Positions 1-64,000 of a stretch of DNA of 64,000 nt are shown one piece after another. The position numbers and the translations under genes were made by a program. Position 1 is the first letter of the stretch. Every line of letters starts with the position of its first letter. Under the pieces are notes generated by a model. That model did not search any database. It was given only the letters and a program-made list of their open reading frames with translations, and was not told the origin of the DNA. Location: positions 54,232 to 118,231 of the forward strand of contig DASRAJ010000029.1 in NCBI GenBank assembly GCA_035638255.1, in the 5' to 3' direction. This stretch comes from Chitinophagales bacterium. Lineage in GTDB: Bacteria > Bacteroidota > Bacteroidia > Chitinophagales > UBA10324.

Positions 1-2
1 AA

Positions 3-224
3 AAAATTTTCGTTGACGGAGGATTTGCAAATAATTCTATCTACATGCAACTGCTGGCAGCGAGTTTTCCTGAAATAGAAATATATGCAGCATCTGTTGC
101 GCAGGCGACGGCTATGGGTGCCGCCCTCGCTATTCACAAGGAATGGAACCCGCTTGCTTTTCCTTCTGAATTGGTGAAACTTAAACAGTATAAGGCAGGA
201 GATATTTTGGATACAGTTGCATAA
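3..224 (+). CDS. C-terminal end of an FGGY-family carbohydrate kinase (5' end outside window)
   Basis: Frame 3 is open from the window edge to TAA at 222-224. The translation ...VDGGFANNSIYMQLLAASFPEIEIYAASVAQATAMGAALAIH... resembles the conserved C-terminal segment of FGGY sugar kinases. It is truncated, so it is absent from the ORF track. Confidence 0.45.
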   Translation, partial: KIFVDGGFANNSIYMQLLAASFPEIEIYAASVAQATAMGAALAIHKEWNPLAFPSELVKLKQYKAGDILDTVA

Positions 225-263
225 TCAGGCAATGCGGAACATCATTTTTATTTCAGCAGGCTA

Positions 264-842
264 TTGCAACTATTAAAATCCTTAACTACGTTTACATGCT
301 CAACTCAAATGCATGACCACACGTGCTGCCCATTAATCATCCCAAAAATCATAACAATGAAACTTACTGTCAACTGTAGATTTACTCAACTTATATCATT
401 ACTGATTCTTTTTGTTCTTCCTGAAATTGGAATGAGCCAGGATCAGGATATTGATTCCTGTACATCTGCAGAGGTTGTGGATGTGGATCATCAGAAGGCA
501 ATGGATTTTTATTTTAAGCACAACATAAATATTTCCGCGTATGACTGGTCAAACACAAATGTGAATTGTCATATAGCCCTTGGGTATAAGAGTAATGCTC
601 AAAAAAATATGCTGCTTCGTTCAGGAATTGCAACCCTGTGCCTGGGTGCAATCGTCTTAGGATCGGGAATGGTTTGGGGTGTCACTGCAGATCCTGAAAA
701 AAAACTTGATGGCTCGGATGCTACAACTATTATTGGCGCAGGAATATGCGCATGTGGCGTAGTACTTTGGCACCTGAGCTGGAAGCCCAAATGGGAAAGC
801 AAATATCACATTCGGGAAGTGAATTATTATTTCAGCGAATGA
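264..842 (+). CDS. hypothetical membrane-anchored protein
   Basis: 192-aa ORF with hydrophobic segments (LISLLILFVLPEIG; GIATLCLGAIVLGSGMVWGV; IIGAGICACGVVLW). I recognise no family motif. The start is uncertain; an internal ATG at 358 is plausible. Confidence 0.3.
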   Translation: MQLLKSLTTFTCSTQMHDHTCCPLIIPKIITMKLTVNCRFTQLISLLILFVLPEIGMSQDQDIDSCTSAEVVDVDHQKAMDFYFKHNINISAYDWSNTNVNCHIALGYKSNAQKNMLLRSGIATLCLGAIVLGSGMVWGVTADPEKKLDGSDATTIIGAGICACGVVLWHLSWKPKWESKYHIREVNYYFSE

Positions 843-907
843 ACCCCGCGGTCCGGTGAATAATCACATACATACTTCATCCTCCTAACCTGGACAAACA
901 TGAACTT

Positions 908-933
908 TGTCATCCCGATTGATCGGGACAAAG
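908..933. repeat. short palindromic element tgtcatcccgat-tg-atcgggacaaag
   Basis: Arms tcccgat/atcggga are complementary. A near-identical copy in inverted orientation lies at 19,929-19,952 (tttgtcccgattgatcgggatgga). Confidence 0.6.
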
Positions 934-943
934 TTCCGGGTTT

Positions 944-1123
944 GATGTAGCTGGAAAAGAAATTACTGCGCTGCTGAATGAGGATATGGAACCGGGAGAA
1001 CATTCAGTGATGCTCAACACCGATAAGCTTTTTATAGTAGCTTGCCTTTTAAAAGTGATTGTCAGTAAGGACTCCTGCGGAGTTGATTTTCAAATAGCAA
1101 ACCGGGAACTAATTGTGGAGTAG
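944..1123 (+). pseudogene. remnant of a T9SS C-terminal sorting domain (CTD) coding sequence
   Basis: The in-frame translation DVAGKEITALLNEDMEPGEHSVMLNTDKL... matches the typical pattern of type A T9SS sorting domains (Y/D-x-x-G-K-E-V-x-x-L-x-N-E-x-x-x-x-G-x-H/Y-x-V). A stop codon sits immediately upstream and no N-terminal body is present. Confidence 0.4.
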
Positions 1124-1222
1124 CGAGTTGAATACCGGTGATAAATGTGCCCCCCATTGGCGAGTCTGGCTCGCGCACAAATAGCCGCGCTAAGACGCCA
1201 GTGTTGGACAAAATTAATTTCC

Positions 1223-2308
1223 TCAACTCAACTGCAGCGAGTGCAACTCTACATCTCTTTCTTTTCCCTTCAGATGAATACGACCGGCTGATTTGGTTTG
1301 GTAGTTCGATGCAGGCGGGAAGCTTCGCAGCAGCTCACTTGAAATGAGCAATTCACTTCCCAGTTCTTTACACATCCCTTGTATACGCGACGTTGTATTC
1401 ATTACATCGCCGGAGTAACTGATGTCGCGCTTAATGATTCCTATTTCACCAACTACCACTTTACCGCAATGAATGCCGCCTTTAAATTCCGGCACTATGC
1501 CGAATTTATTCTTGTATTTCTCCTGGCGTTCTTCTATCTCCTTCTTCATGTTGAAAAAACACTGCACGCAATGGAGATCTTTTTCATTGCCATAATATGT
1601 CCAGGCAATAATCAATCCGTCACCGAGGTATTGGTAGATCTCACCACTATGATCGAGTATGGAAGTAGTGATGTCGGCAAAAAAGTTTTTCAGGAATTCA
1701 TGATAACGTTCATCACTCAGCCTCTCGGCAAGTGTGGTGGAATCATTCAGATCAACGAACATGAAAATCCTGTTTTCAGTTTTCGACCCATTGTAGGTGC
1801 CGCGAATAATTTTCCAGAGCACTCCAGGCCCAAACTTACTGGAGATTTGCAGCAATAATTGTTGCAGAGCCACAAGTGGAATAATAATTAAGAAGATGGG
1901 ATTGACTCTGTGAAAAAATAATTCTTTAAACATCTTTATCGAATCAGGATGTGTAACGGGCTTGCCTGTAAGCCGGGACGCATAAAAAAGCACTCCAAAA
2001 AAACTTAAAATGAAAACTGCCCCCAGCACTAAAGCAAGCAGCGTGAGCACAGTATAGCCATATGATTTTTCGCTGAAGCGATCCTGGATATAATATACCA
2101 TAAAAGCGCCAATCAATGCCCCCGACAGAAGTCCAAAAAGGCCACTGAACACAACGTATTCCCAGAACACAAACACCGGCGCCAGCTTCTCAACTATAGG
2201 AGTATGGACAAGAAAATAATCATAGAAGCTCATTAGCAACCCAACGAGCGTGGTGGAAATAATTATCGTAAACCATTGCCTTAATCTTATTGCGCGGGTG
2301 CCTTTCAT
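1223..2308 (-). CDS. membrane-bound class III adenylate/guanylate cyclase
   Basis: 361 aa. The N-terminal half has about 5-6 hydrophobic helices. The C-terminal half carries IFMFVDLNDSTTLAERL...GDGLIIAW...GIHCGKVVVGEIG...YSGDVMNTTSRIQ, the class III cyclase catalytic-domain pattern. Confidence 0.8.
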   Translation of the reverse strand: MKGTRAIRLRQWFTIIISTTLVGLLMSFYDYFLVHTPIVEKLAPVFVFWEYVVFSGLFGLLSGALIGAFMVYYIQDRFSEKSYGYTVLTLLALVLGAVFILSFFGVLFYASRLTGKPVTHPDSIKMFKELFFHRVNPIFLIIIPLVALQQLLLQISSKFGPGVLWKIIRGTYNGSKTENRIFMFVDLNDSTTLAERLSDERYHEFLKNFFADITTSILDHSGEIYQYLGDGLIIAWTYYGNEKDLHCVQCFFNMKKEIEERQEKYKNKFGIVPEFKGGIHCGKVVVGEIGIIKRDISYSGDVMNTTSRIQGMCKELGSELLISSELLRSFPPASNYQTKSAGRIHLKGKERDVELHSLQLS

Positions 2309-2531
2309 GAGTTTGGGGGAACGAAAGTTCGGATAAATTTTTATACCCCCGCCTGTCTCCCTTCCGAAGGTTGGGGGCGGAAGTTCAAGCGTAAATCTAC
2401 TTATATTGCTACCATTTCACGGTTACTCTCGCATTCCCCCGTTTTTGCAATCCTTATCTAACTCACACTCAGGATCAATCCCGGCAAACAAGATTTGCTC
2501 TGCTTCGCAACTAAAATTCAACTGACTACAT

Positions 2532-5500
2532 TTGTTTGCCATGCACAAACATCTCATCATACTTCTCTTTGTCATTTTAAGCACAATCAAAGCATCCGCG
2601 CAAACCATTGATTCCACTTATTTCAACTGCATAAAGTGGCGCATGATTGGCCCGCATCGCGGAGGAAGAACTGTTGGCGCCTGTGGCGTGGTGCAGGAAC
2701 CGAATACTTTTTACATCGGTGTAAATAATGGAGGCGTGTGGAAGACCACTGATTACGGACGAACGTGGAACCCCATTTTCGATGAACAATCCACCGGCTC
2801 CATTGGTGATGTGGAAGTTGCTCCTTCAAACCCCAATGTCATTTATGTTGGAACAGGCGAAGGGCTTCATCGCCCCGATCTCTCCGTCGGAAACGGAATT
2901 TATAAATCCGCTGATGCCGGAAAAACATGGACGCATTGCTGGGTGAGTGAGAATCAGCAAATCGGGAAACTCGCTGTTGATCCCACCAATGAGAACCGTG
3001 TGTTCGCTGCTGTGCTTGGTCATCCCTATGCGGCGAGTAAGGAGCGCGGCGTGTATCGCACACTCGATGGCGGCAAAACATGGACACAGGTTTTCTTCAT
3101 TGACGAAAACACCGGGGCCATACAGGTAGAGATTGACCCTGCCAATCCGCAAATTATTTTTGCAGATCTGTGGCAATCGCAATTAGGTCCATGGGAAAAC
3201 AGTCAGTGGAACGGCCCGAACAGTGGCTTATATAAATCAACTGACGGAGGAAACACCTGGAAGAAAATTACTGCAGGCTTGCCCACGTTCGAACAGGGAC
3301 TCAGCAGAATCGGTTTTTGCGTTGCACCCTCTGACCACAACCGCATGTATGCAACGGTAGCGGCGAATGATAGTGTTGCAGGAATCTATCGCAGCAACGA
3401 TGCCGGTGAATCGTGGACTCGCATGAGTGGCGACGGAAGATTATGGGGGCGTGGTGATGATTTCGGGGAAGTGAAAACAGATCCGCTCAATGCCAATATT
3501 GTTTATGATGCAAATGTTGTCTGCTGGAAATCTGTTGACGGCGCAAAAACATGGACGGCCTTTCGCGGCGCACCCGGCGGTGATGATTCGCACCGCTTCT
3601 GGATCAACCCGCTTCATCCCGAAATTATTTTACTCGCCGGCGACCAGGGCGCTATCATCACGGTGAATGGCGGACAAAGCTGGAGCTCCTGGTACAATCA
3701 ACCCACCGCACAGTTTTATCATGTGAGCACCGACAATGATTTTCCCTATAATGTTTATGGCGGGCAGCAGGAGAGTGGCTCGGTCGGAATTGCCTCACGT
3801 GGTAACGATGGTGCTATCACTTTTCGCGAATGGCATCCGGTGGCCGCTGAAGAATGGGGATATGTTGCCGCCGACCCGCTCGACCCGAATATTATTTATG
3901 GGGGAAAGCTTAGTCGCTACAATAAACTCACGGGACAAGTGCAACAAATTGCTCCTGATCCATTAGGCATTCATCACTACCGATTCATTCGCACCGCGCC
4001 TGTTTTATTTTCTCCGCTCAATCCACGGCTATTGTTCTACGCTGGTAATGTATTGTTCAAAACTTATGATGGTGGCTTCTCCTGGAAAGTTATCAGCCCG
4101 GATTTAACGCGAACGAAGTACGATGTTTCGCAAACCATTGGAGTGTATCGCACGGATTCGATGAACACAATGCATCAGCGCGGAGTCATTTATACGGTTG
4201 CGCCTTCACCACTCGACAGCAACACCATCTGGATTGGAACTGATGATGGGCTCATACAGGTAACGCGCGATGGGGGCGCATCGTGGACGAACATCACTCC
4301 GCCTGAAATTAATTCGTGGAGTAAAATCTCAATGATGGAAGCGAGTCACTTTGATTTAAACACGGCTTATGCTGCTGTCAACAGAATTCGTCTCGATGAT
4401 TTGCATCCGCACATTTACAAAACCACCGACGGCGGAAAAACCTGGAAAGAAATTGTCACCGGGCTGCCCAACGATCCCGTTAACTCTGTGCGTGAAGATC
4501 CTGTGCGAAAAGGTTTATTGTTCGCCGGTACTGAACGACAAGTTTGCTTTTCATTAGACGATGGTGCACATTGGCAATCGCTGCGGCTCAACATGCCATG
4601 CTCTTCCATTCGTGATTTAGTGATTAAGGACAACGACATCGTGGTAGGAACTCATGGTCGCTCGTTCTGGATTCTCGATGATATTACGCCATTGCGTCAG
4701 CTCACTCTTGAATCTCTTTCACAGCAAACAATATTGTTTGCACCCGCACCTGCGTATCGTGTTCGATGGGACATGTGGCCCGATACACCGCTGCCGCAGG
4801 AAGAACCTGCAGGAGAAAATCCTCCTGACGGCGCGATCATTGATTATTACCTGAAAGCAAAAGTTGATTCTGTTTCACTCGACATTTTGGATGTTGCAGG
4901 AATAACGGTTCGTCATTACAGCAGCAGCGACACACTCTACATAGTCGGCGATGTAAATATTCCGCTCTACTGGATTCGTCCGCAACAAATTCTTTCTAAC
5001 GAACCCGGCTCGCATCGTTTTGTGTGGGACCTTCATTACCAGCCGCTGAATGTTCCACCATCGTACCCCATCGCTGCCATCTATGGAAACACCGCACCTG
5101 ATTACACTTCGCCGTGGGTGATGCCGGGCACTTATACGGTGCGCTTAACAGTTGGCTATACAACCTTTTCGCAACCACTCGTGATAAAGATGGATCCGCG
5201 TGTAACTGCTACGAATGATGATTTGAGGCGGCAGTATGTTATCTCGGCTGTTTGGTACAATGACCTCATAGGAATTCTAAAAGTTCAGAAACAAATTGCT
5301 TCACTCCATTCACAAATCACAGCATTGCTTGCCAACCATAAGAATAAACGGATGCTGAGTGCACTGACCAAATTCTCTTTGCAGCTCGACTCTCTTACTT
5401 CCTATAGATCCGGTAGTAATGCAGAAACTTTGAGTTCACTCTATAATAAACTCGAAACAGAATTCAACATATTGCAGGGCGCAGATGTGGCACCCTCCGC

Positions 5501-5651
5501 ACAATGCAACCTTGCAGTAGATCCACTGTCCATATCTTACTTGTCGTTGTGGAAGAAGTGGCAACTAGCAATGGAGAGAGTAAAAATGCTTAATGAGCAA
5601 TTGAAGTTAAAAGGGTGGAAGGAATTGGTTACTGTGGACATGAAGTATTGA
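2532..5651 (+). CDS. secreted BNR/Sortilin-VPS10-type beta-propeller repeat protein (glycoside-hydrolase-like)
   Basis: 1039 aa with a signal peptide (ILLFVILSTIKASAQ). S/T-x-D-x-G-x-T-W (BNR/Asp-box) units recur: TTDYGRTW, SADAGKTW, TLDGGKTW, STDGGNTW, SVDGAKTW, TVNGGQSW, TYDGGFSW, TRDGGASW, TTDGGKTW, SLDDGAHW. Confidence 0.75.
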   Translation: MFAMHKHLIILLFVILSTIKASAQTIDSTYFNCIKWRMIGPHRGGRTVGACGVVQEPNTFYIGVNNGGVWKTTDYGRTWNPIFDEQSTGSIGDVEVAPSNPNVIYVGTGEGLHRPDLSVGNGIYKSADAGKTWTHCWVSENQQIGKLAVDPTNENRVFAAVLGHPYAASKERGVYRTLDGGKTWTQVFFIDENTGAIQVEIDPANPQIIFADLWQSQLGPWENSQWNGPNSGLYKSTDGGNTWKKITAGLPTFEQGLSRIGFCVAPSDHNRMYATVAANDSVAGIYRSNDAGESWTRMSGDGRLWGRGDDFGEVKTDPLNANIVYDANVVCWKSVDGAKTWTAFRGAPGGDDSHRFWINPLHPEIILLAGDQGAIITVNGGQSWSSWYNQPTAQFYHVSTDNDFPYNVYGGQQESGSVGIASRGNDGAITFREWHPVAAEEWGYVAADPLDPNIIYGGKLSRYNKLTGQVQQIAPDPLGIHHYRFIRTAPVLFSPLNPRLLFYAGNVLFKTYDGGFSWKVISPDLTRTKYDVSQTIGVYRTDSMNTMHQRGVIYTVAPSPLDSNTIWIGTDDGLIQVTRDGGASWTNITPPEINSWSKISMMEASHFDLNTAYAAVNRIRLDDLHPHIYKTTDGGKTWKEIVTGLPNDPVNSVREDPVRKGLLFAGTERQVCFSLDDGAHWQSLRLNMPCSSIRDLVIKDNDIVVGTHGRSFWILDDITPLRQLTLESLSQQTILFAPAPAYRVRWDMWPDTPLPQEEPAGENPPDGAIIDYYLKAKVDSVSLDILDVAGITVRHYSSSDTLYIVGDVNIPLYWIRPQQILSNEPGSHRFVWDLHYQPLNVPPSYPIAAIYGNTAPDYTSPWVMPGTYTVRLTVGYTTFSQPLVIKMDPRVTATNDDLRRQYVISAVWYNDLIGILKVQKQIASLHSQITALLANHKNKRMLSALTKFSLQLDSLTSYRSGSNAETLSSLYNKLETEFNILQGADVAPSAQCNLAVDPLSISYLSLWKKWQLAMERVKMLNEQLKLKGWKELVTVDMKY

Positions 5652-5693
5652 TTAGGTTTGTTGGGAAAATGAAACTAAAATTGAATAATCATC

Positions 5694-5897
5694 ATGAAGA
5701 ACAAAACATCAGAAAAATTAAGGGATGGCGACCATTGTGAAGTAGTCGGGGGAACACATGCCGGAAAATCCGGTACGGTGAGAGATGTACACACCAGCAA
5801 GACAGGTCATATTACGATCACCGTTGAACAAAAAAACGGAGTTCGATTCAAAACTCTGGGCAAGAATGTGGTTGTTCAGACAAACGGCAGGGAATAA
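5694..5897 (+). CDS. small hypothetical protein (KOW-like motif)
   Basis: 67-aa ORF. GDHCEVVGGTHAGKSGTVRDV resembles a KOW-type G-x-x-x-G-K-x-G-x-V segment. Weak evidence. Confidence 0.3.
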   Translation: MKNKTSEKLRDGDHCEVVGGTHAGKSGTVRDVHTSKTGHITITVEQKNGVRFKTLGKNVVVQTNGRE

Positions 5898-5942
5898 AAT
5901 ATTCTATTCTTATAAGCATTCGCAAAGACCAACAGCGACAAT

Positions 5943-6305
5943 ATGAAACATAAAGCTAAATCAATACGACCATTCATCGGAGCTAAAAACTATGAACTGT
6001 CAAGGAGTTTTTACAGTGACCTGGGTTTTCAGGAAAGTGTCTTAACTCCTGATATGTCCTATTTCAAAACAGAGGGAATAGGATTTTATTTACAAGATGC
6101 TTATGTCCGGGATTGGATAGACAATACAATGATTTTTTTGGAAGTGGATGATGTTGGTCGTTATTGGAACGAACTTTTGGCTTTAGACCTCACAACTAAA
6201 TATAAAGGCGTTAAGCTAACCCCAATCAGAGTAAATGATTGGGGCAGAGAGTGTTTTTTGCATGACCCTTCCGGAATACTCTGGCATTTCGGAGAATTCA
6301 ATTGA
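5943..6305 (+). CDS. VOC/glyoxalase-bleomycin-resistance family protein
   Basis: 120 aa. The N-terminal beta-alpha-beta-beta-beta pattern (FIGAKNYELSRSFYSDLGF) and C-terminal FLHDPSGILWHFGE are typical of VOC-fold proteins. Confidence 0.65.
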   Translation: MKHKAKSIRPFIGAKNYELSRSFYSDLGFQESVLTPDMSYFKTEGIGFYLQDAYVRDWIDNTMIFLEVDDVGRYWNELLALDLTTKYKGVKLTPIRVNDWGRECFLHDPSGILWHFGEFN

Positions 6306-6563
6306 ATAATTGACATAGGAGAATTTGAAAAGATATCGCTATGTATATAAATCTCTTTGACAAACTGCTTGCGAACTTCATACTAACGAACTCCGAACGA
6401 ACAATAGCAGCTAACTTACTGGCGTGAAGCCAGAAAAGTAAACATCAGCGGCAGCACATATGAATTGTGAAAGATAAATTCAATTGCACCACCGGCATAT
6501 TTATCCCACAGTCATTTACAGCGTAAAAAGAGATTTGTTAGTAAGAGAACCACCAAGGCAATA

Positions 6564-8153
6564 ATGAAATTAACAAAGTGGACAATATTAATTCCGGCCC
6601 TGTTAACTTCTATCCATGCCCATGCCCAGGATACAACATCAATATATTTTGAATTTGCGAGTTCGAAAATTCCTGATAGCCAATTAGAAGCTTTAAATTC
6701 TATTCCGACAAAATATAATCTTGCCGACCTCGACTCGGTTCACTTCATTGGAATGGCTGATTCTGTGGGCGATCTTAAATCAAACTTTAAACTCTCTGAA
6801 AAACGAGCAAATCATATTGCCAAATATTGTGAACGTCTGATTCCTGACAACATAACCTATAAAATTACATTCCTCGGAGAAAGAACTGACAGGGATAGGA
6901 GTAAAAGCAGGCGGGTAGATATCATCTTCTATTTTCAACCAGCACAATCGGAAGAACCTGAGCAAAAAGAGGCCTTTAAAACAAAAGATGCTTGCTTTAA
7001 TATTGATTATTTCCTCCTTCACCGCTGTCATGTAAGGACAATAACAAAACGAAATACAGAATTTGTCGTCATTGAAACAACCTTACCTGACTTAAAAAAG
7101 AAGAGTGAGCACTATTACGGTTCAAGAACAAAGAATGGCGATTTTGTCACTATAAAGATAAAGTGGTCTTCAAAAAAAACAGGAAACTTATGGTGGTCTG
7201 AGACAAGATACGTAGCCACCATTCCGAAAAAAGATTTTGACACCTACAAGATTTTTACAATTAAAATTCCACCCTGTGATTCCTGCAGTGAAAATTTCCA
7301 AAATGCTCCTAAAATTTCAAATGAAGACACGTGTATACAATTGGATAGATTTTTAATGGAGAACATTCAATTCAAAAGCATCCTCTTTAACAAGCGTTGG
7401 GTTAAAATCAGATCGCCAAGAGAGTATGTATATCTTGATGACCGCTATTATATAGGCTATTATATTGGCTGTGGCCTTGACTATCAACTCAGCTGGGAAA
7501 CTAAAAAGGGAAAAAAGCATCAGAACTATTACTACTCAAAACTCCCTGTATACTTTGACCGCATCGCGAATATAATCAGGGTAATGGACTGCTGTAAATT
7601 TAATGCCGAGCCTTCCGAATGTGATAGTGCCATAATTTTCTGCAGATATTTAGGAGAAATTGACAGGTCCTTTATTCTGATTGCAGAACTCGGAAGCCAC
7701 TATCAGCAAAATAAAATTTCACCCTACGCAGGGTTGGGAATTAGTAAAGCCGGATATTTCAGCGAGGTTCGTTTTCTTGCCGGAACAGATATTGATCTCA
7801 GTTTCTATAGCTCCTTTAGATATCAATATAATTTTCTATCCTTTCCGTTCAGCTTCCTGAATCCGGCTTCCACCTGGCAAAAGCCAACCAGCCAGCGATT
7901 GATACACAGATACGGGCGGCTCTATTTTGGAAGTGAACTTAAGGCGAGAATTAATAAAACCAGGCAGGACCACCTTGAACAAAATGTTCATATAGGAATA
8001 TCAGCAATAAATACTAATAGCAATGCTTTTATAACCAGAATTTTTCTTCAATACGGCCTTGGAATTGACTATTTGGGCAACACTTCACCAAGAATATATT
8101 CGATTTTCCAATTAGGAATGGACATGAAAATACTAAGATTGAAGATTGAATAG
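6564..8153 (+). CDS. secreted protein with OmpA-like segment and probable beta-barrel C-terminal half
   Basis: 529 aa with a signal peptide (ALLTSIHAHAQ). FEFASSKIP...FIGMADSVGDLKSNFKLSEKRANHIAKY...RRVDIIF resembles the OmpA/MotB peptidoglycan-binding pattern. The C-terminal part is rich in alternating aromatic residues. Confidence 0.45.
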   Translation: MKLTKWTILIPALLTSIHAHAQDTTSIYFEFASSKIPDSQLEALNSIPTKYNLADLDSVHFIGMADSVGDLKSNFKLSEKRANHIAKYCERLIPDNITYKITFLGERTDRDRSKSRRVDIIFYFQPAQSEEPEQKEAFKTKDACFNIDYFLLHRCHVRTITKRNTEFVVIETTLPDLKKKSEHYYGSRTKNGDFVTIKIKWSSKKTGNLWWSETRYVATIPKKDFDTYKIFTIKIPPCDSCSENFQNAPKISNEDTCIQLDRFLMENIQFKSILFNKRWVKIRSPREYVYLDDRYYIGYYIGCGLDYQLSWETKKGKKHQNYYYSKLPVYFDRIANIIRVMDCCKFNAEPSECDSAIIFCRYLGEIDRSFILIAELGSHYQQNKISPYAGLGISKAGYFSEVRFLAGTDIDLSFYSSFRYQYNFLSFPFSFLNPASTWQKPTSQRLIHRYGRLYFGSELKARINKTRQDHLEQNVHIGISAINTNSNAFITRIFLQYGLGIDYLGNTSPRIYSIFQLGMDMKILRLKIE

Positions 8154-8348
8154 TGAATATTAGTGCGCTTGTGGATTTTAAACCGCTCGTTGGCAAGTCA
8201 TATCGTAATTACACTTCAAAGCCAGGCTTATATCCTCGATGTGTCCTTATGCAGCCAGGCGACTTACCAGATCATACCGAATTTGAGGATTGAACTATAA
8301 CCTATCTCGATTTTCTGAGAGAACCGTGAATCGAATTTTCTAAACTAA

Positions 8349-8378
8349 AAAGCCCTGCTGATTTCTCAGAAGGGCTTT
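8349..8378 (-). terminator. hairpin terminator downstream of the gldJ-like gene
   Basis: aaagccctgctga-tttc-tcagaagggcttt: 12 of 13 stem positions pair around a 4-nt loop. It lies 26 nt past the stop at 8404. Confidence 0.55.
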
Positions 8379-8403
8379 CGCATATCGTTCAGCTAAAAGG
8401 CTC

Positions 8404-9939
8404 TTACGGTTTTTTCCTCTTGTAAACAGGAACTTTTTTTGGCGGGAAATTTCCTGCCTGCTCAAAATTACCTAATGGGCTGCCGAGGCGAGCCATTGCG
8501 CAGCGGAAGCCAATGGTAGCTGTGCTTTGATTTTCGTCGAGGAAGCGACGTGTACCGGGAACAAGATAGTACGCACGGTCATTCCATGAGCCACCCTTAT
8601 ACACTCGTGCTTTGTCATTAATAAGGGTACCGGTTCCGTAGTTGTAACTAATCCATGAAGCTGTATCCCCATCGAGGAAGTTGATGACATCACTGCGGCG
8701 ATAGTTCAGGCGGTTCACATTTTCAGCTACCGAAACAGGAATCTGCACCACTCTTCCCAATGAATCTTTGTCCACGTGATAGTTTTCTTCATCCAGGCTA
8801 TCTTTCATAAACACGTTGCCGCGGAAGCCATTGAAGTCAACTTCATCATACGGTGTGTAAGGACGATACACGTCCATTACCCATTCACTCACGTTGCCTG
8901 CCATATTGTAAAGTCCGTATTCGTTTGGAAGGAATGAAAACACAGGCGCAGGAATGTCTGCTGCATCATTAAGTCCTCCAGCAATACCCATCATGTCACC
9001 GGCGCCGCGCTTATAATTTGCAAGAAAATCACCCTGCCAATCGCCATGCCTCGGATCGCGCATATGACTGCTCAGCCAAGGATAGTATTTGCGGTCAGTT
9101 TCTATTTCTTCGTCTTTATAAGGATTTGTACCAATCAATGCAAGTGCGGCATACTCCCATTCAGATTCTGTCGGAAGGCGATATTCAGGCAGCATAATTC
9201 CATCTTCCATCCTCACCTTTCGCTCACCTTGTCCGGTAGGATTATAGTCATGGAGGTTTCTTCTTACGGCACCTTCATACTGACCAACCAAATAGGAGCG
9301 TGTATTGAAGTTATCTTCATCAGTCTGGCTGTTATTGTTGAGCATGATGCCCTCTTTGATCATGATCATTTCATTCACCCGATCAGTTCTCCAGGCAGCA
9401 TATTGTGTTGCCTGTACCCAACTTACTCCCACCACAGGATAATAGTTGTAAGCCGGATGGCGGAAATAGTATTCAACGTAAGGTTCGTTGTATGCCAATT
9501 CATCGCGCCACACCAGAGAATCCGGAAGCGCTTTGTGAACTACTTCAGGAAAATCAGAACCAAAAACACGCTCGAGCCAGTAAAGGTATTCGCGGTAGTG
9601 CGCGTTTGCCACTTCCGTTTGATCCATGTAGAAGGATGCCACTGTTACTTTGCGCGGAACATTATCGTAATCATAGGTAACATTCTGTTCCGTGTTACCC
9701 ATTACGTAGGAGCCGCCTTGAACGAGAACCAGGTTAGGCCCCGTTTCCTGCCCTGCATAATTATGCACTTCAAAACCGCCCCACTTGGTATCATTGTTCT
9801 TCCAGCCGGTAGCGAGTGAATTATTTTTTCCGCTGTTGCAAGAAGTGAGGGCCGCACTAATGCCAAGGACGCTGACGAGCAATATCCCTTTAGTCACATT
9901 TGATTTCAGCATGGCTGATAAAATTTGTTTGAGAAACAA
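8404..9939 (-). CDS. gldJ: gliding-motility lipoprotein GldJ-like (SUMF1/FGE-sulfatase-fold domain)
   Basis: 511 aa with a lipoprotein signal (AALTSCNSG). SUMF1-type segments are present (GGSYVMGN..., YPWL..., NEYGLYNMAGNVSEWVMD, RVYKGGSWND, GFRC). It sits beside the porP/sprF-porU-porV genes. Confidence 0.6.
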   Translation of the reverse strand: MFLKQILSAMLKSNVTKGILLVSVLGISAALTSCNSGKNNSLATGWKNNDTKWGGFEVHNYAGQETGPNLVLVQGGSYVMGNTEQNVTYDYDNVPRKVTVASFYMDQTEVANAHYREYLYWLERVFGSDFPEVVHKALPDSLVWRDELAYNEPYVEYYFRHPAYNYYPVVGVSWVQATQYAAWRTDRVNEMIMIKEGIMLNNNSQTDEDNFNTRSYLVGQYEGAVRRNLHDYNPTGQGERKVRMEDGIMLPEYRLPTESEWEYAALALIGTNPYKDEEIETDRKYYPWLSSHMRDPRHGDWQGDFLANYKRGAGDMMGIAGGLNDAADIPAPVFSFLPNEYGLYNMAGNVSEWVMDVYRPYTPYDEVDFNGFRGNVFMKDSLDEENYHVDKDSLGRVVQIPVSVAENVNRLNYRRSDVINFLDGDTASWISYNYGTGTLINDKARVYKGGSWNDRAYYLVPGTRRFLDENQSTATIGFRCAMARLGSPLGNFEQAGNFPPKKVPVYKRKKP

Positions 9940-9974
9940 GTAAACGCAAATGTAGAAGATTTATTTCAATGGAT

Positions 9975-10205
9975 GGTTAAAGACGAAAATTCCAAAACCC
10001 GAACTTCAAATAAATTTCAAGACCCAAGACCCAAATCTCAAATAAATTCCAAAATTCAAATTCCAAACTTCTCACTGAGTCCTGCATACAAATAAATTTC
10101 AAAACACAAATTTCAAATGATCGGCTTTTGGAACTTCATTTTTTTCCTTTGAGATTATTTGTGATTTGGAATTTGGAACTTGGATTTTGAAATGTAAAGC
10201 CGATC
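9975..10205. repeat. A/T-rich intergenic repeat cluster of CAAAT/TTCCAAA-type units with inverted arms
   Basis: Forward units aaattccaaaattcaaattccaaa (10,044-10,067) face inverted units gatttggaatttggaacttggattttgaaat (10,163-10,193). There is also a perfect 10-bp inverted pair, gatcggcttt (10,119-10,128) / aaagccgatc (10,196-10,205). Related units occur at 17,056-17,095 and 19,828-19,975. Confidence 0.65.
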
Positions 10206-10211
10206 CTTATT

Positions 10212-11201
10212 TCAAAAAACCCTCGGGGGACACTGCGAAGCTTTCTTCGTGTGCAACTTCTTTTGCACTTTTTCCGAGTCATGAAAATTGAGAACCAGTG
10301 ATAACTCATGCGAACCGCTCGTACTTCCTTTTAATCCTGAAACAGTCGCATCGAAACTGTAGCCGAATTTAAAAACACCTTTCTGTAATCCCGCCATCAA
10401 AATAGTTGCATCACCATTGGTAAAGGTGGTTCGATAAGAAAATCCGCCATAGAAAAGGCCAATGCCAAGGATGGCACCGGCAGTGAGCTGTTTGAATTTT
10501 GCCTGTGATGCAAGAAAAATGTTTGGTGAAAAAAACACCGGGGTCTTCTTAGTGGACTTGCTATGAAATTCTACTCCGAAATTTCCGGCAATGCGAAACG
10601 TGAGTGGACTGGTTTGTGTTGAAAGCAATGATTCATTGGGTGATGTGAGGTGCTTCACCGAGAATCCGAAAAAAGTTTTTGGAGTGAAGAATAAAAATCC
10701 TGCACCGAAGTCGGGAAATGTTCTTGATGAGCGATCAGGGAGATCAACAGAACCACTCGAAATTATGGAGCCGTCATTAGGATTGATGTTCTCCGCAAAA
10801 ATTAATTTATCACTTTGAATTCGCTTCTGAACAAGGGCAACCGATGCAGCACCCTGCAGCGCAAATTTTTTGCTGAAATTAATTTGATAGGAATAAATTC
10901 CGGTTACGCTGTTGCCAACATAAATTCCATTTGCCTGCTGATCAGAAACCACAAGCACGCCAATGGCTCCATTGAGCGCATCAAAATGCTGATCATAAGA
11001 TGCTGCATAAGAAATGTAAGCGTTGCCCAGGCCGGCCCACTCATTACGATAGTTCAATGCGAAGCGCGGACCGATATCCACCCCGGCAAGTGCGGGATTC
11101 AAATAGAGGGGCGCATTGAAGAATTGGCTGAACTCCAGATCCTGCGCATGTGCGGCACTTTGCCATGAAAAAAGAAATAGTATTATTGCCCTCCCATTCA
11201 T
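10212..11201 (-). CDS. PorP/SprF-family type IX secretion system membrane protein
   Basis: 329 aa. The signal peptide ends AHAQDLEFSQFFNAPLYLNPALAG, the hallmark N-terminus of the PorP/SprF family. The rest has beta-barrel-like composition. porU/porV are adjacent. Confidence 0.8.
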   Translation of the reverse strand: MNGRAIILFLFSWQSAAHAQDLEFSQFFNAPLYLNPALAGVDIGPRFALNYRNEWAGLGNAYISYAASYDQHFDALNGAIGVLVVSDQQANGIYVGNSVTGIYSYQINFSKKFALQGAASVALVQKRIQSDKLIFAENINPNDGSIISSGSVDLPDRSSRTFPDFGAGFLFFTPKTFFGFSVKHLTSPNESLLSTQTSPLTFRIAGNFGVEFHSKSTKKTPVFFSPNIFLASQAKFKQLTAGAILGIGLFYGGFSYRTTFTNGDATILMAGLQKGVFKFGYSFDATVSGLKGSTSGSHELSLVLNFHDSEKVQKKLHTKKASQCPPRVF

Positions 11202-11317
11202 AAGAACCCTAAACGGACTTTATCGTAACTTTATTTTTACAAGGTAAAATAATCTCAAGTTAGTTCCGTTAAACAACGACATTTTTTTCAGAACGAATTT
11301 TTTGTCGAACAAAATCA

Positions 11318-14300
11318 ATGTATACCATGAGGAGAATTACTTCGTTGCTCATCATCTGTTGTATCACTACTATCGCATCAGCACAACAAGTTGTTTCGAC
11401 AGTGAAAAATCTTGTTTGGGCCGATTCCCTGAAGACATTTCAATTTTCTGATTACCGCGATCATTCGACTTATTATTTCAGCGGCGCTTCGTATGATGAG
11501 ACGAAGTTTGATTTCCTTCCATATTATTATGAAGCAGTGAAGTTGCCTTTTGATGGAAGCTTTACAGTAGTCCTTACGGATGTAACATACTCGCCCCTGA
11601 ATGATGACCGTGGACGAAGGACCTTTGCAGAAACCCCTTCACAAAAAATTCAGAGTGCTCCGACTGTAATAACTGCAAAAGGATATCAGCTCACGAAACC
11701 GTATGCACAGATTTCCATTCTTCCTTTCAGAAAAAATCCTTCAACAGGGACACTTGAAAAAGTTGTCTCATTTCGTTACAACATCAGTATCACTCCGTCA
11801 GCTCCTTCCACCATTCGCGGTAACAGTTATGCGGCTCATTCAATTCTCGCCACCGGCACGTGGTACAAGATTGGTGTAACAAAGGATGGTCTGTACAAAC
11901 TTGACAAAACCTTTCTGCAGAATTTGGGGATTGATGTGGCTTCACTTGATCCGAGGAACATTCGCATTTATGGCAATGGTGGCGGCATGCTTCCTGAAGC
12001 GAACGCCGTTTTTCGTTATGATGACTTGCAGGAAGATGCTATTAAAGTGAGCGGTGAGGGAGACGGAAAATTTGATGACGGCGATTTCGTGCTCTTTTAC
12101 GGACAGGGCCCTCACCGATGGGTTCTCAATGCAACCGGCACATGTGCAAAGTTTGATCACATCCTGCATCTCTACTCTGATACCACGTTCTATTTCGTTA
12201 ATGTGGATCTGGGAACAGGAAAAAGAGTTGCTGATGTGTCTTCTTCCGGTCAATCACCGACCATATTAATCTCCACTTTTGATGATTATGCTTTTCATGA
12301 ACTCGAGCAACAGAATTTTTTGACAAGCGGAAGAGCGTGGTTCGGCGAAGATTTCGAGTTTGAGACATCGAAATCATTTCCATTTTCATTCCCTTCACTT
12401 GTGACCTCATCACCTGTGGCAGTCACCATTGCGTTTATGGGAAAAAGTATTTACGCGGCTAACACGATCACATCTTCTTCCGGCGGGCAAACAATTACTA
12501 CAGGGAACGTTGCAAAAATTTGTGCCGAATACACCTGTCCGTTCGGAAGCGAAGTGAAAACGTGCGGAACATTTACCCCGTCATCTTCTTCATTCACTAT
12601 TGATTTGAATTATACAAAGGGGGCAGCCGATGCACAGGGATGGCTTAATTACATCGAGGTAAACGTTCAACGTGCGCTCACGTGGTCAGGATCTCAAAAC
12701 AATTTCAGAAGCATTGCATCCATGGGTGCAGGGAATATTTCACAATTCACTCTTAGTAATGCGAACAGTTCATTGCTGGTTTGGGATGTAACCAATCCAA
12801 TTAATCCGCAAAATCAATTGGGTGCTTTAAATGGGACACAATTCCAATTCACGGCGGCAACGGATACGCTTCGCGAATACGTGATGTTTGCAAACACTGA
12901 GGGATACACGCCAGCTGCAGTCGGTAAAATTGATAACCAGGATCTGCATGGGATGGGTGAATACAGCTTGTTCATCATAAGCCCCGATATTCTTTTGCAA
13001 CAAGCGCAGGAGTTAGCGGACTATCATAAAAGCCATGATGGAATTTCAAGCGTGGTGGTTTCCGAGAATAAAATCTTCAATGAATTTTCTTCCGGCACTC
13101 CTGATGTAAGCAGTATCCGCGATTTCCTCCGCATGTTTTACAAGCGCGCTAATGGAGATTCTTCTCTGATGCCGAAATACCTTTTGCTCTATGGCGATGG
13201 TTCTTACGATAACAAAGGAAATATTCCCGGGAATAAAAGTTTGATTCTTACCTGGGAAAGTGCGAGCTCAGTAAATCCAACCAGTTCGTTTGTCGCAGAT
13301 GATTTCTTCGCCTGCCTTGATGACAATGAAGGTGGAAACATTGCCGATGGTACTAATTTCCTTGACGTTGGTGTAGGGAGGTTGACAATCAATGATGCTA
13401 CCGAGGCAGAAGCCGTGAACAACAAAATTAAAGTGTACACTTCACCACAGTCATTCGGCAACTGGCGCAACGTGATCACTTTCGTCGGCGATGATCAGGA
13501 TAATGATGTCCACGTAAGCGGCGCTGATGTAATTGCAACCTCTACCGCTTCAGGCTATCCTGTTTACAACATCGACAAAATTTATCTCGATGCATATCAG
13601 CAAATTTCTTTTCCCGGCGGCGACCGCTATCCTGATGTAAACACCGCGATTGACAACCGTATTTGTAAGGGTTCCCTGATAATGAATTACACCGGGCACG
13701 GGGGTATTGGCGGCTGGGCTCACGAGCGTGTTTTGGGTATCCCTCAAATTCAGGGATACACGAACCTCTATAAACTACCGCTGTTTGTTACTGCTACCTG
13801 TGAATTCAGTCAGTATGATAATCCTCCGGTAGTTTCTGCCGGTGAAGATCTTTTGTTGAATCCTAATGGGGGAGCAATCGCACTGGTAAGCACGGTTCGC
13901 TTAGTCTATTCCAATGCCAATCAAACTCTGAATGTCTCATTCATGGGTACAGTTCTCAATCCTGATCCCAATGGTATTATTGCACCGCTCGGTGAAATTT
14001 TACGCCGAAGTAAAAATGCTGTTCCCGGCGATGTGAACAACCGGAAATTTACGCTCATCGGTGATCCAGCTATCACGGTTGCATATCCTACGTACAACGT
14101 AAACACTACTTCGATCAATCATCATAATATAGGAGAGGCGGATACGTTGAAGGCATTACAAAAAGTAACGGTGGCAGGAACAGTGAATGATCTCAGTGGA
14201 AATGTGATGACAAATTTCAACGGCGTAATCTATCCAACAGTGTATGATAAAGCCGTTACATACCAAACATTGGCAAACGATGGCGATAGCTACGTGAAGA

Positions 14301-15223
14301 ATTTTGTGCTGCAGAAAAATGTGATCTACAATGGTAAGGCAAGTGTGAAAAATGGCAACTTCACTTTCTCCTTCATCGTTCCCAAAGACATTTCGTATCA
14401 ATATGGTTTTGGCAAACTCAGTTACTATGCTGACAACGGAGTGATTGATGCGCACGGATACAAGAATGATATTATTGTCGGCGGAATTTCTGATACCAGC
14501 AAAGTAGATGTGTTAGGACCCACCGTGAAAGTGTACATGAATGACGATAAGTTCGTGAGCGGCGGCATCACCGATGCCAACCCAACTATTCTGGTGAAGA
14601 TCAGTGATTCGAGCGGCGTGAATACAGTGGGAACCGGCATCGGTCATGATGTAGCAGGGGTGCTCGATAATGATACGAAGAACACACTCGTGATGAATAA
14701 TTTTTACACTTCTGATCTCGATAGCTACACCTCCGGGGAAGTTCGTTACCCGCTGCACGATCTAACGGAAGGATTGCACTCCGTAAGCGTGAAGGCTTGG
14801 GATGTTTATGATAATTCAGCAGAGGGAATGACTGATTTCATTGTATCAGAATCAGCCCAGATGGCATTGGCCCACGTGCTCAATTATCCGAATCCATTTA
14901 CTACAAGGACTGAATTCATGTTCGAGCACAACATGCCGAACAATATGATCACTGTGATGATCCAGATTTATACGGTGTCAGGAAAGCTGATCAAAACAAT
15001 TCAGCAGGCAGTGATGCCTCAGGCATTCGCAGCATCCGGTGCAACGTGTGATTGTAATTTGTCAACCGGCGGCGGAGGTTATCGTGTGAATGGAATTTAC
15101 TGGGATGGCAAAGATGACTACGGCGATAACATTGGCAAGGGAGTTTACGTATACAAACTTTCAGTGAAAACAGATAATGGAATGAAGGCCGACACATATC
15201 AAAAGTTGGTCATTCTTAAGTAA
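11318..15223 (+). CDS. porU: type IX secretion system sortase PorU (C25 gingipain-family peptidase)
   Basis: 1301 aa with a signal peptide. C25-type catalytic region: LLLYGDGSYDNKG...NYTGHGG (His)...FVTATCEFSQYD (Cys). CTD-like end LNYPNPFTTRTEFMF...GVYVYKLSV. porV follows immediately. Confidence 0.85.
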   Translation: MYTMRRITSLLIICCITTIASAQQVVSTVKNLVWADSLKTFQFSDYRDHSTYYFSGASYDETKFDFLPYYYEAVKLPFDGSFTVVLTDVTYSPLNDDRGRRTFAETPSQKIQSAPTVITAKGYQLTKPYAQISILPFRKNPSTGTLEKVVSFRYNISITPSAPSTIRGNSYAAHSILATGTWYKIGVTKDGLYKLDKTFLQNLGIDVASLDPRNIRIYGNGGGMLPEANAVFRYDDLQEDAIKVSGEGDGKFDDGDFVLFYGQGPHRWVLNATGTCAKFDHILHLYSDTTFYFVNVDLGTGKRVADVSSSGQSPTILISTFDDYAFHELEQQNFLTSGRAWFGEDFEFETSKSFPFSFPSLVTSSPVAVTIAFMGKSIYAANTITSSSGGQTITTGNVAKICAEYTCPFGSEVKTCGTFTPSSSSFTIDLNYTKGAADAQGWLNYIEVNVQRALTWSGSQNNFRSIASMGAGNISQFTLSNANSSLLVWDVTNPINPQNQLGALNGTQFQFTAATDTLREYVMFANTEGYTPAAVGKIDNQDLHGMGEYSLFIISPDILLQQAQELADYHKSHDGISSVVVSENKIFNEFSSGTPDVSSIRDFLRMFYKRANGDSSLMPKYLLLYGDGSYDNKGNIPGNKSLILTWESASSVNPTSSFVADDFFACLDDNEGGNIADGTNFLDVGVGRLTINDATEAEAVNNKIKVYTSPQSFGNWRNVITFVGDDQDNDVHVSGADVIATSTASGYPVYNIDKIYLDAYQQISFPGGDRYPDVNTAIDNRICKGSLIMNYTGHGGIGGWAHERVLGIPQIQGYTNLYKLPLFVTATCEFSQYDNPPVVSAGEDLLLNPNGGAIALVSTVRLVYSNANQTLNVSFMGTVLNPDPNGIIAPLGEILRRSKNAVPGDVNNRKFTLIGDPAITVAYPTYNVNTTSINHHNIGEADTLKALQKVTVAGTVNDLSGNVMTNFNGVIYPTVYDKAVTYQTLANDGDSYVKNFVLQKNVIYNGKASVKNGNFTFSFIVPKDISYQYGFGKLSYYADNGVIDAHGYKNDIIVGGISDTSKVDVLGPTVKVYMNDDKFVSGGITDANPTILVKISDSSGVNTVGTGIGHDVAGVLDNDTKNTLVMNNFYTSDLDSYTSGEVRYPLHDLTEGLHSVSVKAWDVYDNSAEGMTDFIVSESAQMALAHVLNYPNPFTTRTEFMFEHNMPNNMITVMIQIYTVSGKLIKTIQQAVMPQAFAASGATCDCNLSTGGGGYRVNGIYWDGKDDYGDNIGKGVYVYKLSVKTDNGMKADTYQKLVILK

Positions 15224-15273
15224 ACAGATAACTTTGTAACCCTTTTTCTTCACCATAAATTTTAGTACTCAAT

Positions 15274-16491
15274 ATGAATCTTACTTCAAGCCGCAGGTTG
15301 ATTCCCCGCTTCATCGGGTTGTTCATTGCTTGTATATCCGTATCGTCCTTCGTTAAAGCGCAAACTTTCGCCGACTCACTCGATGGAAGAACCAACGTGA
15401 TCAACACCGCTGTTCCATTCCTCCGCATTGCTCCTGATGCGCGTGCAGGCGCCATGGGTGATGCAGGGCTCGCGCTCTCACCCGATGCAAATGCGATCTT
15501 TTGGAACACAGCAAAAATTCCTTTCTCGACAGCAGCAAATGGAAAAGAGGAAGATCAAAAACTTGCCGCTGCAGTAACATACACACCATGGCTTCGCGAA
15601 CTTGTGAATGACATTTATCTTGCTTCACTCGGTGTTTCATACAAGCTTGATAAATCACAGGGTCTTGCTTTCGGACTTCGTTATTTTTCTCTCGGAAGCA
15701 TCACATTCACCGATGCATCCGGCAATACACTCGGCGATTTCAACCCGCGTGAATTTTGCATTGATGCCGGTTATGGAAGACGACTCTCAACGTACTTCAG
15801 TACGGGTATCAACCTCGGCTTCGTGTATTCTAATCTTGCTCAGGGATACAGCGTGAACAATGTTCCCATCAAGGCAGGAAAAGCAGTAAAGGCAGACATC
15901 TCTTTCTTTTACAATCACCCTGCGAAATTCGGAAAGACGGTGAAAGGAGAGTACAACATCGGTGCTACCATTTCCAACCTCGGGAATAAAATCACGTACA
16001 CTGAGTCAGCAACAAACAAAGACTTTCTTCCCACCAATCTCTGCCTTGGGGGCGGAGTAACATGGAAGTTTGATGAGTACAACAAGCTCACGTATGATCT
16101 TGATCTCAACAAGCTGCTGGTTCCAACACCGGATACTTCCGGTGATTATCGCAATGAATCTACAGTGCAGGGCATCTTCAAATCATTCGGTGATGCCCCC
16201 GGCGGTGGTAAGGAAGAACTGAAAGAGATTGACATTTCTACCGGCATTGAATACTGGTACAAAGATCTGTTCAGTGTGCGAACAGGATTTTTCTTTGAAG
16301 ATAAAACGAAGGGCAACCGCCAATTTTTAACAGCAGGACTTGGTATCAAGTACAATGTATTCGGGTTGAATTTCTCTTACCTTGTTCCTACATCAAATCA
16401 AAAGAGTCCTCTTGATAACACGCTTCGTTTTACGCTGTACTTTGATTTTGATAACATGAAGAAACAGGAGGAAGCTCCGGCCGAAGAATAG
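15274..16491 (+). CDS. porV: type IX secretion outer-membrane protein PorV (LptO)
   Basis: 405 aa. FLRIAPDARAGAMGDAGLALSPDANAIFWNTAKIPF is the conserved PorV N-terminal signature. The composition is FadL-like beta-barrel. It lies directly downstream of porU. Confidence 0.85.
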   Translation: MNLTSSRRLIPRFIGLFIACISVSSFVKAQTFADSLDGRTNVINTAVPFLRIAPDARAGAMGDAGLALSPDANAIFWNTAKIPFSTAANGKEEDQKLAAAVTYTPWLRELVNDIYLASLGVSYKLDKSQGLAFGLRYFSLGSITFTDASGNTLGDFNPREFCIDAGYGRRLSTYFSTGINLGFVYSNLAQGYSVNNVPIKAGKAVKADISFFYNHPAKFGKTVKGEYNIGATISNLGNKITYTESATNKDFLPTNLCLGGGVTWKFDEYNKLTYDLDLNKLLVPTPDTSGDYRNESTVQGIFKSFGDAPGGGKEELKEIDISTGIEYWYKDLFSVRTGFFFEDKTKGNRQFLTAGLGIKYNVFGLNFSYLVPTSNQKSPLDNTLRFTLYFDFDNMKKQEEAPAEE

Positions 16492-16521
16492 TAATTACGT
16501 TTTAGTGAAAAGAAATTTTAG

Positions 16522-16556
16522 AAAGTGCCCGATTAATCGAGGCACTTTTTATTTTT
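16522..16556 (+). terminator. rho-independent terminator after porV
   Basis: aaagtgcc-cgattaatcga-ggcacttt followed by a T-run (tttttattttt); 8-bp perfect stem. Confidence 0.7.
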
Positions 16557-16715
16557 AGCGGAGAAAAATTTTTGAATTGAATTCCAATTGAATCACTAAT
16601 AGTCACGGTGAAGAAATTTAAGATCCAGCACTATTTGAACAGCGCAGGAATTTATTCCGGCACGAGATACGAAGCGCGTAACAAATTCAATTGGCTGCAA
16701 CAATATTCTCTCATC

Positions 16716-17045
16716 ATGAATAAGAAATTAATTTTCCTCTTGCTGCCGCTATTAAGCTCTTGTTTCAAAAACTCATCGCACCTTATCACGTATGAAGTGG
16801 ATGGCACTTCGAACAGCTATGAAATTTCTTATACAGATGAATCAGGAGATTCCGTTCACCTGGATTATGCGACAAATACATGGAGACAGGAATTTGCTTC
16901 AGACGGCAATGGCACGGCGAAGCTGAAGATGCGTAACAGGAATAGATCCGGAACAGCTATCGGTTCCATTTACTGTGATGGGAAATTGAAGAAACAACAA
17001 ACAGCAGGAGCGAGTGATTCATTAGAAATCGAATTGAAGTATTGA
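16716..17045 (+). CDS. small lipoprotein, function unknown
   Basis: The internal Met of the 145-aa track ORF gives MNKKLIFLLLPLLSSCFKN, a lipoprotein signal with a Cys lipobox. The upstream 36 codons are probably not translated. Confidence 0.45.
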   Translation: MNKKLIFLLLPLLSSCFKNSSHLITYEVDGTSNSYEISYTDESGDSVHLDYATNTWRQEFASDGNGTAKLKMRNRNRSGTAIGSIYCDGKLKKQQTAGASDSLEIELKY

Positions 17046-17055
17046 AGCACAATAA

Positions 17056-17095
17056 CCCAAATTTCAAATTTCAAAATCCAAATTTCAAAAAAAAA
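17056..17095. repeat. CAAAT/TTCAAA intergenic repeat units
   Basis: cccaaatttcaaatttcaaaatccaaatttcaaaaaaaaa belongs to the same unit family as 9,975-10,205 and 19,828-19,975. Confidence 0.55.
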
Positions 17096-17127
17096 GTTTT
17101 ACAAAAAGTTCCTCTAACTATTAATCC

Positions 17128-17625
17128 ATGACTCCAAACTTTCGCATCGGTTTTGGTTTTGATGTTCATCGCTTAAAGAGAGGCCGTAAATTTATTCTTG
17201 GCGGAATAGAAATTCCCAATGAGAAGGGTCCTGTTGGTCACTCAGATGCTGATGTGCTCATTCATGCAATCTGTGATGCGCTGCTCGGCGCTGCAGGCTT
17301 GCGCGATATCGGTTTTTGTTTTCCGAACACCGATCAGCAATTCAAAAATATTGACAGCACCTTATTGCTCAAAAAAGTTTGTGATCTTCTGAAAGAAAAA
17401 AAAATTTCTATCGGAAACATTGATGCAACGGTTGTTCTTGAACAACCCAAAGTGAACCCTCATACAGATGCGATAAAGAAAAAGCTTTCGGAAGTGATGA
17501 GCATTTCTACAGATCAAATCTCCATCAAAGCAACCACCAATGAGCGAATGGGATTCATCGGGAAAGAAAAAGGAGTTGCCGCGTATGCAGTTGCATTAAT
17601 TTTTTCTCGCGACGCATCGGATTAA
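17128..17625 (+). CDS. ispF: 2-C-methyl-D-erythritol 2,4-cyclodiphosphate synthase
   Basis: 165 aa. RIGFGFDVHRL...GHSDADVLIHAICDALLGAAGLRDIG..FP matches the IspF metal-binding and active-site motifs. Confidence 0.95.
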   Translation: MTPNFRIGFGFDVHRLKRGRKFILGGIEIPNEKGPVGHSDADVLIHAICDALLGAAGLRDIGFCFPNTDQQFKNIDSTLLLKKVCDLLKEKKISIGNIDATVVLEQPKVNPHTDAIKKKLSEVMSISTDQISIKATTNERMGFIGKEKGVAAYAVALIFSRDASD

Positions 17626-17745
17626 AAAATTACAGGACGCGTTCTCTTTGTCGGGTATTCTTCCTTATTCATCGAAACATCTTAACTGCTTTTTATTTTA
17701 CTACCGGGGGAAGATTACTTTTGCCTTCCTTAAAAAAAAACATAC

Positions 17746-19827
17746 ATGTCGAACTCAAAAAATTCTCCAAAAGGAGTCCTTCGGACAATAAACAGATTCA
17801 TTTTTTCAATTTCAATTATAGCGCTCATCATTGGCTTAAGCTCATTCGGAAATGACGGAGAGAAACCTTCAAGCGGCCCGATTGACACAAGCTTGCTCGA
17901 TAACAGCATTAAGCCCGGCGATGATTTCTTCGAATACGTGAATGCAAAATGGATCGCAGCCAACCCCATTCCTTCAACAAAAAGCCGCTGGGGTGCCTTC
18001 AACCTTCTTGATGAGAACAGCAAGAAAACACTTCGTGAAATCATGGAGGATGATTCTAAATCCAACGCCGCTAAAGGATCCATAGCACAAAAGGTCGGTG
18101 ACTTCTGGTTTACAGGAATGGATTCTGCAGCGATTGATAAGGCAGGTCTGGACCCGTTAAAATCATACCTCGATATGATTGAAAGGATTCAAACGAAGGA
18201 TGATTTGCTGAAGGCCTCGGCAAAGCTGCAGAAGATTGGCGCGAATGTTTTTTTTCAACCCCATGTAGATGCTGATCAAAAAAATAGCGCCATGAATATT
18301 CTCATCTTGTCGCAAGGCGGACTGGGGTTGCCTGATCGCGATTACTATTTGAGAACCGATTCACAATCAATAGCATTACGGGGTCTCTATATGGGATACA
18401 TCAGCAAGCTTTCTTCACTCATGGGATACAACAATCTTGAAGCAAGGGAACATGCGATTACAGTAATGAAAATCGAAACCGAGTTGGCAGAATCCTCTAT
18501 GACACTGGTTGAACAGCGCTATCCTTATGCCACGTACAATAAAGTGACCATGAATGATCTGGTTACAAAGGATGCGGCAATAAACTGGAAGCTGTATTTC
18601 GTAACAATGGGTTATCCTGCGATGAATGATCTTGTGATTTCCCAGCCGAAATTTTTTAGCAGAGTCAATACGATGATGGATTCTGTAAGTATCACCGACT
18701 GGAAAACATATTTACGTTTTGCGTTTATCAACAATGCCGCGAACGTGATCAGCTCTGATTTTGAACAAGCAAATTTTGATTTCTATTCTAAGCGATTGCA
18801 GGGTATTCCGCAAATGGAGCCCCGGTGGAAACGCGTGAGCAATTTGGCAAACGGTTTACTTGGAGAGGCATTAGGTCAGGAATATGTGAAGCGCACCTTT
18901 ACCCCCGAAGCAAAGCAGATGATGATTGAACTCATCGGCAATTTGAAAGTTGCTTTTGCGAAGCGCATTGATCATCTTGATTGGATGAGCCCTGAAACAA
19001 AAATAAAAGCGAAGCACAAGCTTGATTCGATCATGGTAAAAGTTGGTTATCCTGATAAGTGGAAAGACTATTCCTCACTGCAAATTGATCGCGGTTCATT
19101 TGTACTGAATGTTTTTCACGCTGCTGAGTTTGAGGCTAATCGCAACGTAGCCAAGGCAAACAAGCCTGTTGACCGTACTGAGTGGGGCATGTCACCGCAA
19201 ACAATAAACGCATACTATAATCCCACCAATAATGAAATAGTTTTCCCGGCAGCTATTCTTCAGCCTCCCTTCTTCGATCCCAAAGCGGATAATGCTGTAA
19301 ACTACGGGGGCATTGGTGCCGTGATCGGCCATGAAATGACTCATGGTTTTGATGACGAGGGCAGGCTCTATGATGCGAAAGGAAATTTGAAAGACTGGTG
19401 GACAGATGAAGACGGAAAAAGATTCAAGGAGAAAACCGCTCACGTGTCGAAATACTATTCTATGTACATTCCAATTGACACCCTGCACATCAACGGCGAT
19501 CTCACCAACGGTGAAAACATCGCTGACCAGGGAGGGATTGAAATCGCATTCACGGCATTTCAAATGGCACAGAAAAAAAAGCCGCAGCCCGCCAAAATTG
19601 ACGGACTCACTGCTGAGCAACGTTTTTTTATCAACTACGCTCAGATCTGGCGGGGCAGCACAAGAGAGGATGCGTTGCGTATGCAACTGCTCACCAACCC
19701 GCATTCACCGGCAAAATATCGTGTGATCGGAACATTGAGTAACACGCCCGCTTTCTACGTGGCATTTGGATTGAAGCCGGGAGATAAAATGTATAAGTCG
19801 CCGGATCAGCAGACGCACATCTGGTGA
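17746..19827 (+). CDS. M13-family zinc metallopeptidase (PepO / endothelin-converting-enzyme-like)
   Basis: 693 aa. NAYYNPTNNEIVFPAAILQPPFF, the HExxH motif in VIGHEMTHGFDD, GENIADQGG and the C-terminal W are all M13 hallmarks. Confidence 0.9.
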   Translation: MSNSKNSPKGVLRTINRFIFSISIIALIIGLSSFGNDGEKPSSGPIDTSLLDNSIKPGDDFFEYVNAKWIAANPIPSTKSRWGAFNLLDENSKKTLREIMEDDSKSNAAKGSIAQKVGDFWFTGMDSAAIDKAGLDPLKSYLDMIERIQTKDDLLKASAKLQKIGANVFFQPHVDADQKNSAMNILILSQGGLGLPDRDYYLRTDSQSIALRGLYMGYISKLSSLMGYNNLEAREHAITVMKIETELAESSMTLVEQRYPYATYNKVTMNDLVTKDAAINWKLYFVTMGYPAMNDLVISQPKFFSRVNTMMDSVSITDWKTYLRFAFINNAANVISSDFEQANFDFYSKRLQGIPQMEPRWKRVSNLANGLLGEALGQEYVKRTFTPEAKQMMIELIGNLKVAFAKRIDHLDWMSPETKIKAKHKLDSIMVKVGYPDKWKDYSSLQIDRGSFVLNVFHAAEFEANRNVAKANKPVDRTEWGMSPQTINAYYNPTNNEIVFPAAILQPPFFDPKADNAVNYGGIGAVIGHEMTHGFDDEGRLYDAKGNLKDWWTDEDGKRFKEKTAHVSKYYSMYIPIDTLHINGDLTNGENIADQGGIEIAFTAFQMAQKKKPQPAKIDGLTAEQRFFINYAQIWRGSTREDALRMQLLTNPHSPAKYRVIGTLSNTPAFYVAFGLKPGDKMYKSPDQQTHIW

Positions 19828-19975
19828 AAAGAAATTCCAAATTCCAAAACCCAAATCACAAAAAAATTTCAAAAATCAATCTTCTAAAAATCAAATCGCT
19901 GTTTTGGAGTTTTTCTCTTTGAAATTTATTTGTCCCGATTGATCGGGATGGATTTTGGTTCTTGGAATTTTTCAA
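19828..19975. repeat. MITE-like intergenic element with imperfect terminal inverted arms and an embedded palindrome
   Basis: The left arm gaaattccaaattccaaaacccaaatc faces the right arm ggattttggttcttggaatttttc. The palindrome tttgtcccgattgatcgggatgga (19,929-19,952) is shared with 908-933. Confidence 0.55.
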
Positions 19976-20005
19976 ATTGTATTTTTCGCCCACGAAAACT
20001 TATCC

Positions 20006-20536
20006 ATGTCAAAAGAAAAAATCTCACAGGTCGCAATCATAATGGGTTCTGACAGCGATTTAAAAATCATGAAAGAAGCAGCAGCGGTTCTCGAAGAATT
20101 CGAAGTGCCGCATACGATCACCGTGATGTCCGCGCACCGCACTCCTGATCGCTCCGTTGCCTTTGCGAAATCAGCAGCGGAGAAAGGGATAAGAGTGATT
20201 ATTGCCGGGGCCGGTGGGGCGGCACATTTAGCCGGAGTGATGGCGGCGCTCACACATCTTCCTGTGATCGGTGTTCCCATTCAATCCAAATCGCTGAACG
20301 GATTGGATTCGCTTCTTTCCATTGTTCAAATGCCTGCCGGGATTCCTGTCGCAACTGTGGCCATTGACGGCGCACGCAACGCGGGCTTGCTCGCAGTGCA
20401 AATGATTGCACTGGGTGACACCACTCTTTCTGAAAAATTAGTTGCATACAAAAAGAGACTGCGAAGTTCAGTAGAAGAGAAAGCGAAGGAGTTGGAAGAG
20501 GTTGGATACAAAAAGTATCTGAAGGAACACGAATGA
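20006..20536 (+). CDS. purE: 5-(carboxyamino)imidazole ribonucleotide mutase
   Basis: VAIIMGSDSDLKIMKEAA...VMSAHRTPD...IIAGAGGAAHLAGVMAALTHLPVIGVP is the PurE signature. I chose the internal Met (MSKEKISQ) over the track start at 19955. Confidence 0.9.
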   Translation: MSKEKISQVAIIMGSDSDLKIMKEAAAVLEEFEVPHTITVMSAHRTPDRSVAFAKSAAEKGIRVIIAGAGGAAHLAGVMAALTHLPVIGVPIQSKSLNGLDSLLSIVQMPAGIPVATVAIDGARNAGLLAVQMIALGDTTLSEKLVAYKKRLRSSVEEKAKELEEVGYKKYLKEHE

Positions 20537-20545
20537 CATGAATTT

Positions 20546-22531
20546 CTACAAATCTTTGGGATCGGCTTCAAACAAAATCCAATCGCCGGCCTCAGCAATT
20601 TTTTTCAGAGGTTTTTCTTCAATTAGTTTTTTACCGGTTTTAAAAGCAGTGATCGCCGGCTCATAGTTGACCGGAGGCCAGCCGCCAAAACCAACAGTAT
20701 CTCTGTAATAAGACGAATTGTACAATATCAGAATGGGCTTACCATTCAACTTTGATCTTATATCAGGAGAATAATGTCCGTCGAGAAAAATTGACAATTC
20801 TTCCTTTGTAAATTCAGGTGGTGTTCTTCCCATGGAAGAAGCCATCATTGGCAGTCCCGTTTTTAAAGAGAAGCTCATGCACCCGGTAATAAAACCATCT
20901 TCCGCATCAATGGTGAGAGAATAATTTTCGGAACCGGCACAGAAATAAGGTACGGGAAGAAATGCCTGGTAGCTTTTCGCATCTAAGTGTTGTGTCAATC
21001 GCTCCACCGCTTCATGCACACCACCACGTTCGTAAAGATTAGGAGTCAGATAGTGAAATTTTTTGGTGAATTCAATTGCATTCTTTGCATCAGAAGCGAG
21101 TAAACAAAACAGCACAATCACCACAAAGCGTGCTGCAGCTTCGTGAAATTTATTCCATGCAAATACGATCAGGATCACCGCACCGAAATTCATTATCCAG
21201 AAAAAGAAATATGCAAATCGCGCAAGCACCCGGAATTGAGTTACCATCGGAGTGTACCAATGAAGATAGAACAGCGGATTCAGCATGTTATTGAACGTGA
21301 TGCCCGTGCCTGCAATTGAATAATATTCACCCAATGCCACTGATAGCCCAACGAGTGCCGTGATCAGCAGAAATCCCAGAACATTTCTGTTTGGATGAGT
21401 CTGAAAAATTTCTTTCCAGGGCAACCGGTATTTTGAATGCAGCAGCCATAGCACTGCACAGAGCGTAATAAAGTAGAGAAAAAAACTTCCGAGATAATAA
21501 TAAGAAGCATAGGGAATCGGTTCATCACTCTGAAAAAGATATTTCACGCGGAAGAATGAATAGGTGGTGAATAGTGAAGAAAAATTCAGCTTCCAGTTTA
21601 TCCATCCGTATCCTTCGGCGTGGTTGCTTCGCAGCGCATAATACCCGTCAACAGAGTAGATGATCAGAAATGAAATTCCGAATGAAAAAATAAATTGAAG
21701 AAAACCGGTGAGCCAGATTTTGATAAATACACGCCGGTGATACAACTCATTCACTCCCCACACAAAAAAGAAAATCGCGGAGCAAAATCCGAGTACGGCT
21801 AAATAATACAAGTGAATGAAGCCCGAAAAAACCTGCAGCAGAATGAGCAACGTGGTGTAGCGGAAAAATTTGCGATCGCGGCTGTGCACAAAAATTTTTA
21901 TCAGCAACAGTATGGCGGCAAGCACAATCATGGAAAGCGATAAGTTGCTTGCGCCCGCATTGATGATGATGGATTGCGGATTGATCCATGCAAAGCAGAA
22001 TGAAGCGAAGAAGTTAATGAAGCGGTGAGAAGAAAAATAACTGACGATCTGAAAAATTAAAACAGCAGAAACAGGAATGGAAAGCGCCATGAACCAATTG
22101 TAGATTGGCAAAGCATACGGGGTGAGATCAACGATGTAATGCGAGATGATTTTTACGAGGAATGCAATCAGGGGTGTGTTGTCAGTGTAAAAGATATAAT
22201 CACCGAAGGGATAATTCATCCCGCTGAATCGAAACAGTCCAGATGAAAAATCCTGGTGCAGGTAGAACAGGTACGCATAGTAGTTGCGCATTTGATCATA
22301 CATGTGATAGAGTAAAAACTCAGAAGGACGAAACAGCACCATGTTGAGTGCATACACAACGGAAGCGAGTGTGATGAAAAATAAAATAAGTGAAAGATGC
22401 CGCTCACCATAATTTTTTCCGAAGCTGTAAATGTTTGAAAGGCTGTATTGGCGCATGAGAGGTCGTCGGTCAAAAATAGCTGAATCGGAAAAATGTAAGA
22501 GCGATACCGGAATTGTATTTTTGACGCTCAC
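20546..22531 (-). CDS. large polytopic membrane protein (GT-C/YfhO-like glycosyltransferase fold suspected)
   Basis: 661 aa with about 12 or more hydrophobic helices followed by a soluble C-terminal domain. I can read no diagnostic motif. Confidence 0.4.
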   Translation of the reverse strand: MSVKNTIPVSLLHFSDSAIFDRRPLMRQYSLSNIYSFGKNYGERHLSLILFFITLASVVYALNMVLFRPSEFLLYHMYDQMRNYYAYLFYLHQDFSSGLFRFSGMNYPFGDYIFYTDNTPLIAFLVKIISHYIVDLTPYALPIYNWFMALSIPVSAVLIFQIVSYFSSHRFINFFASFCFAWINPQSIIINAGASNLSLSMIVLAAILLLIKIFVHSRDRKFFRYTTLLILLQVFSGFIHLYYLAVLGFCSAIFFFVWGVNELYHRRVFIKIWLTGFLQFIFSFGISFLIIYSVDGYYALRSNHAEGYGWINWKLNFSSLFTTYSFFRVKYLFQSDEPIPYASYYYLGSFFLYFITLCAVLWLLHSKYRLPWKEIFQTHPNRNVLGFLLITALVGLSVALGEYYSIAGTGITFNNMLNPLFYLHWYTPMVTQFRVLARFAYFFFWIMNFGAVILIVFAWNKFHEAAARFVVIVLFCLLASDAKNAIEFTKKFHYLTPNLYERGGVHEAVERLTQHLDAKSYQAFLPVPYFCAGSENYSLTIDAEDGFITGCMSFSLKTGLPMMASSMGRTPPEFTKEELSIFLDGHYSPDIRSKLNGKPILILYNSSYYRDTVGFGGWPPVNYEPAITAFKTGKKLIEEKPLKKIAEAGDWILFEADPKDL

Positions 22532-22540
22532 CCCCTTTCA

Positions 22541-23395
22541 ATGAATCCGCTCAAGTCCGTTTACAGATTTCTTTCACCAAAATATCAAACGCTTTTCCTT
22601 GAATACAGGACTGAATTCAAACCGCGATACGGACACGGGAACCCGGCTCACTCGATGCTTCAGAGCATGATCAGCAACAAGCGGCAAGAATATGAAAATG
22701 TGCTGAAGAGTTTTCTTCAATTCACTGAAGTGTTTCATCAGATCAAAACAAGTGACCGGGAAACCCGCGACGATGAGCCGCGATGGAATAATGGCTATCT
22801 GCCCGGGCTTGATATCATTGCATTGTACGGCCTCATGGCAATACGGAAACCAAAATTGTACATTGAAATCGGATCGGGGAATTCGACCATGGTAGCCCGC
22901 AAAGCCATAAGAGATAATAAGCTCGATTGCAAAATCATTTCCATTGATCCTTCCCCGCGCGCGTCAATTGATCAGTTGACAGATACCGTGATAAGAAAGC
23001 CCATTGAAAATTTAACGGACTTCAGTTTCATTAATGACCTGAATGAAAATGATATTCTTTTCATTGATAATTCGCACCGTTGCCTTCCCAATTCAGATGT
23101 AACCGTTTGCTTCCTCGAAATTATTCCGGGGCTCCGCAAAGGTGTGATGATTCATTTGCACGATATCTACCTGCCGTACGATTATCCGCAATTCATGTGT
23201 GACCGTTTTTACTCAGAGCAATATTTACTGGCGACCATGCTCCTGAGTGCTCCTGAAAAATTTACCATACTTCTGCCGAATTTTTTCATCAGTGAGGATG
23301 AGGAGTTGAGCAAAATTCTTTTACCGGTTTGGGAGCATCCCAATTTAAAAACCGTAGAGCGGCATGGGGGATCATTTTGGTTTGTGAAGAATTGA
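22541..23395 (+). CDS. class I SAM-dependent methyltransferase-like protein
   Basis: 284 aa. YIEIGSGNSTMVARKAI resembles SAM-binding motif I (E/D-x-G-x-G-x-G), and the acidic ISIDPSP follows at the motif II distance. Confidence 0.5.
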   Translation: MNPLKSVYRFLSPKYQTLFLEYRTEFKPRYGHGNPAHSMLQSMISNKRQEYENVLKSFLQFTEVFHQIKTSDRETRDDEPRWNNGYLPGLDIIALYGLMAIRKPKLYIEIGSGNSTMVARKAIRDNKLDCKIISIDPSPRASIDQLTDTVIRKPIENLTDFSFINDLNENDILFIDNSHRCLPNSDVTVCFLEIIPGLRKGVMIHLHDIYLPYDYPQFMCDRFYSEQYLLATMLLSAPEKFTILLPNFFISEDEELSKILLPVWEHPNLKTVERHGGSFWFVKN

Positions 23396-23403
23396 AAGAC
23401 ACT

Positions 23404-26103
23404 TCACATGACCACAATTTTCCCTGACCATAATCTGTTGTTTTCTTTCACCGTGATAAAATAAATTCCTTGAGAAAGGAAAGGGGGAACTTCTAAACCA
23501 ATTGAATTTGATTTAGTTTTAAAAAATTGATTGAGCAGTTTTTCTCCCTGCAAATCTGAGATTGAAATCTGAACTTCATTATTTGTTTGCGGTAGAACAA
23601 GATTCAGCGTGCTTCCTCTTGAGACAGGATTCGGAAAAATTTTCATCGATTGATTCATCGCTTCATTATTAGCAGATAATATCAACGAGCTATCGAAAAT
23701 AAGGATGGAGGAAGAATAAGGTTGTAATGTAATAGAGCCGGTGACTTGGACCTGATCAAGGTTGTAAAAGACGCTGTCACCCAAATCAAAAGTTGTAATT
23801 GCGTCCATTGTATTCACAAACAATCTTGATTTCTTTTCCGGAGTTTCCAAAATAGCACTCACTGGAAACAACGTAATGTTATCCAGCCAAACTATTGAGT
23901 CTATCCCACTAAGTGTGAGAGCGAGTTGACAGTTTGAGCAACTCTTAAAGGGCTGAAAAATAGTGTTGTAATCATGACGAGAGCTATCAAATGGAAATGC
24001 TTGTGGTGTCACGACATAGAGATAGTCATTTACAATATCTTTGATTTTGATTTCAGTGTTCCCTTCTTTTATCGAGTAATTACTGAGATGTAGCTGGTAT
24101 AACTTTGATGAATCCAGCGGAAATCCTGTGAAGAAAACATAACCATGGCTATCAGGAAGCGCATAGAGAAAACTTAGTTTGAGACAACCAAAATCAAGAG
24201 TTACTGAATTATCCAGAAGCATCTGCATGAAGTCAGGACTTCTATAAGCCCATCCATCGAAATTATTCGTGAAGAAACTATTGGTGATCAGATTATCATT
24301 AAGGGTGTCTGTTACTTTAAAACGACTGCGATAGAAAAACGTGCTATGAGAGTTTTCATCCTGTCCACTCTCGTTTTGCCATTGATGCAATGTGCGGTAT
24401 ATCGGAAACTCTATACCACTCTGAGCAAGTTCTTTTTTTACAACATGATAGGCGTATGGATTGAAATAGTAGTTGCTATCACAAGAAGCTGGATTGAAAG
24501 AATTAAAATCAGAAGTCATCTTCGAAACATCGGCAATTTCATTTAGAGAAAAGAATGTATTGCTTCTTACTATATTTCCTATTGTACTTCCCTGCAAATT
24601 CCCTTCAACAAATTTCAACTGGCTTTCAGTACACCCATAAACTACATTGTGCCGAAGGATATTATCGGAAGAGTTATTTGAAACCAAAATTCCCGAAGTG
24701 GCATAAGCGACGGTATTGCTGTCAAAAATATTTTCAGTTGCAGACTGATCAGCATAGATACCTGCAGCATTTAAATCGGTTACAGGTTCTCCGGCTGTAC
24801 TTCCTATCGTGTGCAATACGATATTGTTCTTAAATACAGAAGCATGAGTCAAGGCCCCGTATAAATAAATACCTCCTAACGAATTCAAATTAAGGAGACA
24901 ATAGCTCAAAATATTTTTTGAGATCAGAGAGTTGTTCATGCCGCAAAAAATTCCAATGCTGCCAATGGAGTCAATAACATTTTGTGAAATCGTGACGCTG
25001 TCAGAATTGAAGCATTCGATCCCATCCATGTTGTCTACAGAAATATAAAATCCATAGCCGGGAATAAGTCCGATTTTACGAATCACGTTTAAAGAGATGT
25101 TTGCGCGATGGGCGTTGTTGGCAGAAAGGGCAATGCCATTGATATCAGCAAAATTATTTTGCACGACTGAGCAATCAGTAGAACCTGCAGAAATCAAAAC
25201 ACCGGTTTTATCCTGCAATCGAAACCCACAATTGGAGATTGAAATATTCAGGCAGGATTGTTCGACAAAAATCCCCGAAGTCTTCTGCTTTTCAAACCGG
25301 ATGTTTTCAATGGTAAAGTAACTTCCGTTTTCGATCCACATTCCATAATCGTAAACTGATGCTCCCGTGTTCATTGAAGAAGGGTCAGCATTTCCCGGCG
25401 CAATAAAATACAGTTCCTGATTTGCAGAGTCATAAAACCATTCATTCGCGGTGTCAATCAATGAGAAGAGATTATCGAAGAAGTAGCCGAAATATCCGCC
25501 GATGGAATTGTAATTGGCGGATGAAAAAATAATGGTGTCATTCGAAAATGAGTCTACCGTATTTACCTCCCAGCGACGATCCGACGTGCGCATGCGAATA
25601 GTCGCTCCATTCCAAAAGTCATTGGGTTGCGTAAGCGAAGTATCAATGAATCCGATATTGCCGACTCCATCCTGGTGAATGAGATACCCGCTGTTAGGGT
25701 ACCGCGCAATCGTCATCTGCTTATCATCAGCAAAAAGATGAGCCGGAGTTTGTGTGAAGGCGGCACGGTACATATTTCCAAGATAAAGGTTCCAGCCACT
25801 TACTGGTTCCGCTCCGGAGATCACAGGCAAATTTCCACTCCCGTATTTCCCGAAATAAATTTTTGCAGCATCATTACCGCCGCTGGTCACGACAATTTCT
25901 CCCCTGAAAATACTTCCGCACTCAAAAAAAATACTGTCGCCCGGTTGGTATAAAATTGAGTTGAGTTGATCAATCGTTTGCCATGCATCAGAAGGTGAAG
26001 TACCGCTGTTTGAGTCACTGCCGTTGTTTGATAAATAGTAATTTGTTGCAAAACCCGGTGTGCATACCCCGAGAGAAAGAATTAGCGACAAAATTTTTTT
26101 CAT
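23404..26103 (-). CDS. right-handed beta-helix repeat protein with T9SS C-terminal sorting domain
   Basis: 899 aa with a signal peptide. Many short N/G/I-rich repeats are typical of parallel beta-helix (pectate-lyase-like) folds. The C-terminus KIFPNPVSRGSTLNL...GIYFITVKENNRLWSGKIVVM is a type A T9SS CTD. Confidence 0.75.
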   Translation of the reverse strand: MKKILSLILSLGVCTPGFATNYYLSNNGSDSNSGTSPSDAWQTIDQLNSILYQPGDSIFFECGSIFRGEIVVTSGGNDAAKIYFGKYGSGNLPVISGAEPVSGWNLYLGNMYRAAFTQTPAHLFADDKQMTIARYPNSGYLIHQDGVGNIGFIDTSLTQPNDFWNGATIRMRTSDRRWEVNTVDSFSNDTIIFSSANYNSIGGYFGYFFDNLFSLIDTANEWFYDSANQELYFIAPGNADPSSMNTGASVYDYGMWIENGSYFTIENIRFEKQKTSGIFVEQSCLNISISNCGFRLQDKTGVLISAGSTDCSVVQNNFADINGIALSANNAHRANISLNVIRKIGLIPGYGFYISVDNMDGIECFNSDSVTISQNVIDSIGSIGIFCGMNNSLISKNILSYCLLNLNSLGGIYLYGALTHASVFKNNIVLHTIGSTAGEPVTDLNAAGIYADQSATENIFDSNTVAYATSGILVSNNSSDNILRHNVVYGCTESQLKFVEGNLQGSTIGNIVRSNTFFSLNEIADVSKMTSDFNSFNPASCDSNYYFNPYAYHVVKKELAQSGIEFPIYRTLHQWQNESGQDENSHSTFFYRSRFKVTDTLNDNLITNSFFTNNFDGWAYRSPDFMQMLLDNSVTLDFGCLKLSFLYALPDSHGYVFFTGFPLDSSKLYQLHLSNYSIKEGNTEIKIKDIVNDYLYVVTPQAFPFDSSRHDYNTIFQPFKSCSNCQLALTLSGIDSIVWLDNITLFPVSAILETPEKKSRLFVNTMDAITTFDLGDSVFYNLDQVQVTGSITLQPYSSSILIFDSSLILSANNEAMNQSMKIFPNPVSRGSTLNLVLPQTNNEVQISISDLQGEKLLNQFFKTKSNSIGLEVPPFLSQGIYFITVKENNRLWSGKIVVM

Positions 26104-26221
26104 GAAATGAATTGTGAAAGCTCAAAGAAATCAAAAATACAAATTTCAGAAGTGCGATGAGTGATCATCGCGTGAGGAAATCAAAGGACGAAGAAATTGT
26201 CGCAGACAATGATCGAATCAA

Positions 26222-27610
26222 TTATTCTTTGTTCCATTTTCCGAATTGTCTTTTCAATCCATTCACAATTTGATTTTGATACTGAGTCAAAACAATCAAA
26301 GGTATAAGCCACGCAATTCGGGTTTGATAACGATCATCATGTTCACTTGCAAGAGTGCCTGTAATCATTGCGTTCAGTATCAGAGCCAAAATAATGAACT
26401 GTGCAAGCGATATGAAGCGTTGGCTAAGAGACGAAAATAAATTTGGTGTGCTCAAATTTAAAAGCAAGATTAACAGGGTGCCGAAAACGAAAATTCTTTG
26501 AATAATAGCCAATAGCGAAAAGTCCAATTGATTGCCCTGTTGTTTTGATGTTCTCCATTGATTGAATTCAGTGCGATCCTCCATTTCAATCCTGAAATAT
26601 GGACTTGAATTCTCATCATAACGTTGAATTCCTGTACCTGCATCTAATCTGAATAAATTAATAGAAGCTCCTTTTAAAGAGAGCAATGCGAACTCGAGCG
26701 GGTAGGTTTCAACTACTCGAAAACTTATCTTATTGCAAGCAGACAATGTTGAATCGAGGCCCAATTCATTTACCGGCGATGTTTTTCCGTAAAGAAACTC
26801 AGGACCCCATACCGGCAGTTGATCTTTGAAGTGACAGAGGGGGTTGGGATCCTCAGAGCAGTGTGCATCAAGATATTTTTTCAGTAAGCCGTCTTCAACA
26901 AACTTGCTACAGAGCAATATTCCAGAGCCATTGCTGAAATAAAATTTTCCATCCTTGAAGTAGTTAAAGCAAGGAACGAAGACAATAGACAGGGTTACAA
27001 CAGTCAATGCCAGCATCAATCTTCGCCAGGCAACCTGGAGAAAAGCAATTTTAACATGAAATAATTTGGCTGATAGAATGAAAGCAACTAATGCAAGAGC
27101 GAGCATAAAGTGTGAGAAGTGCACAAGGCATGAAAAGAAAACAATGGCAGAATAAAAAATCATTTCTCCAATCTTAGCCGAAGAGTCAAAAAGCAGCAAC
27201 GCTGCAGACAAAAGCAGGAGCGGAGTAAAAACATCAGTCATGATCTGGCTAGAAAACCATGCAACGGTTGTGAAGGCAGTAAGAACAATAATTGTCAGGT
27301 AAAACCCGAGCCATGAAAACCCGGAGGAAAATTTCTGCATCGTCTTCCAGATCATCAGTGCAAGCAAAATATTCTGGGAGAATGCTACGAACCATAAGGA
27401 GCGATAGACATCCGTCCAATTAATAAAATAGCCGTAGAATACCGGGCGATCCATGGGGGTAAGATTGTCAATAGCCGATTGAATGTAAGTACCGGAGTCA
27501 GAATTAATAATTGGGAATCTATTCCAAAGAGCAGGGTACATGAGTATTAAAGCTCCGCCCAAAATATTAAGTACTTGAAGTAGGATTGCTCGGGAATTTT
27601 TTTTAAACAT
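26222..27610 (-). CDS. polytopic membrane protein, function unknown
   Basis: 462 aa with about 9-10 hydrophobic helices and a central soluble loop. No motif recognised. Confidence 0.4.
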   Translation of the reverse strand: MFKKNSRAILLQVLNILGGALILMYPALWNRFPIINSDSGTYIQSAIDNLTPMDRPVFYGYFINWTDVYRSLWFVAFSQNILLALMIWKTMQKFSSGFSWLGFYLTIIVLTAFTTVAWFSSQIMTDVFTPLLLLSAALLLFDSSAKIGEMIFYSAIVFFSCLVHFSHFMLALALVAFILSAKLFHVKIAFLQVAWRRLMLALTVVTLSIVFVPCFNYFKDGKFYFSNGSGILLCSKFVEDGLLKKYLDAHCSEDPNPLCHFKDQLPVWGPEFLYGKTSPVNELGLDSTLSACNKISFRVVETYPLEFALLSLKGASINLFRLDAGTGIQRYDENSSPYFRIEMEDRTEFNQWRTSKQQGNQLDFSLLAIIQRIFVFGTLLILLLNLSTPNLFSSLSQRFISLAQFIILALILNAMITGTLASEHDDRYQTRIAWLIPLIVLTQYQNQIVNGLKRQFGKWNKE

Positions 27611-27706
27611 AAAAATAAGGTCAAGTCAAAGCTATTTTCTTAGTACACAAATTCAAGTTCACATATCATGCTACTTAGTTGTAAAAGGAATTGAATTTTT
27701 TTTAGC

Positions 27707-27948
27707 TCAACTGTGAACAAATATCTGCTCTTTATTCAGCAGCGGCAGATTTTTAAAGCGCAACATCAACTGCGCCACCGTGACCACATCACGCTGGCAA
27801 TATTCAACGATGCGCTGCAGATTTTTTTCTCTCCAGTAAACTCTTCCCACATCTTTGCCGTCAATGTCATTCTTGGGTGAATCAATGCCGAGAATTAAAG
27901 CAAGAAGTTTGAGCGAAGTGAAATGTTTGATGTCGCCAAAACGCCATA
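27707..27948 (-). pseudogene. orphaned 3' end of a 3'-5' exonuclease gene (displaced by island insertion)
   Basis: It encodes ...LWRFGDIKHFTSLKLLALILGIDSPKNDIDGKDVGRVYWREKNLQRIVEYCQRDVVTVAQL.... By manual alignment, 63 of 80 residues are identical to the C-terminus of the intact gene at 47,529-48,254. Homology stops abruptly at ...cgccata (27,948). No N-terminal exonuclease motifs are present. Confidence 0.8.
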
Positions 27949-29508
27949 GTTCTGTTGCCATTTTCCGGTAATTGGTTGGGCTGTGGTGTTCTGTTTCGTT
28001 TTGGTTCCAAATGTCGGTGTTAAAGTGGTATTTGATGAATTATTTGAGTTGTTTGGCTTCGGTGCTTTTGAAGGCAGATAGGAGAGTTTTACGTAAATAT
28101 CTTCCTTCCCGACAACGATCTTTTCTGTGATGATTTCAATGATGGTTCTCTTTTCCTCAAAGGCGAGGCTGTTCCAATGGCTGTACAAATCCTTCGCATC
28201 CTGAACCACAGTATCAGAACTCAAGTGTTGGATTTTTAAGAAATCAACTTCAGCTTGCAGTTCAGGAAGCTGATTGAGAATTTGCAGCATTCGCTCTTCA
28301 AGAGGTCGGTAATGTTCTGCGAAAACTTCTTTCGTCATTTCACCGCCGCTCCGCATATCAATTAAGTTATCCATTTTTTTCTTGAGAACATCTTTTTCTT
28401 TTTCGACGACTTCAACGAGTTTCTTTTTCTCCTGCAAGGAAGCATCAATTTTTTCAAGGTATCCTGAAACGTCAGTGTCTGTAAGAAGGAATGTCTTTAA
28501 CTGCTCGTGAAAAATTTCATCTAAGTCTTCTGCAGCGATTCTGTTTTTGCAGTCCTTACAGGTGTACGCTGGTGAAAGTGTCTGATGAAAAACATACATT
28601 TTCTTTCCGCAGGTACAATATACAAAACCTGCAAGCAAATGTTTGGGTCGGGGACCAAGTGCCTTGTGCTTGTTTTCTTGTTCGTCCAGGATTCGGTTGC
28701 ATTCATTCCACAACTCTTCTGAGACAATTGCAGGACATGCATGAATGACCCACTCCGAAACAGGTTTGTATTCCCACTTCTTTCCAACCGAATGAGAAGT
28801 GTAGTTAGATCGCCGTTCTCCTTTGGCAATCGGGTCACGCAACAATCGCACAACAGTGCTATCAGAGAACTCTGAGCCATTACGTGTTCGATACCCTTGC
28901 TCATTGAGAAGCCGAGCAACTGTTTTCTTTCGCTTGTGTTTCAAGAAAAGTTCATACACTAACTTTCTTATCGGCGCTTCCTTTTCAACAATCACTATTT
29001 CTTTATTTTCCCAACGGTAGCCAAGTGAAGGTTGACCCCCAATTTGTTTTCCAAGCTTCGCGCGAATTGGTATTGAGGCAGCAACACGAGATGCAATTTC
29101 TTCGCGTTCCCATTGAGCCATTGCGGCAATCATTGTGTAGAAGAGACGACCAGCAGGAGTGCTAGTATCAATTGCTTCCTGTAAAGAAATCAAGTCCGCA
29201 CCTTCTACTTCAAAGATGTCTGCGAACTCAAGAAGTTCTTTTGTGTTGCGAGCAAGACGAGCCAGTTTGGAAAAAATGAGTCCGGTGATTTTTTTCTCTC
29301 TGATGTCTTTCAACATCTCTTTCGTTTGCGGATAGTGCATCACTGATTTCCCAGAGAGAGCTTCAAGATGATACACTTCCTTTACGTCCCATCCTTTCGC
29401 TTCAGCGTACAGGCGAGCACGTTTCTCATGATGTTCAGGCGATTCTCCCCTGGCTTGATCTTCCGTGGAAACCCGAATCCAGATTCCGACTGCTTTTTTA
29501 TTTTCCAT
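27895..29508 (-). CDS. large serine recombinase (integrase of island 1)
   Basis: MENKKAVGIWIRVSTEDQ...GESPEHH is the resolvase/invertase N-terminal catalytic domain (Ser in RVST). A recombinase domain, a zinc-ribbon-like C..C...C..C (CTCGKKMY...YTCKDCKNR) and a coiled coil follow. I chose the internal Met at 29508. The last ~18 codons cross the attL junction into host sequence. Confidence 0.9.
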   Translation of the reverse strand: MENKKAVGIWIRVSTEDQARGESPEHHEKRARLYAEAKGWDVKEVYHLEALSGKSVMHYPQTKEMLKDIREKKITGLIFSKLARLARNTKELLEFADIFEVEGADLISLQEAIDTSTPAGRLFYTMIAAMAQWEREEIASRVAASIPIRAKLGKQIGGQPSLGYRWENKEIVIVEKEAPIRKLVYELFLKHKRKKTVARLLNEQGYRTRNGSEFSDSTVVRLLRDPIAKGERRSNYTSHSVGKKWEYKPVSEWVIHACPAIVSEELWNECNRILDEQENKHKALGPRPKHLLAGFVYCTCGKKMYVFHQTLSPAYTCKDCKNRIAAEDLDEIFHEQLKTFLLTDTDVSGYLEKIDASLQEKKKLVEVVEKEKDVLKKKMDNLIDMRSGGEMTKEVFAEHYRPLEERMLQILNQLPELQAEVDFLKIQHLSSDTVVQDAKDLYSHWNSLAFEEKRTIIEIITEKIVVGKEDIYVKLSYLPSKAPKPNNSNNSSNTTLTPTFGTKTKQNTTAQPITGKWQQNYGVLATSNISLRSNFLL

Positions 29509-29527
29509 TGTAGTGCAGTTATGAAAA

Positions 29528-29695
29528 TTATTTGATTGCAGTTTTCTTTTTCTCTTTCTCATCCTCTACAACTTTCTCAAGTTGATAACGAATGAAGTCA
29601 CTAAGCTTTCTTTTATGCTCGTCTGCTAACTTTTGCAATGACTTTCTCAAAGTCTTTGACATCCGTATTAGAATCTGTGTATCGAGGGTCTCCAT
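29528..29695 (-). CDS. small ribbon-helix-helix (CopG/Arc-like) protein, 55 aa (not in ORF track)
   Basis: Translated by hand: METLDTQILIRMSKTLRKSLQKLADEHKRKLSDFIRYQLEKVVEDEKEKKKTAIK. This is a beta-strand/helix/helix RHH pattern. The ORF ends 20 nt upstream of the recombinase ATG on the same strand. Confidence 0.5.
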   Translation of the reverse strand: METLDTQILIRMSKTLRKSLQKLADEHKRKLSDFIRYQLEKVVEDEKEKKKTAIK

Positions 29696-29728
29696 AAACT
29701 AATGTAATTTTTAAAGCAAATTTACAAT

Positions 29729-29850
29729 GCATATCAATGATATGCAAACGATTTGTCGAAAAATGTTTTCAACATTAGTAGGCAAAAAGCATTGCAAAAC
29801 AAATCTCGTAGAATTCTATTGACTGGTTACATTTGAGTTGTTTTGCAATG
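29729..29850. promoter_or_regulatory. candidate operator region between the RHH/recombinase genes and the six-gene operon
   Basis: A perfect palindrome gcatatca-a-tgatatgc lies at 29,729-29,745. A perfect 13-bp inverted repeat cattgcaaaacaa (29,790-29,802) / ttgttttgcaatg (29,838-29,850) is separated by 35 bp. A further tttgcaat lies at 29,873-29,880. Confidence 0.4.
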
Positions 29851-29873
29851 ATACTGGTACTTAATAACTTTCT

Positions 29874-31046
29874 TTGCAATTCATGGACAAGATTTTAATG
29901 CTATTAGCAGAGGAAACCGGGGGAACTTGTTACAGTTCTTACAAGTACTGTGTCAACGATTCCGAAGTGCCATCAGTTAATTATGAAGAGAACCAATCCT
30001 ACACGTTACAGCGTGATCGGTATGGAGAAACCGATACAAGCTTAAAAGAAACCAAGGATATCTCGGGTAGAGCAAAACAAATACAAAGCAGTCAACCCTT
30101 GTTTCGCTATTTCCTAGATGGCTCAAGAAGAATTTACAAAGTCGATGATATTGAATTGGGAAGAAAAATTTTTCCAATAATCGCTGGGCAGATAGGTGTT
30201 GCTTGTTGTGAAAGAAAAAGTCCTTCAAAATTTTCACAGACAATTCTTGAACATAATCTCGTATTATCACTACCAAGTGAAGCTGACATCGATGGAAAAA
30301 ATTCAGAAGAATTTTTCAATGCCCTTGCTCAGAGAATTAACAAGCTAGAAAAACTACAGCAGTACAACTTGAGATTTTCAAAAATTCTTTCATATCCAAC
30401 AAGGCAATTGAAGCTAGGTGAAAAATTTGAGAATTTGGGAATTGCAAAAATCCAAGACGAAATGATTGAGTGTGAAAAAAAAATTGTCTCGCAGCTTGTG
30501 AAAAAGAATTTATTGAATCATGATAATTATCTGCTAAAGGATGGTTCATTACAATATAAGCCTATGAGGTCGGGCGATTTTCGTGAATTATCAAAAATCA
30601 AATCGAATTATCAACGTGTGATAGGGCTTTCCAAATATTTTAATCCAGAGCTTTCTATGGACAAAGCTGGGAAGAGCAATGCCACCAAAATTGCAAGGCT
30701 ACCCTTGTATAGTCGTACTCCGGCGTTCATGTATCAAACTGATATTGTTTCAACAGAAGTTTTTTTCAGTATCTGGTATTTGAGAATACGCGAAGTAAGT
30801 GTAACAGAAAGTCCCTTTGCTGGTGTGGTGAAAGTTGAAAAAGTTTTGGTGTCAGATCATGAAATTGAAAATGGATTAAGCAGTGACGAAGTTGACTTAA
30901 TCAGCGCAAATATTATTAATGAACGAAGCCCTGTAGCATATGGAAATGATACACGATGGGCAAACCATCTATACCCGGTCTATCTCACGGAAAAGTATGT
31001 CAAGAGTCAGTACATTAGTGACTATCATTTTCTAAATTTATTTTGA
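29874..31046 (+). CDS. NurA-like nuclease (operon gene 1)
   Basis: 390 aa; the track start is TTG and the first ATG is at 29883. It has two DGS-type motifs, YFLDGSRR and YLLKDGSLQY, spaced as in NurA-domain (RNase H-like) nucleases. Its stop overlaps the start of a HerA-like ATPase gene, the canonical NurA partner. Confidence 0.5.
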   Translation: MQFMDKILMLLAEETGGTCYSSYKYCVNDSEVPSVNYEENQSYTLQRDRYGETDTSLKETKDISGRAKQIQSSQPLFRYFLDGSRRIYKVDDIELGRKIFPIIAGQIGVACCERKSPSKFSQTILEHNLVLSLPSEADIDGKNSEEFFNALAQRINKLEKLQQYNLRFSKILSYPTRQLKLGEKFENLGIAKIQDEMIECEKKIVSQLVKKNLLNHDNYLLKDGSLQYKPMRSGDFRELSKIKSNYQRVIGLSKYFNPELSMDKAGKSNATKIARLPLYSRTPAFMYQTDIVSTEVFFSIWYLRIREVSVTESPFAGVVKVEKVLVSDHEIENGLSSDEVDLISANIINERSPVAYGNDTRWANHLYPVYLTEKYVKSQYISDYHFLNLF

Positions 31047-32698
31047 TGAAGAGGATCGGAAAAGTTGTAGCTACAGAAAAAATGCCTACAACGGTAGACG
31101 AATTTTATTTTTGGACAGATAAGAAGAGAGTCATCAAACCATTTGATGTCGTCAAAGTTGAGCACATCAGAAATTCAGTAACGTTCGGGGTCGTTGAGGA
31201 AATTTCTCATTTCACCGATTCGCCAGGTTTTTTAGCAGGTTATATCTCAAGTGATTTCGGAGATGTCGAGCACGTACCCAACACGGAAAGAATCGGAATG
31301 AATTACGTAAAGGCAAGAGTTGTTGGAAATACAGATGGAATTTTCACACCTGTACTTGACGGGCACATTGTTTCTTTCGCCGATGAAAATGACGTTAAAA
31401 GAGCTTTGGGATTGGATGAAATCAAAAACCCTTTACCATGCGGCTACATAGAAATGTACGAACCTCCTGATTCCATCCGAATTCCTGTACATTTTAATTC
31501 CCATTTTCTAATTGGACCAGAAGGAGCACACTTGAACATTTCAGGAATTTCAGGTCTTGCTTCAAAAACATCTTATGCAATGTTCCTGCTTAAGGCAATT
31601 CAAAATGAACATTTACAATCTAACAGTGATAAGGAATCAGTTGCATTTGTAATTCTCAACGTAAAAGGTAGGGACCTAGTTGCTATAGATGAGCCAAACG
31701 GAGATCTCACTAAAGCGGACAAAGAAATTTACGAGATGCTCAAATTAAGTCCGAAACCCTTTGCCAACGTAAAATATTTTTATCCATATTCAAAACAATT
31801 TCCAACCACGTATGCAAGACCTGATGATGTCAAAAATCAGCAAAAACAAAATAAAGCATTTCAATTTAAGTACATTTTTGAGGATGATAAAGAAAGCATT
31901 GATTTACTTTTCTCCAATGTTGATGATCCTAACCAGACAATGGAATCTATTGTTAACTACATTTCAACTGGTCAAGGCAAGTTTGATGGAATTACCAATT
32001 GGAATGAACTATTAAATGAAATCCATGAGCATACTAAAAAAGGTGATACAAGTGGAAGAGACAGAGAAATTACTGTTTCAAGTTGGAGAAAATTTTATCG
32101 CTTATTTAGGAAAACACTTGATAAGAGTTCAATTTTTGCAAATGGCTTGGGAAAAGGAGAAGTACGTTTACAAGAGCAAATAAAAAATATACAAAAAAAT
32201 GAGGTATTTGTTATTGACGTAGCAAGACTAGACGAGGAAACGCAAGGATTTGTATTCGGAGATGTAATGCGAGCAGTATATGATTTAAAGCTTGGACAAA
32301 TTGAAAGAAAAGAGAGTGATATTCCAAATAAAATAATAGTCTTCATAGATGAACTAAATAAATACGCTTCGAAGGATGTCCCTAAGAATTCTCCAATTCT
32401 TCGGCAAATCATGGATATAACAGAGCGAGGACGTTCTCTAGGAATTATTTTGTTTGGAGCTGAGCAATTCCGTAGTGACATTCATGACAGAGTAAAGGGT
32501 AATTGCGCTTCATATGCATACGGAAGAACGAATGCGATTGAGGTATCCAAAAGCGATTATCAGTATGTGCCAGCAGTTTATAAATCGATGCTTACCAGGC
32601 TTAAACAGGGAGAATACATCATTCAAAACCCGGTGTTTCGTTCTCTTTTAAGCATCAAGTTTCCAAAACCAATTTATAAGCAATTCAAGAACGGATAA
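31046..32698 (+). CDS. HerA/FtsK-superfamily ATPase with HAS-barrel-like N-terminus (operon gene 2)
   Basis: The N-terminus IGKVVATEKMPTTVDEFYFWTD...FDVVKVEH...FGVVEEISH looks like a HAS barrel. The Walker A is deviant (GISGLASKTS); Walker B is IIVFIDELNKYA; RGRSLGIILFGAEQFRSDI resembles the HerA sensor/arginine-finger region. ATG 31,046-31,048 overlaps the upstream TGA (TGATG). Confidence 0.65.
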   Translation: MKRIGKVVATEKMPTTVDEFYFWTDKKRVIKPFDVVKVEHIRNSVTFGVVEEISHFTDSPGFLAGYISSDFGDVEHVPNTERIGMNYVKARVVGNTDGIFTPVLDGHIVSFADENDVKRALGLDEIKNPLPCGYIEMYEPPDSIRIPVHFNSHFLIGPEGAHLNISGISGLASKTSYAMFLLKAIQNEHLQSNSDKESVAFVILNVKGRDLVAIDEPNGDLTKADKEIYEMLKLSPKPFANVKYFYPYSKQFPTTYARPDDVKNQQKQNKAFQFKYIFEDDKESIDLLFSNVDDPNQTMESIVNYISTGQGKFDGITNWNELLNEIHEHTKKGDTSGRDREITVSSWRKFYRLFRKTLDKSSIFANGLGKGEVRLQEQIKNIQKNEVFVIDVARLDEETQGFVFGDVMRAVYDLKLGQIERKESDIPNKIIVFIDELNKYASKDVPKNSPILRQIMDITERGRSLGIILFGAEQFRSDIHDRVKGNCASYAYGRTNAIEVSKSDYQYVPAVYKSMLTRLKQGEYIIQNPVFRSLLSIKFPKPIYKQFKNG

Positions 32699-32718
32699 AT
32701 CACCACTGCACAGTAAAA

Positions 32719-34146
32719 ATGAAAATTTCCATTAATAACTTTAAAACGATAAAAGAACTCAAGGATTTAGAAATAAAGCCTTTGAATGTAATTTCGGGTG
32801 TTAACAGTAGCGGAAAAACTTCCTTTATTCAATTCTTATTGTTATTAAAACAAACTCTCGAAGCTAAGGCAGCCAATCGTCCTCTCATTTTTAACTCAGA
32901 AGAGTATGTAAAATTGGGCGAATATTCGGAGGTAGTTTATGATAAAAGAAAAGAAAACAACATCAGTTTCGATATTGGATTTACTGAAAATGAAATAAGT
33001 TTTTCAGAGCTGGAGTTTCTAAAAATAAAGGGCTGCAACATAAATGTTGTCTATTCTCTCCTTGAAAATGATACAGTCATTCAAACTTTGGAATTTAAAT
33101 ATAGTACACCTGAGTTTATAAAAAAAGAGCATTGGATTAAGTTTACTAAAAGCGGTGATAGCAAGTACGTCTATGAAACCAATACCGCTGTTTTTAATGC
33201 AGAGTTTGAGCAGGTGTACATTAACAATGAAAGCAATCAACCGGGTGGCGATTTATCATTCATTGCTTTTATGCCCCAACTATTTGTGACAGAAATAAAC
33301 AATCCAAATTACCCAGAGATTGATAAAAATCCATTAAAAAAGATAAGCATTGAACCGAAGACAAAAGAGTTACAAGCATTACTCGAAAAGTACTTTGATG
33401 AGCTTTCCTACATTGGACCGTTGCGCGAAATACCTAAAGACAGTTATTCACCGAACAAAAATAATAATAACATTGGGGCTAAAGGACAATACGCTGCTTA
33501 TTTTTTAGAAACGGAAGGTCTAAGAGAAATTAATTATTATAAAATTGAAGATATTAAAAATGAATCAATCCAATACAAACTTTCACGAGGTTCGTTAGCC
33601 GACGCAGTTAAATACTGGATTTGTGATGTCCTTCAATTAGCTAAAGAAATAAAAACAGAAGAGTATAAAGACGAGTTTATTGTTAAGATAGTAAATCATT
33701 TCGGAATTGAAACCACAATAAAACATGTAGGATTTGGGATAAGTCAGATATTGCCAATTATCGTTGAGGGATTGCGCATGGTAGACACTGGGATTCTTAT
33801 TTTGGAACAACCTGAAATACATCTTCATCCTAAAATACAAAGCTCACTATTTGATTTTTTAAACAGCTTAATAATAAGCGGCAAGAAAATCATTGTAGAA
33901 ACACACAGCGCTGAGTTTATAACCAGAATGCGTAGACGCATTGCCGAAGATAGCAGCAATACCTTAGTCGGTAAAGTAAATTTGATCTTCGTGGAAGAAG
34001 ATGAATCCGAGCACATATTTAAGGAACTTGATTTATCAGAATCCGGTTCGCTGTCATATTTCCCCAAAGATTTTATTGAGCAAAGCGAAATTGATTATAG
34101 AGCAATAGTGAAAGCTCAAGCATTAAAAAGACAAAACAAAAAATGA
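32719..34146 (+). CDS. ABC-type (AAA_15/AAA_21/DUF3696-like) ATPase (operon gene 3)
   Basis: Walker A is ISGVNSSGKTS. It also has YIGPLRE, the signature-like GFGISQILPII, Walker B plus D-loop ILILEQPEIHLHP, the H-loop VETHS, and a C-terminal YFPKDFIE. Confidence 0.75.
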   Translation: MKISINNFKTIKELKDLEIKPLNVISGVNSSGKTSFIQFLLLLKQTLEAKAANRPLIFNSEEYVKLGEYSEVVYDKRKENNISFDIGFTENEISFSELEFLKIKGCNINVVYSLLENDTVIQTLEFKYSTPEFIKKEHWIKFTKSGDSKYVYETNTAVFNAEFEQVYINNESNQPGGDLSFIAFMPQLFVTEINNPNYPEIDKNPLKKISIEPKTKELQALLEKYFDELSYIGPLREIPKDSYSPNKNNNNIGAKGQYAAYFLETEGLREINYYKIEDIKNESIQYKLSRGSLADAVKYWICDVLQLAKEIKTEEYKDEFIVKIVNHFGIETTIKHVGFGISQILPIIVEGLRMVDTGILILEQPEIHLHPKIQSSLFDFLNSLIISGKKIIVETHSAEFITRMRRRIAEDSSNTLVGKVNLIFVEEDESEHIFKELDLSESGSLSYFPKDFIEQSEIDYRAIVKAQALKRQNKK

Positions 34147-34153
34147 TAATTGT

Positions 34154-34978
34154 ATGGATTTTAATGCTGTAATCGATGCTTCTGCTTTTATTTGGGATGA
34201 AGAAAAATTTTTACAAGATCAAACCCCATACTATAACTTAGCTAATCAGTTAATGACTTTTGTTGAAATTTTTGAAACCAAAAAGCCGCAGATTTTTTTG
34301 AGGTCAAATTTATTAGCAGAAATGTTAAATGTATTTCCCTGGAATTTAACTGCAGATAAACCTTATTTTTATGAATTCAAAAATGTTGTTTATTCATTTC
34401 TAGCGCGTTTGCCGGAACAGATAAAAGAATTTGATGCAAGTGATAGAGGGGTTTCTTCCAAACCTAACATTATTTATAGCTATTATAATTATGGTGTAAA
34501 GCAAGAAATAACTTTTTTAATATCAGAAATACACTTCAATACGACTATTACCGTTTATTTTACCTTCAAACCAATTTGGGAAGAATCAATTTCCTTAAAT
34601 ACATTATTTAATGGAATCCCTAAGGAACATGAAACAATTATTCTCCCTATTGAGGACAACTTAGAAGGCTTTTTTAATCGCTTTAAGCTTATATTTAAGC
34701 ACAATCCCAAGCATGATAGAAATAAGGGATTCCGAATTGAAAATGGAGAGGAAGTATCACCATTGTCTTGTTTTGACGGTAAAAATGATAAAGTTCCCCA
34801 GTTGTTACTTGATAAAGCGATTAAGAGTAAAGAGGGCAATGGGAAATTATATAGTTATGATAAGGTAAACCAAACATACATATGCTTTGTTTCATCGGGC
34901 TCAAATGAGTATCACGGGTATGATGAAAAGCTTGGTAATATTCCCGCTTCAATAAAAAAATACTTTGGCAAACACTAA
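34154..34978 (+). CDS. hypothetical protein, 274 aa (operon gene 4)
   Basis: The ORF is tightly packed: 7 nt after the ATPase and 2 nt before the next gene. I recognise no family. The C-terminal segment FKHNPKHDRNKG...LYSYDK...SNEYHGYDE has His/Asp-rich patches that could be catalytic. Confidence 0.5.
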   Translation: MDFNAVIDASAFIWDEEKFLQDQTPYYNLANQLMTFVEIFETKKPQIFLRSNLLAEMLNVFPWNLTADKPYFYEFKNVVYSFLARLPEQIKEFDASDRGVSSKPNIIYSYYNYGVKQEITFLISEIHFNTTITVYFTFKPIWEESISLNTLFNGIPKEHETIILPIEDNLEGFFNRFKLIFKHNPKHDRNKGFRIENGEEVSPLSCFDGKNDKVPQLLLDKAIKSKEGNGKLYSYDKVNQTYICFVSSGSNEYHGYDEKLGNIPASIKKYFGKH

Positions 34979-34980
34979 TC

Positions 34981-36540
34981 ATGGCAGCAGAATTCATACC
35001 TTCTATTGGAAAGAATGTTATTGAGACATTGACAATGGGCATGTATGATGATCCACGATTTATTTTCCGAGAGTATGTTCAAAATTCCGCTGATCAAATT
35101 GATGCAGCAACTAAGAGTGGCATCTTTGCCAAAAAAGAAGATGGTGATATTCACATACTGATTGATAAGAAGAAAAAGCAAATAATAATTGAAGATAATG
35201 CTACGGGTATTGAGAGCGCAAAAGTGCAGGCGTTTTTAGGCAACATCGCACAATCACCAAAAAATAGATATTTGGATAAAGGATTTAGAGGTATCGGACG
35301 TTTAGGCGGCTTAGGTTATTGCGATAAACTAACCTTTGAAACTTCTTACAAGGGAGAAAAGATTAAAAGCACAATGGTTTGGGATGCCAAGCAATTGAGA
35401 GAAATAATTAATGATACATCCATTAGAATTGAAGCGGCTGAACTTATTAGTGCAATTACAAATTACTCTAAAGAATCCGAAGCTGAAAATACTCATTATT
35501 TTAAAGTTATTCTGGATGATGTAACCAATGATGATTTGCTCAGTGTAAATGCAGTTAGGGAGTATCTATCTATGGTTGCACCTGTACCGTTTTCCAATAA
35601 CTTTTCATTTAAAACTAAAATTTACCAAGAGGCAGAAAAAGAAAAAATCATATTTGACGAATATACAATATACATTAATGAGGATCAACTATTTAAAGCA
35701 TATAAGAATAGTGTTTTTAATAAAGGGAATATAGTTGATGAAATTTATGATGTTGAATTTTATAAATCAGAAGTTGAAATGAAAGGGGAGGCAAATAAAA
35801 AAGCAAAAAAGCATAAAGAAGTTCTATTCTGGTGTTGGTATGGAATAAGTAAGAATATGAGGCAAATCCCTGAAGAAAATTTTGAAAAGTTTTTACGATT
35901 AAGAAAACATAATATTCAAATTGGTTTAGAGAATAGATTGGATGATTTTCATAAAGATGATACCGGCAATCGTTATTTTATAGGAGAAGTACACGCCCTA
36001 AATAGCAGATTAGTTCCGAACGCAAGACGAGATTTTTTTGAAGATAATTCTATACTGCAATTATTTAAGCAAGAATTGAGAGATTTTTTTTATTCAACTT
36101 TATATAATTTATACTATGATTTTTCAAAGAAAAATAGTTCAATAAAGGATTTAAAGGAGACTGAAAAGTTTAGGGAAGAGTATAGTCATAAAATTAAAGA
36201 TAAGTTTATTAGTAAGGAGGAGCGAGAGATTTTAGGAAAAGAAGCTGTAAAAAAAGAACAAAAAGCAGAAAAAGCAAAAAAGGAATTAATTCGACTTCAG
36301 AAGGAATATCCCAATAGCACGCTATCACGAGTAATAAAAGAAACATCACCGATAGATTTAACCGATCCAGATAGCCATCCCATAGTAGGTAATACTTCTA
36401 AGGTTAAAACAAAGGAAACTAATAGATTGTCGGATTCTGAAAAAAAATTATTGGCTCGTATTTTCAAAGTTATTGCTAACTATTTCGATAAGAAAACTTC
36501 TGATACCATCATCCAGAAAATAAAGGATGAATTGCAATGA
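34981..36540 (+). CDS. GHKL (Bergerat-fold, HATPase_c_3 / MORC-Hsp90-like) ATPase with K/E-rich coiled-coil tail (operon gene 5)
   Basis: N-box REYVQNSADQIDAA (E-x-x-x-N-x-x-D), G1 box IIIEDNATGIE, G2 box GFRGIGRLGGLGYC. The C-terminal ~130 aa are lysine/glutamate-rich. Confidence 0.75.
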   Translation: MAAEFIPSIGKNVIETLTMGMYDDPRFIFREYVQNSADQIDAATKSGIFAKKEDGDIHILIDKKKKQIIIEDNATGIESAKVQAFLGNIAQSPKNRYLDKGFRGIGRLGGLGYCDKLTFETSYKGEKIKSTMVWDAKQLREIINDTSIRIEAAELISAITNYSKESEAENTHYFKVILDDVTNDDLLSVNAVREYLSMVAPVPFSNNFSFKTKIYQEAEKEKIIFDEYTIYINEDQLFKAYKNSVFNKGNIVDEIYDVEFYKSEVEMKGEANKKAKKHKEVLFWCWYGISKNMRQIPEENFEKFLRLRKHNIQIGLENRLDDFHKDDTGNRYFIGEVHALNSRLVPNARRDFFEDNSILQLFKQELRDFFYSTLYNLYYDFSKKNSSIKDLKETEKFREEYSHKIKDKFISKEEREILGKEAVKKEQKAEKAKKELIRLQKEYPNSTLSRVIKETSPIDLTDPDSHPIVGNTSKVKTKETNRLSDSEKKLLARIFKVIANYFDKKTSDTIIQKIKDELQ

Positions 36541-38516
36541 GAAATATTTTGCTATTAGAACCGAACTATAAAAATAAATATCCTCCTATAGGATTAATGA
36601 AGATTTCTACCTATCATAAGATGATAGGAGATAAGGTGACTTTTTATAAGGGCGATTTAAGAGATTTGATTATTGATCAGCTCTATGAAGAATGCTTAAA
36701 AAGATTAAGAAGGATTGATAAATCAATCGAGTGGCAACCTAAAGCTTACTTAATTAAGCAGTACATAAAAACCAAGAAATCAACTTTACTAGAAGAATTA
36801 AATTTTGGACATTCTCAATACTCACCTCTCATTGAAAAATGTTTATTAGGTTATTCCCTTTTTTATCGTAAAAAGGAATATGAAAATCATCCTATGTATG
36901 ATCGGGTTTATGTAACAACCTTATTCACGTTTTACTGGAAGATTACAATCGAAGCAATTCACTTCGCAAAGAAATTGGTTAAAAGACCAGATCAACTTTT
37001 AATAGGAGGCGTGATGGCGTCATTGTTGACGAAGGAGATCGAAACGGAAACGGGTATTAAACCTATTGCCGGATTACTTGACCAGCCAGGCATATTAGAT
37101 AAGGGATTAAAGGCAAGAAAAATAATCATTGACAATCTTCCTTTGGATTACTCAATTCTCGATGAAATTGATTATGTGTACCCGGCTCAAAATGCGTATT
37201 TCACTTTTATGACAAAAGGGTGTACAAGAAAATGTTCTTTCTGTTCAGTACCGAAGCTTGAGCCAACTTATAAACCAAAGATTGAAACTCTTGATAAATT
37301 TAAGGAAATTAAAAAACGTTTTGGAGAGCAACGGAATCTCTTATTAATGGATAATAATGTGCTTGCTTCGCCTCAATTCCCGGAGATTATAGAGGAGATT
37401 AAGAGAATGGGGTTTAATAAAGATGCCACTTTCATTGAACCTAATCAACTGAAAATTGCAATTAGAAATCTAAGAAGTGGCTATAATGATAAGGCATACG
37501 TTAAACGTTCATTCAAACTTATTCATGCTCATTTGAAAAGACTAAAGAATGAAAACAAACAAAAGTATTATGATGTTCTTCGTCAACATAACCTTCTAAG
37601 AATTGAAACAACCACGAAGGAGAATTTGCTTAAGGCAAATACTCTGATTAAGCACTTATATGAGAAATACAGAAGTAAAGCGCCTAGGCAGAGAATTGTC
37701 GATTTTAATCAAGGTACAGATGCACGATATGTAACTGAAGAATTAATGAAACTTATGAGTGAAATTCCAATCCAGCCTTTGAGAATTGCGTTTGATTACA
37801 TTGGGCTGAAAAAGATATATATTAATGCAGTTGAGTTAGCGGCTAAGTACGGAATTAAGGAACTATCCAATTATATTCTTTATAACTTTCATGATACACC
37901 TGATGATCTTTATGAAAGATTGCAAATTAATTTGGAATTAGGAGAAAGATTGGGTATACATATTTATTCATTTCCGATGAAATTTATTCCGCTATTTGGG
38001 GAAGCTGCAAAGGATCGAAATTTTGTTTCGCAACCTAATTGGAATAAGAAATTTATTAGAGCGATACAAGCTATCTTAAATGTAACAAAGGGAATTGTGG
38101 CACCCGGAAGAAGTTTTTTTGAAAAGGCATTTGGTGCTGATATTAAGGAATTTAGGAAGCTATTGTATATGCCCGAGACATATATCATTTATCGCCATTT
38201 ATTTGAAAAGGAGTTAATGTACACTCCAATTTGGGAAGAAGAATATCTTAATTTATTGAACAGTGAAGAGAGAGAGGAAGCTGAAAATATCATTAAGACA
38301 AACGATTTTACAAACATTCAGGCTAATACTTCAAATCCGAAAATTCAGCATTTTCTAAGGCACTATACAATACCCAGAGGAAGCATTGATAGGAATGATC
38401 TTGAATATAAGAAACTTAAAAAACAATTCGATAGGTTAATTAAACGACACTATCTAACTTTAACTTATGATTTTGAAGCACTCACTGTGAGAAGAAAATA
38501 TTGCGCAGTAGTATAG
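36537..38516 (+). CDS. large radical SAM enzyme with B12-binding-like N-terminal domain (operon gene 6)
   Basis: 659 aa. The N-terminus ILLLEPNYKNKYPPIGLMKISTYHKMIGDKVTFY resembles the B12-binding-domain opening of class B radical SAM enzymes. CX3CX2C is MTKGCTRKCSFCSV. A ~300-aa C-terminal extension is unassigned. An ATGA overlap joins it to the upstream gene. Confidence 0.8.
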   Translation: MRNILLLEPNYKNKYPPIGLMKISTYHKMIGDKVTFYKGDLRDLIIDQLYEECLKRLRRIDKSIEWQPKAYLIKQYIKTKKSTLLEELNFGHSQYSPLIEKCLLGYSLFYRKKEYENHPMYDRVYVTTLFTFYWKITIEAIHFAKKLVKRPDQLLIGGVMASLLTKEIETETGIKPIAGLLDQPGILDKGLKARKIIIDNLPLDYSILDEIDYVYPAQNAYFTFMTKGCTRKCSFCSVPKLEPTYKPKIETLDKFKEIKKRFGEQRNLLLMDNNVLASPQFPEIIEEIKRMGFNKDATFIEPNQLKIAIRNLRSGYNDKAYVKRSFKLIHAHLKRLKNENKQKYYDVLRQHNLLRIETTTKENLLKANTLIKHLYEKYRSKAPRQRIVDFNQGTDARYVTEELMKLMSEIPIQPLRIAFDYIGLKKIYINAVELAAKYGIKELSNYILYNFHDTPDDLYERLQINLELGERLGIHIYSFPMKFIPLFGEAAKDRNFVSQPNWNKKFIRAIQAILNVTKGIVAPGRSFFEKAFGADIKEFRKLLYMPETYIIYRHLFEKELMYTPIWEEEYLNLLNSEEREEAENIIKTNDFTNIQANTSNPKIQHFLRHYTIPRGSIDRNDLEYKKLKKQFDRLIKRHYLTLTYDFEALTVRRKYCAVV

Positions 38517-38542
38517 TCTTCTGCAACTATTAATTCACTTTA

Positions 38543-39121
38543 TTAAGGATACGCTTTTTTTTGATTCTTTGTAACGCAGAGGTTCAAAATAAAATGTGCT
38601 ACAAAAAATAGAATAGTAATTCCCAAGCTGAATAAAATATTGCTAATAACCAAGTGTTTTAAAGCTATGAAAAGGTAAATTGTATTTACCATTGCAATGA
38701 TTAACAAAACTGGATTAACAAGACTCTTATATTTAGGCTTATCAATTTTTCTGGGTAGAGTTCTTATTTCGCTTTCATTAATCCCACTCGGTAATTTCTG
38801 ATAAAAGTAATTTCTTATTCCGTTTACGGTTCTGGCATAAAGAACTGCTTCGTATTTTACTGTTATTGCAAACCAATAAAATAGAAAACCAATAATAGAG
38901 AGAACAACCATTGAATACCAGAAGGTATTTATGTCTATAACTGAGTTATTTAAGGAAGTACTTGAATCCTCACGATAAAGTATTGAGAGTACAACTAATG
39001 GGACGGAAAAAAACAAAGTATAATACCGAAAGAAAAGGGCGAATTGCTTTTGAGATTCGAAGTGAGCCTTAGCAATATTTTCATACTCTTTAAGCAAAAA
39101 ATTATCAAAAGAATCGTTCAT
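38543..39121 (-). CDS. small four-helix membrane protein
   Basis: 192 aa. A soluble N-terminal ~25 aa is followed by four hydrophobic segments (YTLFFSVPLVVLSIL; SMVVLSIIGFLFYWFAI; VLLIIAMVNTIYLFIAL; ILFSLGITILFFVAHFIL). Confidence 0.5.
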   Translation of the reverse strand: MNDSFDNFLLKEYENIAKAHFESQKQFALFFRYYTLFFSVPLVVLSILYREDSSTSLNNSVIDINTFWYSMVVLSIIGFLFYWFAITVKYEAVLYARTVNGIRNYFYQKLPSGINESEIRTLPRKIDKPKYKSLVNPVLLIIAMVNTIYLFIALKHLVISNILFSLGITILFFVAHFILNLCVTKNQKKAYP

Positions 39122-39271
39122 CTTTTATTATTTAAATTTAGCTATCCTTAATTCATTTTTTTGTACTTTATTTTGGTAAAGGTAACAAGTTGTGAGTTAA
39201 TTCGTCCGCCTAATTCAATGTTTATCAGCTCGACTCTCTATAAAGTATTCTCAAAGAAAGAAGGTTTATTG

Positions 39272-40807
39272 TCAGAATTTCATAGCATGATCTATAGTGT
39301 TGAGCACGATGGGCAAAGTTTTCATTTTTGAAAAATCTTTTTTCTGTTCTTCATGATTAATCGCAAGGGATAAATAAATAATCGTTGCTCTCACGAGTTT
39401 TAAAAGCTTTAATGTTTTCGCTTCAAATTGAGATCGTGTTATTGTATAAGAAATGTCGTTACTCTCGTCATAAACTTTAGGTAGAAATTCAAAATCTGAA
39501 ACGATTTTGAATGCTTTATGCTCAATATGATTTCTAATTATCGCAATTTCTCTTGCATCTGGTTCAATTACGGTCTCAAAACCTTGCTCGGTCTCATATA
39601 AATCTTTGCTTAACCAGAATAGTCCACGAAGCGCCCAATTGTCCGACTGAGCGAAAAAATTTCTGAGAGTTCTTTTTTCATAATTTTCATACCACAAAGA
39701 TCGAAAGCTTACTCTTACTGGATTAATTCCGAGTTTTAAATAATCGTTAAGAAGGAATGCCGTTTTGTCAAGTATCGAATACGCTAATCGGAAGGACATT
39801 TTTATTTGTTCAATGTAGTAGGAATACCGAGCAGTTTCAAATGTTTCTAGAATTACAATGTCCGTATCTGAATAATGCGGCTTTGTACTGTGAGTAGAGT
39901 CAAAGTATGAAAATCTCGCTGTTCCAAATTCTTGTTTAATCTGGTTGAACATTGTTATATAGATCGGTGGTTTTTTGATCTCAAAAATGAGATTGGGCAA
40001 ATTCAAGCAATCATGACATGCAACGTTGTAATTGCCCAAATCATTAAGAGGATTTACGTAAAGTTTGTTTGCTAATGACCATAATCGATATGCTCTTAAT
40101 CTTTTTTCTTTCCCAAGAGGATATTTATTAAGGTTTGGGATTTTATTTCTCAATTCTTCAGGTATTGCTGGTTCAAGATGATCATGTAGATGTCTGAAAA
40201 AAGAAGCAGCACCTGGTTCCAAATATTTTTCTAATTGGAGTGCTGAATCAAGGTAATGATAACTGAAGATGTTAAAAATGCTCCGATGACTCATATCAAA
40301 TAGATAGTTTCCATAATAGTATAGCCCATTTCCCTTATTTGCCAGTGCCATAGGGAAATATGGAATAATTTCTAGCGTTCGTGTCCAATATTCCTGTGCC
40401 TCTACAAATCTTCCGATGTAGGATAAAGTGTTTCCAAGATTAGTAAGTATTTGACATTTTCTATTCGGAATAGTTTGATCAAACCCGGGTAGTGAAATGG
40501 CTTTTCGCAGGTGAAAAATTTCCTCCGAAATTTCAGACAATTGAAAATTCCAAGTGTCATTTTTATCAGAATACTTTAATTTTTTTGTGTAATTCCAACC
40601 ATTGGAAAGATCATAGTGATAAACTACTTTGTTTGCTTCACTTAATTTATCATAGTCAATTTGTTTCGCTAAAGCGAAGGCGTGTTCAATTCCACTAAGA
40701 CTTGAACTATCAAATGAAAGATCGAAAAGATTTCCAATGATGTCGATCTGTCCTCCCTCAGAGTAGGAGGTAAGATCAGTGATCTGGAGAAGAGATTTAA
40801 GCTCCAT
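39272..40807 (-). CDS. TPR + HEPN-domain protein (LA2681-like HEPN suspected)
   Basis: 511 aa. TPR-like segment GRFVEAQEYWTRTLEIIPYFPMALANKGNGLYYYG. The C-terminal AIIRNHIEHKAF carries an R-x4-H (RNxxxH) HEPN motif. Confidence 0.5.
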   Translation of the reverse strand: MELKSLLQITDLTSYSEGGQIDIIGNLFDLSFDSSSLSGIEHAFALAKQIDYDKLSEANKVVYHYDLSNGWNYTKKLKYSDKNDTWNFQLSEISEEIFHLRKAISLPGFDQTIPNRKCQILTNLGNTLSYIGRFVEAQEYWTRTLEIIPYFPMALANKGNGLYYYGNYLFDMSHRSIFNIFSYHYLDSALQLEKYLEPGAASFFRHLHDHLEPAIPEELRNKIPNLNKYPLGKEKRLRAYRLWSLANKLYVNPLNDLGNYNVACHDCLNLPNLIFEIKKPPIYITMFNQIKQEFGTARFSYFDSTHSTKPHYSDTDIVILETFETARYSYYIEQIKMSFRLAYSILDKTAFLLNDYLKLGINPVRVSFRSLWYENYEKRTLRNFFAQSDNWALRGLFWLSKDLYETEQGFETVIEPDAREIAIIRNHIEHKAFKIVSDFEFLPKVYDESNDISYTITRSQFEAKTLKLLKLVRATIIYLSLAINHEEQKKDFSKMKTLPIVLNTIDHAMKF

Positions 40808-40814
40808 AGTTTGT

Positions 40815-41603
40815 TCAAAAATTTATTTCGGCTTGATGGTCAAAGTTCTTCTTCTTTTGTGTGAGATTGCTTTGCTTACTTACTACACGAAGTTTTGCCA
40901 CTTGGCGATGGTAGACGGAAAATTCTTTTCTTAAAAGTTCGTCCTTGAACTGCTTCCGATATTCGTTATCACCAAAACCGATATATTCAATCTGAGCAGG
41001 GTTAACATTTTTTATTGTGATAAAGTCTTCAACAATTTTGTTGAAAGTCATTGGAGGAGTGTGATCAACCGTTGCCTCAACATACTTGATTTTTACTCTC
41101 ATTTTTTCATCAAGAACACATCCCTCTTTATCAATCGTCTTGTTTTTGTAATTGACCAAATGCTGAATTATTTGATCCGCAATTGCGCTTCGAGCTGATA
41201 GCTTGAATATTTTAATCGGTTCTTGATGAGTATCATTGTCTATGCAATTTAGATAACTGAAATCTGTCTCTGTGCCATCAACTCGTACTATGTGAAAACA
41301 TTTTGTTTTTTGCCATTGCGTATCAGTCCGGACAATAATATCCTTAATTCCTTTTCCAATTTTCTTTTCATATTCAGGATGTCCCTTCAAAAGTTCAGCG
41401 ACAAATTCAAAATCAGACTTCTCAAGAGAATCTTTCACCTTGTACTTATTGAGAATCGCTTTAGTAAAAGTCTTTAGCTCTAGTTTAGTTTTGAAAATCT
41501 TTTCAGCAATTTCAAATGTTGGTCTTTCCTTCATGGAAGAAATTGATTTTATTGCAATCATTTTTGGAATGAGTAAAGTAGAAAATGAATTGAATGTAGC
41601 CAT
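40815..41603 (-). CDS. DUF3223-like protein with possible HNH-like C-terminal region
   Basis: 262 aa. CFHIVRVDGTETDFSYLNCI matches my recollection of the DUF3223 core (D-F-S-Y-x-x-C). The C-terminal VDHTPP...FSVYHRQVAKLRVVSKQSN is loosely HNH-like. It ends 7 nt before the HEPN gene. Confidence 0.4.
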   Translation of the reverse strand: MATFNSFSTLLIPKMIAIKSISSMKERPTFEIAEKIFKTKLELKTFTKAILNKYKVKDSLEKSDFEFVAELLKGHPEYEKKIGKGIKDIIVRTDTQWQKTKCFHIVRVDGTETDFSYLNCIDNDTHQEPIKIFKLSARSAIADQIIQHLVNYKNKTIDKEGCVLDEKMRVKIKYVEATVDHTPPMTFNKIVEDFITIKNVNPAQIEYIGFGDNEYRKQFKDELLRKEFSVYHRQVAKLRVVSKQSNLTQKKKNFDHQAEINF

Positions 41604-41639
41604 GAAAATATTTCAACAGCGATAGTTGCATGCAGTATT

Positions 41640-42660
41640 TTCGTTGCAATCGCTAATACAAATGCTAAGGGGTGCAAATGCACTTCTTAGATTGATGTCT
41701 GTTCCGCTTCGCTCTACAGACAGTGAGTTATCGTGTTGATTTCATCCAAGCTGATACTACAGGTAAAGCGGTGTTCAGCTTCCTTGTTCAGCAAGAAAAT
41801 GTGCCAAGCCATTGCAACACTTGTAATGATCTCAAAAGCTTGCAGCGGTCATTACAAGAGTTGCATGCCCTTCGCTGAACCGGGCACTGCGTGCTTCCGT
41901 TCAGTCTTCGGGTGCTGTCGCAGCTTGTCATATTTTCTGCAGTTCACTTCGTCAGCTTCACTGCAGGCTTTCTGTCCTTTGTGGAATATTCTTCATCACG
42001 GACTATAGTTATTTGAACCGCTCCATTTCGCAACCTCTCTCCATATAGCCCTGAATTCGGCTTGTATTACCTCTACAACGAGACACAGCGCTCATACAAC
42101 CACGAATTCAACGTGCTATGCCTCCCATGCTCATTCCGCTTTATTGAAGTCCGTATTCCGAAAGATCCACAAAGTCCATCGCCTGCATCAATTGGCTCGC
42201 CTGCGACACTCAGTCGGCTCCGTGCCTGACATGGTTTTTGTTCTCCGCATTGCTTGTCTCACACCAGGAGCAATCACACAAGCAGCTATCACCCAATGAA
42301 CAAAAACACACGCCAGGCACTGCGTGTTTTCAACATAGCTGTACATCGTCCTCCTACGTCGGACTAAAATGTACACCACCTCCTTCGTACTCGCAACGGC
42401 GAGCAGCACAGCGACTGCAATGAACTATTGCATTCGCTTTTCCTCTCGCTTGCTGAAGGCTCTTTTACCTGCGCGTCTCTACTTCTAACTATTAAAATCA
42501 CTTGAGATGATTGTTATCCCTCATCTTGAAATTTGAATTCCATTTACTGAGAAGCGAAAGCGGACGAAACTTCAACAGAATTTGCCTATTGATATACTTA
42601 CTACTGTTCTCACATTTTACATTATGTGATAAGAATGTGGAGAAGAAACATTTAGTAAAA
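41640..42660. ncRNA. candidate large structured RNA (or other structured DNA element); family unknown
   Basis: This ~1 kb has only 61-91-aa ORFs with no gene-like features. Hand counts give 34/60 and 35/60 G+C (lines 41,881 and 42,181) against 20/60 in flanking line 41,401. A 16-position stem with one mismatch pairs 41,814-41,829 with 41,849-41,864, nested inside gttcagc/gctgaac. A 7-bp stem ctgcagt/actgcag pairs 41,937-41,943 with 41,960-41,966. The 11-nt ggcactgcgtg occurs at 41,883 and 42,316. Confidence 0.3.
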
Positions 42661-42687
42661 TTTATTTAATAGGTTGATTAATTTCTT

Positions 42688-43029
42688 TCAAAATGCAATT
42701 TTTCTAATTTGCCTGACCTCTATCTTTCCGTCTACCTGGTATATTGGACAGCCCATTGCTAACGAAATCGCGTTTTCTAAATCTGTTGCTTTAATAAAAA
42801 TGAATCCGTTAATATTATTTTCCTTAGTAAAGGAGCTATCAGATATTATTTTATTCTTCCCGCTTATTTGTTTCCCAGTTGGCTCAATCGGTTCACCTAA
42901 TATATAAGCATCATTATCTTTCAAGACTTTTATCCAGTCTAACCACTTTTGCAAATAATCCTGCATCTGTTGCGGAGATAGTTTCTTAAGCACTCCTTCT
43001 TCATGAAAAAAGTAAACGAACTTTTCCAT
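42688..43029 (-). CDS. YciI-like (YCII/DGPF) family protein
   Basis: 113 aa. ...FIFIKATDLENAISLAMGCPIYQVDGKIEVRQI matches the YciI-family C-terminal pattern (igGy.i.a.s.deA...a...P......iEvRpi). Confidence 0.6.
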   Translation of the reverse strand: MEKFVYFFHEEGVLKKLSPQQMQDYLQKWLDWIKVLKDNDAYILGEPIEPTGKQISGKNKIISDSSFTKENNINGFIFIKATDLENAISLAMGCPIYQVDGKIEVRQIRKIAF

Positions 43030-43073
43030 TCTTCAATTCCTAAGAATGCAGAGTGATAAGGTGAATTAATAAA

Positions 43074-43529
43074 TTATTTTATTCTTGTTTTTCCTTTATG
43101 AGGCGTGCCCTTTCCAGTGGTCATCAGAGTATGCAGACTGTTACCTACAAAAAGGTTCCAGCCCTTCTCACAATCTGCATAGCATTCCATCTTGGGGGTT
43201 AGTCCCATGTGAGTCATATCAACCTTTACACCCTCTTTAGTTTTACTTATTTCCCAAACCACTCTCGTATCCTTCCATTCTTTTTTGTCGTTCATTGTGT
43301 GCAGAAAACAGTCTGTTACATACCACACTATTTTTTTACTCTGTTCTAGTTCAGTGATTTTAAATTTTACCCATGTGTCGCGGGAATAGTAGGTAAACAC
43401 ATCATTTTTCTTTTCCGAGTTGCCATCAATGTCTTCACCCCACCATGCTTTGGGATTATTGATATGCTTCATAGCTTCTTCGGGGGTAATTTTTTCAGAA
43501 ACACTAATGTGATAATTTTTCTTTTCCAT
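43074..43529 (-). CDS. SRPBCC (AHSA1/START-like) family protein, paralogue 1
   Basis: 151 aa, paralogous to the next two ORFs (MEKKNY..., W-x-x-D/E-x-x-G-x-S, KIVWxVTD, KEWKDT, the MTHxGL motif and ECYxxCxxGW). Confidence 0.7.
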   Translation of the reverse strand: MEKKNYHISVSEKITPEEAMKHINNPKAWWGEDIDGNSEKKNDVFTYYSRDTWVKFKITELEQSKKIVWYVTDCFLHTMNDKKEWKDTRVVWEISKTKEGVKVDMTHMGLTPKMECYADCEKGWNLFVGNSLHTLMTTGKGTPHKGKTRIK

Positions 43530-43555
43530 TATGATAAATTTCTTTGAATTAAAAT

Positions 43556-44014
43556 TTATTTGGAAGACTTTTGTTTATCTTCAAATGTAATTCCCTTGCC
43601 TTCGCTAATTAATTTGAATAAACTTTCCTTAATATAACTGTCCCAACCTTTTGAACAGTCGTTGTAACATTCTATGCCAGGAACTATCCCAACATGAGTA
43701 AAATTTATTTGTGTTGAATTTTCTTTCTGTGAAATTTCAAAAACCATTTTGGTATCCTTCCATTCTTTTTTATTATTAATCCAATGGAGGTTGCAGTCTG
43801 TAACTAACCAAACAACTTTCTTGGCAGGAATCATTTCAACAATTTTGTGAGTTACAAAAGTTTCACCGAAGCGAACTGTAAAAACATCATTGAGTTTTTG
43901 TGAGTTGCCTTCTACACTTTCTGTCCACCATTTTGAAACAGCAGTGATGCAGTTGAAAACGTCTTTCGGAGATTTTGCGACTTCAATTGTTGTAGTGTAA
44001 TTTTTCTTTTCCAT
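43556..44014 (-). CDS. SRPBCC (AHSA1/START-like) family protein, paralogue 2
   Basis: 152 aa. Its first 23 aa are identical to paralogue 3 (MEKKNYTTTIEVAKSPKDVFNCI). It has the same motif set as paralogue 1. Confidence 0.7.
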   Translation of the reverse strand: MEKKNYTTTIEVAKSPKDVFNCITAVSKWWTESVEGNSQKLNDVFTVRFGETFVTHKIVEMIPAKKVVWLVTDCNLHWINNKKEWKDTKMVFEISQKENSTQINFTHVGIVPGIECYNDCSKGWDSYIKESLFKLISEGKGITFEDKQKSSK

Positions 44015-44036
44015 ATCCTTACTTTGTTTTAATAAT

Positions 44037-44471
44037 TTATATCGCTTTACCAGTGGTTATAAAGTTGAACAGCCAGTCTTTAATGATCATATTCCAGCCC
44101 TGCTCACACTTTGCATAACATTCCTTTTCAGGCACAAGTCCTTCGTGTGTAAAGTGAAGCACGGTTTTATCACCTTTAGTGGTTATCTCAAAAATCATTT
44201 TGGTATTTGTCCATTCATTCTTGTCCTTTTCAATCCAATTTAGTTTACTGTCTGTAACAAGCCACACAACTTTTTTATCAGGCACAACCTCAACAAGTTT
44301 ATGTTTTGAATAATGCCTATCGCCAAACCTGATTATAAATTCATCATTCAGTTTTGTGCTGCTGCCTTCAAATTCTTTTGACCACCATTTTGAAACATTA
44401 TTGATGCAGTTGAAAACGTCTTTCGGAGATTTTGCGACTTCAATTGTTGTAGTGTAATTTTTCTTTTCCAT
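44037..44471 (-). CDS. SRPBCC (AHSA1/START-like) family protein, paralogue 3
   Basis: 144 aa. Its 69-nt 5' end (44,403-44,471) is identical to 43,946-44,014. Confidence 0.7.
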   Translation of the reverse strand: MEKKNYTTTIEVAKSPKDVFNCINNVSKWWSKEFEGSSTKLNDEFIIRFGDRHYSKHKLVEVVPDKKVVWLVTDSKLNWIEKDKNEWTNTKMIFEITTKGDKTVLHFTHEGLVPEKECYAKCEQGWNMIIKDWLFNFITTGKAI

Positions 44472-44531
44472 TTTTATTTAAATTATGTTTAATAATAATT
44501 ATGCACTTTATAGTATAGCGTATTTTTTTGT

Positions 44532-44987
44532 CTATTGAAATCCTTTATTGGCTCCTTCTTTTACCTTGGTAACATTTGGTCCATCTCCCAAGCCCTCATA
44601 AAAGGAGAGGTCCTCATTTATTCCGACTAATCTCCAGCATTGTCCACCTGGGGCTTGAAAGTAGAGGTGAGAGTCTGGCACTTCAAGTTTCGTGACACCG
44701 AAATCAAGAATTTTCTTTGTTAATTCCTCCACATTGTCTGACTTGATTTCAAGCCACATCGCTCTTGCAGTTCGTAAGAACTCGCTTTCATCAGGAACAT
44801 CTCCATAAAGAAAGCCGATGAAGTTTTCTCCCAAACGAAGGAAGTCCCTCTCATCTTCTTCTTTTGTGATTTTGCCTCCAAGGACATCACAATAAAATTT
44901 ACGAATGCTGTCGCGGTCTTTGCGCGGAACTATAACTGACGAATGATTTCCAAAAATTACTTTTGGTGTTATTGCTTTATTTTCCAT
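44532..44987 (-). CDS. VOC/glyoxalase-fold protein
   Basis: 151 aa. IRKFYCDVLGGK...FLYG...LEIKSDNVEEL...L.FGV and HLYFQAPGGQCWRLV fit a paired beta-alpha-beta-beta-beta VOC fold. Confidence 0.55.
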   Translation of the reverse strand: MENKAITPKVIFGNHSSVIVPRKDRDSIRKFYCDVLGGKITKEEDERDFLRLGENFIGFLYGDVPDESEFLRTARAMWLEIKSDNVEELTKKILDFGVTKLEVPDSHLYFQAPGGQCWRLVGINEDLSFYEGLGDGPNVTKVKEGANKGFQ

Positions 44988-45028
44988 TTTGATTTTGTTT
45001 TAATTGTTTATTAAATGTGAATTTGTAA

Positions 45029-45265
45029 TTATTGAGTTTTCCTTTGCGGCAGTATATCCTGCAATTTAATACGACAAGCTTTTATTATGTCTCTTGCAAT
45101 TTCAAAATGATTTTCTTCGCAAGTAGATTCTATTGTAAGTATTTTATCGGGGTGGAACAAATTAATGTGAAGATAGCCGTCAGGAAAAAGAGGTTTAAGA
45201 ATAGCAAGCAATGTATTTGCTTCTTCTTCCGTCTGTATTGTTGTTTTGAATTTTACAATTTTCAT
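45029..45265 (-). CDS. small hypothetical protein
   Basis: 78-aa ORF whose stop region overlaps the upstream gene's end (45,262-45,265). No motif recognised. Confidence 0.35.
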   Translation of the reverse strand: MKIVKFKTTIQTEEEANTLLAILKPLFPDGYLHINLFHPDKILTIESTCEENHFEIARDIIKACRIKLQDILPQRKTQ

Positions 45266-45741
45266 TTGCTGCCCCAGAATTCGTTTTCCTTATTTATATC
45301 TGATGTAAAAACTTTAACGCTTGTTACCAAGCTATCCTTAATCGTAAGGAAGTAAATGTTGGTAACGCTTAAAATTCTTCCTATCGGTTGTACTGCCGTG
45401 ATATTCACAAAACATGAAACATCATTTCCGTTAAAAGCTATTGTCCAGTTTGTATCAATTGAAAAAGTTGTCGCAGAGAGTTCTGAAATTCTGCTGAACA
45501 TCTGAATAATCTCATTTGCATTTTTCTTTATTCCTGAAATGCGATTGCTGCCCGGTTGCGACCATTGAGCATCTGACCTGAATATTTTTTTAAAAGCAAT
45601 AGTGTCTTTTGTTCTAATGGCTTGTAAAAATGTTTTTGTAATAGAAGAATAATTATTTACTAAATCCTTCGCGGTTGATTCTTGAGCATCAGTCGTTCTG
45701 CTTATGATTAGCATTAAAAAAATTAAACTCACTATTTTCAT
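45262..45741 (-). CDS. secreted SnoaL/NTF2-like fold protein
   Basis: 159 aa with a signal peptide (IFLMLIISRTTDAQ). Size and pattern (..FLQAIRTKD..AFKKIF..DAQWSQPG...) are consistent with an NTF2-like/SnoaL cone fold. Confidence 0.45.
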   Translation of the reverse strand: MKIVSLIFLMLIISRTTDAQESTAKDLVNNYSSITKTFLQAIRTKDTIAFKKIFRSDAQWSQPGSNRISGIKKNANEIIQMFSRISELSATTFSIDTNWTIAFNGNDVSCFVNITAVQPIGRILSVTNIYFLTIKDSLVTSVKVFTSDINKENEFWGSK

Positions 45742-45765
45742 TTTACTTTGAGAATTTAAGAACCG

Positions 45766-46137
45766 TTATTCCGGAGAGTGAAAACCAATTTTGTTCCCTT
45801 CGGTATCAATGAAAAGAGCAATAAAGCCAAAATCGCCATTCGCAGCTTTGTGCATTGTGATTTTGCCACCTGCTTTTTCTACTCTTGATAATGGTTTTGA
45901 TAAATCAGCGCCACCACTTAAATATACAAGCGAACCTGTTTTTGACGGCTTATATCCTTTGCCTTCAACGATTGCACCTCCACCACCGGCTTCAACCATT
46001 TCGTGAGGAAACATTCCCCACTTGCCTCTTGGAGTTGGCACTAATTCAATTTTTACTTTGAGAACTGTTTCGTAAAACTTTTTTGCTCTTGCAAAATCTG
46101 TTACAGGAATTTCAATCCATGTGATTGCGTTTGTCAT
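45766..46137 (-). CDS. VOC/glyoxalase family protein
   Basis: 123 aa. ITWIEIPVTDFARAKKFYETVL...GGGAIV...YLS..D......V...GG.I.......GDFGFIALFIDTEGNKIGFHS is the typical PhnB/glyoxalase-like pattern. Confidence 0.7.
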   Translation of the reverse strand: MTNAITWIEIPVTDFARAKKFYETVLKVKIELVPTPRGKWGMFPHEMVEAGGGGAIVEGKGYKPSKTGSLVYLSGGADLSKPLSRVEKAGGKITMHKAANGDFGFIALFIDTEGNKIGFHSPE

Positions 46138-46280
46138 TTTGCTTACTTTATGGTTGTGTCTAAAAACATGGGGACAATATTAGTGTCGCAAAGTGGAAAA
46201 GGAGGTTGGTGCAGGCGACAACCTTGGGGGTGTAATGCGACAACACCCTTTTTTTATATTTGCTTCAAAATTCATTTGCG

Positions 46281-47264
46281 ATGAAGCATATTTCAATTCT
46301 TGTTCCCGAAGGGGAAATGACTTTTAGCAGTGTGATTGGCACTTATGAAGTGTTTACAAAGTTGAATGGCTACCTCGTAAGAATGGGTAAGAAATCTGCT
46401 TTTAAAATTCAGTTGGTAGGAAATAAAAAGAAATTGAGTTTACATGATGGATTGATTTCTGTTCAGCCGAACATTAGTTTTAAGCAAGTGAAGAAAACGG
46501 ATTTGATAATTATTCCTGCTATTCCACCGAATCAAAAAGCGGTGAAAGAGAACAAGGTTTTTGCATCATGGATTGTTGAACAATATAAGCACGGTGCGGA
46601 AGTGGCAAGTATTTGCACGGGTGCTTTTTTATTGGCTTCAACTGGTTTGCTGGATGGAAAAAGTTGTTCAACTCATTGGAATGCTGCTGAATCATTCAGA
46701 CAACTATTTCCGAAAGTGAATTTGGTTACTGAAAAATTGATTACGGATGAACATGGTATTTATACTAATGGCGGTGCGTTTTCTTTTTTAAATCTATTGG
46801 TGCATTTGGTGGAAAAATATTGTGGCAGAGAGGTTGCAATTTACTGTTCAAAGTTTGCAGAAATTGATATTGACAGAAATTGTCAATCACCTTTCAGTAT
46901 TTTTCTTGGTCAGAAAAGCCATGCTGATGAACCTGTGAAAATTGCACAACATTTTATTGAGAATAATGTAACGGAAAAAATATCGGTGGATGATCTTTCA
47001 GAGAAGCTCAGTTTGAGTAAGCGAAATTTTGAAAGGCGTTTTAAAAAAGCAACCGGCAATACACCTATTGACTACGTTCAACGAGCGAAAATCGAATATG
47101 CTAAAAAGAATCTTGAAACGGGCAGAAAGAATGTGAATGATGTTATGTATGAAGTAGGTTATTCTGATCGAAAGGCATTCAGAAATACTTTTAAAAAGAT
47201 TACGGGATTATTGCCGCTTCAATACCGGAATAAGTATAATAAGGAAGCTGCTGTTGTCGGTTAA
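46281..47264 (+). CDS. GlxA-type transcriptional regulator (DJ-1/PfpI domain + AraC-family HTH)
   Basis: The N-terminal DJ-1/PfpI-like domain has the nucleophile-elbow-like SICTGAFLLASTGLLDG. The C-terminal AraC HTH reads LSLSKRNFERRFKKATGNTPIDYVQRAKIEYAKKNLE...VNDVMYEVGYSDRKAFRNTFKKITGLLPLQYR. I chose the internal Met (MKHISILV). Confidence 0.85.
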   Translation: MKHISILVPEGEMTFSSVIGTYEVFTKLNGYLVRMGKKSAFKIQLVGNKKKLSLHDGLISVQPNISFKQVKKTDLIIIPAIPPNQKAVKENKVFASWIVEQYKHGAEVASICTGAFLLASTGLLDGKSCSTHWNAAESFRQLFPKVNLVTEKLITDEHGIYTNGGAFSFLNLLVHLVEKYCGREVAIYCSKFAEIDIDRNCQSPFSIFLGQKSHADEPVKIAQHFIENNVTEKISVDDLSEKLSLSKRNFERRFKKATGNTPIDYVQRAKIEYAKKNLETGRKNVNDVMYEVGYSDRKAFRNTFKKITGLLPLQYRNKYNKEAAVVG

Positions 47265-47326
47265 TAAATTGTGCGCCATTACGGAAAAACAAAATTGCGG
47301 TGAGCAGAAAATGCTCTCTTAAAATC

Positions 47327-47488
47327 CCTCCAGCCGCAATGTAAGTCCCACTCATTCGCACGGTCAAGGTTGAAATGCATTTTCAAAGAAAAATTTTCAA
47401 TGAAAAATATCTGGCTGATTCTAAAATTTTTCTTCGAAAAACCTTGACCCATTGCTTTCGCTCAGACTAAAAGTTGCGGCTTAGGAGG
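47327..47488. repeat. nested imperfect inverted repeat just inside the island's right end
   Basis: The outer arms are cctcc-a-gccgcaa (47,327-47,339) and ttgcggc-tta-ggagg (47,474-47,488). The inner perfect 10-bp arms are ggtcaaggtt (47,362-47,371) and aaccttgacc (47,440-47,449). Confidence 0.5.
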
Positions 47489-47528
47489 AATTTGTAAGGA
47501 TGAGTTTGGATTTACACCGTTGAAGAAA

Positions 47529-48254
47529 TCAATTTGAAAAAACAATCTGTTCCTTCTGTAGAAGACTTAATCCTTTCAATCGCAGAATGAGTTGCGCAAC
47601 AGTAACCACATCGCGCTGACAGTAGCTCACAATTCTATCAAGATTTTTTTCTTGCCAATATACACGCCCAACATCTTTTCCATCAATGTCATCCTTTGGA
47701 GATTCAATGTTCAGAATCAATGCAAGCAGTTTCAAAGAAGTGTAGTGCTTGTAATCTCCAAAGCGCCATAAGTGAAGCGTATCAACTATGTTGAGATCAT
47801 ATTGTTTCTTTCCAGCAATATCGAGAATTGATGGAAGACAAATACCATTGATTAGCATTCTTCGACAGAGAAATGGTATATCAAACTCTCTCACGTTGTG
47901 ACCACAAAATTGAGTATTTGATTTACCGTAATGCTTAGTCATGAGATCACAGAATTCTCCAAGCAGTTTCTTCTCATCGTCACCGGAGAAGGACTTGATA
48001 CGAAATTGATAAGCGCCTCCATTTTCCTTTCGGAAAACTCCGAGTGAAATACAGATCACTTTTCCAAATTCAGCGTAGATACCAGCGTGATTGAAATACT
48101 GATCATTGTCAGTTTCTCCCTCTTGTTTTAGCCGTTCTGATTTTTTCAAATACAATTCTTTCAGACCTTCCGGAACCAAAGTAAACTCAGGAAAGCAAGG
48201 CACTGTTTCAATGTCAATGCACAGTAAGTTTTCGAGTTTAAGATGGTCGAGCAT
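47529..48254 (-). CDS. DnaQ/PolB-exonuclease-like 3'-5' exonuclease (integration target; 3' end supplied by the island)
   Basis: Exo I is LLCIDIETVP, Exo II is FCGHNVREFDIPFL, and Exo III is YCQRDVVTVAQL. I chose the internal Met (MLDHLKLENLL). Codons downstream of ...LHLW (plus-strand 47,529-47,770) are the island-borne copy. Confidence 0.75.
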   Translation of the reverse strand: MLDHLKLENLLCIDIETVPCFPEFTLVPEGLKELYLKKSERLKQEGETDNDQYFNHAGIYAEFGKVICISLGVFRKENGGAYQFRIKSFSGDDEKKLLGEFCDLMTKHYGKSNTQFCGHNVREFDIPFLCRRMLINGICLPSILDIAGKKQYDLNIVDTLHLWRFGDYKHYTSLKLLALILNIESPKDDIDGKDVGRVYWQEKNLDRIVSYCQRDVVTVAQLILRLKGLSLLQKEQIVFSN

Positions 48255-48310
48255 AAAAGACAGGATGAAAATACATAGTCTCAAATTATTTATCAGAGAA
48301 AAAGTTCAAG

Positions 48311-48345
48311 AAAAAAAGCTCGACACAAAATAGTGATCGAGCTTT
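48311..48345 (-). terminator. rho-independent terminator after the ArdC-like gene
   Basis: On the minus strand: aaagctcga-(13-nt loop)-tcgagcttt followed by a run of 7 T. Confidence 0.6.
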
Positions 48346-48375
48346 GAATTGTCCTCATGGCAGTGAGGGACATGG

Positions 48376-49305
48376 CTACTTTTCATCCTTTTCTTCAGCA
48401 GATTCTTTCTCTTCGAACTTCACGTTCAAGATAAAGTCCGTTGCTTTTTGCGCATGCGAGCTTGCAGAAAGAATGAACTTCTTGTCATTGCGCAATCTCT
48501 CAAGCCATCCTTGAATGTATGATGCATTTCGGTCAAACTCTGTCGTAATAATTCCTGCAAGACATTCCAGGTAGCACGCTCCAATCTCCGCGACAAGTTC
48601 TTCATGCGAGTAACGTTCAAATCCAAACTCTGACATTTGAATGAGAGTACTTCGGTTTAACCGAGTATGATGACCTGTGCTATGCACCAGCTCATGAAAC
48701 AAGGTGGCATAATAACTTTCATCACTCTTGAATGTTTCTTTCTTCGGCATGTTTACGAAATCAGAGAGCGGGTGATAGTATGCTCTGTTTTCCTTATGTC
48801 GGATCAAAGGTTTTTGTGGCATGCGTTCAACAATCTCCTCACAAGCTGGAATGGGATACGCTTGTCGCGTCACCGGCTTGATGAACATTTCAGGAATGTC
48901 GTTGCACTGTGCAACGTTGAAGACTTTGTAATAGCGGAGAAATGGTGTTCGCGCTTTTCCATTTGACTTTCCATTGCCATTTGCTTTTTCGTCGTCATTC
49001 TTTTCAATGTAATTCCAATAGACAACGATGTGAGCCTTCTCATCCTTCCTTACTGAGCCACCAAACTCTTTCAGTTGTTTGTACGTGAGAAAGTAATTTT
49101 CAGAATACCCAAGTGAAGCAAGTAACCAGACATTGATTCCACGATACGCTCTTTTTGAGATCAAGTTTTGTGGAAGTCCGGCTTTGGTCCAGGGTTGTTG
49201 CCAAGGCACCGTACCTTTTTCAAGTTGTGCAATGATTTGTTCCGTGACGATTTCGTACACGTCATGCTTTGCTGCATTCGCAGCAGGAGTTGCTGTGTTG
49301 TTCAT
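48376..49305 (-). CDS. ArdC-like antirestriction protein (DUF1738 ssDNA-binding N-domain + zincin metalloprotease C-domain)
   Basis: 309 aa. GTVPWQQPW...YRGINVWLL is the ArdC/DUF1738 N-terminal pattern. FHELVHSTGH is the HExxH metalloprotease motif. Confidence 0.8.
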   Translation of the reverse strand: MNNTATPAANAAKHDVYEIVTEQIIAQLEKGTVPWQQPWTKAGLPQNLISKRAYRGINVWLLASLGYSENYFLTYKQLKEFGGSVRKDEKAHIVVYWNYIEKNDDEKANGNGKSNGKARTPFLRYYKVFNVAQCNDIPEMFIKPVTRQAYPIPACEEIVERMPQKPLIRHKENRAYYHPLSDFVNMPKKETFKSDESYYATLFHELVHSTGHHTRLNRSTLIQMSEFGFERYSHEELVAEIGACYLECLAGIITTEFDRNASYIQGWLERLRNDKKFILSASSHAQKATDFILNVKFEEKESAEEKDEK

Positions 49306-49521
49306 GATGTGATTGTTTAATTGTGAAAGAATGTTCTTATCACAGTGTGACAGAACATGAATGGAGAAGTAAGGAGGGAGAAATTGCTACTTGTGGCAAG
49401 TCATATTTGCCGTGTGATTTCTGCATTAAAGTTTTCTGCCTGAAACTTTTTTACATTCACTGTTTCAATTTCATGTTGCGGTAATGCTAAACGACATCAT
49501 AATCTTTAAACCAAACATAAA

Positions 49522-49869
49522 ATGAAACCATTTGCTTTTCAATTCAAAGAAATACCGACAAAGGAAAACCTTGACTATTCCCTAATCGAGTACGATGAAC
49601 AATTCAATCTAAGTGTTATCAAAACCACGCGACAACCAGCCATCGACACATTAACGATGGACACCGAGACCTTTACCAAAGCTCAAGGGGAGAGTTCTGA
49701 CTCCGATGACGATGGAATACGAATACTTATGGATACAACAACAGCAACTTATTCTCCTCCGGTTGGGAAGGAGGATTCAGATAGTGACAGCGAAAGAGGG
49801 AATATTCAATCCCTAATGGACACGACGACAATAACTGAATCAAGAGAAGATGTTGACCAAGACAGATAA
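49522..49869 (+). CDS. graspetide (omega-ester RiPP) precursor peptide with three core repeats
   Basis: 115 aa. The leader MKPFAFQFKE resembles the PFFARFL-type leader recognised by microviridin-class ATP-grasp ligases. Three Thr-rich/acid-rich repeats begin at 49,651 (LTMDTETFTKAQGESSDSDDD), 49,723 (ILMDTTTATYSPPVGKEDSDSDSE) and 49,810 (SLMDTTTITESREDVDQD). The gene lies directly upstream of an ATP-grasp gene. Confidence 0.65.
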   Translation: MKPFAFQFKEIPTKENLDYSLIEYDEQFNLSVIKTTRQPAIDTLTMDTETFTKAQGESSDSDDDGIRILMDTTTATYSPPVGKEDSDSDSERGNIQSLMDTTTITESREDVDQDR

Positions 49870-49873
49870 GCGT

Positions 49874-50791
49874 ATGATATTAATTATTACTCATAAGACA
49901 GATTTCACAGCTGACTTTGTAATTAACAAGCTCAATCAAAAAGGAATTAGTTACAAGAGATTTAATTGTGAGGATTTGTTTTTATCTTCTTTCACAGTAA
50001 AGCTCAATGGCTCATTTCAATACTCTATACTTGGAGAGACAAAATACAAGTCTGTATGGTTTAGAAGAACAAAACTTCCTGAAATAAAAAATTTATCCAA
50101 TGAGGAGCGGCTTTATATTTTAAATGAAACAGATAATTTTTTTAAAAACCTTTTTTCATCACTACCTGCTAAGTGGTTAAGTCAACCTAATGCTGTTTAT
50201 TGTGCTGAAAATAAATTTTTGCAACTTAAACTCGCTAAACAAATTGGATTTGTAATCCCCAAAACAATAATTACCAACTCCAAAACTCAATTAAAGGTAT
50301 TTTACGAAGAAAATAATAAGAACATTATCATCAAACCTATCTCACAAACACGAGTTCAGTATAAGGAAAATTCTGAGTTCATCTTTACAAGCAGTGTTTC
50401 GCAAATCCTTATTCAAGAAATCGAGATGTATGATTTAACGCCTTGTATCTTTCAAGAAAATATTCCAAAAGAATATGAGATTAGGGTGACCATTGTAGGC
50501 GAAGAAATATTTGCAGCAGCAGTTTATTCCCAAAAAGATATCGAAACAAAAACTGATTGGAGAAAGAAAAAATTAAAGTTTGTAGAAATGAAATTACCTA
50601 TTGAAATTGAGCAATTATGCTTGCTGTTGGTGAAAAAACTAAATCTTGAATTTGGCGCAATTGACTTAATAAAAACTCCTGACGGTACGTATGTTTTCTT
50701 GGAGATAAATCCTAATGGACAATGGGTATGGATTGAAAGTCAAACAGGTCAAAAGATTTCTGAGGCAATAATTAACTTTCTTTCAAACTAA
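49874..50791 (+). CDS. ATP-grasp peptide maturase (MvdC/MvdD-like macrocyclase)
   Basis: MILIITHKTDFTADFVINKLNQKGISYKRFNCEDL is the typical opening of RiPP ATP-grasp ligases. IIIKP...(K), E-x-R-V-T-I-V-G and GAIDLIKTPDGTYVFLEINPNGQW are ATP-grasp core motifs. I chose the ATG at 49,874, 4 nt after the precursor stop. Confidence 0.75.
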   Translation: MILIITHKTDFTADFVINKLNQKGISYKRFNCEDLFLSSFTVKLNGSFQYSILGETKYKSVWFRRTKLPEIKNLSNEERLYILNETDNFFKNLFSSLPAKWLSQPNAVYCAENKFLQLKLAKQIGFVIPKTIITNSKTQLKVFYEENNKNIIIKPISQTRVQYKENSEFIFTSSVSQILIQEIEMYDLTPCIFQENIPKEYEIRVTIVGEEIFAAAVYSQKDIETKTDWRKKKLKFVEMKLPIEIEQLCLLLVKKLNLEFGAIDLIKTPDGTYVFLEINPNGQWVWIESQTGQKISEAIINFLSN

Positions 50792-50795
50792 AGAA

Positions 50796-51551
50796 ATGAA
50801 AAAAATAGTTAATTATGTCGGACTTTGGATCGAGAAGGATGTTTCAAATCCTTACACTTATAATATAAATGATTACAAAACAATAGATGAAAAGAAAATT
50901 AAAGCACATAAAGGGCTATTAAAAGCACTTGAAAAAAAGGAAGATGACCGGCTAACAATAATTGATTCAAAGACTTCCCAAATCGTAACTTACACGGGAA
51001 TAATTTTTTCAGCGTTAAGTTTATTTATTCCAATTCTTTTGGATAAGATTTCTGACCATAGTTTATTTGCTCGGATAATTTTCATAATAGTTTTGGTTTT
51101 CGCTTTTCTATTTTATGTTTTGACAATCCATAACGCCATTCGCAATTACAACATTGGTAAGTTTCATTATAGTCGGTCAGATCCAAACAATGTTATTAAA
51201 TATCAAGACAAATCTGAGAGTGAATTCACAAATATTGAAATAAAAGATTTGTTATACAGTTACAATCAAAACTCAAAAACAAACGATGAAAAAGCAAATA
51301 ATTTAATTTATGCCTATAGAGCATTTAGGATTGCAAACGCAATGACAGCAATTATAGGTGCTTTAATTTGTAGTTCCTTACTATTTGCAAAACCGAAAGA
51401 GGAAGACATTAATATTAAAAACCCTATACAAATTCAAAATTTTGACTCTACTGCAAAAGCAATTATCAAAACTATAAAAGAGCAAAATAATTTTAATAAA
51501 TTTGATACTACACAACAACAGGACAGCCTGAAGCACTACCTACAACATTAG
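50796..51551 (+). CDS. membrane protein (3-4 TM) of unknown function, downstream of the ATP-grasp gene
   Basis: 251 aa. Hydrophobic segments: IVTYTGIIFSALSLFIPILL, IIFIIVLVFAFLFYVLTI, AMTAIIGALICSSLLFA. It begins 4 nt after the ATP-grasp stop. Confidence 0.5.
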   Translation: MKKIVNYVGLWIEKDVSNPYTYNINDYKTIDEKKIKAHKGLLKALEKKEDDRLTIIDSKTSQIVTYTGIIFSALSLFIPILLDKISDHSLFARIIFIIVLVFAFLFYVLTIHNAIRNYNIGKFHYSRSDPNNVIKYQDKSESEFTNIEIKDLLYSYNQNSKTNDEKANNLIYAYRAFRIANAMTAIIGALICSSLLFAKPKEEDINIKNPIQIQNFDSTAKAIIKTIKEQNNFNKFDTTQQQDSLKHYLQH

Positions 51552-51615
51552 CTTGTCGACAATGCCGAGCACGACGTAGCAAAACTTTTGGTGGAGTTAC
51601 GTGATTTTCGTTAGG

Positions 51616-51641
51616 AAAAAAGCAACCATATGGTTGCTTTT
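51616..51641. terminator. bidirectional hairpin terminator between convergent genes
   Basis: This is a perfect palindrome, aaaaagcaacca-ta-tggttgctttt, with A-run/T-run flanks. Confidence 0.7.
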
Positions 51642-51651
51642 GAGCGATAGA

Positions 51652-52437
51652 TCAAAAAAATTCTAGTTGGGACCCGAGAGGATTTCCTTTGCCCCACTCG
51701 TATTCTTTAGGTGGCTTCCCTTCAGTGATCTCATTCGAATTATTGTTGCTTGTTTTGTTATTCACCAAATGCCATAAGAGCGACTTCTCCTTTTCTTCAA
51801 TGCGAAAGATTCCAAAGGGCAGGAATGAAACAAGGTAACTACCTCTGAATTCATTGGGGAGAAGTGCGTTTGCACACATGACTTCAGAATTGAAAATGCC
51901 GCTCAAGAAAAGATTGAGAGCTGACATCTTTACGCAAGTGAGATCAATATCAATTCCATAGTACTCATGTTTCTTCTCACTTGAATGTGCGGCAACCATA
52001 AGCATTCTGCCACTGCCACAGGCAGGATCAAGAATACGCATGGGTCTTTCTTCAGCAATTTTTTGGGCTTCGCCAATGGCAATGCGTGCCATGAATTCAC
52101 AAATTGGATACGGAGTGAAAAATTGGGAAAGCCCTTGCTTCTGAAGTCGTGCTTCATAGAATTCTCCGAGCACATCAGTACCTTCTTTGCTTAGCATTCG
52201 CTCTGTCATTTCAAGAGTGAGAGTTGCAAACATTTTGGGAAAGTTGTGTCGAAGATCATCATCCTTGTATCTCGCAATTATTTTGAGATACAAATCTTCA
52301 TCGTATGAGAGTCCGGTGAGTACATTTCTTCCGCATGAAGCAACGCTCATGGTGAGAAAATCATCAAAGACAGTTGAGAGATCGTAATGATACTGGAATG
52401 AATCAATGAGAGATGCGAAGGTTTCTTTTGTTTTCAT
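51652..52437 (-). CDS. N6-adenine DNA methyltransferase-like protein (HsdM/N6_Mtase-type N-terminal motifs; catalytic NPPF/Y not evident)
   Basis: 261 aa. It has QFFTP (motif X), ILDPACGSGRMLM (motif I), YGIDID and MSALNLFLSG. The expected (N/D)PP(F/Y) is replaced by SFLPFG, and no target-recognition domain is present. Confidence 0.6.
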   Translation of the reverse strand: MKTKETFASLIDSFQYHYDLSTVFDDFLTMSVASCGRNVLTGLSYDEDLYLKIIARYKDDDLRHNFPKMFATLTLEMTERMLSKEGTDVLGEFYEARLQKQGLSQFFTPYPICEFMARIAIGEAQKIAEERPMRILDPACGSGRMLMVAAHSSEKKHEYYGIDIDLTCVKMSALNLFLSGIFNSEVMCANALLPNEFRGSYLVSFLPFGIFRIEEKEKSLLWHLVNNKTSNNNSNEITEGKPPKEYEWGKGNPLGSQLEFF

Positions 52438-52563
52438 AAAGAACAGTTTTGTCTTTATGAAATCGTAGCATTTTCACAGGTACATTTTCAATGCTATCAA
52501 CCATCCGCTCAAATAGAATTCTGGAAACTTTTCTATCATTGCAATGCCATTTTTGATATTGCC

Positions 52564-53289
52564 ATGAACACATTCAATCTAAATGAACTCGTAATTGAGA
52601 CTGATGATGGAAGTCAAAACTTGGTTGACTATTCAACAAAGAGCAGTCGATCCTCCGGCGATAACGTCGAGGTCATTTTCAAAAATCTTGAATCAAGATT
52701 GATTGAAGTCATAGAGCAATTTGAAGACGGCGCAATATTCGGATGCATTGCATGGCTAACTTCAAAACCAATTTTGAAAGCACTGTCGAAGTGCGATATT
52801 GTACAGATTGTTGTTCAGAAAGAAGACTTTCTAAGACCTGACTTTAACATTAAGAATATCAATACCTGGAAGAGGGATTTACGATTGCTCTATTCACAAT
52901 TGAAGTGCAATATGGAGCGATACCAATTCAGAGAGCCAATCGGTCACTTATCAGTTTGCGGCGATCCTATTGTTCAGGCAATTCGATGTGTCGGAAATCA
53001 CAACTTTGAAAAACAATCTGCATTTCCCAGATCGCACCATAAATTTTTAGTGTTCTGTAAAATGGATGAGAAAGGAAATTATTTTCCTGTTACAGTATGG
53101 ACGGGATCATTCAACTTAACTTTTAATGCCACACAGTCCTTTGAGAATGCTATCATCCTTTCAGATCAATCAGGTGAGAACCAAATTATCAATGCTTATC
53201 TGCAGGAGCATCATCAAATCTTTGCTCTATCAGAGCAATTGAATTGGGAAAGTGAATGGTCTGCACCGGAGTTTCGAATTGGCACTTGA
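52564..53289 (+). CDS. PLD-family (Nuc/BfiI-like) nuclease-like protein
   Basis: 241 aa. SHHKFLVFCK (H-x-K) is followed by TGSFNLTFNA (G-S-x-N), approximating a single HKD motif. Confidence 0.55.
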   Translation: MNTFNLNELVIETDDGSQNLVDYSTKSSRSSGDNVEVIFKNLESRLIEVIEQFEDGAIFGCIAWLTSKPILKALSKCDIVQIVVQKEDFLRPDFNIKNINTWKRDLRLLYSQLKCNMERYQFREPIGHLSVCGDPIVQAIRCVGNHNFEKQSAFPRSHHKFLVFCKMDEKGNYFPVTVWTGSFNLTFNATQSFENAIILSDQSGENQIINAYLQEHHQIFALSEQLNWESEWSAPEFRIGT

Positions 53290-53296
53290 ACAATGA

Positions 53297-53776
53297 TCAA
53301 AGTTCATTTTCGATTTCGCACCATTTGACAACTGCAATCGCTTCAAACGTTCTTTCATAGTAGCTGTGCCGGTTATTAATTTCTTTGAGGTAGGTTTTTC
53401 TTAATTCAGGATAACGCTCAGCAATTTGCTCCATGAATGAATTCTTATTGTGACTTTTGATTGCAAGTCCAAGTTTCACAGTAGGAAGAGAGTAATTGTG
53501 CAGCTCAATTTTTTTCTCGATTGCTTGTTTTATGTTTTCATGCAGATGATTTAATCGTTTTGAAGCTTTCAGTGGGTCCGACGTCTTCAGGGCAACATGG
53601 CTTACAGAATAATACTCTATCAGTTTCTCAATGAAAAAGTGAATTGCTTTTTCTTTGTCCTTAGACCAACGCTTTTTGAATGTTCTTACTCGATGCTCAA
53701 CCAATTCTCCGTCACGCAGGATAGCGATCCCAATCAATTTCGTTCCGAGACTAATTCCTAAAATGGTTGACGCCAT
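53297..53776 (-). CDS. RNase H-fold (RuvC/YqgF-like) protein with substituted first acidic residue
   Basis: MASTILGISLGTKLIGIAIL mirrors the ILGID-x-G-x-x-x-G opening of RuvC-like folds but has Ser where Asp is expected. The rest is unassigned. Confidence 0.3.
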   Translation of the reverse strand: MASTILGISLGTKLIGIAILRDGELVEHRVRTFKKRWSKDKEKAIHFFIEKLIEYYSVSHVALKTSDPLKASKRLNHLHENIKQAIEKKIELHNYSLPTVKLGLAIKSHNKNSFMEQIAERYPELRKTYLKEINNRHSYYERTFEAIAVVKWCEIENEL

Positions 53777-53981
53777 GTTCTTTGACGAGGTAAGTGAATA
53801 AGGCACCCCGAGTTCGTTTGATCTTATTGTCCGGGATCGACATTACCCGAAGCAGAATTCGTTTCAGAAAATCTTCCTGATATTTCTGTACGAACATGAT
53901 GTACATGCCCATTGCCTCTTTGTCATTCAAAGCAGAGGCGAGTTCATACGCTAACCTGTTGTCATTTTGTTGTTGTTCCAT
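53751..53981 (-). CDS. small hypothetical protein
   Basis: The probable start is the internal Met (MEQQQNDNRLAYELASAL...) of the 142-aa track ORF. No motif recognised. Confidence 0.3.
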   Translation of the reverse strand: MEQQQNDNRLAYELASALNDKEAMGMYIMFVQKYQEDFLKRILLRVMSIPDNKIKRTRGALFTYLVKEHGVNHFRN

Positions 53982-54246
53982 ATGATAGTTGCTATAAGTG
54001 GTAACTGATAATTCCTCGATCGTAATAATTTCTTTAAAGAAATTATTCGCTTTTCGATTAGTCGAATATCGAGCGAGTGAAATTTTTTTTCGCCGAGTTT
54101 TTCCACAGAAATTTTCTGTGAAATCAAGGTGCGAGACGCAAGAAAGAAGCAGCAATTGAGAGTTGCAGATAAAAAACATAATTCAATTTTGCATTCCGTC
54201 ATCATGCATCAATGCTTTCAAGATGAAAGAAAGTTTTTTGCTTCAG

Positions 54247-54534
54247 CTATTTTTTGTCAGTGATTTTTTTGTTCAGCATCTCCAGTTTCTTTTTTCGCAA
54301 TCTGTTTTGAATGTCACTCCAGAGATCGCCGTAGAACTGATTTGGAATAGTGCTATAGAGAAAGCTGAGTTCAAACATGTGTTCCCAACTTGGAATGCTC
54401 GTACCATTCTCCCAACGAGAAATGCAGCTGGCAGATTTTAACCCGAGCATGTCTGCAACTTCTTTTTGAGAGAAGCCCATACGCTTGCGATACTTTTTCA
54501 GATTATTTGGAATGTGCGACTTCACATCACTCAT
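54247..54534 (-). CDS. XRE-family helix-turn-helix transcriptional regulator
   Basis: 95 aa. LKKYRKRMGFSQKEVADMLGLKSASCISRWENG is a canonical HTH_3/Cro-C1 motif. Confidence 0.8.
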   Translation of the reverse strand: MSDVKSHIPNNLKKYRKRMGFSQKEVADMLGLKSASCISRWENGTSIPSWEHMFELSFLYSTIPNQFYGDLWSDIQNRLRKKKLEMLNKKITDKK

Positions 54535-54620
54535 AAATAAAAATTAGCACAGTAATATTTATAGGAAAGGAGGGAAAAAATGCTGCGCGTAGCAACCTTA
54601 GTGAATAAACTATACACCAC

Positions 54621-54649
54621 TTGACAACACACTTCTATTATGCTACAAT
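54621..54649 (+). promoter_or_regulatory. canonical sigma70-type promoter TTGACA-17 nt-TACAAT
   Basis: ttgaca (54,621-54,626), a 17-nt spacer, then tacaat (54,644-54,649). It points toward the small gene at 54,745, in the divergent region next to the XRE repressor. Confidence 0.4.
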
Positions 54650-54744
54650 AGGGTCAACTTTCAAATAGCATTCTCGCGCGTGAGACGTTATTAGCAATGA
54701 CGGCTATTTCCAAGTTGCCTTATCAGATCATATGAAAAACCACA

Positions 54745-54954
54745 ATGAAAAAATCACAATCAACAAAGTCAATACAATTGCCACGCTTTACTCGTACAGA
54801 AATCAAAAAAGCTTTTCAGTGGATTAATAACCTTAAGCCGGAAGAGAAAATACAGTTTGAGCTTTTAGCGCGAGTGGAACTTGCACAAAAACTGATGAAA
54901 GAATATCTTTGGCAGCAGAAGGGTAAGCGAACAGAGAAGAGAAAGCAAAAGTAA
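54745..54954 (+). CDS. small basic hypothetical protein
   Basis: 69-aa ORF, divergent from the XRE gene and followed by a terminator hairpin. Confidence 0.4.
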   Translation: MKKSQSTKSIQLPRFTRTEIKKAFQWINNLKPEEKIQFELLARVELAQKLMKEYLWQQKGKRTEKRKQK

Positions 54955-54962
54955 TGTGTCAG

Positions 54963-54990
54963 AACAGCCGATTCATTTCGGCTGTTTCTG
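54963..54990 (+). terminator. rho-independent terminator
   Basis: aacagccga-ttcatt-tcggctgtt followed by tctgttt. Confidence 0.6.
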
Positions 54991-55043
54991 TTTACAGCAA
55001 TGATGAAGGCGTTTGCAGTTTCATTTCAATTAACAAGCAAAGC

Positions 55044-55628
55044 TTAAGTTCTTTTACGAAGATATATTTCGTGGTTGAAGTTGTAAATGGAGGTTCTCTG
55101 ATCAAAATTAATTTCAGTTATTAGGGGACGAAAGCCCGGCTTAAATGAAACTGTACCATTTGGATTAAGAATCATTCCATGAGAATACTGCCAAATATCC
55201 CTCCCTTGTTCGTCATATCCGTTGTGGCTAATATGCACAATAATTTGTGCATTCCCTATACTGACCTCTTCATATTCATCTTCAATAATAACCGTTGGGT
55301 TTGTGATGAAGTATGTGCTTTCTGCAAAGCAAAAGCCAAAGCAATTGTACGCAGGTTCTAGGGGACATTGAGCAAGGAGATCTTCGGGCTGGGGTTTAAC
55401 TGGCTTTCCTGTTCCTGATTCAACTATGGTTCTTTGAACTGTTTCAGGTTTAATTTTATATGCATCAACCCGATTTCTTTTATCCGTCAGTAACCAACCT
55501 TTTCGATAGTCAGCTTTAAAATTCATTGCTCGATTTCCCCATTGAATATTGGGTAATCGCATCGTTTCATTATGTTTCTCTATGTGATCTGAGTTATGAA
55601 AAATTAAAGTGTCATTTTTCCTGAGCAT
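55044..55628 (-). CDS. hypothetical protein with possible Cys/His (NlpC/P60- or papain-like) dyad
   Basis: 194 aa. AYNCFGFCFAE loosely resembles the x-C-S/F-G-F nucleophile motif of NlpC/P60-type enzymes. A candidate His lies downstream in IIVHISHNGY. Weak evidence. Confidence 0.3.
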   Translation of the reverse strand: MLRKNDTLIFHNSDHIEKHNETMRLPNIQWGNRAMNFKADYRKGWLLTDKRNRVDAYKIKPETVQRTIVESGTGKPVKPQPEDLLAQCPLEPAYNCFGFCFAESTYFITNPTVIIEDEYEEVSIGNAQIIVHISHNGYDEQGRDIWQYSHGMILNPNGTVSFKPGFRPLITEINFDQRTSIYNFNHEIYLRKRT

Positions 55629-55677
55629 TCTATTTTGTTTAAGAAGGAATTAAAATGATAGTTTAGCAAATAAAAGT

Positions 55678-55851
55678 ATGAATGATCAACAAGTAGCTCA
55701 AGAGTTAGTTCGTCGAGGAATAATTTCGGCGCAAGAACTCCAATCAAGTTCGCTAGGAGAAATCTTAGTGAGAAGAGGCATTATAGGACCTGAAGAATTA
55801 ACTCAAGGACTTACAATTTTCGAAGTTCTAAGAAAACGTGGCATTATCTGA
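55678..55851 (+). CDS. 57-aa protein made of MshEN/T2SSE_N-like repeats (not in ORF track)
   Basis: Translated by hand: MNDQQVAQELVRRGIISAQELQSSSLGEILVRRGIIGPEELTQGLTIFEVLRKRGII. It has three (L/V)-R/K-R-G-I-I units. The central SLGEILVRRGIIGPEELTQGL fits most positions of the MshEN c-di-GMP-binding consensus as I recall it. Confidence 0.4.
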   Translation: MNDQQVAQELVRRGIISAQELQSSSLGEILVRRGIIGPEELTQGLTIFEVLRKRGII

Positions 55852-55874
55852 TAGTGCGGAAATAGTTAAATATT

Positions 55875-56864
55875 TTAAATGCGATCCATCTCAGCCAACT
55901 TACGGTAATGAGCGCCGAGACCCGTTAACTTACAAGCAGTTGAATTAATGGCTGCATAATACATGTGTTCAGCATCAACTGGTACCACAAGTCCATATCG
56001 ATTGCAAAGCTGGAGTTCTTTAAAGATTCGTACGTTGTCTTTATTAACGGGCATATTCCTCAAATGCTCCGGAATGTTTTGCCGATCTGGCTCATAGGAG
56101 GGGTCAAGTTTGAAGTGATCCGTTGAGCTTTTAAAATAGCCTGGCAGTCGCCTTAGTATTTCAAGAGACACTTTAGGAGTTACGGTACGTAGGGTTATGA
56201 AGGTTTGAACATTGGCTTTATATACTGGGCGTTGCTCCCAAGGTCCGAGAGTTTGATCAATGTGTGAGTATATAGAAGCAGGGGTAATCCTCCCACATAT
56301 ATCAGCAGAGGCTCCACTGAGTCCATCAAGCAAAATACCTGTAAAGAGACCATGCCCATTCATTTCCCCTGCAGTGCCTTCCCGATGGCAAGCCGTAAGA
56401 ATTGTCACACCTGTAGCAATAACTGAAACCTGATCATTATTTAATCCAGCAACTTCACCGGCATAGCCAGAATTACAACTATCAAGAATAATCACAGTTG
56501 ATTTAATCCGTGGATAGGCTGCATTGGCAACACTTAAAATTTCCGAAAGAGGTATTCCCCAACTTCCTTTTTTTCCGTCTTGACTTACTATATAACCTGC
56601 ATTGGTTGTCGCGTTCACTATTCCATGACCCGCGAAATAGAGCAGGACTGTTTCAGCATCACCTTTAAAAAGTTCTTCTAGCGCGCTATGAATAACTTCG
56701 CTAGTAACCTCACCATTATCACTGGTAATTAGTTTAACGGAAAAATTGGGAGACCCATCTCCATTCTTCTCAAGTGTATTTGCGACAGCAACAGCATCAT
56801 TTTCACATCCCGTAAGCGGAGATGTGGGATATTTGTCTATACCGATGACCAGTGCCCTTCTCAT
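55875..56864 (-). CDS. caspase-like (peptidase C14) protease
   Basis: MRRALVIGIDKYP...LTGCENDA..., the catalytic His in LLYFAGHG, the catalytic Cys in VIILDSCNSG, and a ~120-aa unassigned C-terminal domain. I chose the Met at 56,864, which shares one base with the upstream TAA (TAATG). Confidence 0.8.
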   Translation of the reverse strand: MRRALVIGIDKYPTSPLTGCENDAVAVANTLEKNGDGSPNFSVKLITSDNGEVTSEVIHSALEELFKGDAETVLLYFAGHGIVNATTNAGYIVSQDGKKGSWGIPLSEILSVANAAYPRIKSTVIILDSCNSGYAGEVAGLNNDQVSVIATGVTILTACHREGTAGEMNGHGLFTGILLDGLSGASADICGRITPASIYSHIDQTLGPWEQRPVYKANVQTFITLRTVTPKVSLEILRRLPGYFKSSTDHFKLDPSYEPDRQNIPEHLRNMPVNKDNVRIFKELQLCNRYGLVVPVDAEHMYYAAINSTACKLTGLGAHYRKLAEMDRI

Positions 56865-57253
56865 TATCTTGAACCTCCAATTAAAGCCTTGAGATTTGCC
56901 CATGTCCAATTATAAATCTTATCAGTGCTTAAGGCGGCATTTGGTTTAACACAAGCTTTGCTCGCTCTTCCCCAAAGTAGGAAGTATGGTTTTCCAAGTT
57001 CTTGCGCTATTTCTAGTTCAGCAGAAACCCCGGTAGCAGTATGTGTTGATTCACCGCACAAAACAATCACCTGGTCACAGTTACCCATACGCCCCTTAAC
57101 TTTTTTCTTCCAATCCCCAGTTAGATGTTCCTTAACAGAGCCATCTGCGAAATCGAAAGGAGAATCTTCCAGCTTGGCTTGTCCTGCGAGCATAACCTTA
57201 ATGTCTGAGTCATTGTCGTAATCAAACGTTATAAAAATTCGTTGTTTTGCCAT
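56864..57253 (-). CDS. TIR-like domain protein (DUF1863 / MTH538 / ThsB-like)
   Basis: 129 aa. RIFITFDYDND...DQVIVLCGESTHTATGVSAELEIAQELGKPYFLLWG matches the flavodoxin-like TIR/DUF1863 pattern. Confidence 0.7.
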   Translation of the reverse strand: MAKQRIFITFDYDNDSDIKVMLAGQAKLEDSPFDFADGSVKEHLTGDWKKKVKGRMGNCDQVIVLCGESTHTATGVSAELEIAQELGKPYFLLWGRASKACVKPNAALSTDKIYNWTWANLKALIGGSR

Positions 57254-57301
57254 GAGAGTATTTGAATTAGTTAATAATAGAAAAGTTAGTTGTTAAATGA
57301 G

Positions 57302-57592
57302 CTATCTGCACTCAGGCAAACTCAAAAGGTTGTCTGCCTTAGTTCCATCCGGTCTTGTTCTTACGAATTTAGTCCCAAATGAAGTGGTTTCGGCAATGAG
57401 ATATGCAACATCACCCTTAGAATCCCTCACATAAGCTACGCCGCCATTTTTAACCCACTCGTACATGTCAACCCTCGATGTAGTGCCTGTTTCACTGGTG
57501 GATTCATTTATCCAGCTTAAACTGCTTATTGCGACATGAGGATTTTCATGATGCCCATTGTCCTTTTTAATGCATGTAATTTTTATTGCCAT
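57302..57592 (-). CDS. DUF3892-domain protein
   Basis: 96 aa. ...HHENPHVAISSL...VKNGGVAYVRD...KFVRTRPDGTKADNLLSLPEC ends with the D-N-L-L-x-L-P-x-C signature I associate with DUF3892. Confidence 0.6.
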   Translation of the reverse strand: MAIKITCIKKDNGHHENPHVAISSLSWINESTSETGTTSRVDMYEWVKNGGVAYVRDSKGDVAYLIAETTSFGTKFVRTRPDGTKADNLLSLPECR

Positions 57593-57634
57593 CGCTTGAT
57601 TTTTTTTGCTTTTTTTAATACTTGAGAAAGTGAT

Positions 57635-57790
57635 TCAACGCCCAGGGCTTTCTGCACCACCCAAGGTTTTAATGTTGCCGTGAAGGTTATTTAGTACTGG
57701 ATACTCCTTACGAAGTTTATCTATTGAGGAGTCAGATCGTTCTTTGCGAAATCGACCCGCCTCTGTCTTTTTATGTTGTCCTAATTTCAT
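57635..57790 (-). CDS. possible 51-aa basic small ORF (not in ORF track)
   Basis: Translated by hand: MKLGQHKKTEAGRFRKERSDSSIDKLRKEYPVLNNLHGNIKTLGGAESPGR. It fills the gap between the LexA-like and DUF3892 genes on the same strand. No other support. Confidence 0.2.
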   Translation of the reverse strand: MKLGQHKKTEAGRFRKERSDSSIDKLRKEYPVLNNLHGNIKTLGGAESPGR

Positions 57791-57795
57791 GATGT

Positions 57796-58464
57796 CTATT
57801 TTACTATAGGTCTTTTAATAACTCCAACAACCTTCCCACTTATGCTGAAATCATCAGAAGGATGTAGGTGAATGGGATCATAGTTAAATGAAGAATCAGC
57901 CATGAGCACTATCTGTCCATTCTCTCGATCATCGATTAACCGTTTGATTGTTGCCTTGCTGTCAATTATCGCCAGAACAATATTTTTGTTGGTGATGTCT
58001 GTATTGTTCGAATCAACAATAACGAAATCACCATCTTCAATTCGCTTGCCTGCTACTTCTGCACGATTCATTGACGACCCATCAGCTTTTATTGCGTAAA
58101 GCCCTGAAGGTTTTGATCTACCAACGAGTTTGCTGGAGACACGCAAGAAACCTTGAAAGTTTTCTTCAGCAAAAATTGTTGCCGGACCACAATTCGCTGT
58201 TCCGAGAATAGGTATTGAAAAAATCTTCGCACTCATTTCAAGCAATCCTTTTGCCCATCCCGGTGTTGGAGCAGAACGCTCCATTATACCTTTGGCTCGA
58301 TCAATGCTAATGAAGCCCTTCTTCTGAAGTTGAGTCAGATGATGCTTAATCTTTTGCGGTGATTCCTTTGGCATTTCTATCGCACTCGCCATTTCTCGGA
58401 GACTCATCTTTGCTAAGTTCTCCTTCTTTGATAGTGCCAACAGCTTTTCTTGTATGGGATGCAT
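57796..58464 (-). CDS. LexA-like repressor (winged-helix DNA-binding domain + S24 self-cleaving peptidase)
   Basis: 222 aa. MSLREMASAI...IKHHLTQLQKKGFI is LexA-type wHTH. It also has an NCGPATIFAEE cleavage-site-like region, the Ser in ADGSSMN and the Lys in TIKRL. Confidence 0.8.
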   Translation of the reverse strand: MHPIQEKLLALSKKENLAKMSLREMASAIEMPKESPQKIKHHLTQLQKKGFISIDRAKGIMERSAPTPGWAKGLLEMSAKIFSIPILGTANCGPATIFAEENFQGFLRVSSKLVGRSKPSGLYAIKADGSSMNRAEVAGKRIEDGDFVIVDSNNTDITNKNIVLAIIDSKATIKRLIDDRENGQIVLMADSSFNYDPIHLHPSDDFSISGKVVGVIKRPIVK

Positions 58465-58565
58465 AGGGCAATATTACAATATTTTAGGCTAATAAACAAA
58501 TAAAGCTTTAAAGTCAGTAAAACTTGACACCTCTAATTTTTGATTTGACACAATAAGGGGAGAAA

Positions 58566-60269
58566 CTATGGTAGATTATTATTATCGTATGGTAGTACAG
58601 GAATGCTAATCGAAGGATCATTTCTTGTTATAAACACGGTTCGAACATCCTTCACGGTGGTGCACCACCGTTGACGAATTGAATTCAAAACTTCATTTCG
58701 TTCTTCTACAGAAACATTTTTTTTCAGTTCGATCTCTCGATATTCCGCTTCAAGTGTTGGGTAGTCTTTCTCTATGGGAATTAGCCATTCCGCGGCTTCA
58801 ATGTTGAGTATTTTGTCTTTTACATTATAGTTCGAGCCAAGTGAGGAAAGTATCTCTCGCTTATCGTTTAGGGTTCCTGCTACGAATCCCTGACGTGCAT
58901 ACGTTGCGAAGTGAAAGGTTTTTTCAGTGAGTTCAACATATCGTTCTGAATGATCATCGGTCTCTTCTAATTGCTGTTTAAACTTCGTAATCGCGCTTAG
59001 GAGCGAGTTTCGTTCTTTGAGGTATGTTTCTTCATCTACAAGCTCCTTATAGCGCATACGTGTGAGATTATCGAGTTCCTTCTGTGTTTCAAGAAGGGAA
59101 GCTTGCCGCATATCAAGGATTGTTGTTTTGTCCTGAACTCCCTTACCGTTTTCTATTTCTAGCACCTCAAGTGCCCACTCAAAAAACTCAGGCATGATCG
59201 TATATTTCTCAAGCATACTTTCGATTTGCTCTTCAAGACTTCCAAGCGTGAGCGGCTTTGCATTCTTGCACACAGTACCTTTCTTCTTATGCGTGCAGTG
59301 GTAATACACGTAGGTTTTTAATTCCCCGGTAGTTTTCACCAACTTCAATTTTTCACTTGCCGTGTACATTGATCCGCATTCACCACAGTGAATCAGTCCG
59401 GTGTACGCAAACTCATGTTTCTGTTTGCGGGGTTTGCCTTTTCGTCCCAGGAGAATTTGCACATGATCATATTCATCAAGCGTAATCATGGGACCGTGTT
59501 TACCATTGTAAAACTTACCAGCCCATTCAAACATGCCAGTGTAAAAAATGTTGGAGAAGATTTTATACATCAGACTCGTTGAAATTTCTTTGTCCCCGTA
59601 TGAGTTGTGTCTAGGTGTTCTAAACCCCCATTCTGTATTGGCAATGTTGCGGATTGTTTCGACTGTGTAATTACCTGTGAGCATCATATCCCACATTCTG
59701 CGAACCAATGGAAATCTTTTCTTATCAACCACAATTGTCTTATCTGCTTTGTCATTCACGTATCCAATCGGCGGCAGTGCCGGTAGCCACCCTCGTTCAG
59801 CTTTGCCTTCCATGCCACGTCTGCAATTCTTCCGAAGGTCAATGATGAATTGATTTGCCATGCTGCTTTCGACATTGAAAAGAAGCACGTTGTCATCAGG
59901 TAAATGTCTGCGATCAATAGTTTGAATACATTTCAAAACTCCTTGCTGGAGAAGCCAACTCAAGGTTCCACTGTCAATTGGATTACGGGAAAGACGATTG
60001 ATTTGCCAACAGAGAATACCACCGGCTTCACCCTTCTCAATTCTTTTTATCATCTCTGAAAACACTGTACGATTGTACGGCTTCTTGGCTGATTTTGCCT
60101 CTGTCAAAATCTCCTTTATTTCCAAGCCCAAATTCGCCGCAAGATCTTTGAGACGGCTAATCTGATCTTCGATGGATTGGACTTGTCGGTCTTCACTCTC
60201 CAAAGACTTTCGGGCATAGAGAAAGTATTTGATTTTTTCGGTTGTGCCATTGATCATACGTGAGTGCAA
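58566..60269 (-). CDS. second large serine recombinase
   Basis: 567 aa. YFLYARKSLESEDRQVQSIEDQ is the catalytic Ser region. It also has a recombinase domain, a zinc ribbon (HCGECGSMY...YYHCTHKKKGTVC) and a C-terminal coiled coil. Confidence 0.9.
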   Translation of the reverse strand: MHSRMINGTTEKIKYFLYARKSLESEDRQVQSIEDQISRLKDLAANLGLEIKEILTEAKSAKKPYNRTVFSEMIKRIEKGEAGGILCWQINRLSRNPIDSGTLSWLLQQGVLKCIQTIDRRHLPDDNVLLFNVESSMANQFIIDLRKNCRRGMEGKAERGWLPALPPIGYVNDKADKTIVVDKKRFPLVRRMWDMMLTGNYTVETIRNIANTEWGFRTPRHNSYGDKEISTSLMYKIFSNIFYTGMFEWAGKFYNGKHGPMITLDEYDHVQILLGRKGKPRKQKHEFAYTGLIHCGECGSMYTASEKLKLVKTTGELKTYVYYHCTHKKKGTVCKNAKPLTLGSLEEQIESMLEKYTIMPEFFEWALEVLEIENGKGVQDKTTILDMRQASLLETQKELDNLTRMRYKELVDEETYLKERNSLLSAITKFKQQLEETDDHSERYVELTEKTFHFATYARQGFVAGTLNDKREILSSLGSNYNVKDKILNIEAAEWLIPIEKDYPTLEAEYREIELKKNVSVEERNEVLNSIRQRWCTTVKDVRTVFITRNDPSISIPVLPYDNNNLP

Positions 60270-60287
60270 GCATTCTACAATGCTTCG

Positions 60288-60488
60288 TTAGTCTTGTAAA
60301 GCAGATGAAGATTGCCTACGCTTTTGAATAGCGTTGAACGCATCTTCAGTCATAGGCTTGTAAATACATCTTAAGAGACAGACAAGCTTGATACCTTTCT
60401 CATACGCTTCTTCACTTGAAATTTCAATTCCAAATTTCTGTTTGTAGAGTTCCTGAAATTTTTTGAGTTGGGTATCTGATATGACCAT
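60288..60488 (-). CDS. small hypothetical protein upstream of recombinase 2
   Basis: 66-aa ORF ending 18 nt before the recombinase gene on the same strand. It could be an accessory or directionality factor; there is no motif evidence. Confidence 0.35.
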   Translation of the reverse strand: MVISDTQLKKFQELYKQKFGIEISSEEAYEKGIKLVCLLRCIYKPMTEDAFNAIQKRRQSSSALQD

Positions 60489-60596
60489 TATCTCAATTGT
60501 CTCAAGAGGAAATGCAGTGTGAAGTAGGGAGGAATTGTTATCCGTAGCATTTTCTCCCTCCTATTCTGTGAATGAAAAACTCTGTAGAGTTTTTAC

Positions 60597-61802
60597 ATGG
60601 ATGAACACAGCGAGATCACCCCCATTGGAATTACAAACTTTCGAAACACCAACAAACGCTTTGGCATTAAAGACAAAGATCGTCTTGGTCATATTTACGT
60701 CATTGGAAAAACAGGCGTTGGTAAAAGCACCTTGCTGGAGAACATGGCAATCTCAGATATTGAGCGAGGAAAAGGACTTGGTGTCATTGATCCTCACGGT
60801 GATATTGCTGAAGACATTTTGAAGTACATCCCTGAACACAGGAAGAAAGACCTTATTTATTTCGATGCAACGAATACAGCGCAACCAATCGCTTTTAATC
60901 CGTTGCATGGCATTCATCAAAGCTACCATCACCTTGTGGCTTCAGGACTTGTCTCCACATTTAAAAAAATATGGGCTGACTCATGGGGACCGAGACTTGA
61001 ATACATCTTGCGCTTTGTACTGCTTACTCTTCTCCAAATTCCCGATGCAACGCTTCTCGATATTCAACCTTTACTTGTCAATCCAGACTATCGTAAACCA
61101 CTCTTACACTTCATCACTGACGACCACCTTCTTTCATTTTGGAGAAATGAGTATGAAAAATATTCACCACAACTTAGAGCAGAGGCAATCTCCCCAATAC
61201 TCAACAAGACAGGATTGTTTCAAACAAGCCTTCCGTTGCGAAAAATTGTTGGACAGAAGACAACCAAATTCAGAATGCAACAAGTACTAGACGAAGGAAA
61301 GATTTTCATTGTCAATCTCTCCAAGGGAGAGCTTGGAGAAGATGCATCTTCACTTCTTGGGAGCATGCTCGTGACTTCCATTCAGCTTGCAGCATTACAC
61401 AGAGCAACGCAAGATTTGGAAAGTCGAAAACCTTTTTACCTTTACGTTGACGAAATGCACTCCTTCGTAACTCACTCCTTCGTTAACATCCTAGCCGAGG
61501 CACGAAAGTATTGTCTTTCGCTATTTCTTACTCATCAATACACCGACCAGATTGACGAGCGAATTCGATTAGCAATCTTCGGCAATGTAGGAACCATAAT
61601 TTCATTCAGAGTTGGAGCAACAGATGCAGAGTATTTAGAGAAAGAGTTTTATCCCTTCTTCAACAAAAATGATTTCATTAACCTTCCAAAATACGAGCTG
61701 TATTTAAAGTTAATGATCGACGGAACTACATCACAGCCATTTAGTGCCATTTCAATTCCTTTGAAAAATAAAATTAGAATTTCTAATACAAAGACGCATT
61801 AA
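60597..61802 (+). CDS. soluble TraD/VirD4 (T4CP)- or HerA-like P-loop ATPase
   Basis: 401 aa. Walker A is VIGKTGVGKSTLL, followed by GLGVIDPHGD. Walker B is FYLYVDEMHSF. ARKYCLSLFLTHQYTDQI and GNVGTIISFRVG follow. There are no TM helices. Confidence 0.6.
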   Translation: MDEHSEITPIGITNFRNTNKRFGIKDKDRLGHIYVIGKTGVGKSTLLENMAISDIERGKGLGVIDPHGDIAEDILKYIPEHRKKDLIYFDATNTAQPIAFNPLHGIHQSYHHLVASGLVSTFKKIWADSWGPRLEYILRFVLLTLLQIPDATLLDIQPLLVNPDYRKPLLHFITDDHLLSFWRNEYEKYSPQLRAEAISPILNKTGLFQTSLPLRKIVGQKTTKFRMQQVLDEGKIFIVNLSKGELGEDASSLLGSMLVTSIQLAALHRATQDLESRKPFYLYVDEMHSFVTHSFVNILAEARKYCLSLFLTHQYTDQIDERIRLAIFGNVGTIISFRVGATDAEYLEKEFYPFFNKNDFINLPKYELYLKLMIDGTTSQPFSAISIPLKNKIRISNTKTH

Positions 61803-61812
61803 AATTTTTCTA

Positions 61813-62736
61813 TTGTCGTCAATTCCACCATACGAGTCCACATTTGATAGAGTAGTTGGTAGCAAGTTATCTTCTATTGAAAAAGATGAACTATTAGCAA
61901 TTCTAAAAATATGGGGCAACACCGCAAAAAACATTGTTGACAATTTAAGACAAGATTGTTGCGTAGATGAAAATGCAATGTTTGAAATTTTGCAAGTAGT
62001 TCTTCAATATAAACATATATCGAGGGATCCAGATAATGCGACCGAGTTAGAAAACTTAACCGAGGCTTTTTGTAATAAGTGCAATGAGTTAATTAATAAA
62101 TATTTTCAGAAAAATATTCCATATAGCTCTAGAATAAATTGTACCTCTATTAAAATCCTTGGAAGAGTAGTAACTAAACGCAACTTTTTATTAACGATAT
62201 ATTCTTATGTTCCCCGTAAGGATAAAAGCATTTTAAGAAACTTATATCGAGGAGTTGTTGATCCTAAACATCAAAACGTTGGTATAGGTTGCAAGAAAAA
62301 TAATCCTCGAATTGTGTGGGTAACTTGGAACACTTCACCTACAAATGACGACCCATTTGCTTTTGCCAGTTCACAAGCTAAGTTACTAATTATTAATAGT
62401 GCATTGGGGCTAAGCGTATTTGGGGATAAGAGAATCTGTCTTTTGTTAAGATATGATAAGCCACTTCCTGATATCTTGTATTACCCTACTATTATTGACG
62501 CTCAAAAACACGATAGATTTAGACCCATCTTTCCATATGATTGTATTGGTGGAAAATTGCCACCTTTTGGAGAGACCCGCCCAAGAGCAAGGGATGAATT
62601 GCTTAAATCTCTAAAACTTGAAGAGTTTTCCTATTTGCCTATAAATAATCCTCCAAGACCAGAAGCGACTCATAGAGGCGATCTCGCTATGTTAAAACAT
62701 CTATCTACTATTCCACCAGAACCAATTAAACTTTAG
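61813..62736 (+). CDS. hypothetical protein
   Basis: 307-aa ORF with a TTG start, beginning 10 nt after the ATPase stop. No motif recognised. Confidence 0.4.
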   Translation: MSSIPPYESTFDRVVGSKLSSIEKDELLAILKIWGNTAKNIVDNLRQDCCVDENAMFEILQVVLQYKHISRDPDNATELENLTEAFCNKCNELINKYFQKNIPYSSRINCTSIKILGRVVTKRNFLLTIYSYVPRKDKSILRNLYRGVVDPKHQNVGIGCKKNNPRIVWVTWNTSPTNDDPFAFASSQAKLLIINSALGLSVFGDKRICLLLRYDKPLPDILYYPTIIDAQKHDRFRPIFPYDCIGGKLPPFGETRPRARDELLKSLKLEEFSYLPINNPPRPEATHRGDLAMLKHLSTIPPEPIKL

Positions 62737-62740
62737 AAAG

Positions 62741-64000
62741 ATGGACGATAATAGTGTTCTTGTGAAATTCCGAAATTCTCGAGGGACTGATTTGCAGGAA
62801 AGAATAAGCAATGCCATATATCAGTATAATGTAGATGAATTAAAATATTTTATAGATTCTATTATTAATGAGGCAATTTGGTTAGATGAATTTTATGATA
62901 AAAATTACAATGAAGAATCATTTCTTGATTCACTTGAGGAAGCTTTAGACAGTGCAAGTGCAGCGACGAAGGCTAATGTTGAAGTAGCTTTTACGGAGTC
63001 AGCCGATTCATTTATTCATCAAATTAATCCTGAATTACATGATAAAAAATATATTCTCACTCTTTTAAGCATTTCCAAGAATTTGTCTTGGGGAATAGAT
63101 GAATTAGTTATTATGTATGGTTTCTTTAAAAATAGCCCCTATGTAGATAATGAGATAGAAGAACAGGCGGCTTTGACATTATCTTTTTATCCTTTTAATA
63201 ACGATAGAAAACAATTTTGGACAGAGTTATCTAATAGCCTTACCAATAAATCTTTTTTAGTTTACCCATTAATTATTGATTTATACGATAATGATAAAGA
63301 ATTATTATTGAATCTTCTAAAAGGAGCCAAAACTAAGCCTAATAATATAGATGAAATCCAAAGCGTATTTGCGACAATCCTAGAGCAACTTGTCAATGCA
63401 AAAGAAATAGACAGAATACTTGTTTTAATTGGAGAAGCACCAACCTGGGTATATGATCTCTTTCTTAATGTTGATAAGGAATTTAATTATGGTGTATTCA
63501 GAATTATGCTTGATATGCAGGATATCTATAAAAATCTAGAGAAATATTTTTGGGATAAAGAATTACAACTAAATTTAAGCTACGTTGTAAATGATGTTTG
63601 GGATTGTAATTTTGTTCAGTTCATTGATGAACTGAAATATAATGACTTTTTCAATATATCTCTTTCTCCTATTGATAATTTTATCAAGAGAAAAATGAAG
63701 GATGAAAAAAGTAAAGAATTTACAGCAACTGTTTTAGATACTTCAAGATTATTTTTAAAATCATTTCTAAAGAACAATGATTCTTTTAAGGATTTCGATA
63801 ATAGGAATTTACTTTCAATTCTTCCTAAAGAAGTATTACCAAAGAATCAACTTGAAGAAACAAAGGACGTAGCTATTTTAGATATTTTTAAATATTGCTT
63901 AGTTAGTAACATTAAATCTACAAATCAACTCAAAGATGATCTCCCTGTAGCTTTAAGTCCAGATTGCTTTGTTAACAAATTATACATTGCTTATAAAGAA
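62741..64000 (+). CDS. hypothetical protein, N-terminal 420 codons (3' end outside window)
   Basis: ATG at 62,741, 4 nt after the previous stop. I checked the frame by hand and it stays open to the window edge. The composition is helical and repeat-like, very AT-rich. It is truncated, so it is absent from the ORF track. Confidence 0.45.
   Translation, partial: MDDNSVLVKFRNSRGTDLQERISNAIYQYNVDELKYFIDSIINEAIWLDEFYDKNYNEESFLDSLEEALDSASAATKANVEVAFTESADSFIHQINPELHDKKYILTLLSISKNLSWGIDELVIMYGFFKNSPYVDNEIEEQAALTLSFYPFNNDRKQFWTELSNSLTNKSFLVYPLIIDLYDNDKELLLNLLKGAKTKPNNIDEIQSVFATILEQLVNAKEIDRILVLIGEAPTWVYDLFLNVDKEFNYGVFRIMLDMQDIYKNLEKYFWDKELQLNLSYVVNDVWDCNFVQFIDELKYNDFFNISLSPIDNFIKRKMKDEKSKEFTATVLDTSRLFLKSFLKNNDSFKDFDNRNLLSILPKEVLPKNQLEETKDVAILDIFKYCLVSNIKSTNQLKDDLPVALSPDCFVNKLYIAYKE

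Follow-up and report, generated by a model that had tools for sequence, protein, structure and literature searches.

Elaborately folded large RNAs are rare in bacteria (OLE, GOLLD, ROOL and the omega RNAs are examples), and their discovery has led to membrane-linked ribonucleoproteins, RNA cages and RNA-guided nucleases. Type III systems pair a ToxN-like toxin, rather than a HEPN protein, with an RNA antitoxin that is made of short direct repeats in tandem with a terminator behind them. Long GC-rich intergenic regions (GC-IGRs) are enriched for structured noncoding RNAs (PMC11109978, PMC6429828); OLE, GOLLD, ROOL, HEARO/omega RNA and raiA were found by looking for such regions, and the same heuristic led to the region described here. 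By subtraction from Table 1 of the GC-IGR survey, 1,034 of its 1,766 ORF-free candidates are ‘low-ranking’ or ‘unnamed’ (PMC11109978), which counts against reading any one such region, including ours, as an RNA.

An earlier note on this DNA had described about 1 kb of GC-rich, ORF-free and foldable sequence between two genes of the window (the whole 64-kb stretch that was analysed, whose numbering is used throughout). We confirm that observation and the GC-rich segment is real, but its extent shrinks to the 791-nt core listed in Table 1 (48.7% G+C by base count); positions 41,604–41,689 lie outside the element because they are part of the conserved 5′ region of the neighbouring DUF3223 gene. 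The G+C counts given in that note are exact (34/60 in the line starting at 41,881, 35/60 at 42,181 and 20/60 in the coding line at 41,401), as is the C-richness of the plus strand at 42,061 (18 C versus 9 G). The core is compositionally distinct, with sharp edges: both flanks have 29–35% G+C and the AT-rich domain around it has 33–35%. The part of the window from 1 to 23 kb, which is probably native, has 43.4% G+C, with intergenic regions of up to 45.8%, and the core is only ∼5 points above this 43.4%, so that ‘GC-rich’ is a relative term; the argument from a GC-rich region in an AT-rich genome needs the native genome (43% here) as its baseline and not the surrounding island alone. No internal gap of the window is longer than the one that holds the core, and the other gaps of at least 150 nt have 28–46% G+C (maximum 45.8%). 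The core thus lies in a long, ORF-free intergenic region with a G+C content above that of the other intergenic regions of the window, as in the GC-IGR studies, and by their criteria it falls among the ‘unnamed’ or low-ranking candidates. On the plus strand the core has 230 C and 155 G; its minus strand is G-rich and purine-rich, with G exceeding C by about 20–29% across ∼600 nt. Such an asymmetry on one strand fits a transcribed, strand-specific element and not a cluster of DNA palindromes.

Other copies of the region were found only in L001/L008, L009 and L018, all 99.9–100% identical and from the same strain, with a single SNP relative to L018 at 42,500. Assemblies from independent sources read through both junctions (L009, SRR6184671; L018, JGI Ga0134122; L001/L008, ERZ27256645), so the region did not arise from misassembly. 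Homologues beyond the same strain were not found and the number of covarying pairs is therefore zero. Plasmid and phage records showed no blastn similarity to the region, and five exact patterns gave only chance matches in viral contigs. One exact pattern for the two-copy motif returned only the same strain (L018) from the JGI metagenomes, and 47 loci from the GTDB genomes that were chance or tandem-repeat matches without extended similarity; the largest nucleotide collections were covered by exact patterns alone. Searches with the neighbouring proteins gave little more. In 5.8 billion protein clusters the YCII protein has a single homologue, at 60% identity, whose 1.1-kb contig offers 49 nt of flank; judged by this homologue the lineage is barely sampled, which is plausibly why relatives are missing. 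The DUF3223 protein had no match in genome contigs; 22 homologues of it were found, and the contigs of seven were read, none of which has the spacer. The 462-aa protein of the left flank and the YCII protein are known in this arrangement only, and searching with them found no strain lacking the island. No relatives of the serine recombinase were found in viral contigs.

Known RNA and mobile-element classes were compared with the locus. Rfam 15 (4,227 covariance models, including those for tmRNA, RNase P, group I and II introns, OLE, GOLLD, ROOL, HEARO and raiA) gave no match at the gathering score anywhere in the window, and only noise at E ≤ 10 (41,300–43,000) and at E ≤ 5 (two sub-windows), for example the archaeal snoRNA sR15, which scored 22 bits against 40, and a human TCL6 region; the earlier note, working by eye, had likewise been unable to place the region in a known family. 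ARAGORN found no tRNA or tmRNA gene in the 64 kb. A ToxI-like type III antitoxin RNA was rejected, since the only tandem repeat is one of 15 nt × 2.5 copies (42,259–42,296) and the adjacent gene encodes a DUF3223 protein, not an RNase. An integron attC array was also rejected, there being no RYYYAAC…GTTRRRY pair 40–160 nt apart on either strand. The neighbouring ORFs scanned include no gene of the integron-integrase (tyrosine-recombinase) type and no relaxase or Rep gene, and the region is free of iterons and of direct-repeat arrays. A MITE would be expected to recur in its genome and to have terminal inverted repeats and a target-site duplication; within the 64-kb window the core is single-copy, the best end-to-end inverted repeat (41,692–709 with 42,558–575) matches at 14 of 18 positions, which is about chance level, and no flanking target duplication is visible by eye. 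No convincing promoter (Bacteroidota −33/−7 or sigma-70) was found in 42,481–42,687 or around the element, and no recognisable intrinsic terminator bounds it. Two terminator-like matches, one on each strand, were discarded as by-products; they are the arms of the single palindrome that forms the 99-nt hairpin.

Table 1. Features of the core and its surroundings (window coordinates; I numbers refer to inverted repeats).
Feature	Coordinates	Strand	Evidence
Candidate template of a ∼0.8-kb structured RNA (GC-rich self-complementary core)	41690..42480	− (best guess)	Composition, fold z, no ORF
Predicted closing long-range helix, 5′ arm (plus numbering)	41760..41779		Inverted repeat I2, 20 nt, 75% complementary
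Predicted closing long-range helix, 3′ arm	42452..42471		Partner of 41760..41779
Predicted three-way-junction domain	41795..41937		Inverted repeats I1 and I3; pair probabilities 0.95–1.00
Predicted long-range stem domain	41962..42187		Pair probabilities 0.94–1.00, both strands
99-nt imperfect hairpin	42222..42320	−	Inverted repeats I5 and I20; pair probability 0.99–1.00
Predicted hairpin	42340..42375		Inverted repeat I7; pair probability 0.96–0.98
Predicted hairpin, 5 + 6 base pairs	42410..42438		Pair probability 0.94–0.99, both strands
11-nt repeat GGCACTGCGTG, copy 1	41883..41893		With flanks, 15/17 match over 17 nt
11-nt repeat GGCACTGCGTG, copy 2	42316..42326		Exact copy
5′ region of DUF3223 cassette (promoter and 5′ UTR, possibly N-terminal extension)	41535..41689	−	32.9% G+C; outside GC-rich element
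Left neighbour, DUF3223/HamC-like gene	40815..41534	−	Pfam DUF3223, 3.6e-26; PADLOC HamC, 2.2e-35
HEPN_LA2681 + TPR protein, predicted RNase effector, operon with DUF3223	39272..40807	−	Pfam HEPN_LA2681, 3.1e-69
Right neighbour, YCII-like gene	42688..43029	−	Pfam YCII, 3e-07
AT-rich spacer downstream of YCII gene	42481..42687	−	29% G+C

The predicted fold contains many helices with a pair probability of at least 0.9. The closing helix has a pair probability of 0.97–0.99 on the plus strand and is also present in the minus-strand MFE structure; by itself, the inverted repeat I2 that forms it is at chance level. In the three-way-junction domain, a helix between 41,795–41,809 and 41,923–41,937 encloses hairpins at 41,813–41,865 and 41,874–41,905, the second of which carries a GCAC-loop-GUGC mini-hairpin formed by the first copy of the 11-nt repeat; the local z for 41,800–41,999 is −3.2 on the plus strand and −4.1 on the minus strand. 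The first hairpin is the long one that had been picked out by eye, and it holds (41,813–41,829 with 41,849–41,865, 17 nt, 94% complementary, 19-nt loop); we estimate that ∼0.01 hairpins of this kind are expected by chance per 64 kb. The shorter motifs reported with it are also present, gttcagc at 41,773 and 41,786 with gctgaac at 41,874, and ctgcagt at 41,937 with actgcag at 41,960, while gtctgt (41,697) and acagac (41,716) lie one base from where they had been placed. The long-range stem is built from three collinear helices, all perfect Watson–Crick (41,962–968 with 42,181–187, 41,977–985 with 42,166–174 and 41,997–42,004 with 42,148–155), and its interior is C-rich on the plus strand and has no local structure except for a hairpin at 42,045–42,119 (z ≥ 0 for 42,000–42,299). 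The 99-nt hairpin has arms at 42,222–42,243 and 42,298–42,320 and an inner helix between 42,251–257 and 42,278–284, and includes both the second copy of the 11-nt repeat and the tandem repeat. The two copies of the 11-nt repeat are where the earlier note saw them and there are no others in the window; with an estimated ∼0.13 expected in 1.1 kb the repeat is near chance level, and a search of 596 Gb of genomes gave no sign that it is conserved elsewhere.

Relative to shuffled sequences, the fold z over 861 nt is −6.0 for the minus strand and −6.9 for the plus strand, compared with −3.9 to +3.0 for 12 control segments of the same length and similar G+C from the window and with a local z of about 0 for the flanking genes. 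The excess of structure in the core is real. It is unevenly spread, as 42,000–42,300 has z ≥ 0 locally and is involved in long-range pairs only. The two strands fold about equally well, and 90–93% of the MFE pairs are plain Watson–Crick on either; a signal of this kind could reflect palindromy at the DNA level. The local z weakly favours the minus strand, being lower there in seven of nine windows across 41,600–42,599, with the widest gap at 42,200–42,399 (−5.3 versus −2.6, with two G–U pairs that exist on the minus strand only). From a reading of the inverted-repeat list, the wobble pairs of I2 and I3 favour the plus strand and those of I5 the minus strand. Neither G–U balance nor z-score singles out a strand. 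The 12 MFE hairpins of either strand all lack GNRA and UNCG tetraloops. As all of the genes flanking the core run in the minus direction and the minus strand is the G-rich and purine-rich one, we propose the minus strand as the transcribed strand, as a best guess.

The region is non-coding. Its short ORFs span 41–91 aa, the largest being of the size given in the earlier note, and the longest stop-free stretch of the core is 96 codons. These ORFs, the purine excess of the minus strand (typical of coding strands in the window) and a G+C content near that of native genes could be taken to suggest coding DNA, either a gene decayed by frameshifts or at least one small protein, a reading that is scarcely credible given the protein searches. 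The 23 stop-free fragments of at least 30 aa from the six frames, searched as a concatenate, matched none of 5.8 billion protein clusters at E ≤ 1, a search that is also sensitive to spurious ORFs annotated on homologous RNA regions; the check for a frameshifted gene that the earlier note had called for is therefore negative, with no protein homology in any frame. Pfam gave nothing above noise for the six frames of the core, the sole sub-threshold match being DUF7226 (E of 0.2; 12 bits, the cut-off being 27), and the longest minus-strand fragment (78 aa) had no match among 1.84 billion representatives with full HMMER. There is no three-base periodicity, as the period-3 signal-to-noise across 41,700–42,300 is 0.46–0.74 (window median 2.19, tenth percentile 0.87), and the source assembly calls no gene in the region. 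The earlier note had raised a noncoding RNA that works with the adjacent conflict genes; such a partner RNA could serve the HEPN RNase and the DUF3223 protein as antitoxin, decoy, guide or scaffold. DUF3223 is also found in eukaryotic RNA-binding La proteins, which would suit such a role, as would the position of the core directly upstream of DUF3223-HEPN_LA2681 in the same orientation and the fact that HEPN domains are RNases (PMC3710099). We nevertheless consider a partnership of this kind very improbable, and the comparison with other DUF3223 loci does not support the core as a conserved component of a DUF3223–HEPN module. The DUF3223 homologues with 54–64% identity whose upstream DNA could be read have quite different partners and upstream gaps of only 53–325 nt (53 nt in L004–7, 140 nt in L019/20, 325 nt in L021/22 and 129 nt in L023/24), and neither blastn nor nhmmer found similarity to the core there; the same holds for L003, with at most 441 nt to the contig end (214 nt to a partial 74-aa gene). 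The closest relative, L002 (77%; JGI 3300039435, Ga0435790_0012490), shares only the gene-proximal ∼150 nt (about 41,535–41,685), which is 86–88% identical to the 5′ region of our cassette, and has no HEPN gene after its DUF3223 gene. The start of the DUF3223 gene is probably Met24, at 41,534, where most of its homologues (239 aa) also begin; over these 239 aa the protein is 100% identical to P0001. The core has none of the tandem repeats seen in type III antitoxins, and we found no link in the literature between DUF3223 or LA2681-type HEPN proteins and an RNA.

The core sits at the edge of an AT-rich accessory domain that is rich in defence genes and carries a large serine recombinase 12 kb away, and it begins exactly at a module boundary, where the similarity to L002 ends (∼41,685). 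This position would suit a non-functional relic caught between two independently acquired cassettes (YCII/SRPBCC and DUF3223–HEPN), whether left over from a mobile element, from an RNA gene that is no longer active or from the noncoding DNA of a GC-richer donor, in which old palindromes give the folding signal and serve no present role. The failure to find homologues anywhere in our searches, the absence of a promoter or terminator signature and helices that are nearly all Watson–Crick on both strands agree with it, and in the GC-IGR survey 250 of 4,714 GC-rich intergenic regions were mobile or repeat candidates (PMC11109978). We regard the relic, which with a DNA-level cis element is a main rival of the RNA reading, as somewhat unlikely, because neutral DNA would be expected to drift towards AT (the spacers have 28–39% G+C) whereas the core stays at 48.7% with sharp edges, and because it occurs once in 64 kb, without convincing terminal inverted repeats (the best being the chance-level 14/18) or a target duplication, and resembles no plasmid or phage record. 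The recombinase and the domain edge, together with the long near-perfect hairpin and a complementarity that is nearly symmetrical between the strands with few wobble pairs, could also point to a cis element acting as double- or single-stranded DNA, for example where the island recombines or attaches, or where transfer or single-strand replication begins. This is improbable: the core lacks iterons, direct-repeat arrays and attC R′′/R′ core pairs, no relaxase, Rep or integron-integrase gene was seen among the neighbouring ORFs scanned, and the strong G/C asymmetry over 600 nt is unexpected for a cluster of palindromes. The att sites of serine recombinases are, moreover, far smaller than the 790 nt of this segment.

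We prefer, tentatively and with a probability of about 0.4, to read the core as an orphan structured RNA of ∼0.8 kb encoded on the minus strand and restricted to its lineage; the interpretation as a large noncoding RNA is partly supported. In its favour are the composition, the strand asymmetry, the excess of folding with its many high-probability helices, the lack of coding signals and the recurrence of the core in independent assemblies. Against it are the lack of homologues outside the strain, of an Rfam match, of GNRA or UNCG tetraloops and of a promoter or terminator, and the similar folding of the two strands. The analysis shows that the core is noncoding, distinct in composition, more foldable than expected, present once in the window and the same across independent assemblies; its transcription, strand, fold and any function are inferred, as follows. 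The core would be a single-copy noncoding segment under selection for self-complementarity, and its transcription would start in the AT-rich spacer (42,481–42,687) and proceed from the minus strand. The transcript is predicted to form a closed multi-domain structure in which the closing helix surrounds all of the domains: the three-way junction, the long-range stem (41,962–42,004 with 42,148–42,187), the 99-nt hairpin and the two short hairpins. It would be a unit of its own, apart from the DUF3223–HEPN module, whose operon has its own conserved 5′ region, and any action on its neighbours would most likely be in cis, possibly as a barrier or leader, rich in hairpins, that separates the YCII/SRPBCC genes from a DUF3223–HEPN operon that may be toxic. 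A stronger form of the orphan-RNA reading, in which the core would be the founding and only sampled member of a new ∼0.8-kb class of multi-domain RNAs from a barely sampled Bacteroidota-like lineage, encoded on the minus strand where a defence island ends and with a function unlike those of known RNA families, is somewhat unlikely. If true, a new class of 0.8-kb RNAs next to a defence module built on an RNase would merit further work; the present value is modest, a verified ORF-free, strongly foldable orphan region that fails every known-family test that was run.

Compared with described systems, the core resembles ToxI, CptI and TenpI in being noncoding and in lying upstream of, and co-oriented with, an operon for a predicted RNase (a HEPN protein here); it differs in having no repeat array, in the intervening DUF3223 gene, which has a conserved 5′ region of its own, and in homologous loci that lack the spacer. 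With attC sites, MITEs, origins of transfer and single-strand origins it shares dense Watson–Crick complementarity on both strands, and with mobile-element palindrome clusters a place at a cassette boundary in a recombinase-carrying accessory domain, but it has no attC motifs, second copy or significant terminal repeats, its G/C asymmetry is strong, and no transfer or replication gene is found in the neighbouring ORFs scanned. Against the ‘unnamed’ and ‘low-ranking’ GC-IGR candidates (Narunsky et al., 2024; PMC11109978), its 791 nt and z of ∼−6 are above the size and folding that we would presume for a typical member. The known large RNAs (OLE, GOLLD, ROOL, HEARO/omega RNA and raiA) differ from the core, which has no covariance-model match even at E ≤ 10, is represented by a single unique example, has no GNRA-capped or UNCG-capped hairpins in its MFE structure and is not accompanied by a typical partner gene (e.g. 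IscB/TnpB, oapA). Like these RNAs, the core is several hundred nucleotides long, ORF-free and enriched in G+C relative to its surroundings, is situated among mobile and defence genes, and has a predicted fold that is multi-domain and closed by long-range helices.

Of all gene-free gaps inside the window, the one that separates the YCII-like from the DUF3223 gene is the longest; it divides into a core and two AT-rich flanks (see the table). The G+C content of the core exceeds that of its surroundings by 14–20 points; the enrichment is sharp-edged, in a genome with AT-rich spacers. The hand counts and coordinates on which the earlier note had based its description of a GC-rich region were all reproduced, one being displaced by a single base. 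That description is sound relative to the surroundings but much less so relative to the probably native genome (window positions up to 23 kb; mean 43.4%), which the core exceeds by only ∼5 points and whose intergenic regions reach 45.8% G+C.

Features of the gap and its neighbourhood (listed predicted helices have a pair probability of at least 0.9)
Feature	Position	Strand	Remarks
Large serine recombinase (Resolvase + Recombinase domains)	27,895–29,562	minus	left edge of AT-rich domain
DUF3223/HamC-like gene	40,815–41,534	minus	next to HEPN_LA2681+TPR gene
AT-rich stretch	41,535–41,689		155 nt, 32.9% G+C
Core	41,690–42,480		791 nt, 48.7% G+C; plus strand C 230 versus G 155
Predicted closing helix round whole core	41,760–779 / 42,452–471		probability at least 0.9 on plus strand
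Predicted helix	41,795–809 / 41,923–937		closes the next two hairpins into a three-way junction
Predicted hairpin	41,813–41,865		17 nt, 94% complementary; by our own estimate, ∼0.01 such hairpins would arise by chance in 64 kb
Predicted hairpin	41,874–41,905
Three predicted helices	41,962–42,004 paired with 42,148–42,187		collinear, perfect
Predicted hairpin	42,222–42,320		99 nt
Predicted hairpins	42,340–375 and 42,410–438
AT-rich spacer	42,481–42,687		207 nt, 29% G+C
YCII-like gene	42,688–43,029	minus

An assembly artefact is ruled out: in independent assemblies that span both junctions, the same sequence appears at 99.9–100% identity. The copies are a 170-kb ENA contig (L001/L008), a Logan contig extending from the YCII side to 42,412 (L009) and the 1,068-nt JGI contig Ga0134122_10534914 (L018), which covers 41,584–42,651 with one SNP at 42,500. 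This last contig is almost exactly the intergenic region, breaking within ∼100–170 nt of the core on both sides; coverage may have been low, or the GC-richer part may have been recovered better, or alternatively the element could have different flanks in that community.

The region was described as free of ORFs, and the protein-level analysis agrees. The longest ORF is 91 amino acids, and no stop-free stretch exceeds 96 codons. The 23 six-frame stop-free fragments of at least 30 amino acids, joined, gave no match at E ≤ 1 among 5.8 billion protein clusters, a search that would likewise have revealed spurious ORFs predicted in homologous regions elsewhere. Pfam returned a single sub-threshold match in six frames (12 bits, with the cut-off at 27), and a full HMMER search of a 78-residue minus-strand fragment found no match among 1.84 billion representatives. 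Three-base periodicity is 0.46–0.74 across the core, below the 10th percentile of the window (0.87), compared with 3.3–4.3 in the adjacent DUF3223 gene. Within the reach of the tools used, these six-frame searches were thus also negative for the frameshifted gene that had been considered as an alternative.

The abundance of hairpins noted by eye corresponds to a genuine folding excess. Folding of 861 nt gave minimum free energies (MFE) of −295 kcal/mol for the minus and −258 kcal/mol for the plus strand, with z-scores of −6.0 and −6.9, respectively, against dinucleotide shuffles, whereas 12 control segments of the same length and 45–50% G+C from the same window gave z-scores of −3.9 to +3.0, placing the core ∼3 control standard deviations out. 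The z-scores of 200-nt windows in the flanking genes do not go beyond about ±2. Within the gap, the signal is concentrated at 41,600–42,000 and 42,200–42,500; the C-rich middle (42,000–42,300) is without local structure and takes part via long-range pairs only. GNRA and UNCG tetraloops are absent from all 12 MFE hairpins on either strand, a result to be read with the imprecision of single-sequence predictions in mind; the lack of such loops is unusual in an elaborate RNA.

Structured RNAs are usually G- and purine-rich, as is the minus strand of the core. This, the minus orientation of all neighbouring genes and a more negative local z-score on that strand in seven of nine windows favour minus-strand transcription. 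The strand gap is largest at 42,200–42,399 (−5.3 on the minus and −2.6 on the plus strand), where two G-U pairs are possible on the minus strand only. The assignment is weakened because the whole-element z-scores of the two strands are equal within error, the MFE pairs are 90% (minus) and 93% (plus) Watson–Crick, and the wobble positions in the long-range helices I2 and I3 favour the plus strand.

No search yielded a relative beyond the same strain. Plasmid and phage collections contained no blastn match, and exact-pattern scans of viral contigs gave chance matches only. A pattern with both copies of an 11-nt repeat at the observed spacing recovered only the same strain from JGI metagenomes; in GTDB genomes it matched 47 loci, in GC-rich genomes and tandem repeats, with no further similarity to the core. 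The motif GGCACTGCGTG is regularly spaced in unrelated genomes of Terriglobia (219-nt period), a Bacteroidetes MAG (435-nt period) and Phycisphaerales (L027, 742–1847; L048, 1069–2384; L061, 420–1522); these loci look like tandem repeats, have no similarity to the element and account for part of the 47 chance matches. No island-free variant was present among contigs with identical flanking proteins. The absence of relatives is weak evidence, since there is almost no sampling of the lineage, the adjacent YCII protein having only one homologue (60%) among the 5.8 billion clusters.

For the DUF3223 gene, Met24 (41,534) is a more probable start than 41,603: most homologues are 239 amino acids long and the source database has a 239-residue product. 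The ATG annotated at 41,603 is not conserved, which leaves 41,534 or 41,561 as the probable start. The closest relative, L002 (77% protein identity), has 86–88% DNA identity over the 5′ end of the gene and ∼150 nt upstream (window 41,535–41,689 and L002:33–235). The similarity stops near 41,685, exactly where the core begins; the conserved 5′ region thus belongs to the DUF3223 cassette itself and does not include the core. The final 32 nt of the L002 contig are AT-rich and unrelated, and L002 also carries a 56-nt insertion in which a nearby hairpin recurs in inverted form (TTTTCTGAAAGAGAAAAG). Homologues of 54–64% identity lie 53–325 nt from the preceding gene and are followed by a 470-residue protein without Pfam domains, an SduA/Shedu nuclease, an HNH protein or no partner; blastn and nhmmer found no similarity between these loci and the core. 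Across the DUF3223/HamC-like proteins of 54–77% identity (window, L002, L004–L007 and L019–L024) the downstream partners differ, and DUF3223 plus a nuclease looks from these gene orders like a shuffling two-gene defence module not described as such; PADLOC covers DUF3223 only as Hachiman type II HamC.

The core lies in an AT-rich accessory domain (∼30–46 kb, 33–35% G+C). To its left are, in order, the serine recombinase (no relatives in viral contigs), NsnB-like, NsnC-like, HATPase_c_3, 659-residue radical SAM, membrane, HEPN_LA2681+TPR and DUF3223/HamC-like genes; on its right, the YCII gene is accompanied by three SRPBCC paralogues in tandem and by other small genes. The stretch 29,874–38,516 (+) is a same-strand defence-like run that includes 390- and 551-residue proteins without Pfam domains besides the NsnB-like AAA_15 ATPase (2e-62), NsnC-like, HATPase_c_3 and radical SAM proteins. 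The SRPBCC/AHSA1-like paralogues (43,074–44,471, minus; 144–152 residues) include two with 77% DNA identity. Elsewhere, nested AT-rich inverted repeats of AAATTCCAAA-like units occupy 10,044–10,196 within a 272-nt gap (9,940–10,211), a 32-nt inverted repeat (75%) lies at 19,858–19,933, and the last 1,264 nt (62,737–64,000; 28.5% G+C, no ORF of at least 90 residues) may represent either a gene that continues beyond the window or a long AT-rich spacer.

The sharp-edged rise in G+C, the strong strand asymmetry and the folding excess suggest that the core was most likely shaped by selection for self-complementarity; a decayed gene or random spacer would hardly account for them. Our leading, still tentative, reading (probability roughly 0.4) is an autonomous or cis-acting structured RNA, for which the core would be the template on minus-strand transcription. 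Somewhat less likely is a relic, now without function, of DNA that was foreign, mobile or part of an RNA gene and became trapped at the cassette boundary, and a cis element acting at the DNA level is improbable. The earlier note's suggestion that the RNA works with the adjacent conflict genes did not hold up: given the short gaps, varied partners and lack of core-like sequence at other DUF3223 loci, and the end of the L002 similarity at the core edge, an RNA partner of the HEPN/DUF3223 pair is quite improbable. With no protein match and such low periodicity, a coding function is the most doubtful of all.

As for known families, no Rfam 15 family matched, either across the window at the gathering score or in three sub-windows searched with permissive E-values, in line with the failure to recognize a family by eye. 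The region proposed as a large structured RNA is upheld as non-coding and strongly folding and, as an RNA, remains a candidate. The window contains no tRNA, tmRNA or second copy of the core. Neither significant terminal inverted repeats around the core nor a convincing promoter or terminator at the region was found, two terminator-like matches being both arms of the 42,222–42,320 palindrome. An attC array was rejected as there are no attC core pairs. Type III antitoxins consist of a tandem-repeat array, whereas the only tandem repeat here is 15 nt × 2.5. The core is a verified, unusually large and well-folding orphan, a candidate RNA rather than a demonstrated one. In the GC-IGR surveys behind the use of GC-rich intergenic regions as a predictor of structured RNAs, 4,714 regions included 2,948 known ORFs, 607 low-ranking candidates, 427 unnamed regions and 250 mobile or repeat candidates (PMC11109978); with one unique representative, the core would count in that scheme as an unnamed or low-ranking case.

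Follow-up and report, generated by a model that had tools for sequence, protein, structure and literature searches.

The three genes at 49522-51551 (+ strand) of the window, the whole 64-kb stretch of DNA that was analysed, encode a precursor peptide of 115 aa, an ATP-grasp ligase of 305 aa and a three-transmembrane (three-TM) protein of 251 aa with gaps of 4 nt between the genes, and the cassette very probably belongs to the group 6 type of trivalent graspetides on the thuringinin branch, a placement made by homology to catalogued members. By homology and analogy, each core of the precursor would carry three esters, most likely nested. The cassette is of an already catalogued graspetide type, its sequence being new and its kind known. 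The group to which it brings a further, unannotated member has been listed in catalogues, but little of its chemistry has been studied; in the source record, a Chitinophagales MAG, each of the three proteins is called "hypothetical".

Gene anatomy and conservation of the cassette

Features of the locus, in order of position:

49306..49521, no strand: intergenic, presumed promoter region (by position only), between the divergent ArdC gene (-) and the precursor gene (+)
49522..49869, +: graspetide precursor gene, 115 aa (open reading frame; leader at aa 1-45, then three cores)
49657..49707, +: core 1, M46-D62, MD-T48-E-T50-F-T52-KAQG-E57-SS-D60-S-D62, loop of 4 residues
49729..49788, +: core 2, M70-D89, MD-T72-T-T74-A-T76-YSPPVGK-E84-DS-D87-S-D89, loop of 7 residues
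49816..49863, +: core 3, M99-D114, MD-T101-T-T103-I-T105-ESR-E109-DV-D112-Q-D114, loop of 3 residues
49874..50791, +: graspetide ATP-grasp macrocyclase, 305 aa (profile, PDB and homologue matches)
50796..51551, +: conserved three-TM protein, 251 aa, candidate export, immunity or docking partner (hydropathy and homologues)
51618..51641, no strand: hairpin with a 10-bp stem, candidate bidirectional terminator, between the convergent membrane gene and N6-methylase gene

The TAA stop codon of the precursor gene occupies 49867-49869 and the ligase ATG lies at 49874, while the ligase stop codon occupies 50789-50791 and the membrane gene ATG lies at 50796; every element of the three-gene layout with 4-nt gaps was found where the initial annotation had placed it. 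Its reading of these genes, in which a gene for a multi-core precursor is combined with a RiPP-type ATP-grasp gene and a membrane gene to form a small graspetide (omega-ester RiPP) cluster, was likewise supported by profiles, homologues and synteny. An alternative in-frame ATG for the ligase at 49850 overlaps the precursor gene; as the ligase homologues are 304-309 aa long and align with the protein read from 49874 starting at its first residue, the start at 49874 was preferred.

The same trio, in identical order, was found at 12 further distinct places, mostly in Chitinophagaceae, with flanks that were unrelated from place to place, and the cultured relative Flavihumibacter profundi KCTC 62290 has the same cassette. 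The membrane gene was third at every other place examined, save for two: at one the contig ends within the cassette, and at the other the copy is truncated. Among the genes of the cassette neither a leader peptidase nor a recognised transporter was found, and the precursor leader has no GG site. A scan of 49306-49521 for sigma-70-type promoters, which does not cover Bacteroidota-type promoters, gave no convincing site. Downstream, the RNA fold of 51600-51660 had an energy of -19.7 kcal/mol (z = -4.5 relative to shuffles), but the hairpin at 51618-51641 was not called by a consensus terminator scan and its terminator role is therefore put forward as putative.

The precursor begins with MKPFAFQF and had 29 homologues, some with four cores; no family was matched by it in Pfam and NCBIfam searches. 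Alignment of these homologues showed conservation in the leader of P3, F8, P12, D18, S20, I22-E23-Y24, N29-L30, T36 and P39-A40-I41. Within the leader motif P3-F-A-F-Q-F8, both P3 and F8 were conserved in at least 90% of the 29, and the leader fits P-h-h-x(1,2)-h, the motif given for graspetide leaders by Makarova et al. (PMC8939145).

Behind the leader stand three copies of a shared core pattern, T-x-T-x-T-(x3-7)-E-x-x-D-x-D, in the repeats T-M-D-T-E-T-F-T...E-S-S-D-S-D (aa 45-62), L-M-D-T-T-T-A-T...E-D-S-D-S-D (aa 69-89) and L-M-D-T-T-T-I-T...E-D-V-D-Q-D (aa 98-114). Three repeats of L-M-D-T-(T/E)-T-x-T had been described initially; the number stands, but the first repeat reads T-M-D in place of L-M-D. 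When the protein's own composition was shuffled 200,000 times and scanned for T.T.T-x(2-9)-[ED]..D.[DE], none of the shuffles held three copies, as the real precursor does, and 10 held two. Tandem Repeats Finder found no tandem repeat in the precursor DNA, which indicates that the core repeats are old and have been maintained at the protein level.

The threonine and acidic positions were kept across the 29 homologous precursors. In core 1, T48, T50, T52, E57, D60 and D62 were invariant; in core 2, T72, T74 and T76 were invariant and E84, D87 and D89 at least 90% conserved; and in core 3, T101, T103, T105, E109, D112 and D114 were all at least 90% conserved. The nine Thr precede the nine Glu/Asp core by core, as in graspetides, for which it is a rule that the donor precedes the acceptor (PMC7823629). 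The 7-residue loop of core 2 was unique, with motif scan and alignment giving 4 residues or fewer at core 2 in all 29 homologues.

Ligase family, graspetide group and ring topology

The ligase matched the NCBIfam maturase models TIGR04187, TIGR04185 and TIGR04184 with E values from 2.9e-65 to 1.7e-60, compared with 3.3e-19 for RimK and 2e-4 for GshB, and the grasp-with-spasm model reached 1e-37 against 3e-65 for the best maturase model. As its score of 220 bits falls under the curated cut-offs of all three maturase models (350 bits and above), the ligase is a relative of these families that lies outside their exact equivalogs. The MvdD pre-ATP-grasp domain of Pfam (PF21068) scored above its cut-off. 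In the PDB there were six matches at E<=1e-3, all of them graspetide ligases (MdnB at 5.3e-42, MdnC, AMdnB, CdnC, 9bou and PsnB), whereas GshB, at E 0.2, and RimK-like chains all had E>=0.19. By these matches the enzyme, for which more than 1400 homologues were found, is a graspetide-type ligase and does not group with RimK or glutathione-synthetase-type enzymes.

By blastp, the precursor matched proteins of Pedobacter sp. Hv1 (KQC00388.1; 48% identity, E 1.6e-30), Acidobacteria bacterium Ga0074141 (47%, E 4.8e-28), Chryseobacterium greenlandense (44%, E 1.9e-20) and Arenibacter algicola (33%, E 6e-12). Homologues from these four organisms are contained in precursor cluster 13 (cluster13.afa) of Makarova et al. 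2022, where the last three matches bear the label gr_06 and the Pedobacter protein does not, and the ligases partnering all four precursors are assigned there to Branch_Thuringinin. The pattern TxTxT-x(3-7)-ExxDxD is common to our precursor and every gr_06-labelled homologue examined; since the Pedobacter homologue also has it without the label, the published group 6 motif may be stricter than this pattern. The ligase itself was 64% identical to a 308-aa ligase (P0088) that apparently shares its contig with a precursor (P0028) near-identical to the gr_06 Acidobacteria precursor. Group 6, including OEP6-1, is reportedly to be found in Lee et al. 2020 in JACS. The esters of OEP6-1 are three in number and nested (PMC12291112), and it is on analogy with this peptide that the predicted nesting rests.

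In the initial annotation the ring topology was put forward as possibly new. The core is indeed unlike that of microviridin, but it is of the group 6 type, its homologues sit in cluster 13 with the gr_06 label and the topology of OEP6-1 has been reported, so the suggestion was not upheld. We consider it unlikely that the rings of this cassette differ from those of OEP6-1 by being crossed or staggered, or by numbering fewer than three in some cores, especially in cores 2 and 3, in which case the topology would be new after all. The loops do differ between the cores (4, 7 and 3 residues), that of core 2 having no equal among the 29 homologues, and Makarova et al. (PMC8939145) point to overlap among the motifs of groups 3-6 and to the difficulty of predicting connectivity from motifs. 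Against this, the spacing of donors and acceptors is identical to that of the gr_06-labelled members, the variation is confined to loop length while the positions of the residues to be cross-linked are constant, and co-evolution of ligase and core, as described by Kim and co-workers, leads to one topology within a group.

The preferred assignment, a nested group 6 type, is consistent with the further likeness of the cassette to group 6 and cluster 13 systems. These systems, found mainly in Bacteroidota, rely on one ATP-grasp ligase, which is about 305 aa long; their precursors, of about 110-120 aa, share the leader of ours (P-h-h-x-F, I/L-E/K-Y-D, L-N-L-S/N-V and P-A-I/V) and have tandem TxTxT...ExxDxD cores; what sets our cassette apart is the core 2 loop of 7 residues instead of 4 or fewer, and the recombinase-bounded island.

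Thuringinin is reportedly the group 3 graspetide of Roh et al. 2019. The thuringinin-type cluster on the Bacillus thuringiensis plasmid pHS18-2 combines a trivalent precursor, a single ATP-grasp ligase and a membrane protein, as here, and its ligase is a full-length homologue of ours (31% identity, E 2e-44), although it has an extra N-terminal bPH domain; Makarova et al. assign the ligases of the thuringinin and cluster 13 types to one ATP-grasp branch. Its gene order is reversed relative to our cassette and the two membrane proteins are not detectably homologous; an hhalign comparison of our membrane protein family with the Bacillus one, which is 361 aa long, gave a probability of 0.2%. The precursors are 22% identical (E 0.001), and the thuringinin core differs (e.g. 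TTxxTxTIENxDPDE), with two esters per repeat (PMC12291112) as opposed to three donor-acceptor pairs per core. With our motif missing from the Bacillus precursor and three pairs instead of two, a group 3 core type was rejected.

The comparators named in the initial annotation, plesiocin and chryseoviridin, proved not to be the closest systems, the thuringinin branch being closer. Plesiocin (group 2) has the core TTxxxxEE, two esters and the leader motif LFIEDL; TTxxxxEE is absent from our precursor and PsnB was matched by the ligase only at E 1e-6, and this type was set aside. Microviridins (group 1) have the core TxKxPSDx(D/E)(D/E), a Lys lactam, a PFFARFL leader and usually two ligases, and among them chryseoviridin, from Bacteroidota, has several cores. 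Both share with our cassette the ATP-grasp chemistry and the principle of leader-helix recognition, and of all solved structures those of the group 1 enzymes MdnB, MdnC and CdnC come closest to the ligase (E 5e-42 to 2e-35). A group 1 type was nevertheless rejected, as none of the three cores has a conserved Lys or PSD, there is one ligase gene and the leader is different.

The membrane protein and the mobile island

Three hydrophobic segments were found in the membrane protein, at about residues 62-84, 90-112 and 179-199, in agreement with the 3-4 TM segments proposed initially. The protein had 26 homologues with 33 invariant positions, and searches of Pfam (with the single sequence and with the 26 members), NCBIfam and PADLOC gave no family above threshold, the sub-threshold, TM-driven matches being to DUF6594, MFS_1, CD20 and PycTM. 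An identity as PycTM/SLATT was considered and rejected: the PADLOC PycTM match had an E value of 0.0096 and 13.8 bits with no single stretch passing, a Pfam scan covering the 26 members at E<=0.1 gave no PycTM match, and a weak precomputed Pfam PycTM match was present in two homologues only, one of them from Lacibacter. The AF2 model was all-helical (pLDDT 77) and had no match in the PDB at E<=0.001, the best being generic long-helix proteins with a TM-score of about 0.24.

The cassette lies between an ArdC gene, which adjoins it, and methylase/PLD-like genes on a low-GC island at 27.9-60.3 kb (GC 0.32-0.40, as against 0.40-0.49 outside) that is bounded by two large serine recombinases and carries HEPN, AAA_15 and caspase/CHAT genes elsewhere. 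A tRNA scan of the 64-kb window found none, and hence no tRNA attachment site. Of the initial description of an unusual mobile setting, the recombinase-bounded low-GC island beside ArdC was confirmed, but "unusual" was not, because graspetide-type ligases were found on 52 plasmid records, Porphyromonas ICEs carry graspetide clusters (bioRxiv 10.64898/2026.08.04.741601), and the same cassette occurs in plain chromosomal settings as well, adjoining the mraZ-ftsL-murE cluster in Lacibacter and beside metabolic genes. The thuringinin-type plasmid described above is conjugative. The grasp-with-SPASM clusters on the ICEs of Porphyromonas gingivalis are, as here, mobile Bacteroidota cargo beside defence and anti-defence genes (same preprint), but they are of another subtype, with GwsG/GwsS, in which the partner is of the radical-SAM/SPASM kind and secretion is by a type I system. 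The occurrences of the precursor-ligase-membrane trio show it to be strictly conserved as a unit and to move between chromosomes and mobile elements.

We regard it as highly improbable that mobile islands retain the cassette for a role of its product in conflict between element, host and phage, with a nine-ester trivalent hairpin peptide whose 7-residue loop would confer a new target specificity (blocking, for example, a phage protease or a defence that depends on a protease) and a three-TM protein acting as a PycTM/SLATT-like effector or as a dedicated exporter of a new kind. Slightly lower still is the probability we give to the cassette being, in the main, a conflict module of the island instead of a pathway for a secreted natural product, the cross-linked acidic peptide or a PycTM/SLATT-like three-TM effector serving in phage defence, anti-defence or maintenance of the element. 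The ArdC and methylase/PLD-like flanks, the HEPN, AAA_15 and caspase/CHAT genes and the sub-threshold PycTM matches (PADLOC, and Pfam in Lacibacter) point that way, as do the lack of an exporter and peptidase in the cassette and one homologous cassette that adjoins a large helicase gene and a gene with a weak TraG-family ATPase match. However, the PycTM likeness was under every threshold and absent from the scan of the 26 members, PADLOC matched neither the ligase nor the precursor, which argues against a known defence system, and the occurrence of the cassette in housekeeping neighbourhoods shows that it is not tied to defence islands.

A housekeeping ligase of RimK or glutathione-synthetase type next to a chance or unrelated small acidic ORF, as might be read from homologues named "glutathione synthase/RimK-type ligase-like ATP-grasp enzyme" in some sources and from the Pfam RimK domain match at 1e-7, is effectively refuted by RiPP maturase models that outscore RimK by about 45 orders of magnitude, by PDB relatives that are solely graspetide ligases, and by a small ORF that keeps its Thr and acid pattern and is always directly upstream of the ligase.

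Proposed maturation and significance

For the preferred group 6 type, homology and analogy suggest the following route. The 115-aa precursor would be synthesised on the ribosome, and its leader of roughly 45 residues (P-F-A-F-Q-F, D-x-S-L-I-E-Y-D, L-N-L-S-V and P-A-I) would dock on the single ATP-grasp ligase, which would use ATP to phosphorylate side-chain carboxylates, namely one Glu and two Asp per core. Attack by the three upstream Thr hydroxyls would then give three omega-ester (lactone) links per core, up to nine in all, with a predicted mass change of -162 Da. If they follow OEP6-1, as is most likely, these links are nested and the peptide forms three stem-loop hairpins in tandem, whose loops have 4, 7 and 3 residues; the predicted pairs are T52-E57, T50-D60 and T48-D62 in core 1 and likewise in cores 2 and 3. 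To our knowledge, all characterised graspetides are protease inhibitors, and the product here would most likely be one too. The three-TM protein, conserved along with the other two genes, probably acts on the modified peptide at the membrane, in export, docking or self-protection, a role in export or immunity being a guess on our part. In this genome the whole cassette is cargo of the serine-recombinase-bounded low-GC island.

In clusters of the plesiocin, thuringinin and group 6 types no part is understood less well than the conserved third gene, and its 33 invariant positions, taken with the absence of a family or fold match in the searches above, make the membrane protein a reasonable target for studying graspetide release without a peptidase or transporter. 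Loops of 3, 4 and 7 residues within one precursor also offer a natural test of how far the ligase tolerates differences in ring size, which is of use in peptide engineering. The local peculiarities of the cassette are this 7-residue loop of core 2 and its uncharacterised membrane partner.

The cassette and its ligase

Three ORFs, all on the + strand and in the same direction, occupy 49522-51551 and are followed by a hairpin:

49522, + strand: start of the precursor ORF, 115 aa, MKPFAFQFKEIPTKENLDYSLIEYDEQFNLSVIKTTRQPAIDTLTMDTETFTKAQGESSDSDDDGIRILMDTTTATYSPPVGKEDSDSDSERGNIQSLMDTTTITESREDVDQDR
49874, + strand: ATG of the ligase gene, 305 aa, 4 nt past the precursor stop
50796-51551, + strand: membrane protein gene, starting 4 nt past the ligase stop
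51618-51641: hairpin (10-bp stem, -19.7 kcal/mol, z -4.5) between the membrane gene and a convergent methylase gene

An alternative ligase ATG at 49850 would give an overlap with the precursor; ligase homologues are 304-309 aa long and their alignment begins at residue 1 of the 49874 start. The initial annotation had correctly recognised a graspetide cassette here, which family assignments, conserved residues and synteny show to be genuine. Its description was accurate overall, save that the first repeat starts T-M-D and not L-M-D, and its membrane protein of 3-4 TM segments was found to have three hydrophobic segments (62-84, 90-112 and 179-199).

The ligase matched the NCBIfam ATP-grasp ribosomal peptide maturase model TIGR04187 (E 2.9e-65), TIGR04185 (MvdC, E 1.8e-63) and TIGR04184 (MvdD, E 1.7e-60), with lesser matches to the RimK family (E 3.3e-19) and glutathione synthase (E 2e-4) models, and an MvdD pre-ATP-grasp domain was found over the Pfam cut-off. 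As the scores were under the curated cut-offs of all three maturase equivalogs, the ligase is a relative of MvdC and MvdD outside those exact families. Grouping with RimK or GshB, which the initial annotation took as the result that would count against it, was not seen, since all matches at E<=1e-3 among all PDB sequences were graspetide ligases (MdnB 5ig8, 5.3e-42; MdnC 5ig9; AMdnB 7m4s; CdnC 7mgv; 9bou; PsnB 7drm), with glutathione synthetase and a RimK-like ligase at E 0.2-1.1 only.

Precursor cores and graspetide group

Three copies of the pattern T.T.T-x(2-9)-[ED]..D.[DE] are present in the precursor; shuffling its own residues 200,000 times never gave three copies and gave two in 10 shuffles. 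A search of a 5.8-billion-protein collection gave 29 precursor relatives, and conservation of the Thr and acid positions, on which the initial reading had been made to depend, was clear in their alignment: T48, T50, T52, E57, D60, D62, T72, T74 and T76 are invariant, and E84, D87, D89, T101, T103, T105, E109, D112 and D114 are at least 90% conserved, while the residues between them vary freely. A few homologues have four cores. No DNA-level tandem repeat was found in the precursor gene, which argues that the repeats are ancient and kept by selection at the protein level. Core 2 (49729-49788) has a loop of 7 residues, YSPPVGK, between its Thr and acid triads, where motif scan and alignment gave 4 residues or fewer at this position in all the other 28 homologues. 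The Lacibacter precursor (L003 8001-8267) was called at only 88 aa with two cores, and the query match to it and to the Ferruginibacter precursor (L016 5001-5216) is limited to residues 1-71; a naturally shorter form or a frameshift may account for this.

In established graspetide enzymology, known from work on PsnB and MdnC, the leader binds and activates the ligase, which phosphorylates side-chain carboxylates with ATP for attack by Thr hydroxyls, giving esters. By this enzymology the leader here would bind the ligase, core carboxylates would be phosphorylated and Thr esters formed, with three predicted per core and nine in total (-162 Da). Nested pairs T52-E57, T50-D60 and T48-D62, with their equivalents in cores 2 and 3, would fold the product into three hairpins in tandem, their loops 4, 7 and 3 residues long. 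Because characterised graspetides are all protease inhibitors, protease inhibition is the probable activity. The membrane protein may serve in export, docking or immunity; the cassette contains no leader peptidase, GG site or transporter.

The core is indeed unlike that of microviridin, as first proposed, but the accompanying suggestion of a new ring topology is not supported, as direct homologues of the precursor with the same cores are already catalogued in precursor cluster 13 of the supplement of Makarova et al. 2022 (PMC8939145). These include Pedobacter sp. Hv1 (KQC00388.1), Acidobacteria bacterium Ga0074141, Chryseobacterium greenlandense (KUJ56721.1) and Arenibacter algicola TG409, to which the window precursor is 48% (E 1.6e-30), 47%, 44% and 33% identical, respectively, with TxTxT...ExxDxD cores common to all. 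Their adjacent ligases are listed in Table S1 of that study under 'Branch_Thuringinin', cluster 13, as already belonging to the sets of Iyer 2009 and Lee 2020, and most carry the label gr_06, which denotes a core that fits the group-6 motif of Lee et al. 2020 perfectly. Cluster 13 is described there as having several group 3, 5 or 6 core repeats and a common leader (PMC8939145), and for OEP6-1, a group-6 peptide that has been characterised, a stem-loop held by three nested esters is described (PMC12291112). The close Pedobacter homologue has these cores but no gr_06 label, so the group-6 motif as published may demand more than the pattern applied here. The cassette thus most likely adds a member to a known, catalogued graspetide group and is probably neither a new topology nor a new system; its sole locally distinctive features are the core 2 loop and the strictly co-conserved membrane partner.

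The membrane partner and the trio in other genomes

The cassette was compared with 12 other distinct places, on contigs reached via precursor homologues and a GTDB species genome scan. Precursor, ligase and membrane protein keep the same order and tight spacing with two exceptions, one copy being cut by a contig end and another having its third gene truncated beside an IS200-type transposase. Hosts are mostly Chitinophagaceae (Lacibacter, Ferruginibacter, Flavihumibacter profundi KCTC 62290 and Chitinophagaceae MAGs). The flanking genes are unrelated from place to place: the mraZ-ftsL-murE division cluster adjoins the cassette in Lacibacter, and elsewhere there are metabolic genes, CPBP/Rce1-like proteases nearby or, in one case, an upstream gene with a weak TraG-family ATPase match and downstream methylase-like and large helicase genes. 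As order is kept while flanks differ, the trio is a self-contained unit that moves from one context to another.

The CPBP/Rce1-like intramembrane protease genes lie within a few kb of the cassette at three loci (L001 5212-6129; L002 3086-4003; L004 2601-3266 and 15464-16315), representing two contexts as L002 has the gene order of L001, and an aspartic-protease-like gene is directly upstream in L004. These neighbours, absent from the window, are possible leader-processing or immunity partners.

The 26 membrane protein homologues share 33 invariant positions, and no family scored above threshold in Pfam (single protein and 26 members), NCBIfam or PADLOC. The only recurring hint was sub-threshold similarity over the TM hairpin to PycTM, a Pycsar membrane effector, seen in the window protein (50796-51551; PADLOC E 0.0096) and two homologues including L003 9229-9954 (precomputed Pfam PF18967); 20 of the 26 members had weak DUF6594 matches over the same helix-plus-TM-hairpin region. 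The AF2 model (pLDDT 77) is all-helical and had no fold match in the PDB. The positive-inside rule would place the Lys-rich conserved N-terminal helix and the loop at 113-178 on the cytoplasmic side, where they could contact the ligase or modified precursor. Peptide transport was suggested for the thuringinin-specific 'cluster 18' membrane protein by Makarova et al. (PMC8939145). In the thuringinin-type cluster on the conjugative Bacillus thuringiensis plasmid pHS18-2, the ligase is homologous to ours (31% identity, E 2e-44), whereas the 361-aa neighbour protein has no detectable relation to the window membrane protein.

The surrounding low-GC island

The cassette is inside a low-GC region of about 30 kb (GC 0.32-0.40, compared with 0.40-0.49 on its left) that two recombinases flank:

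27895-29562, - strand: large serine recombinase, left bracket
48376-49305: ArdC
57796-58464: LexA-like S24 repressor
58566-60269, - strand: large serine recombinase, right bracket

PolB-exonuclease-like, short N6-methylase, PLD-like, HEPN LA2681, AAA_15 ATPase, radical-SAM and caspase/CHAT proteins are also encoded, and no tRNA genes were found in the window. Low GC, recombinases and ArdC bear out the mobile region of the initial annotation. Its view of this setting as unusual gave way to parallels: graspetide-type ligases were found on 52 plasmid records (13 conjugative or mobilizable), the pHS18-2 cluster is likewise on a mobile element, and graspetide clusters are reported as ICE cargo in Porphyromonas gingivalis (2026 preprint, bioRxiv 10.64898/2026.08.04.741601).

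Where the island's GC is lowest (0.32), a co-directional six-gene operon (29874-38516, +) encodes two unknowns (390 and 551 aa), an AAA_15/AbiEii-like ATPase, an unknown of 274 aa, a HATPase_c_3 (GHKL) protein and a 659-aa radical-SAM protein, and is a candidate multi-gene defence system. At 39272-41603 (-), a TPR-HEPN protein (LA2681-like HEPN, E 3e-69) and, after it, a DUF3223 protein may form a toxin or defence pair of two genes. A 344-aa caspase-like (Peptidase_C14/CHAT) protein with an overlapping 129-aa ORF upstream (55875-57253, -) is a candidate protease-type defence gene that shares its island with the predicted protease-inhibitor cassette. About six small ORFs of 113-159 aa (42688-46137, -), one matching the AHSA1/SRPBCC family, adjoin an AraC-type regulator with a DJ-1/PfpI domain (46260-47264, +). 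At 51652-53289, a 261-aa N6-adenine methylase-like protein, encoded convergently with the membrane gene, precedes a 241-aa PLD-like (HKD) protein scoring under the Pfam cut-off; the methylase may be a fragment or orphan, as it matched type I and mad2-like methylase models over only part of the models' length.
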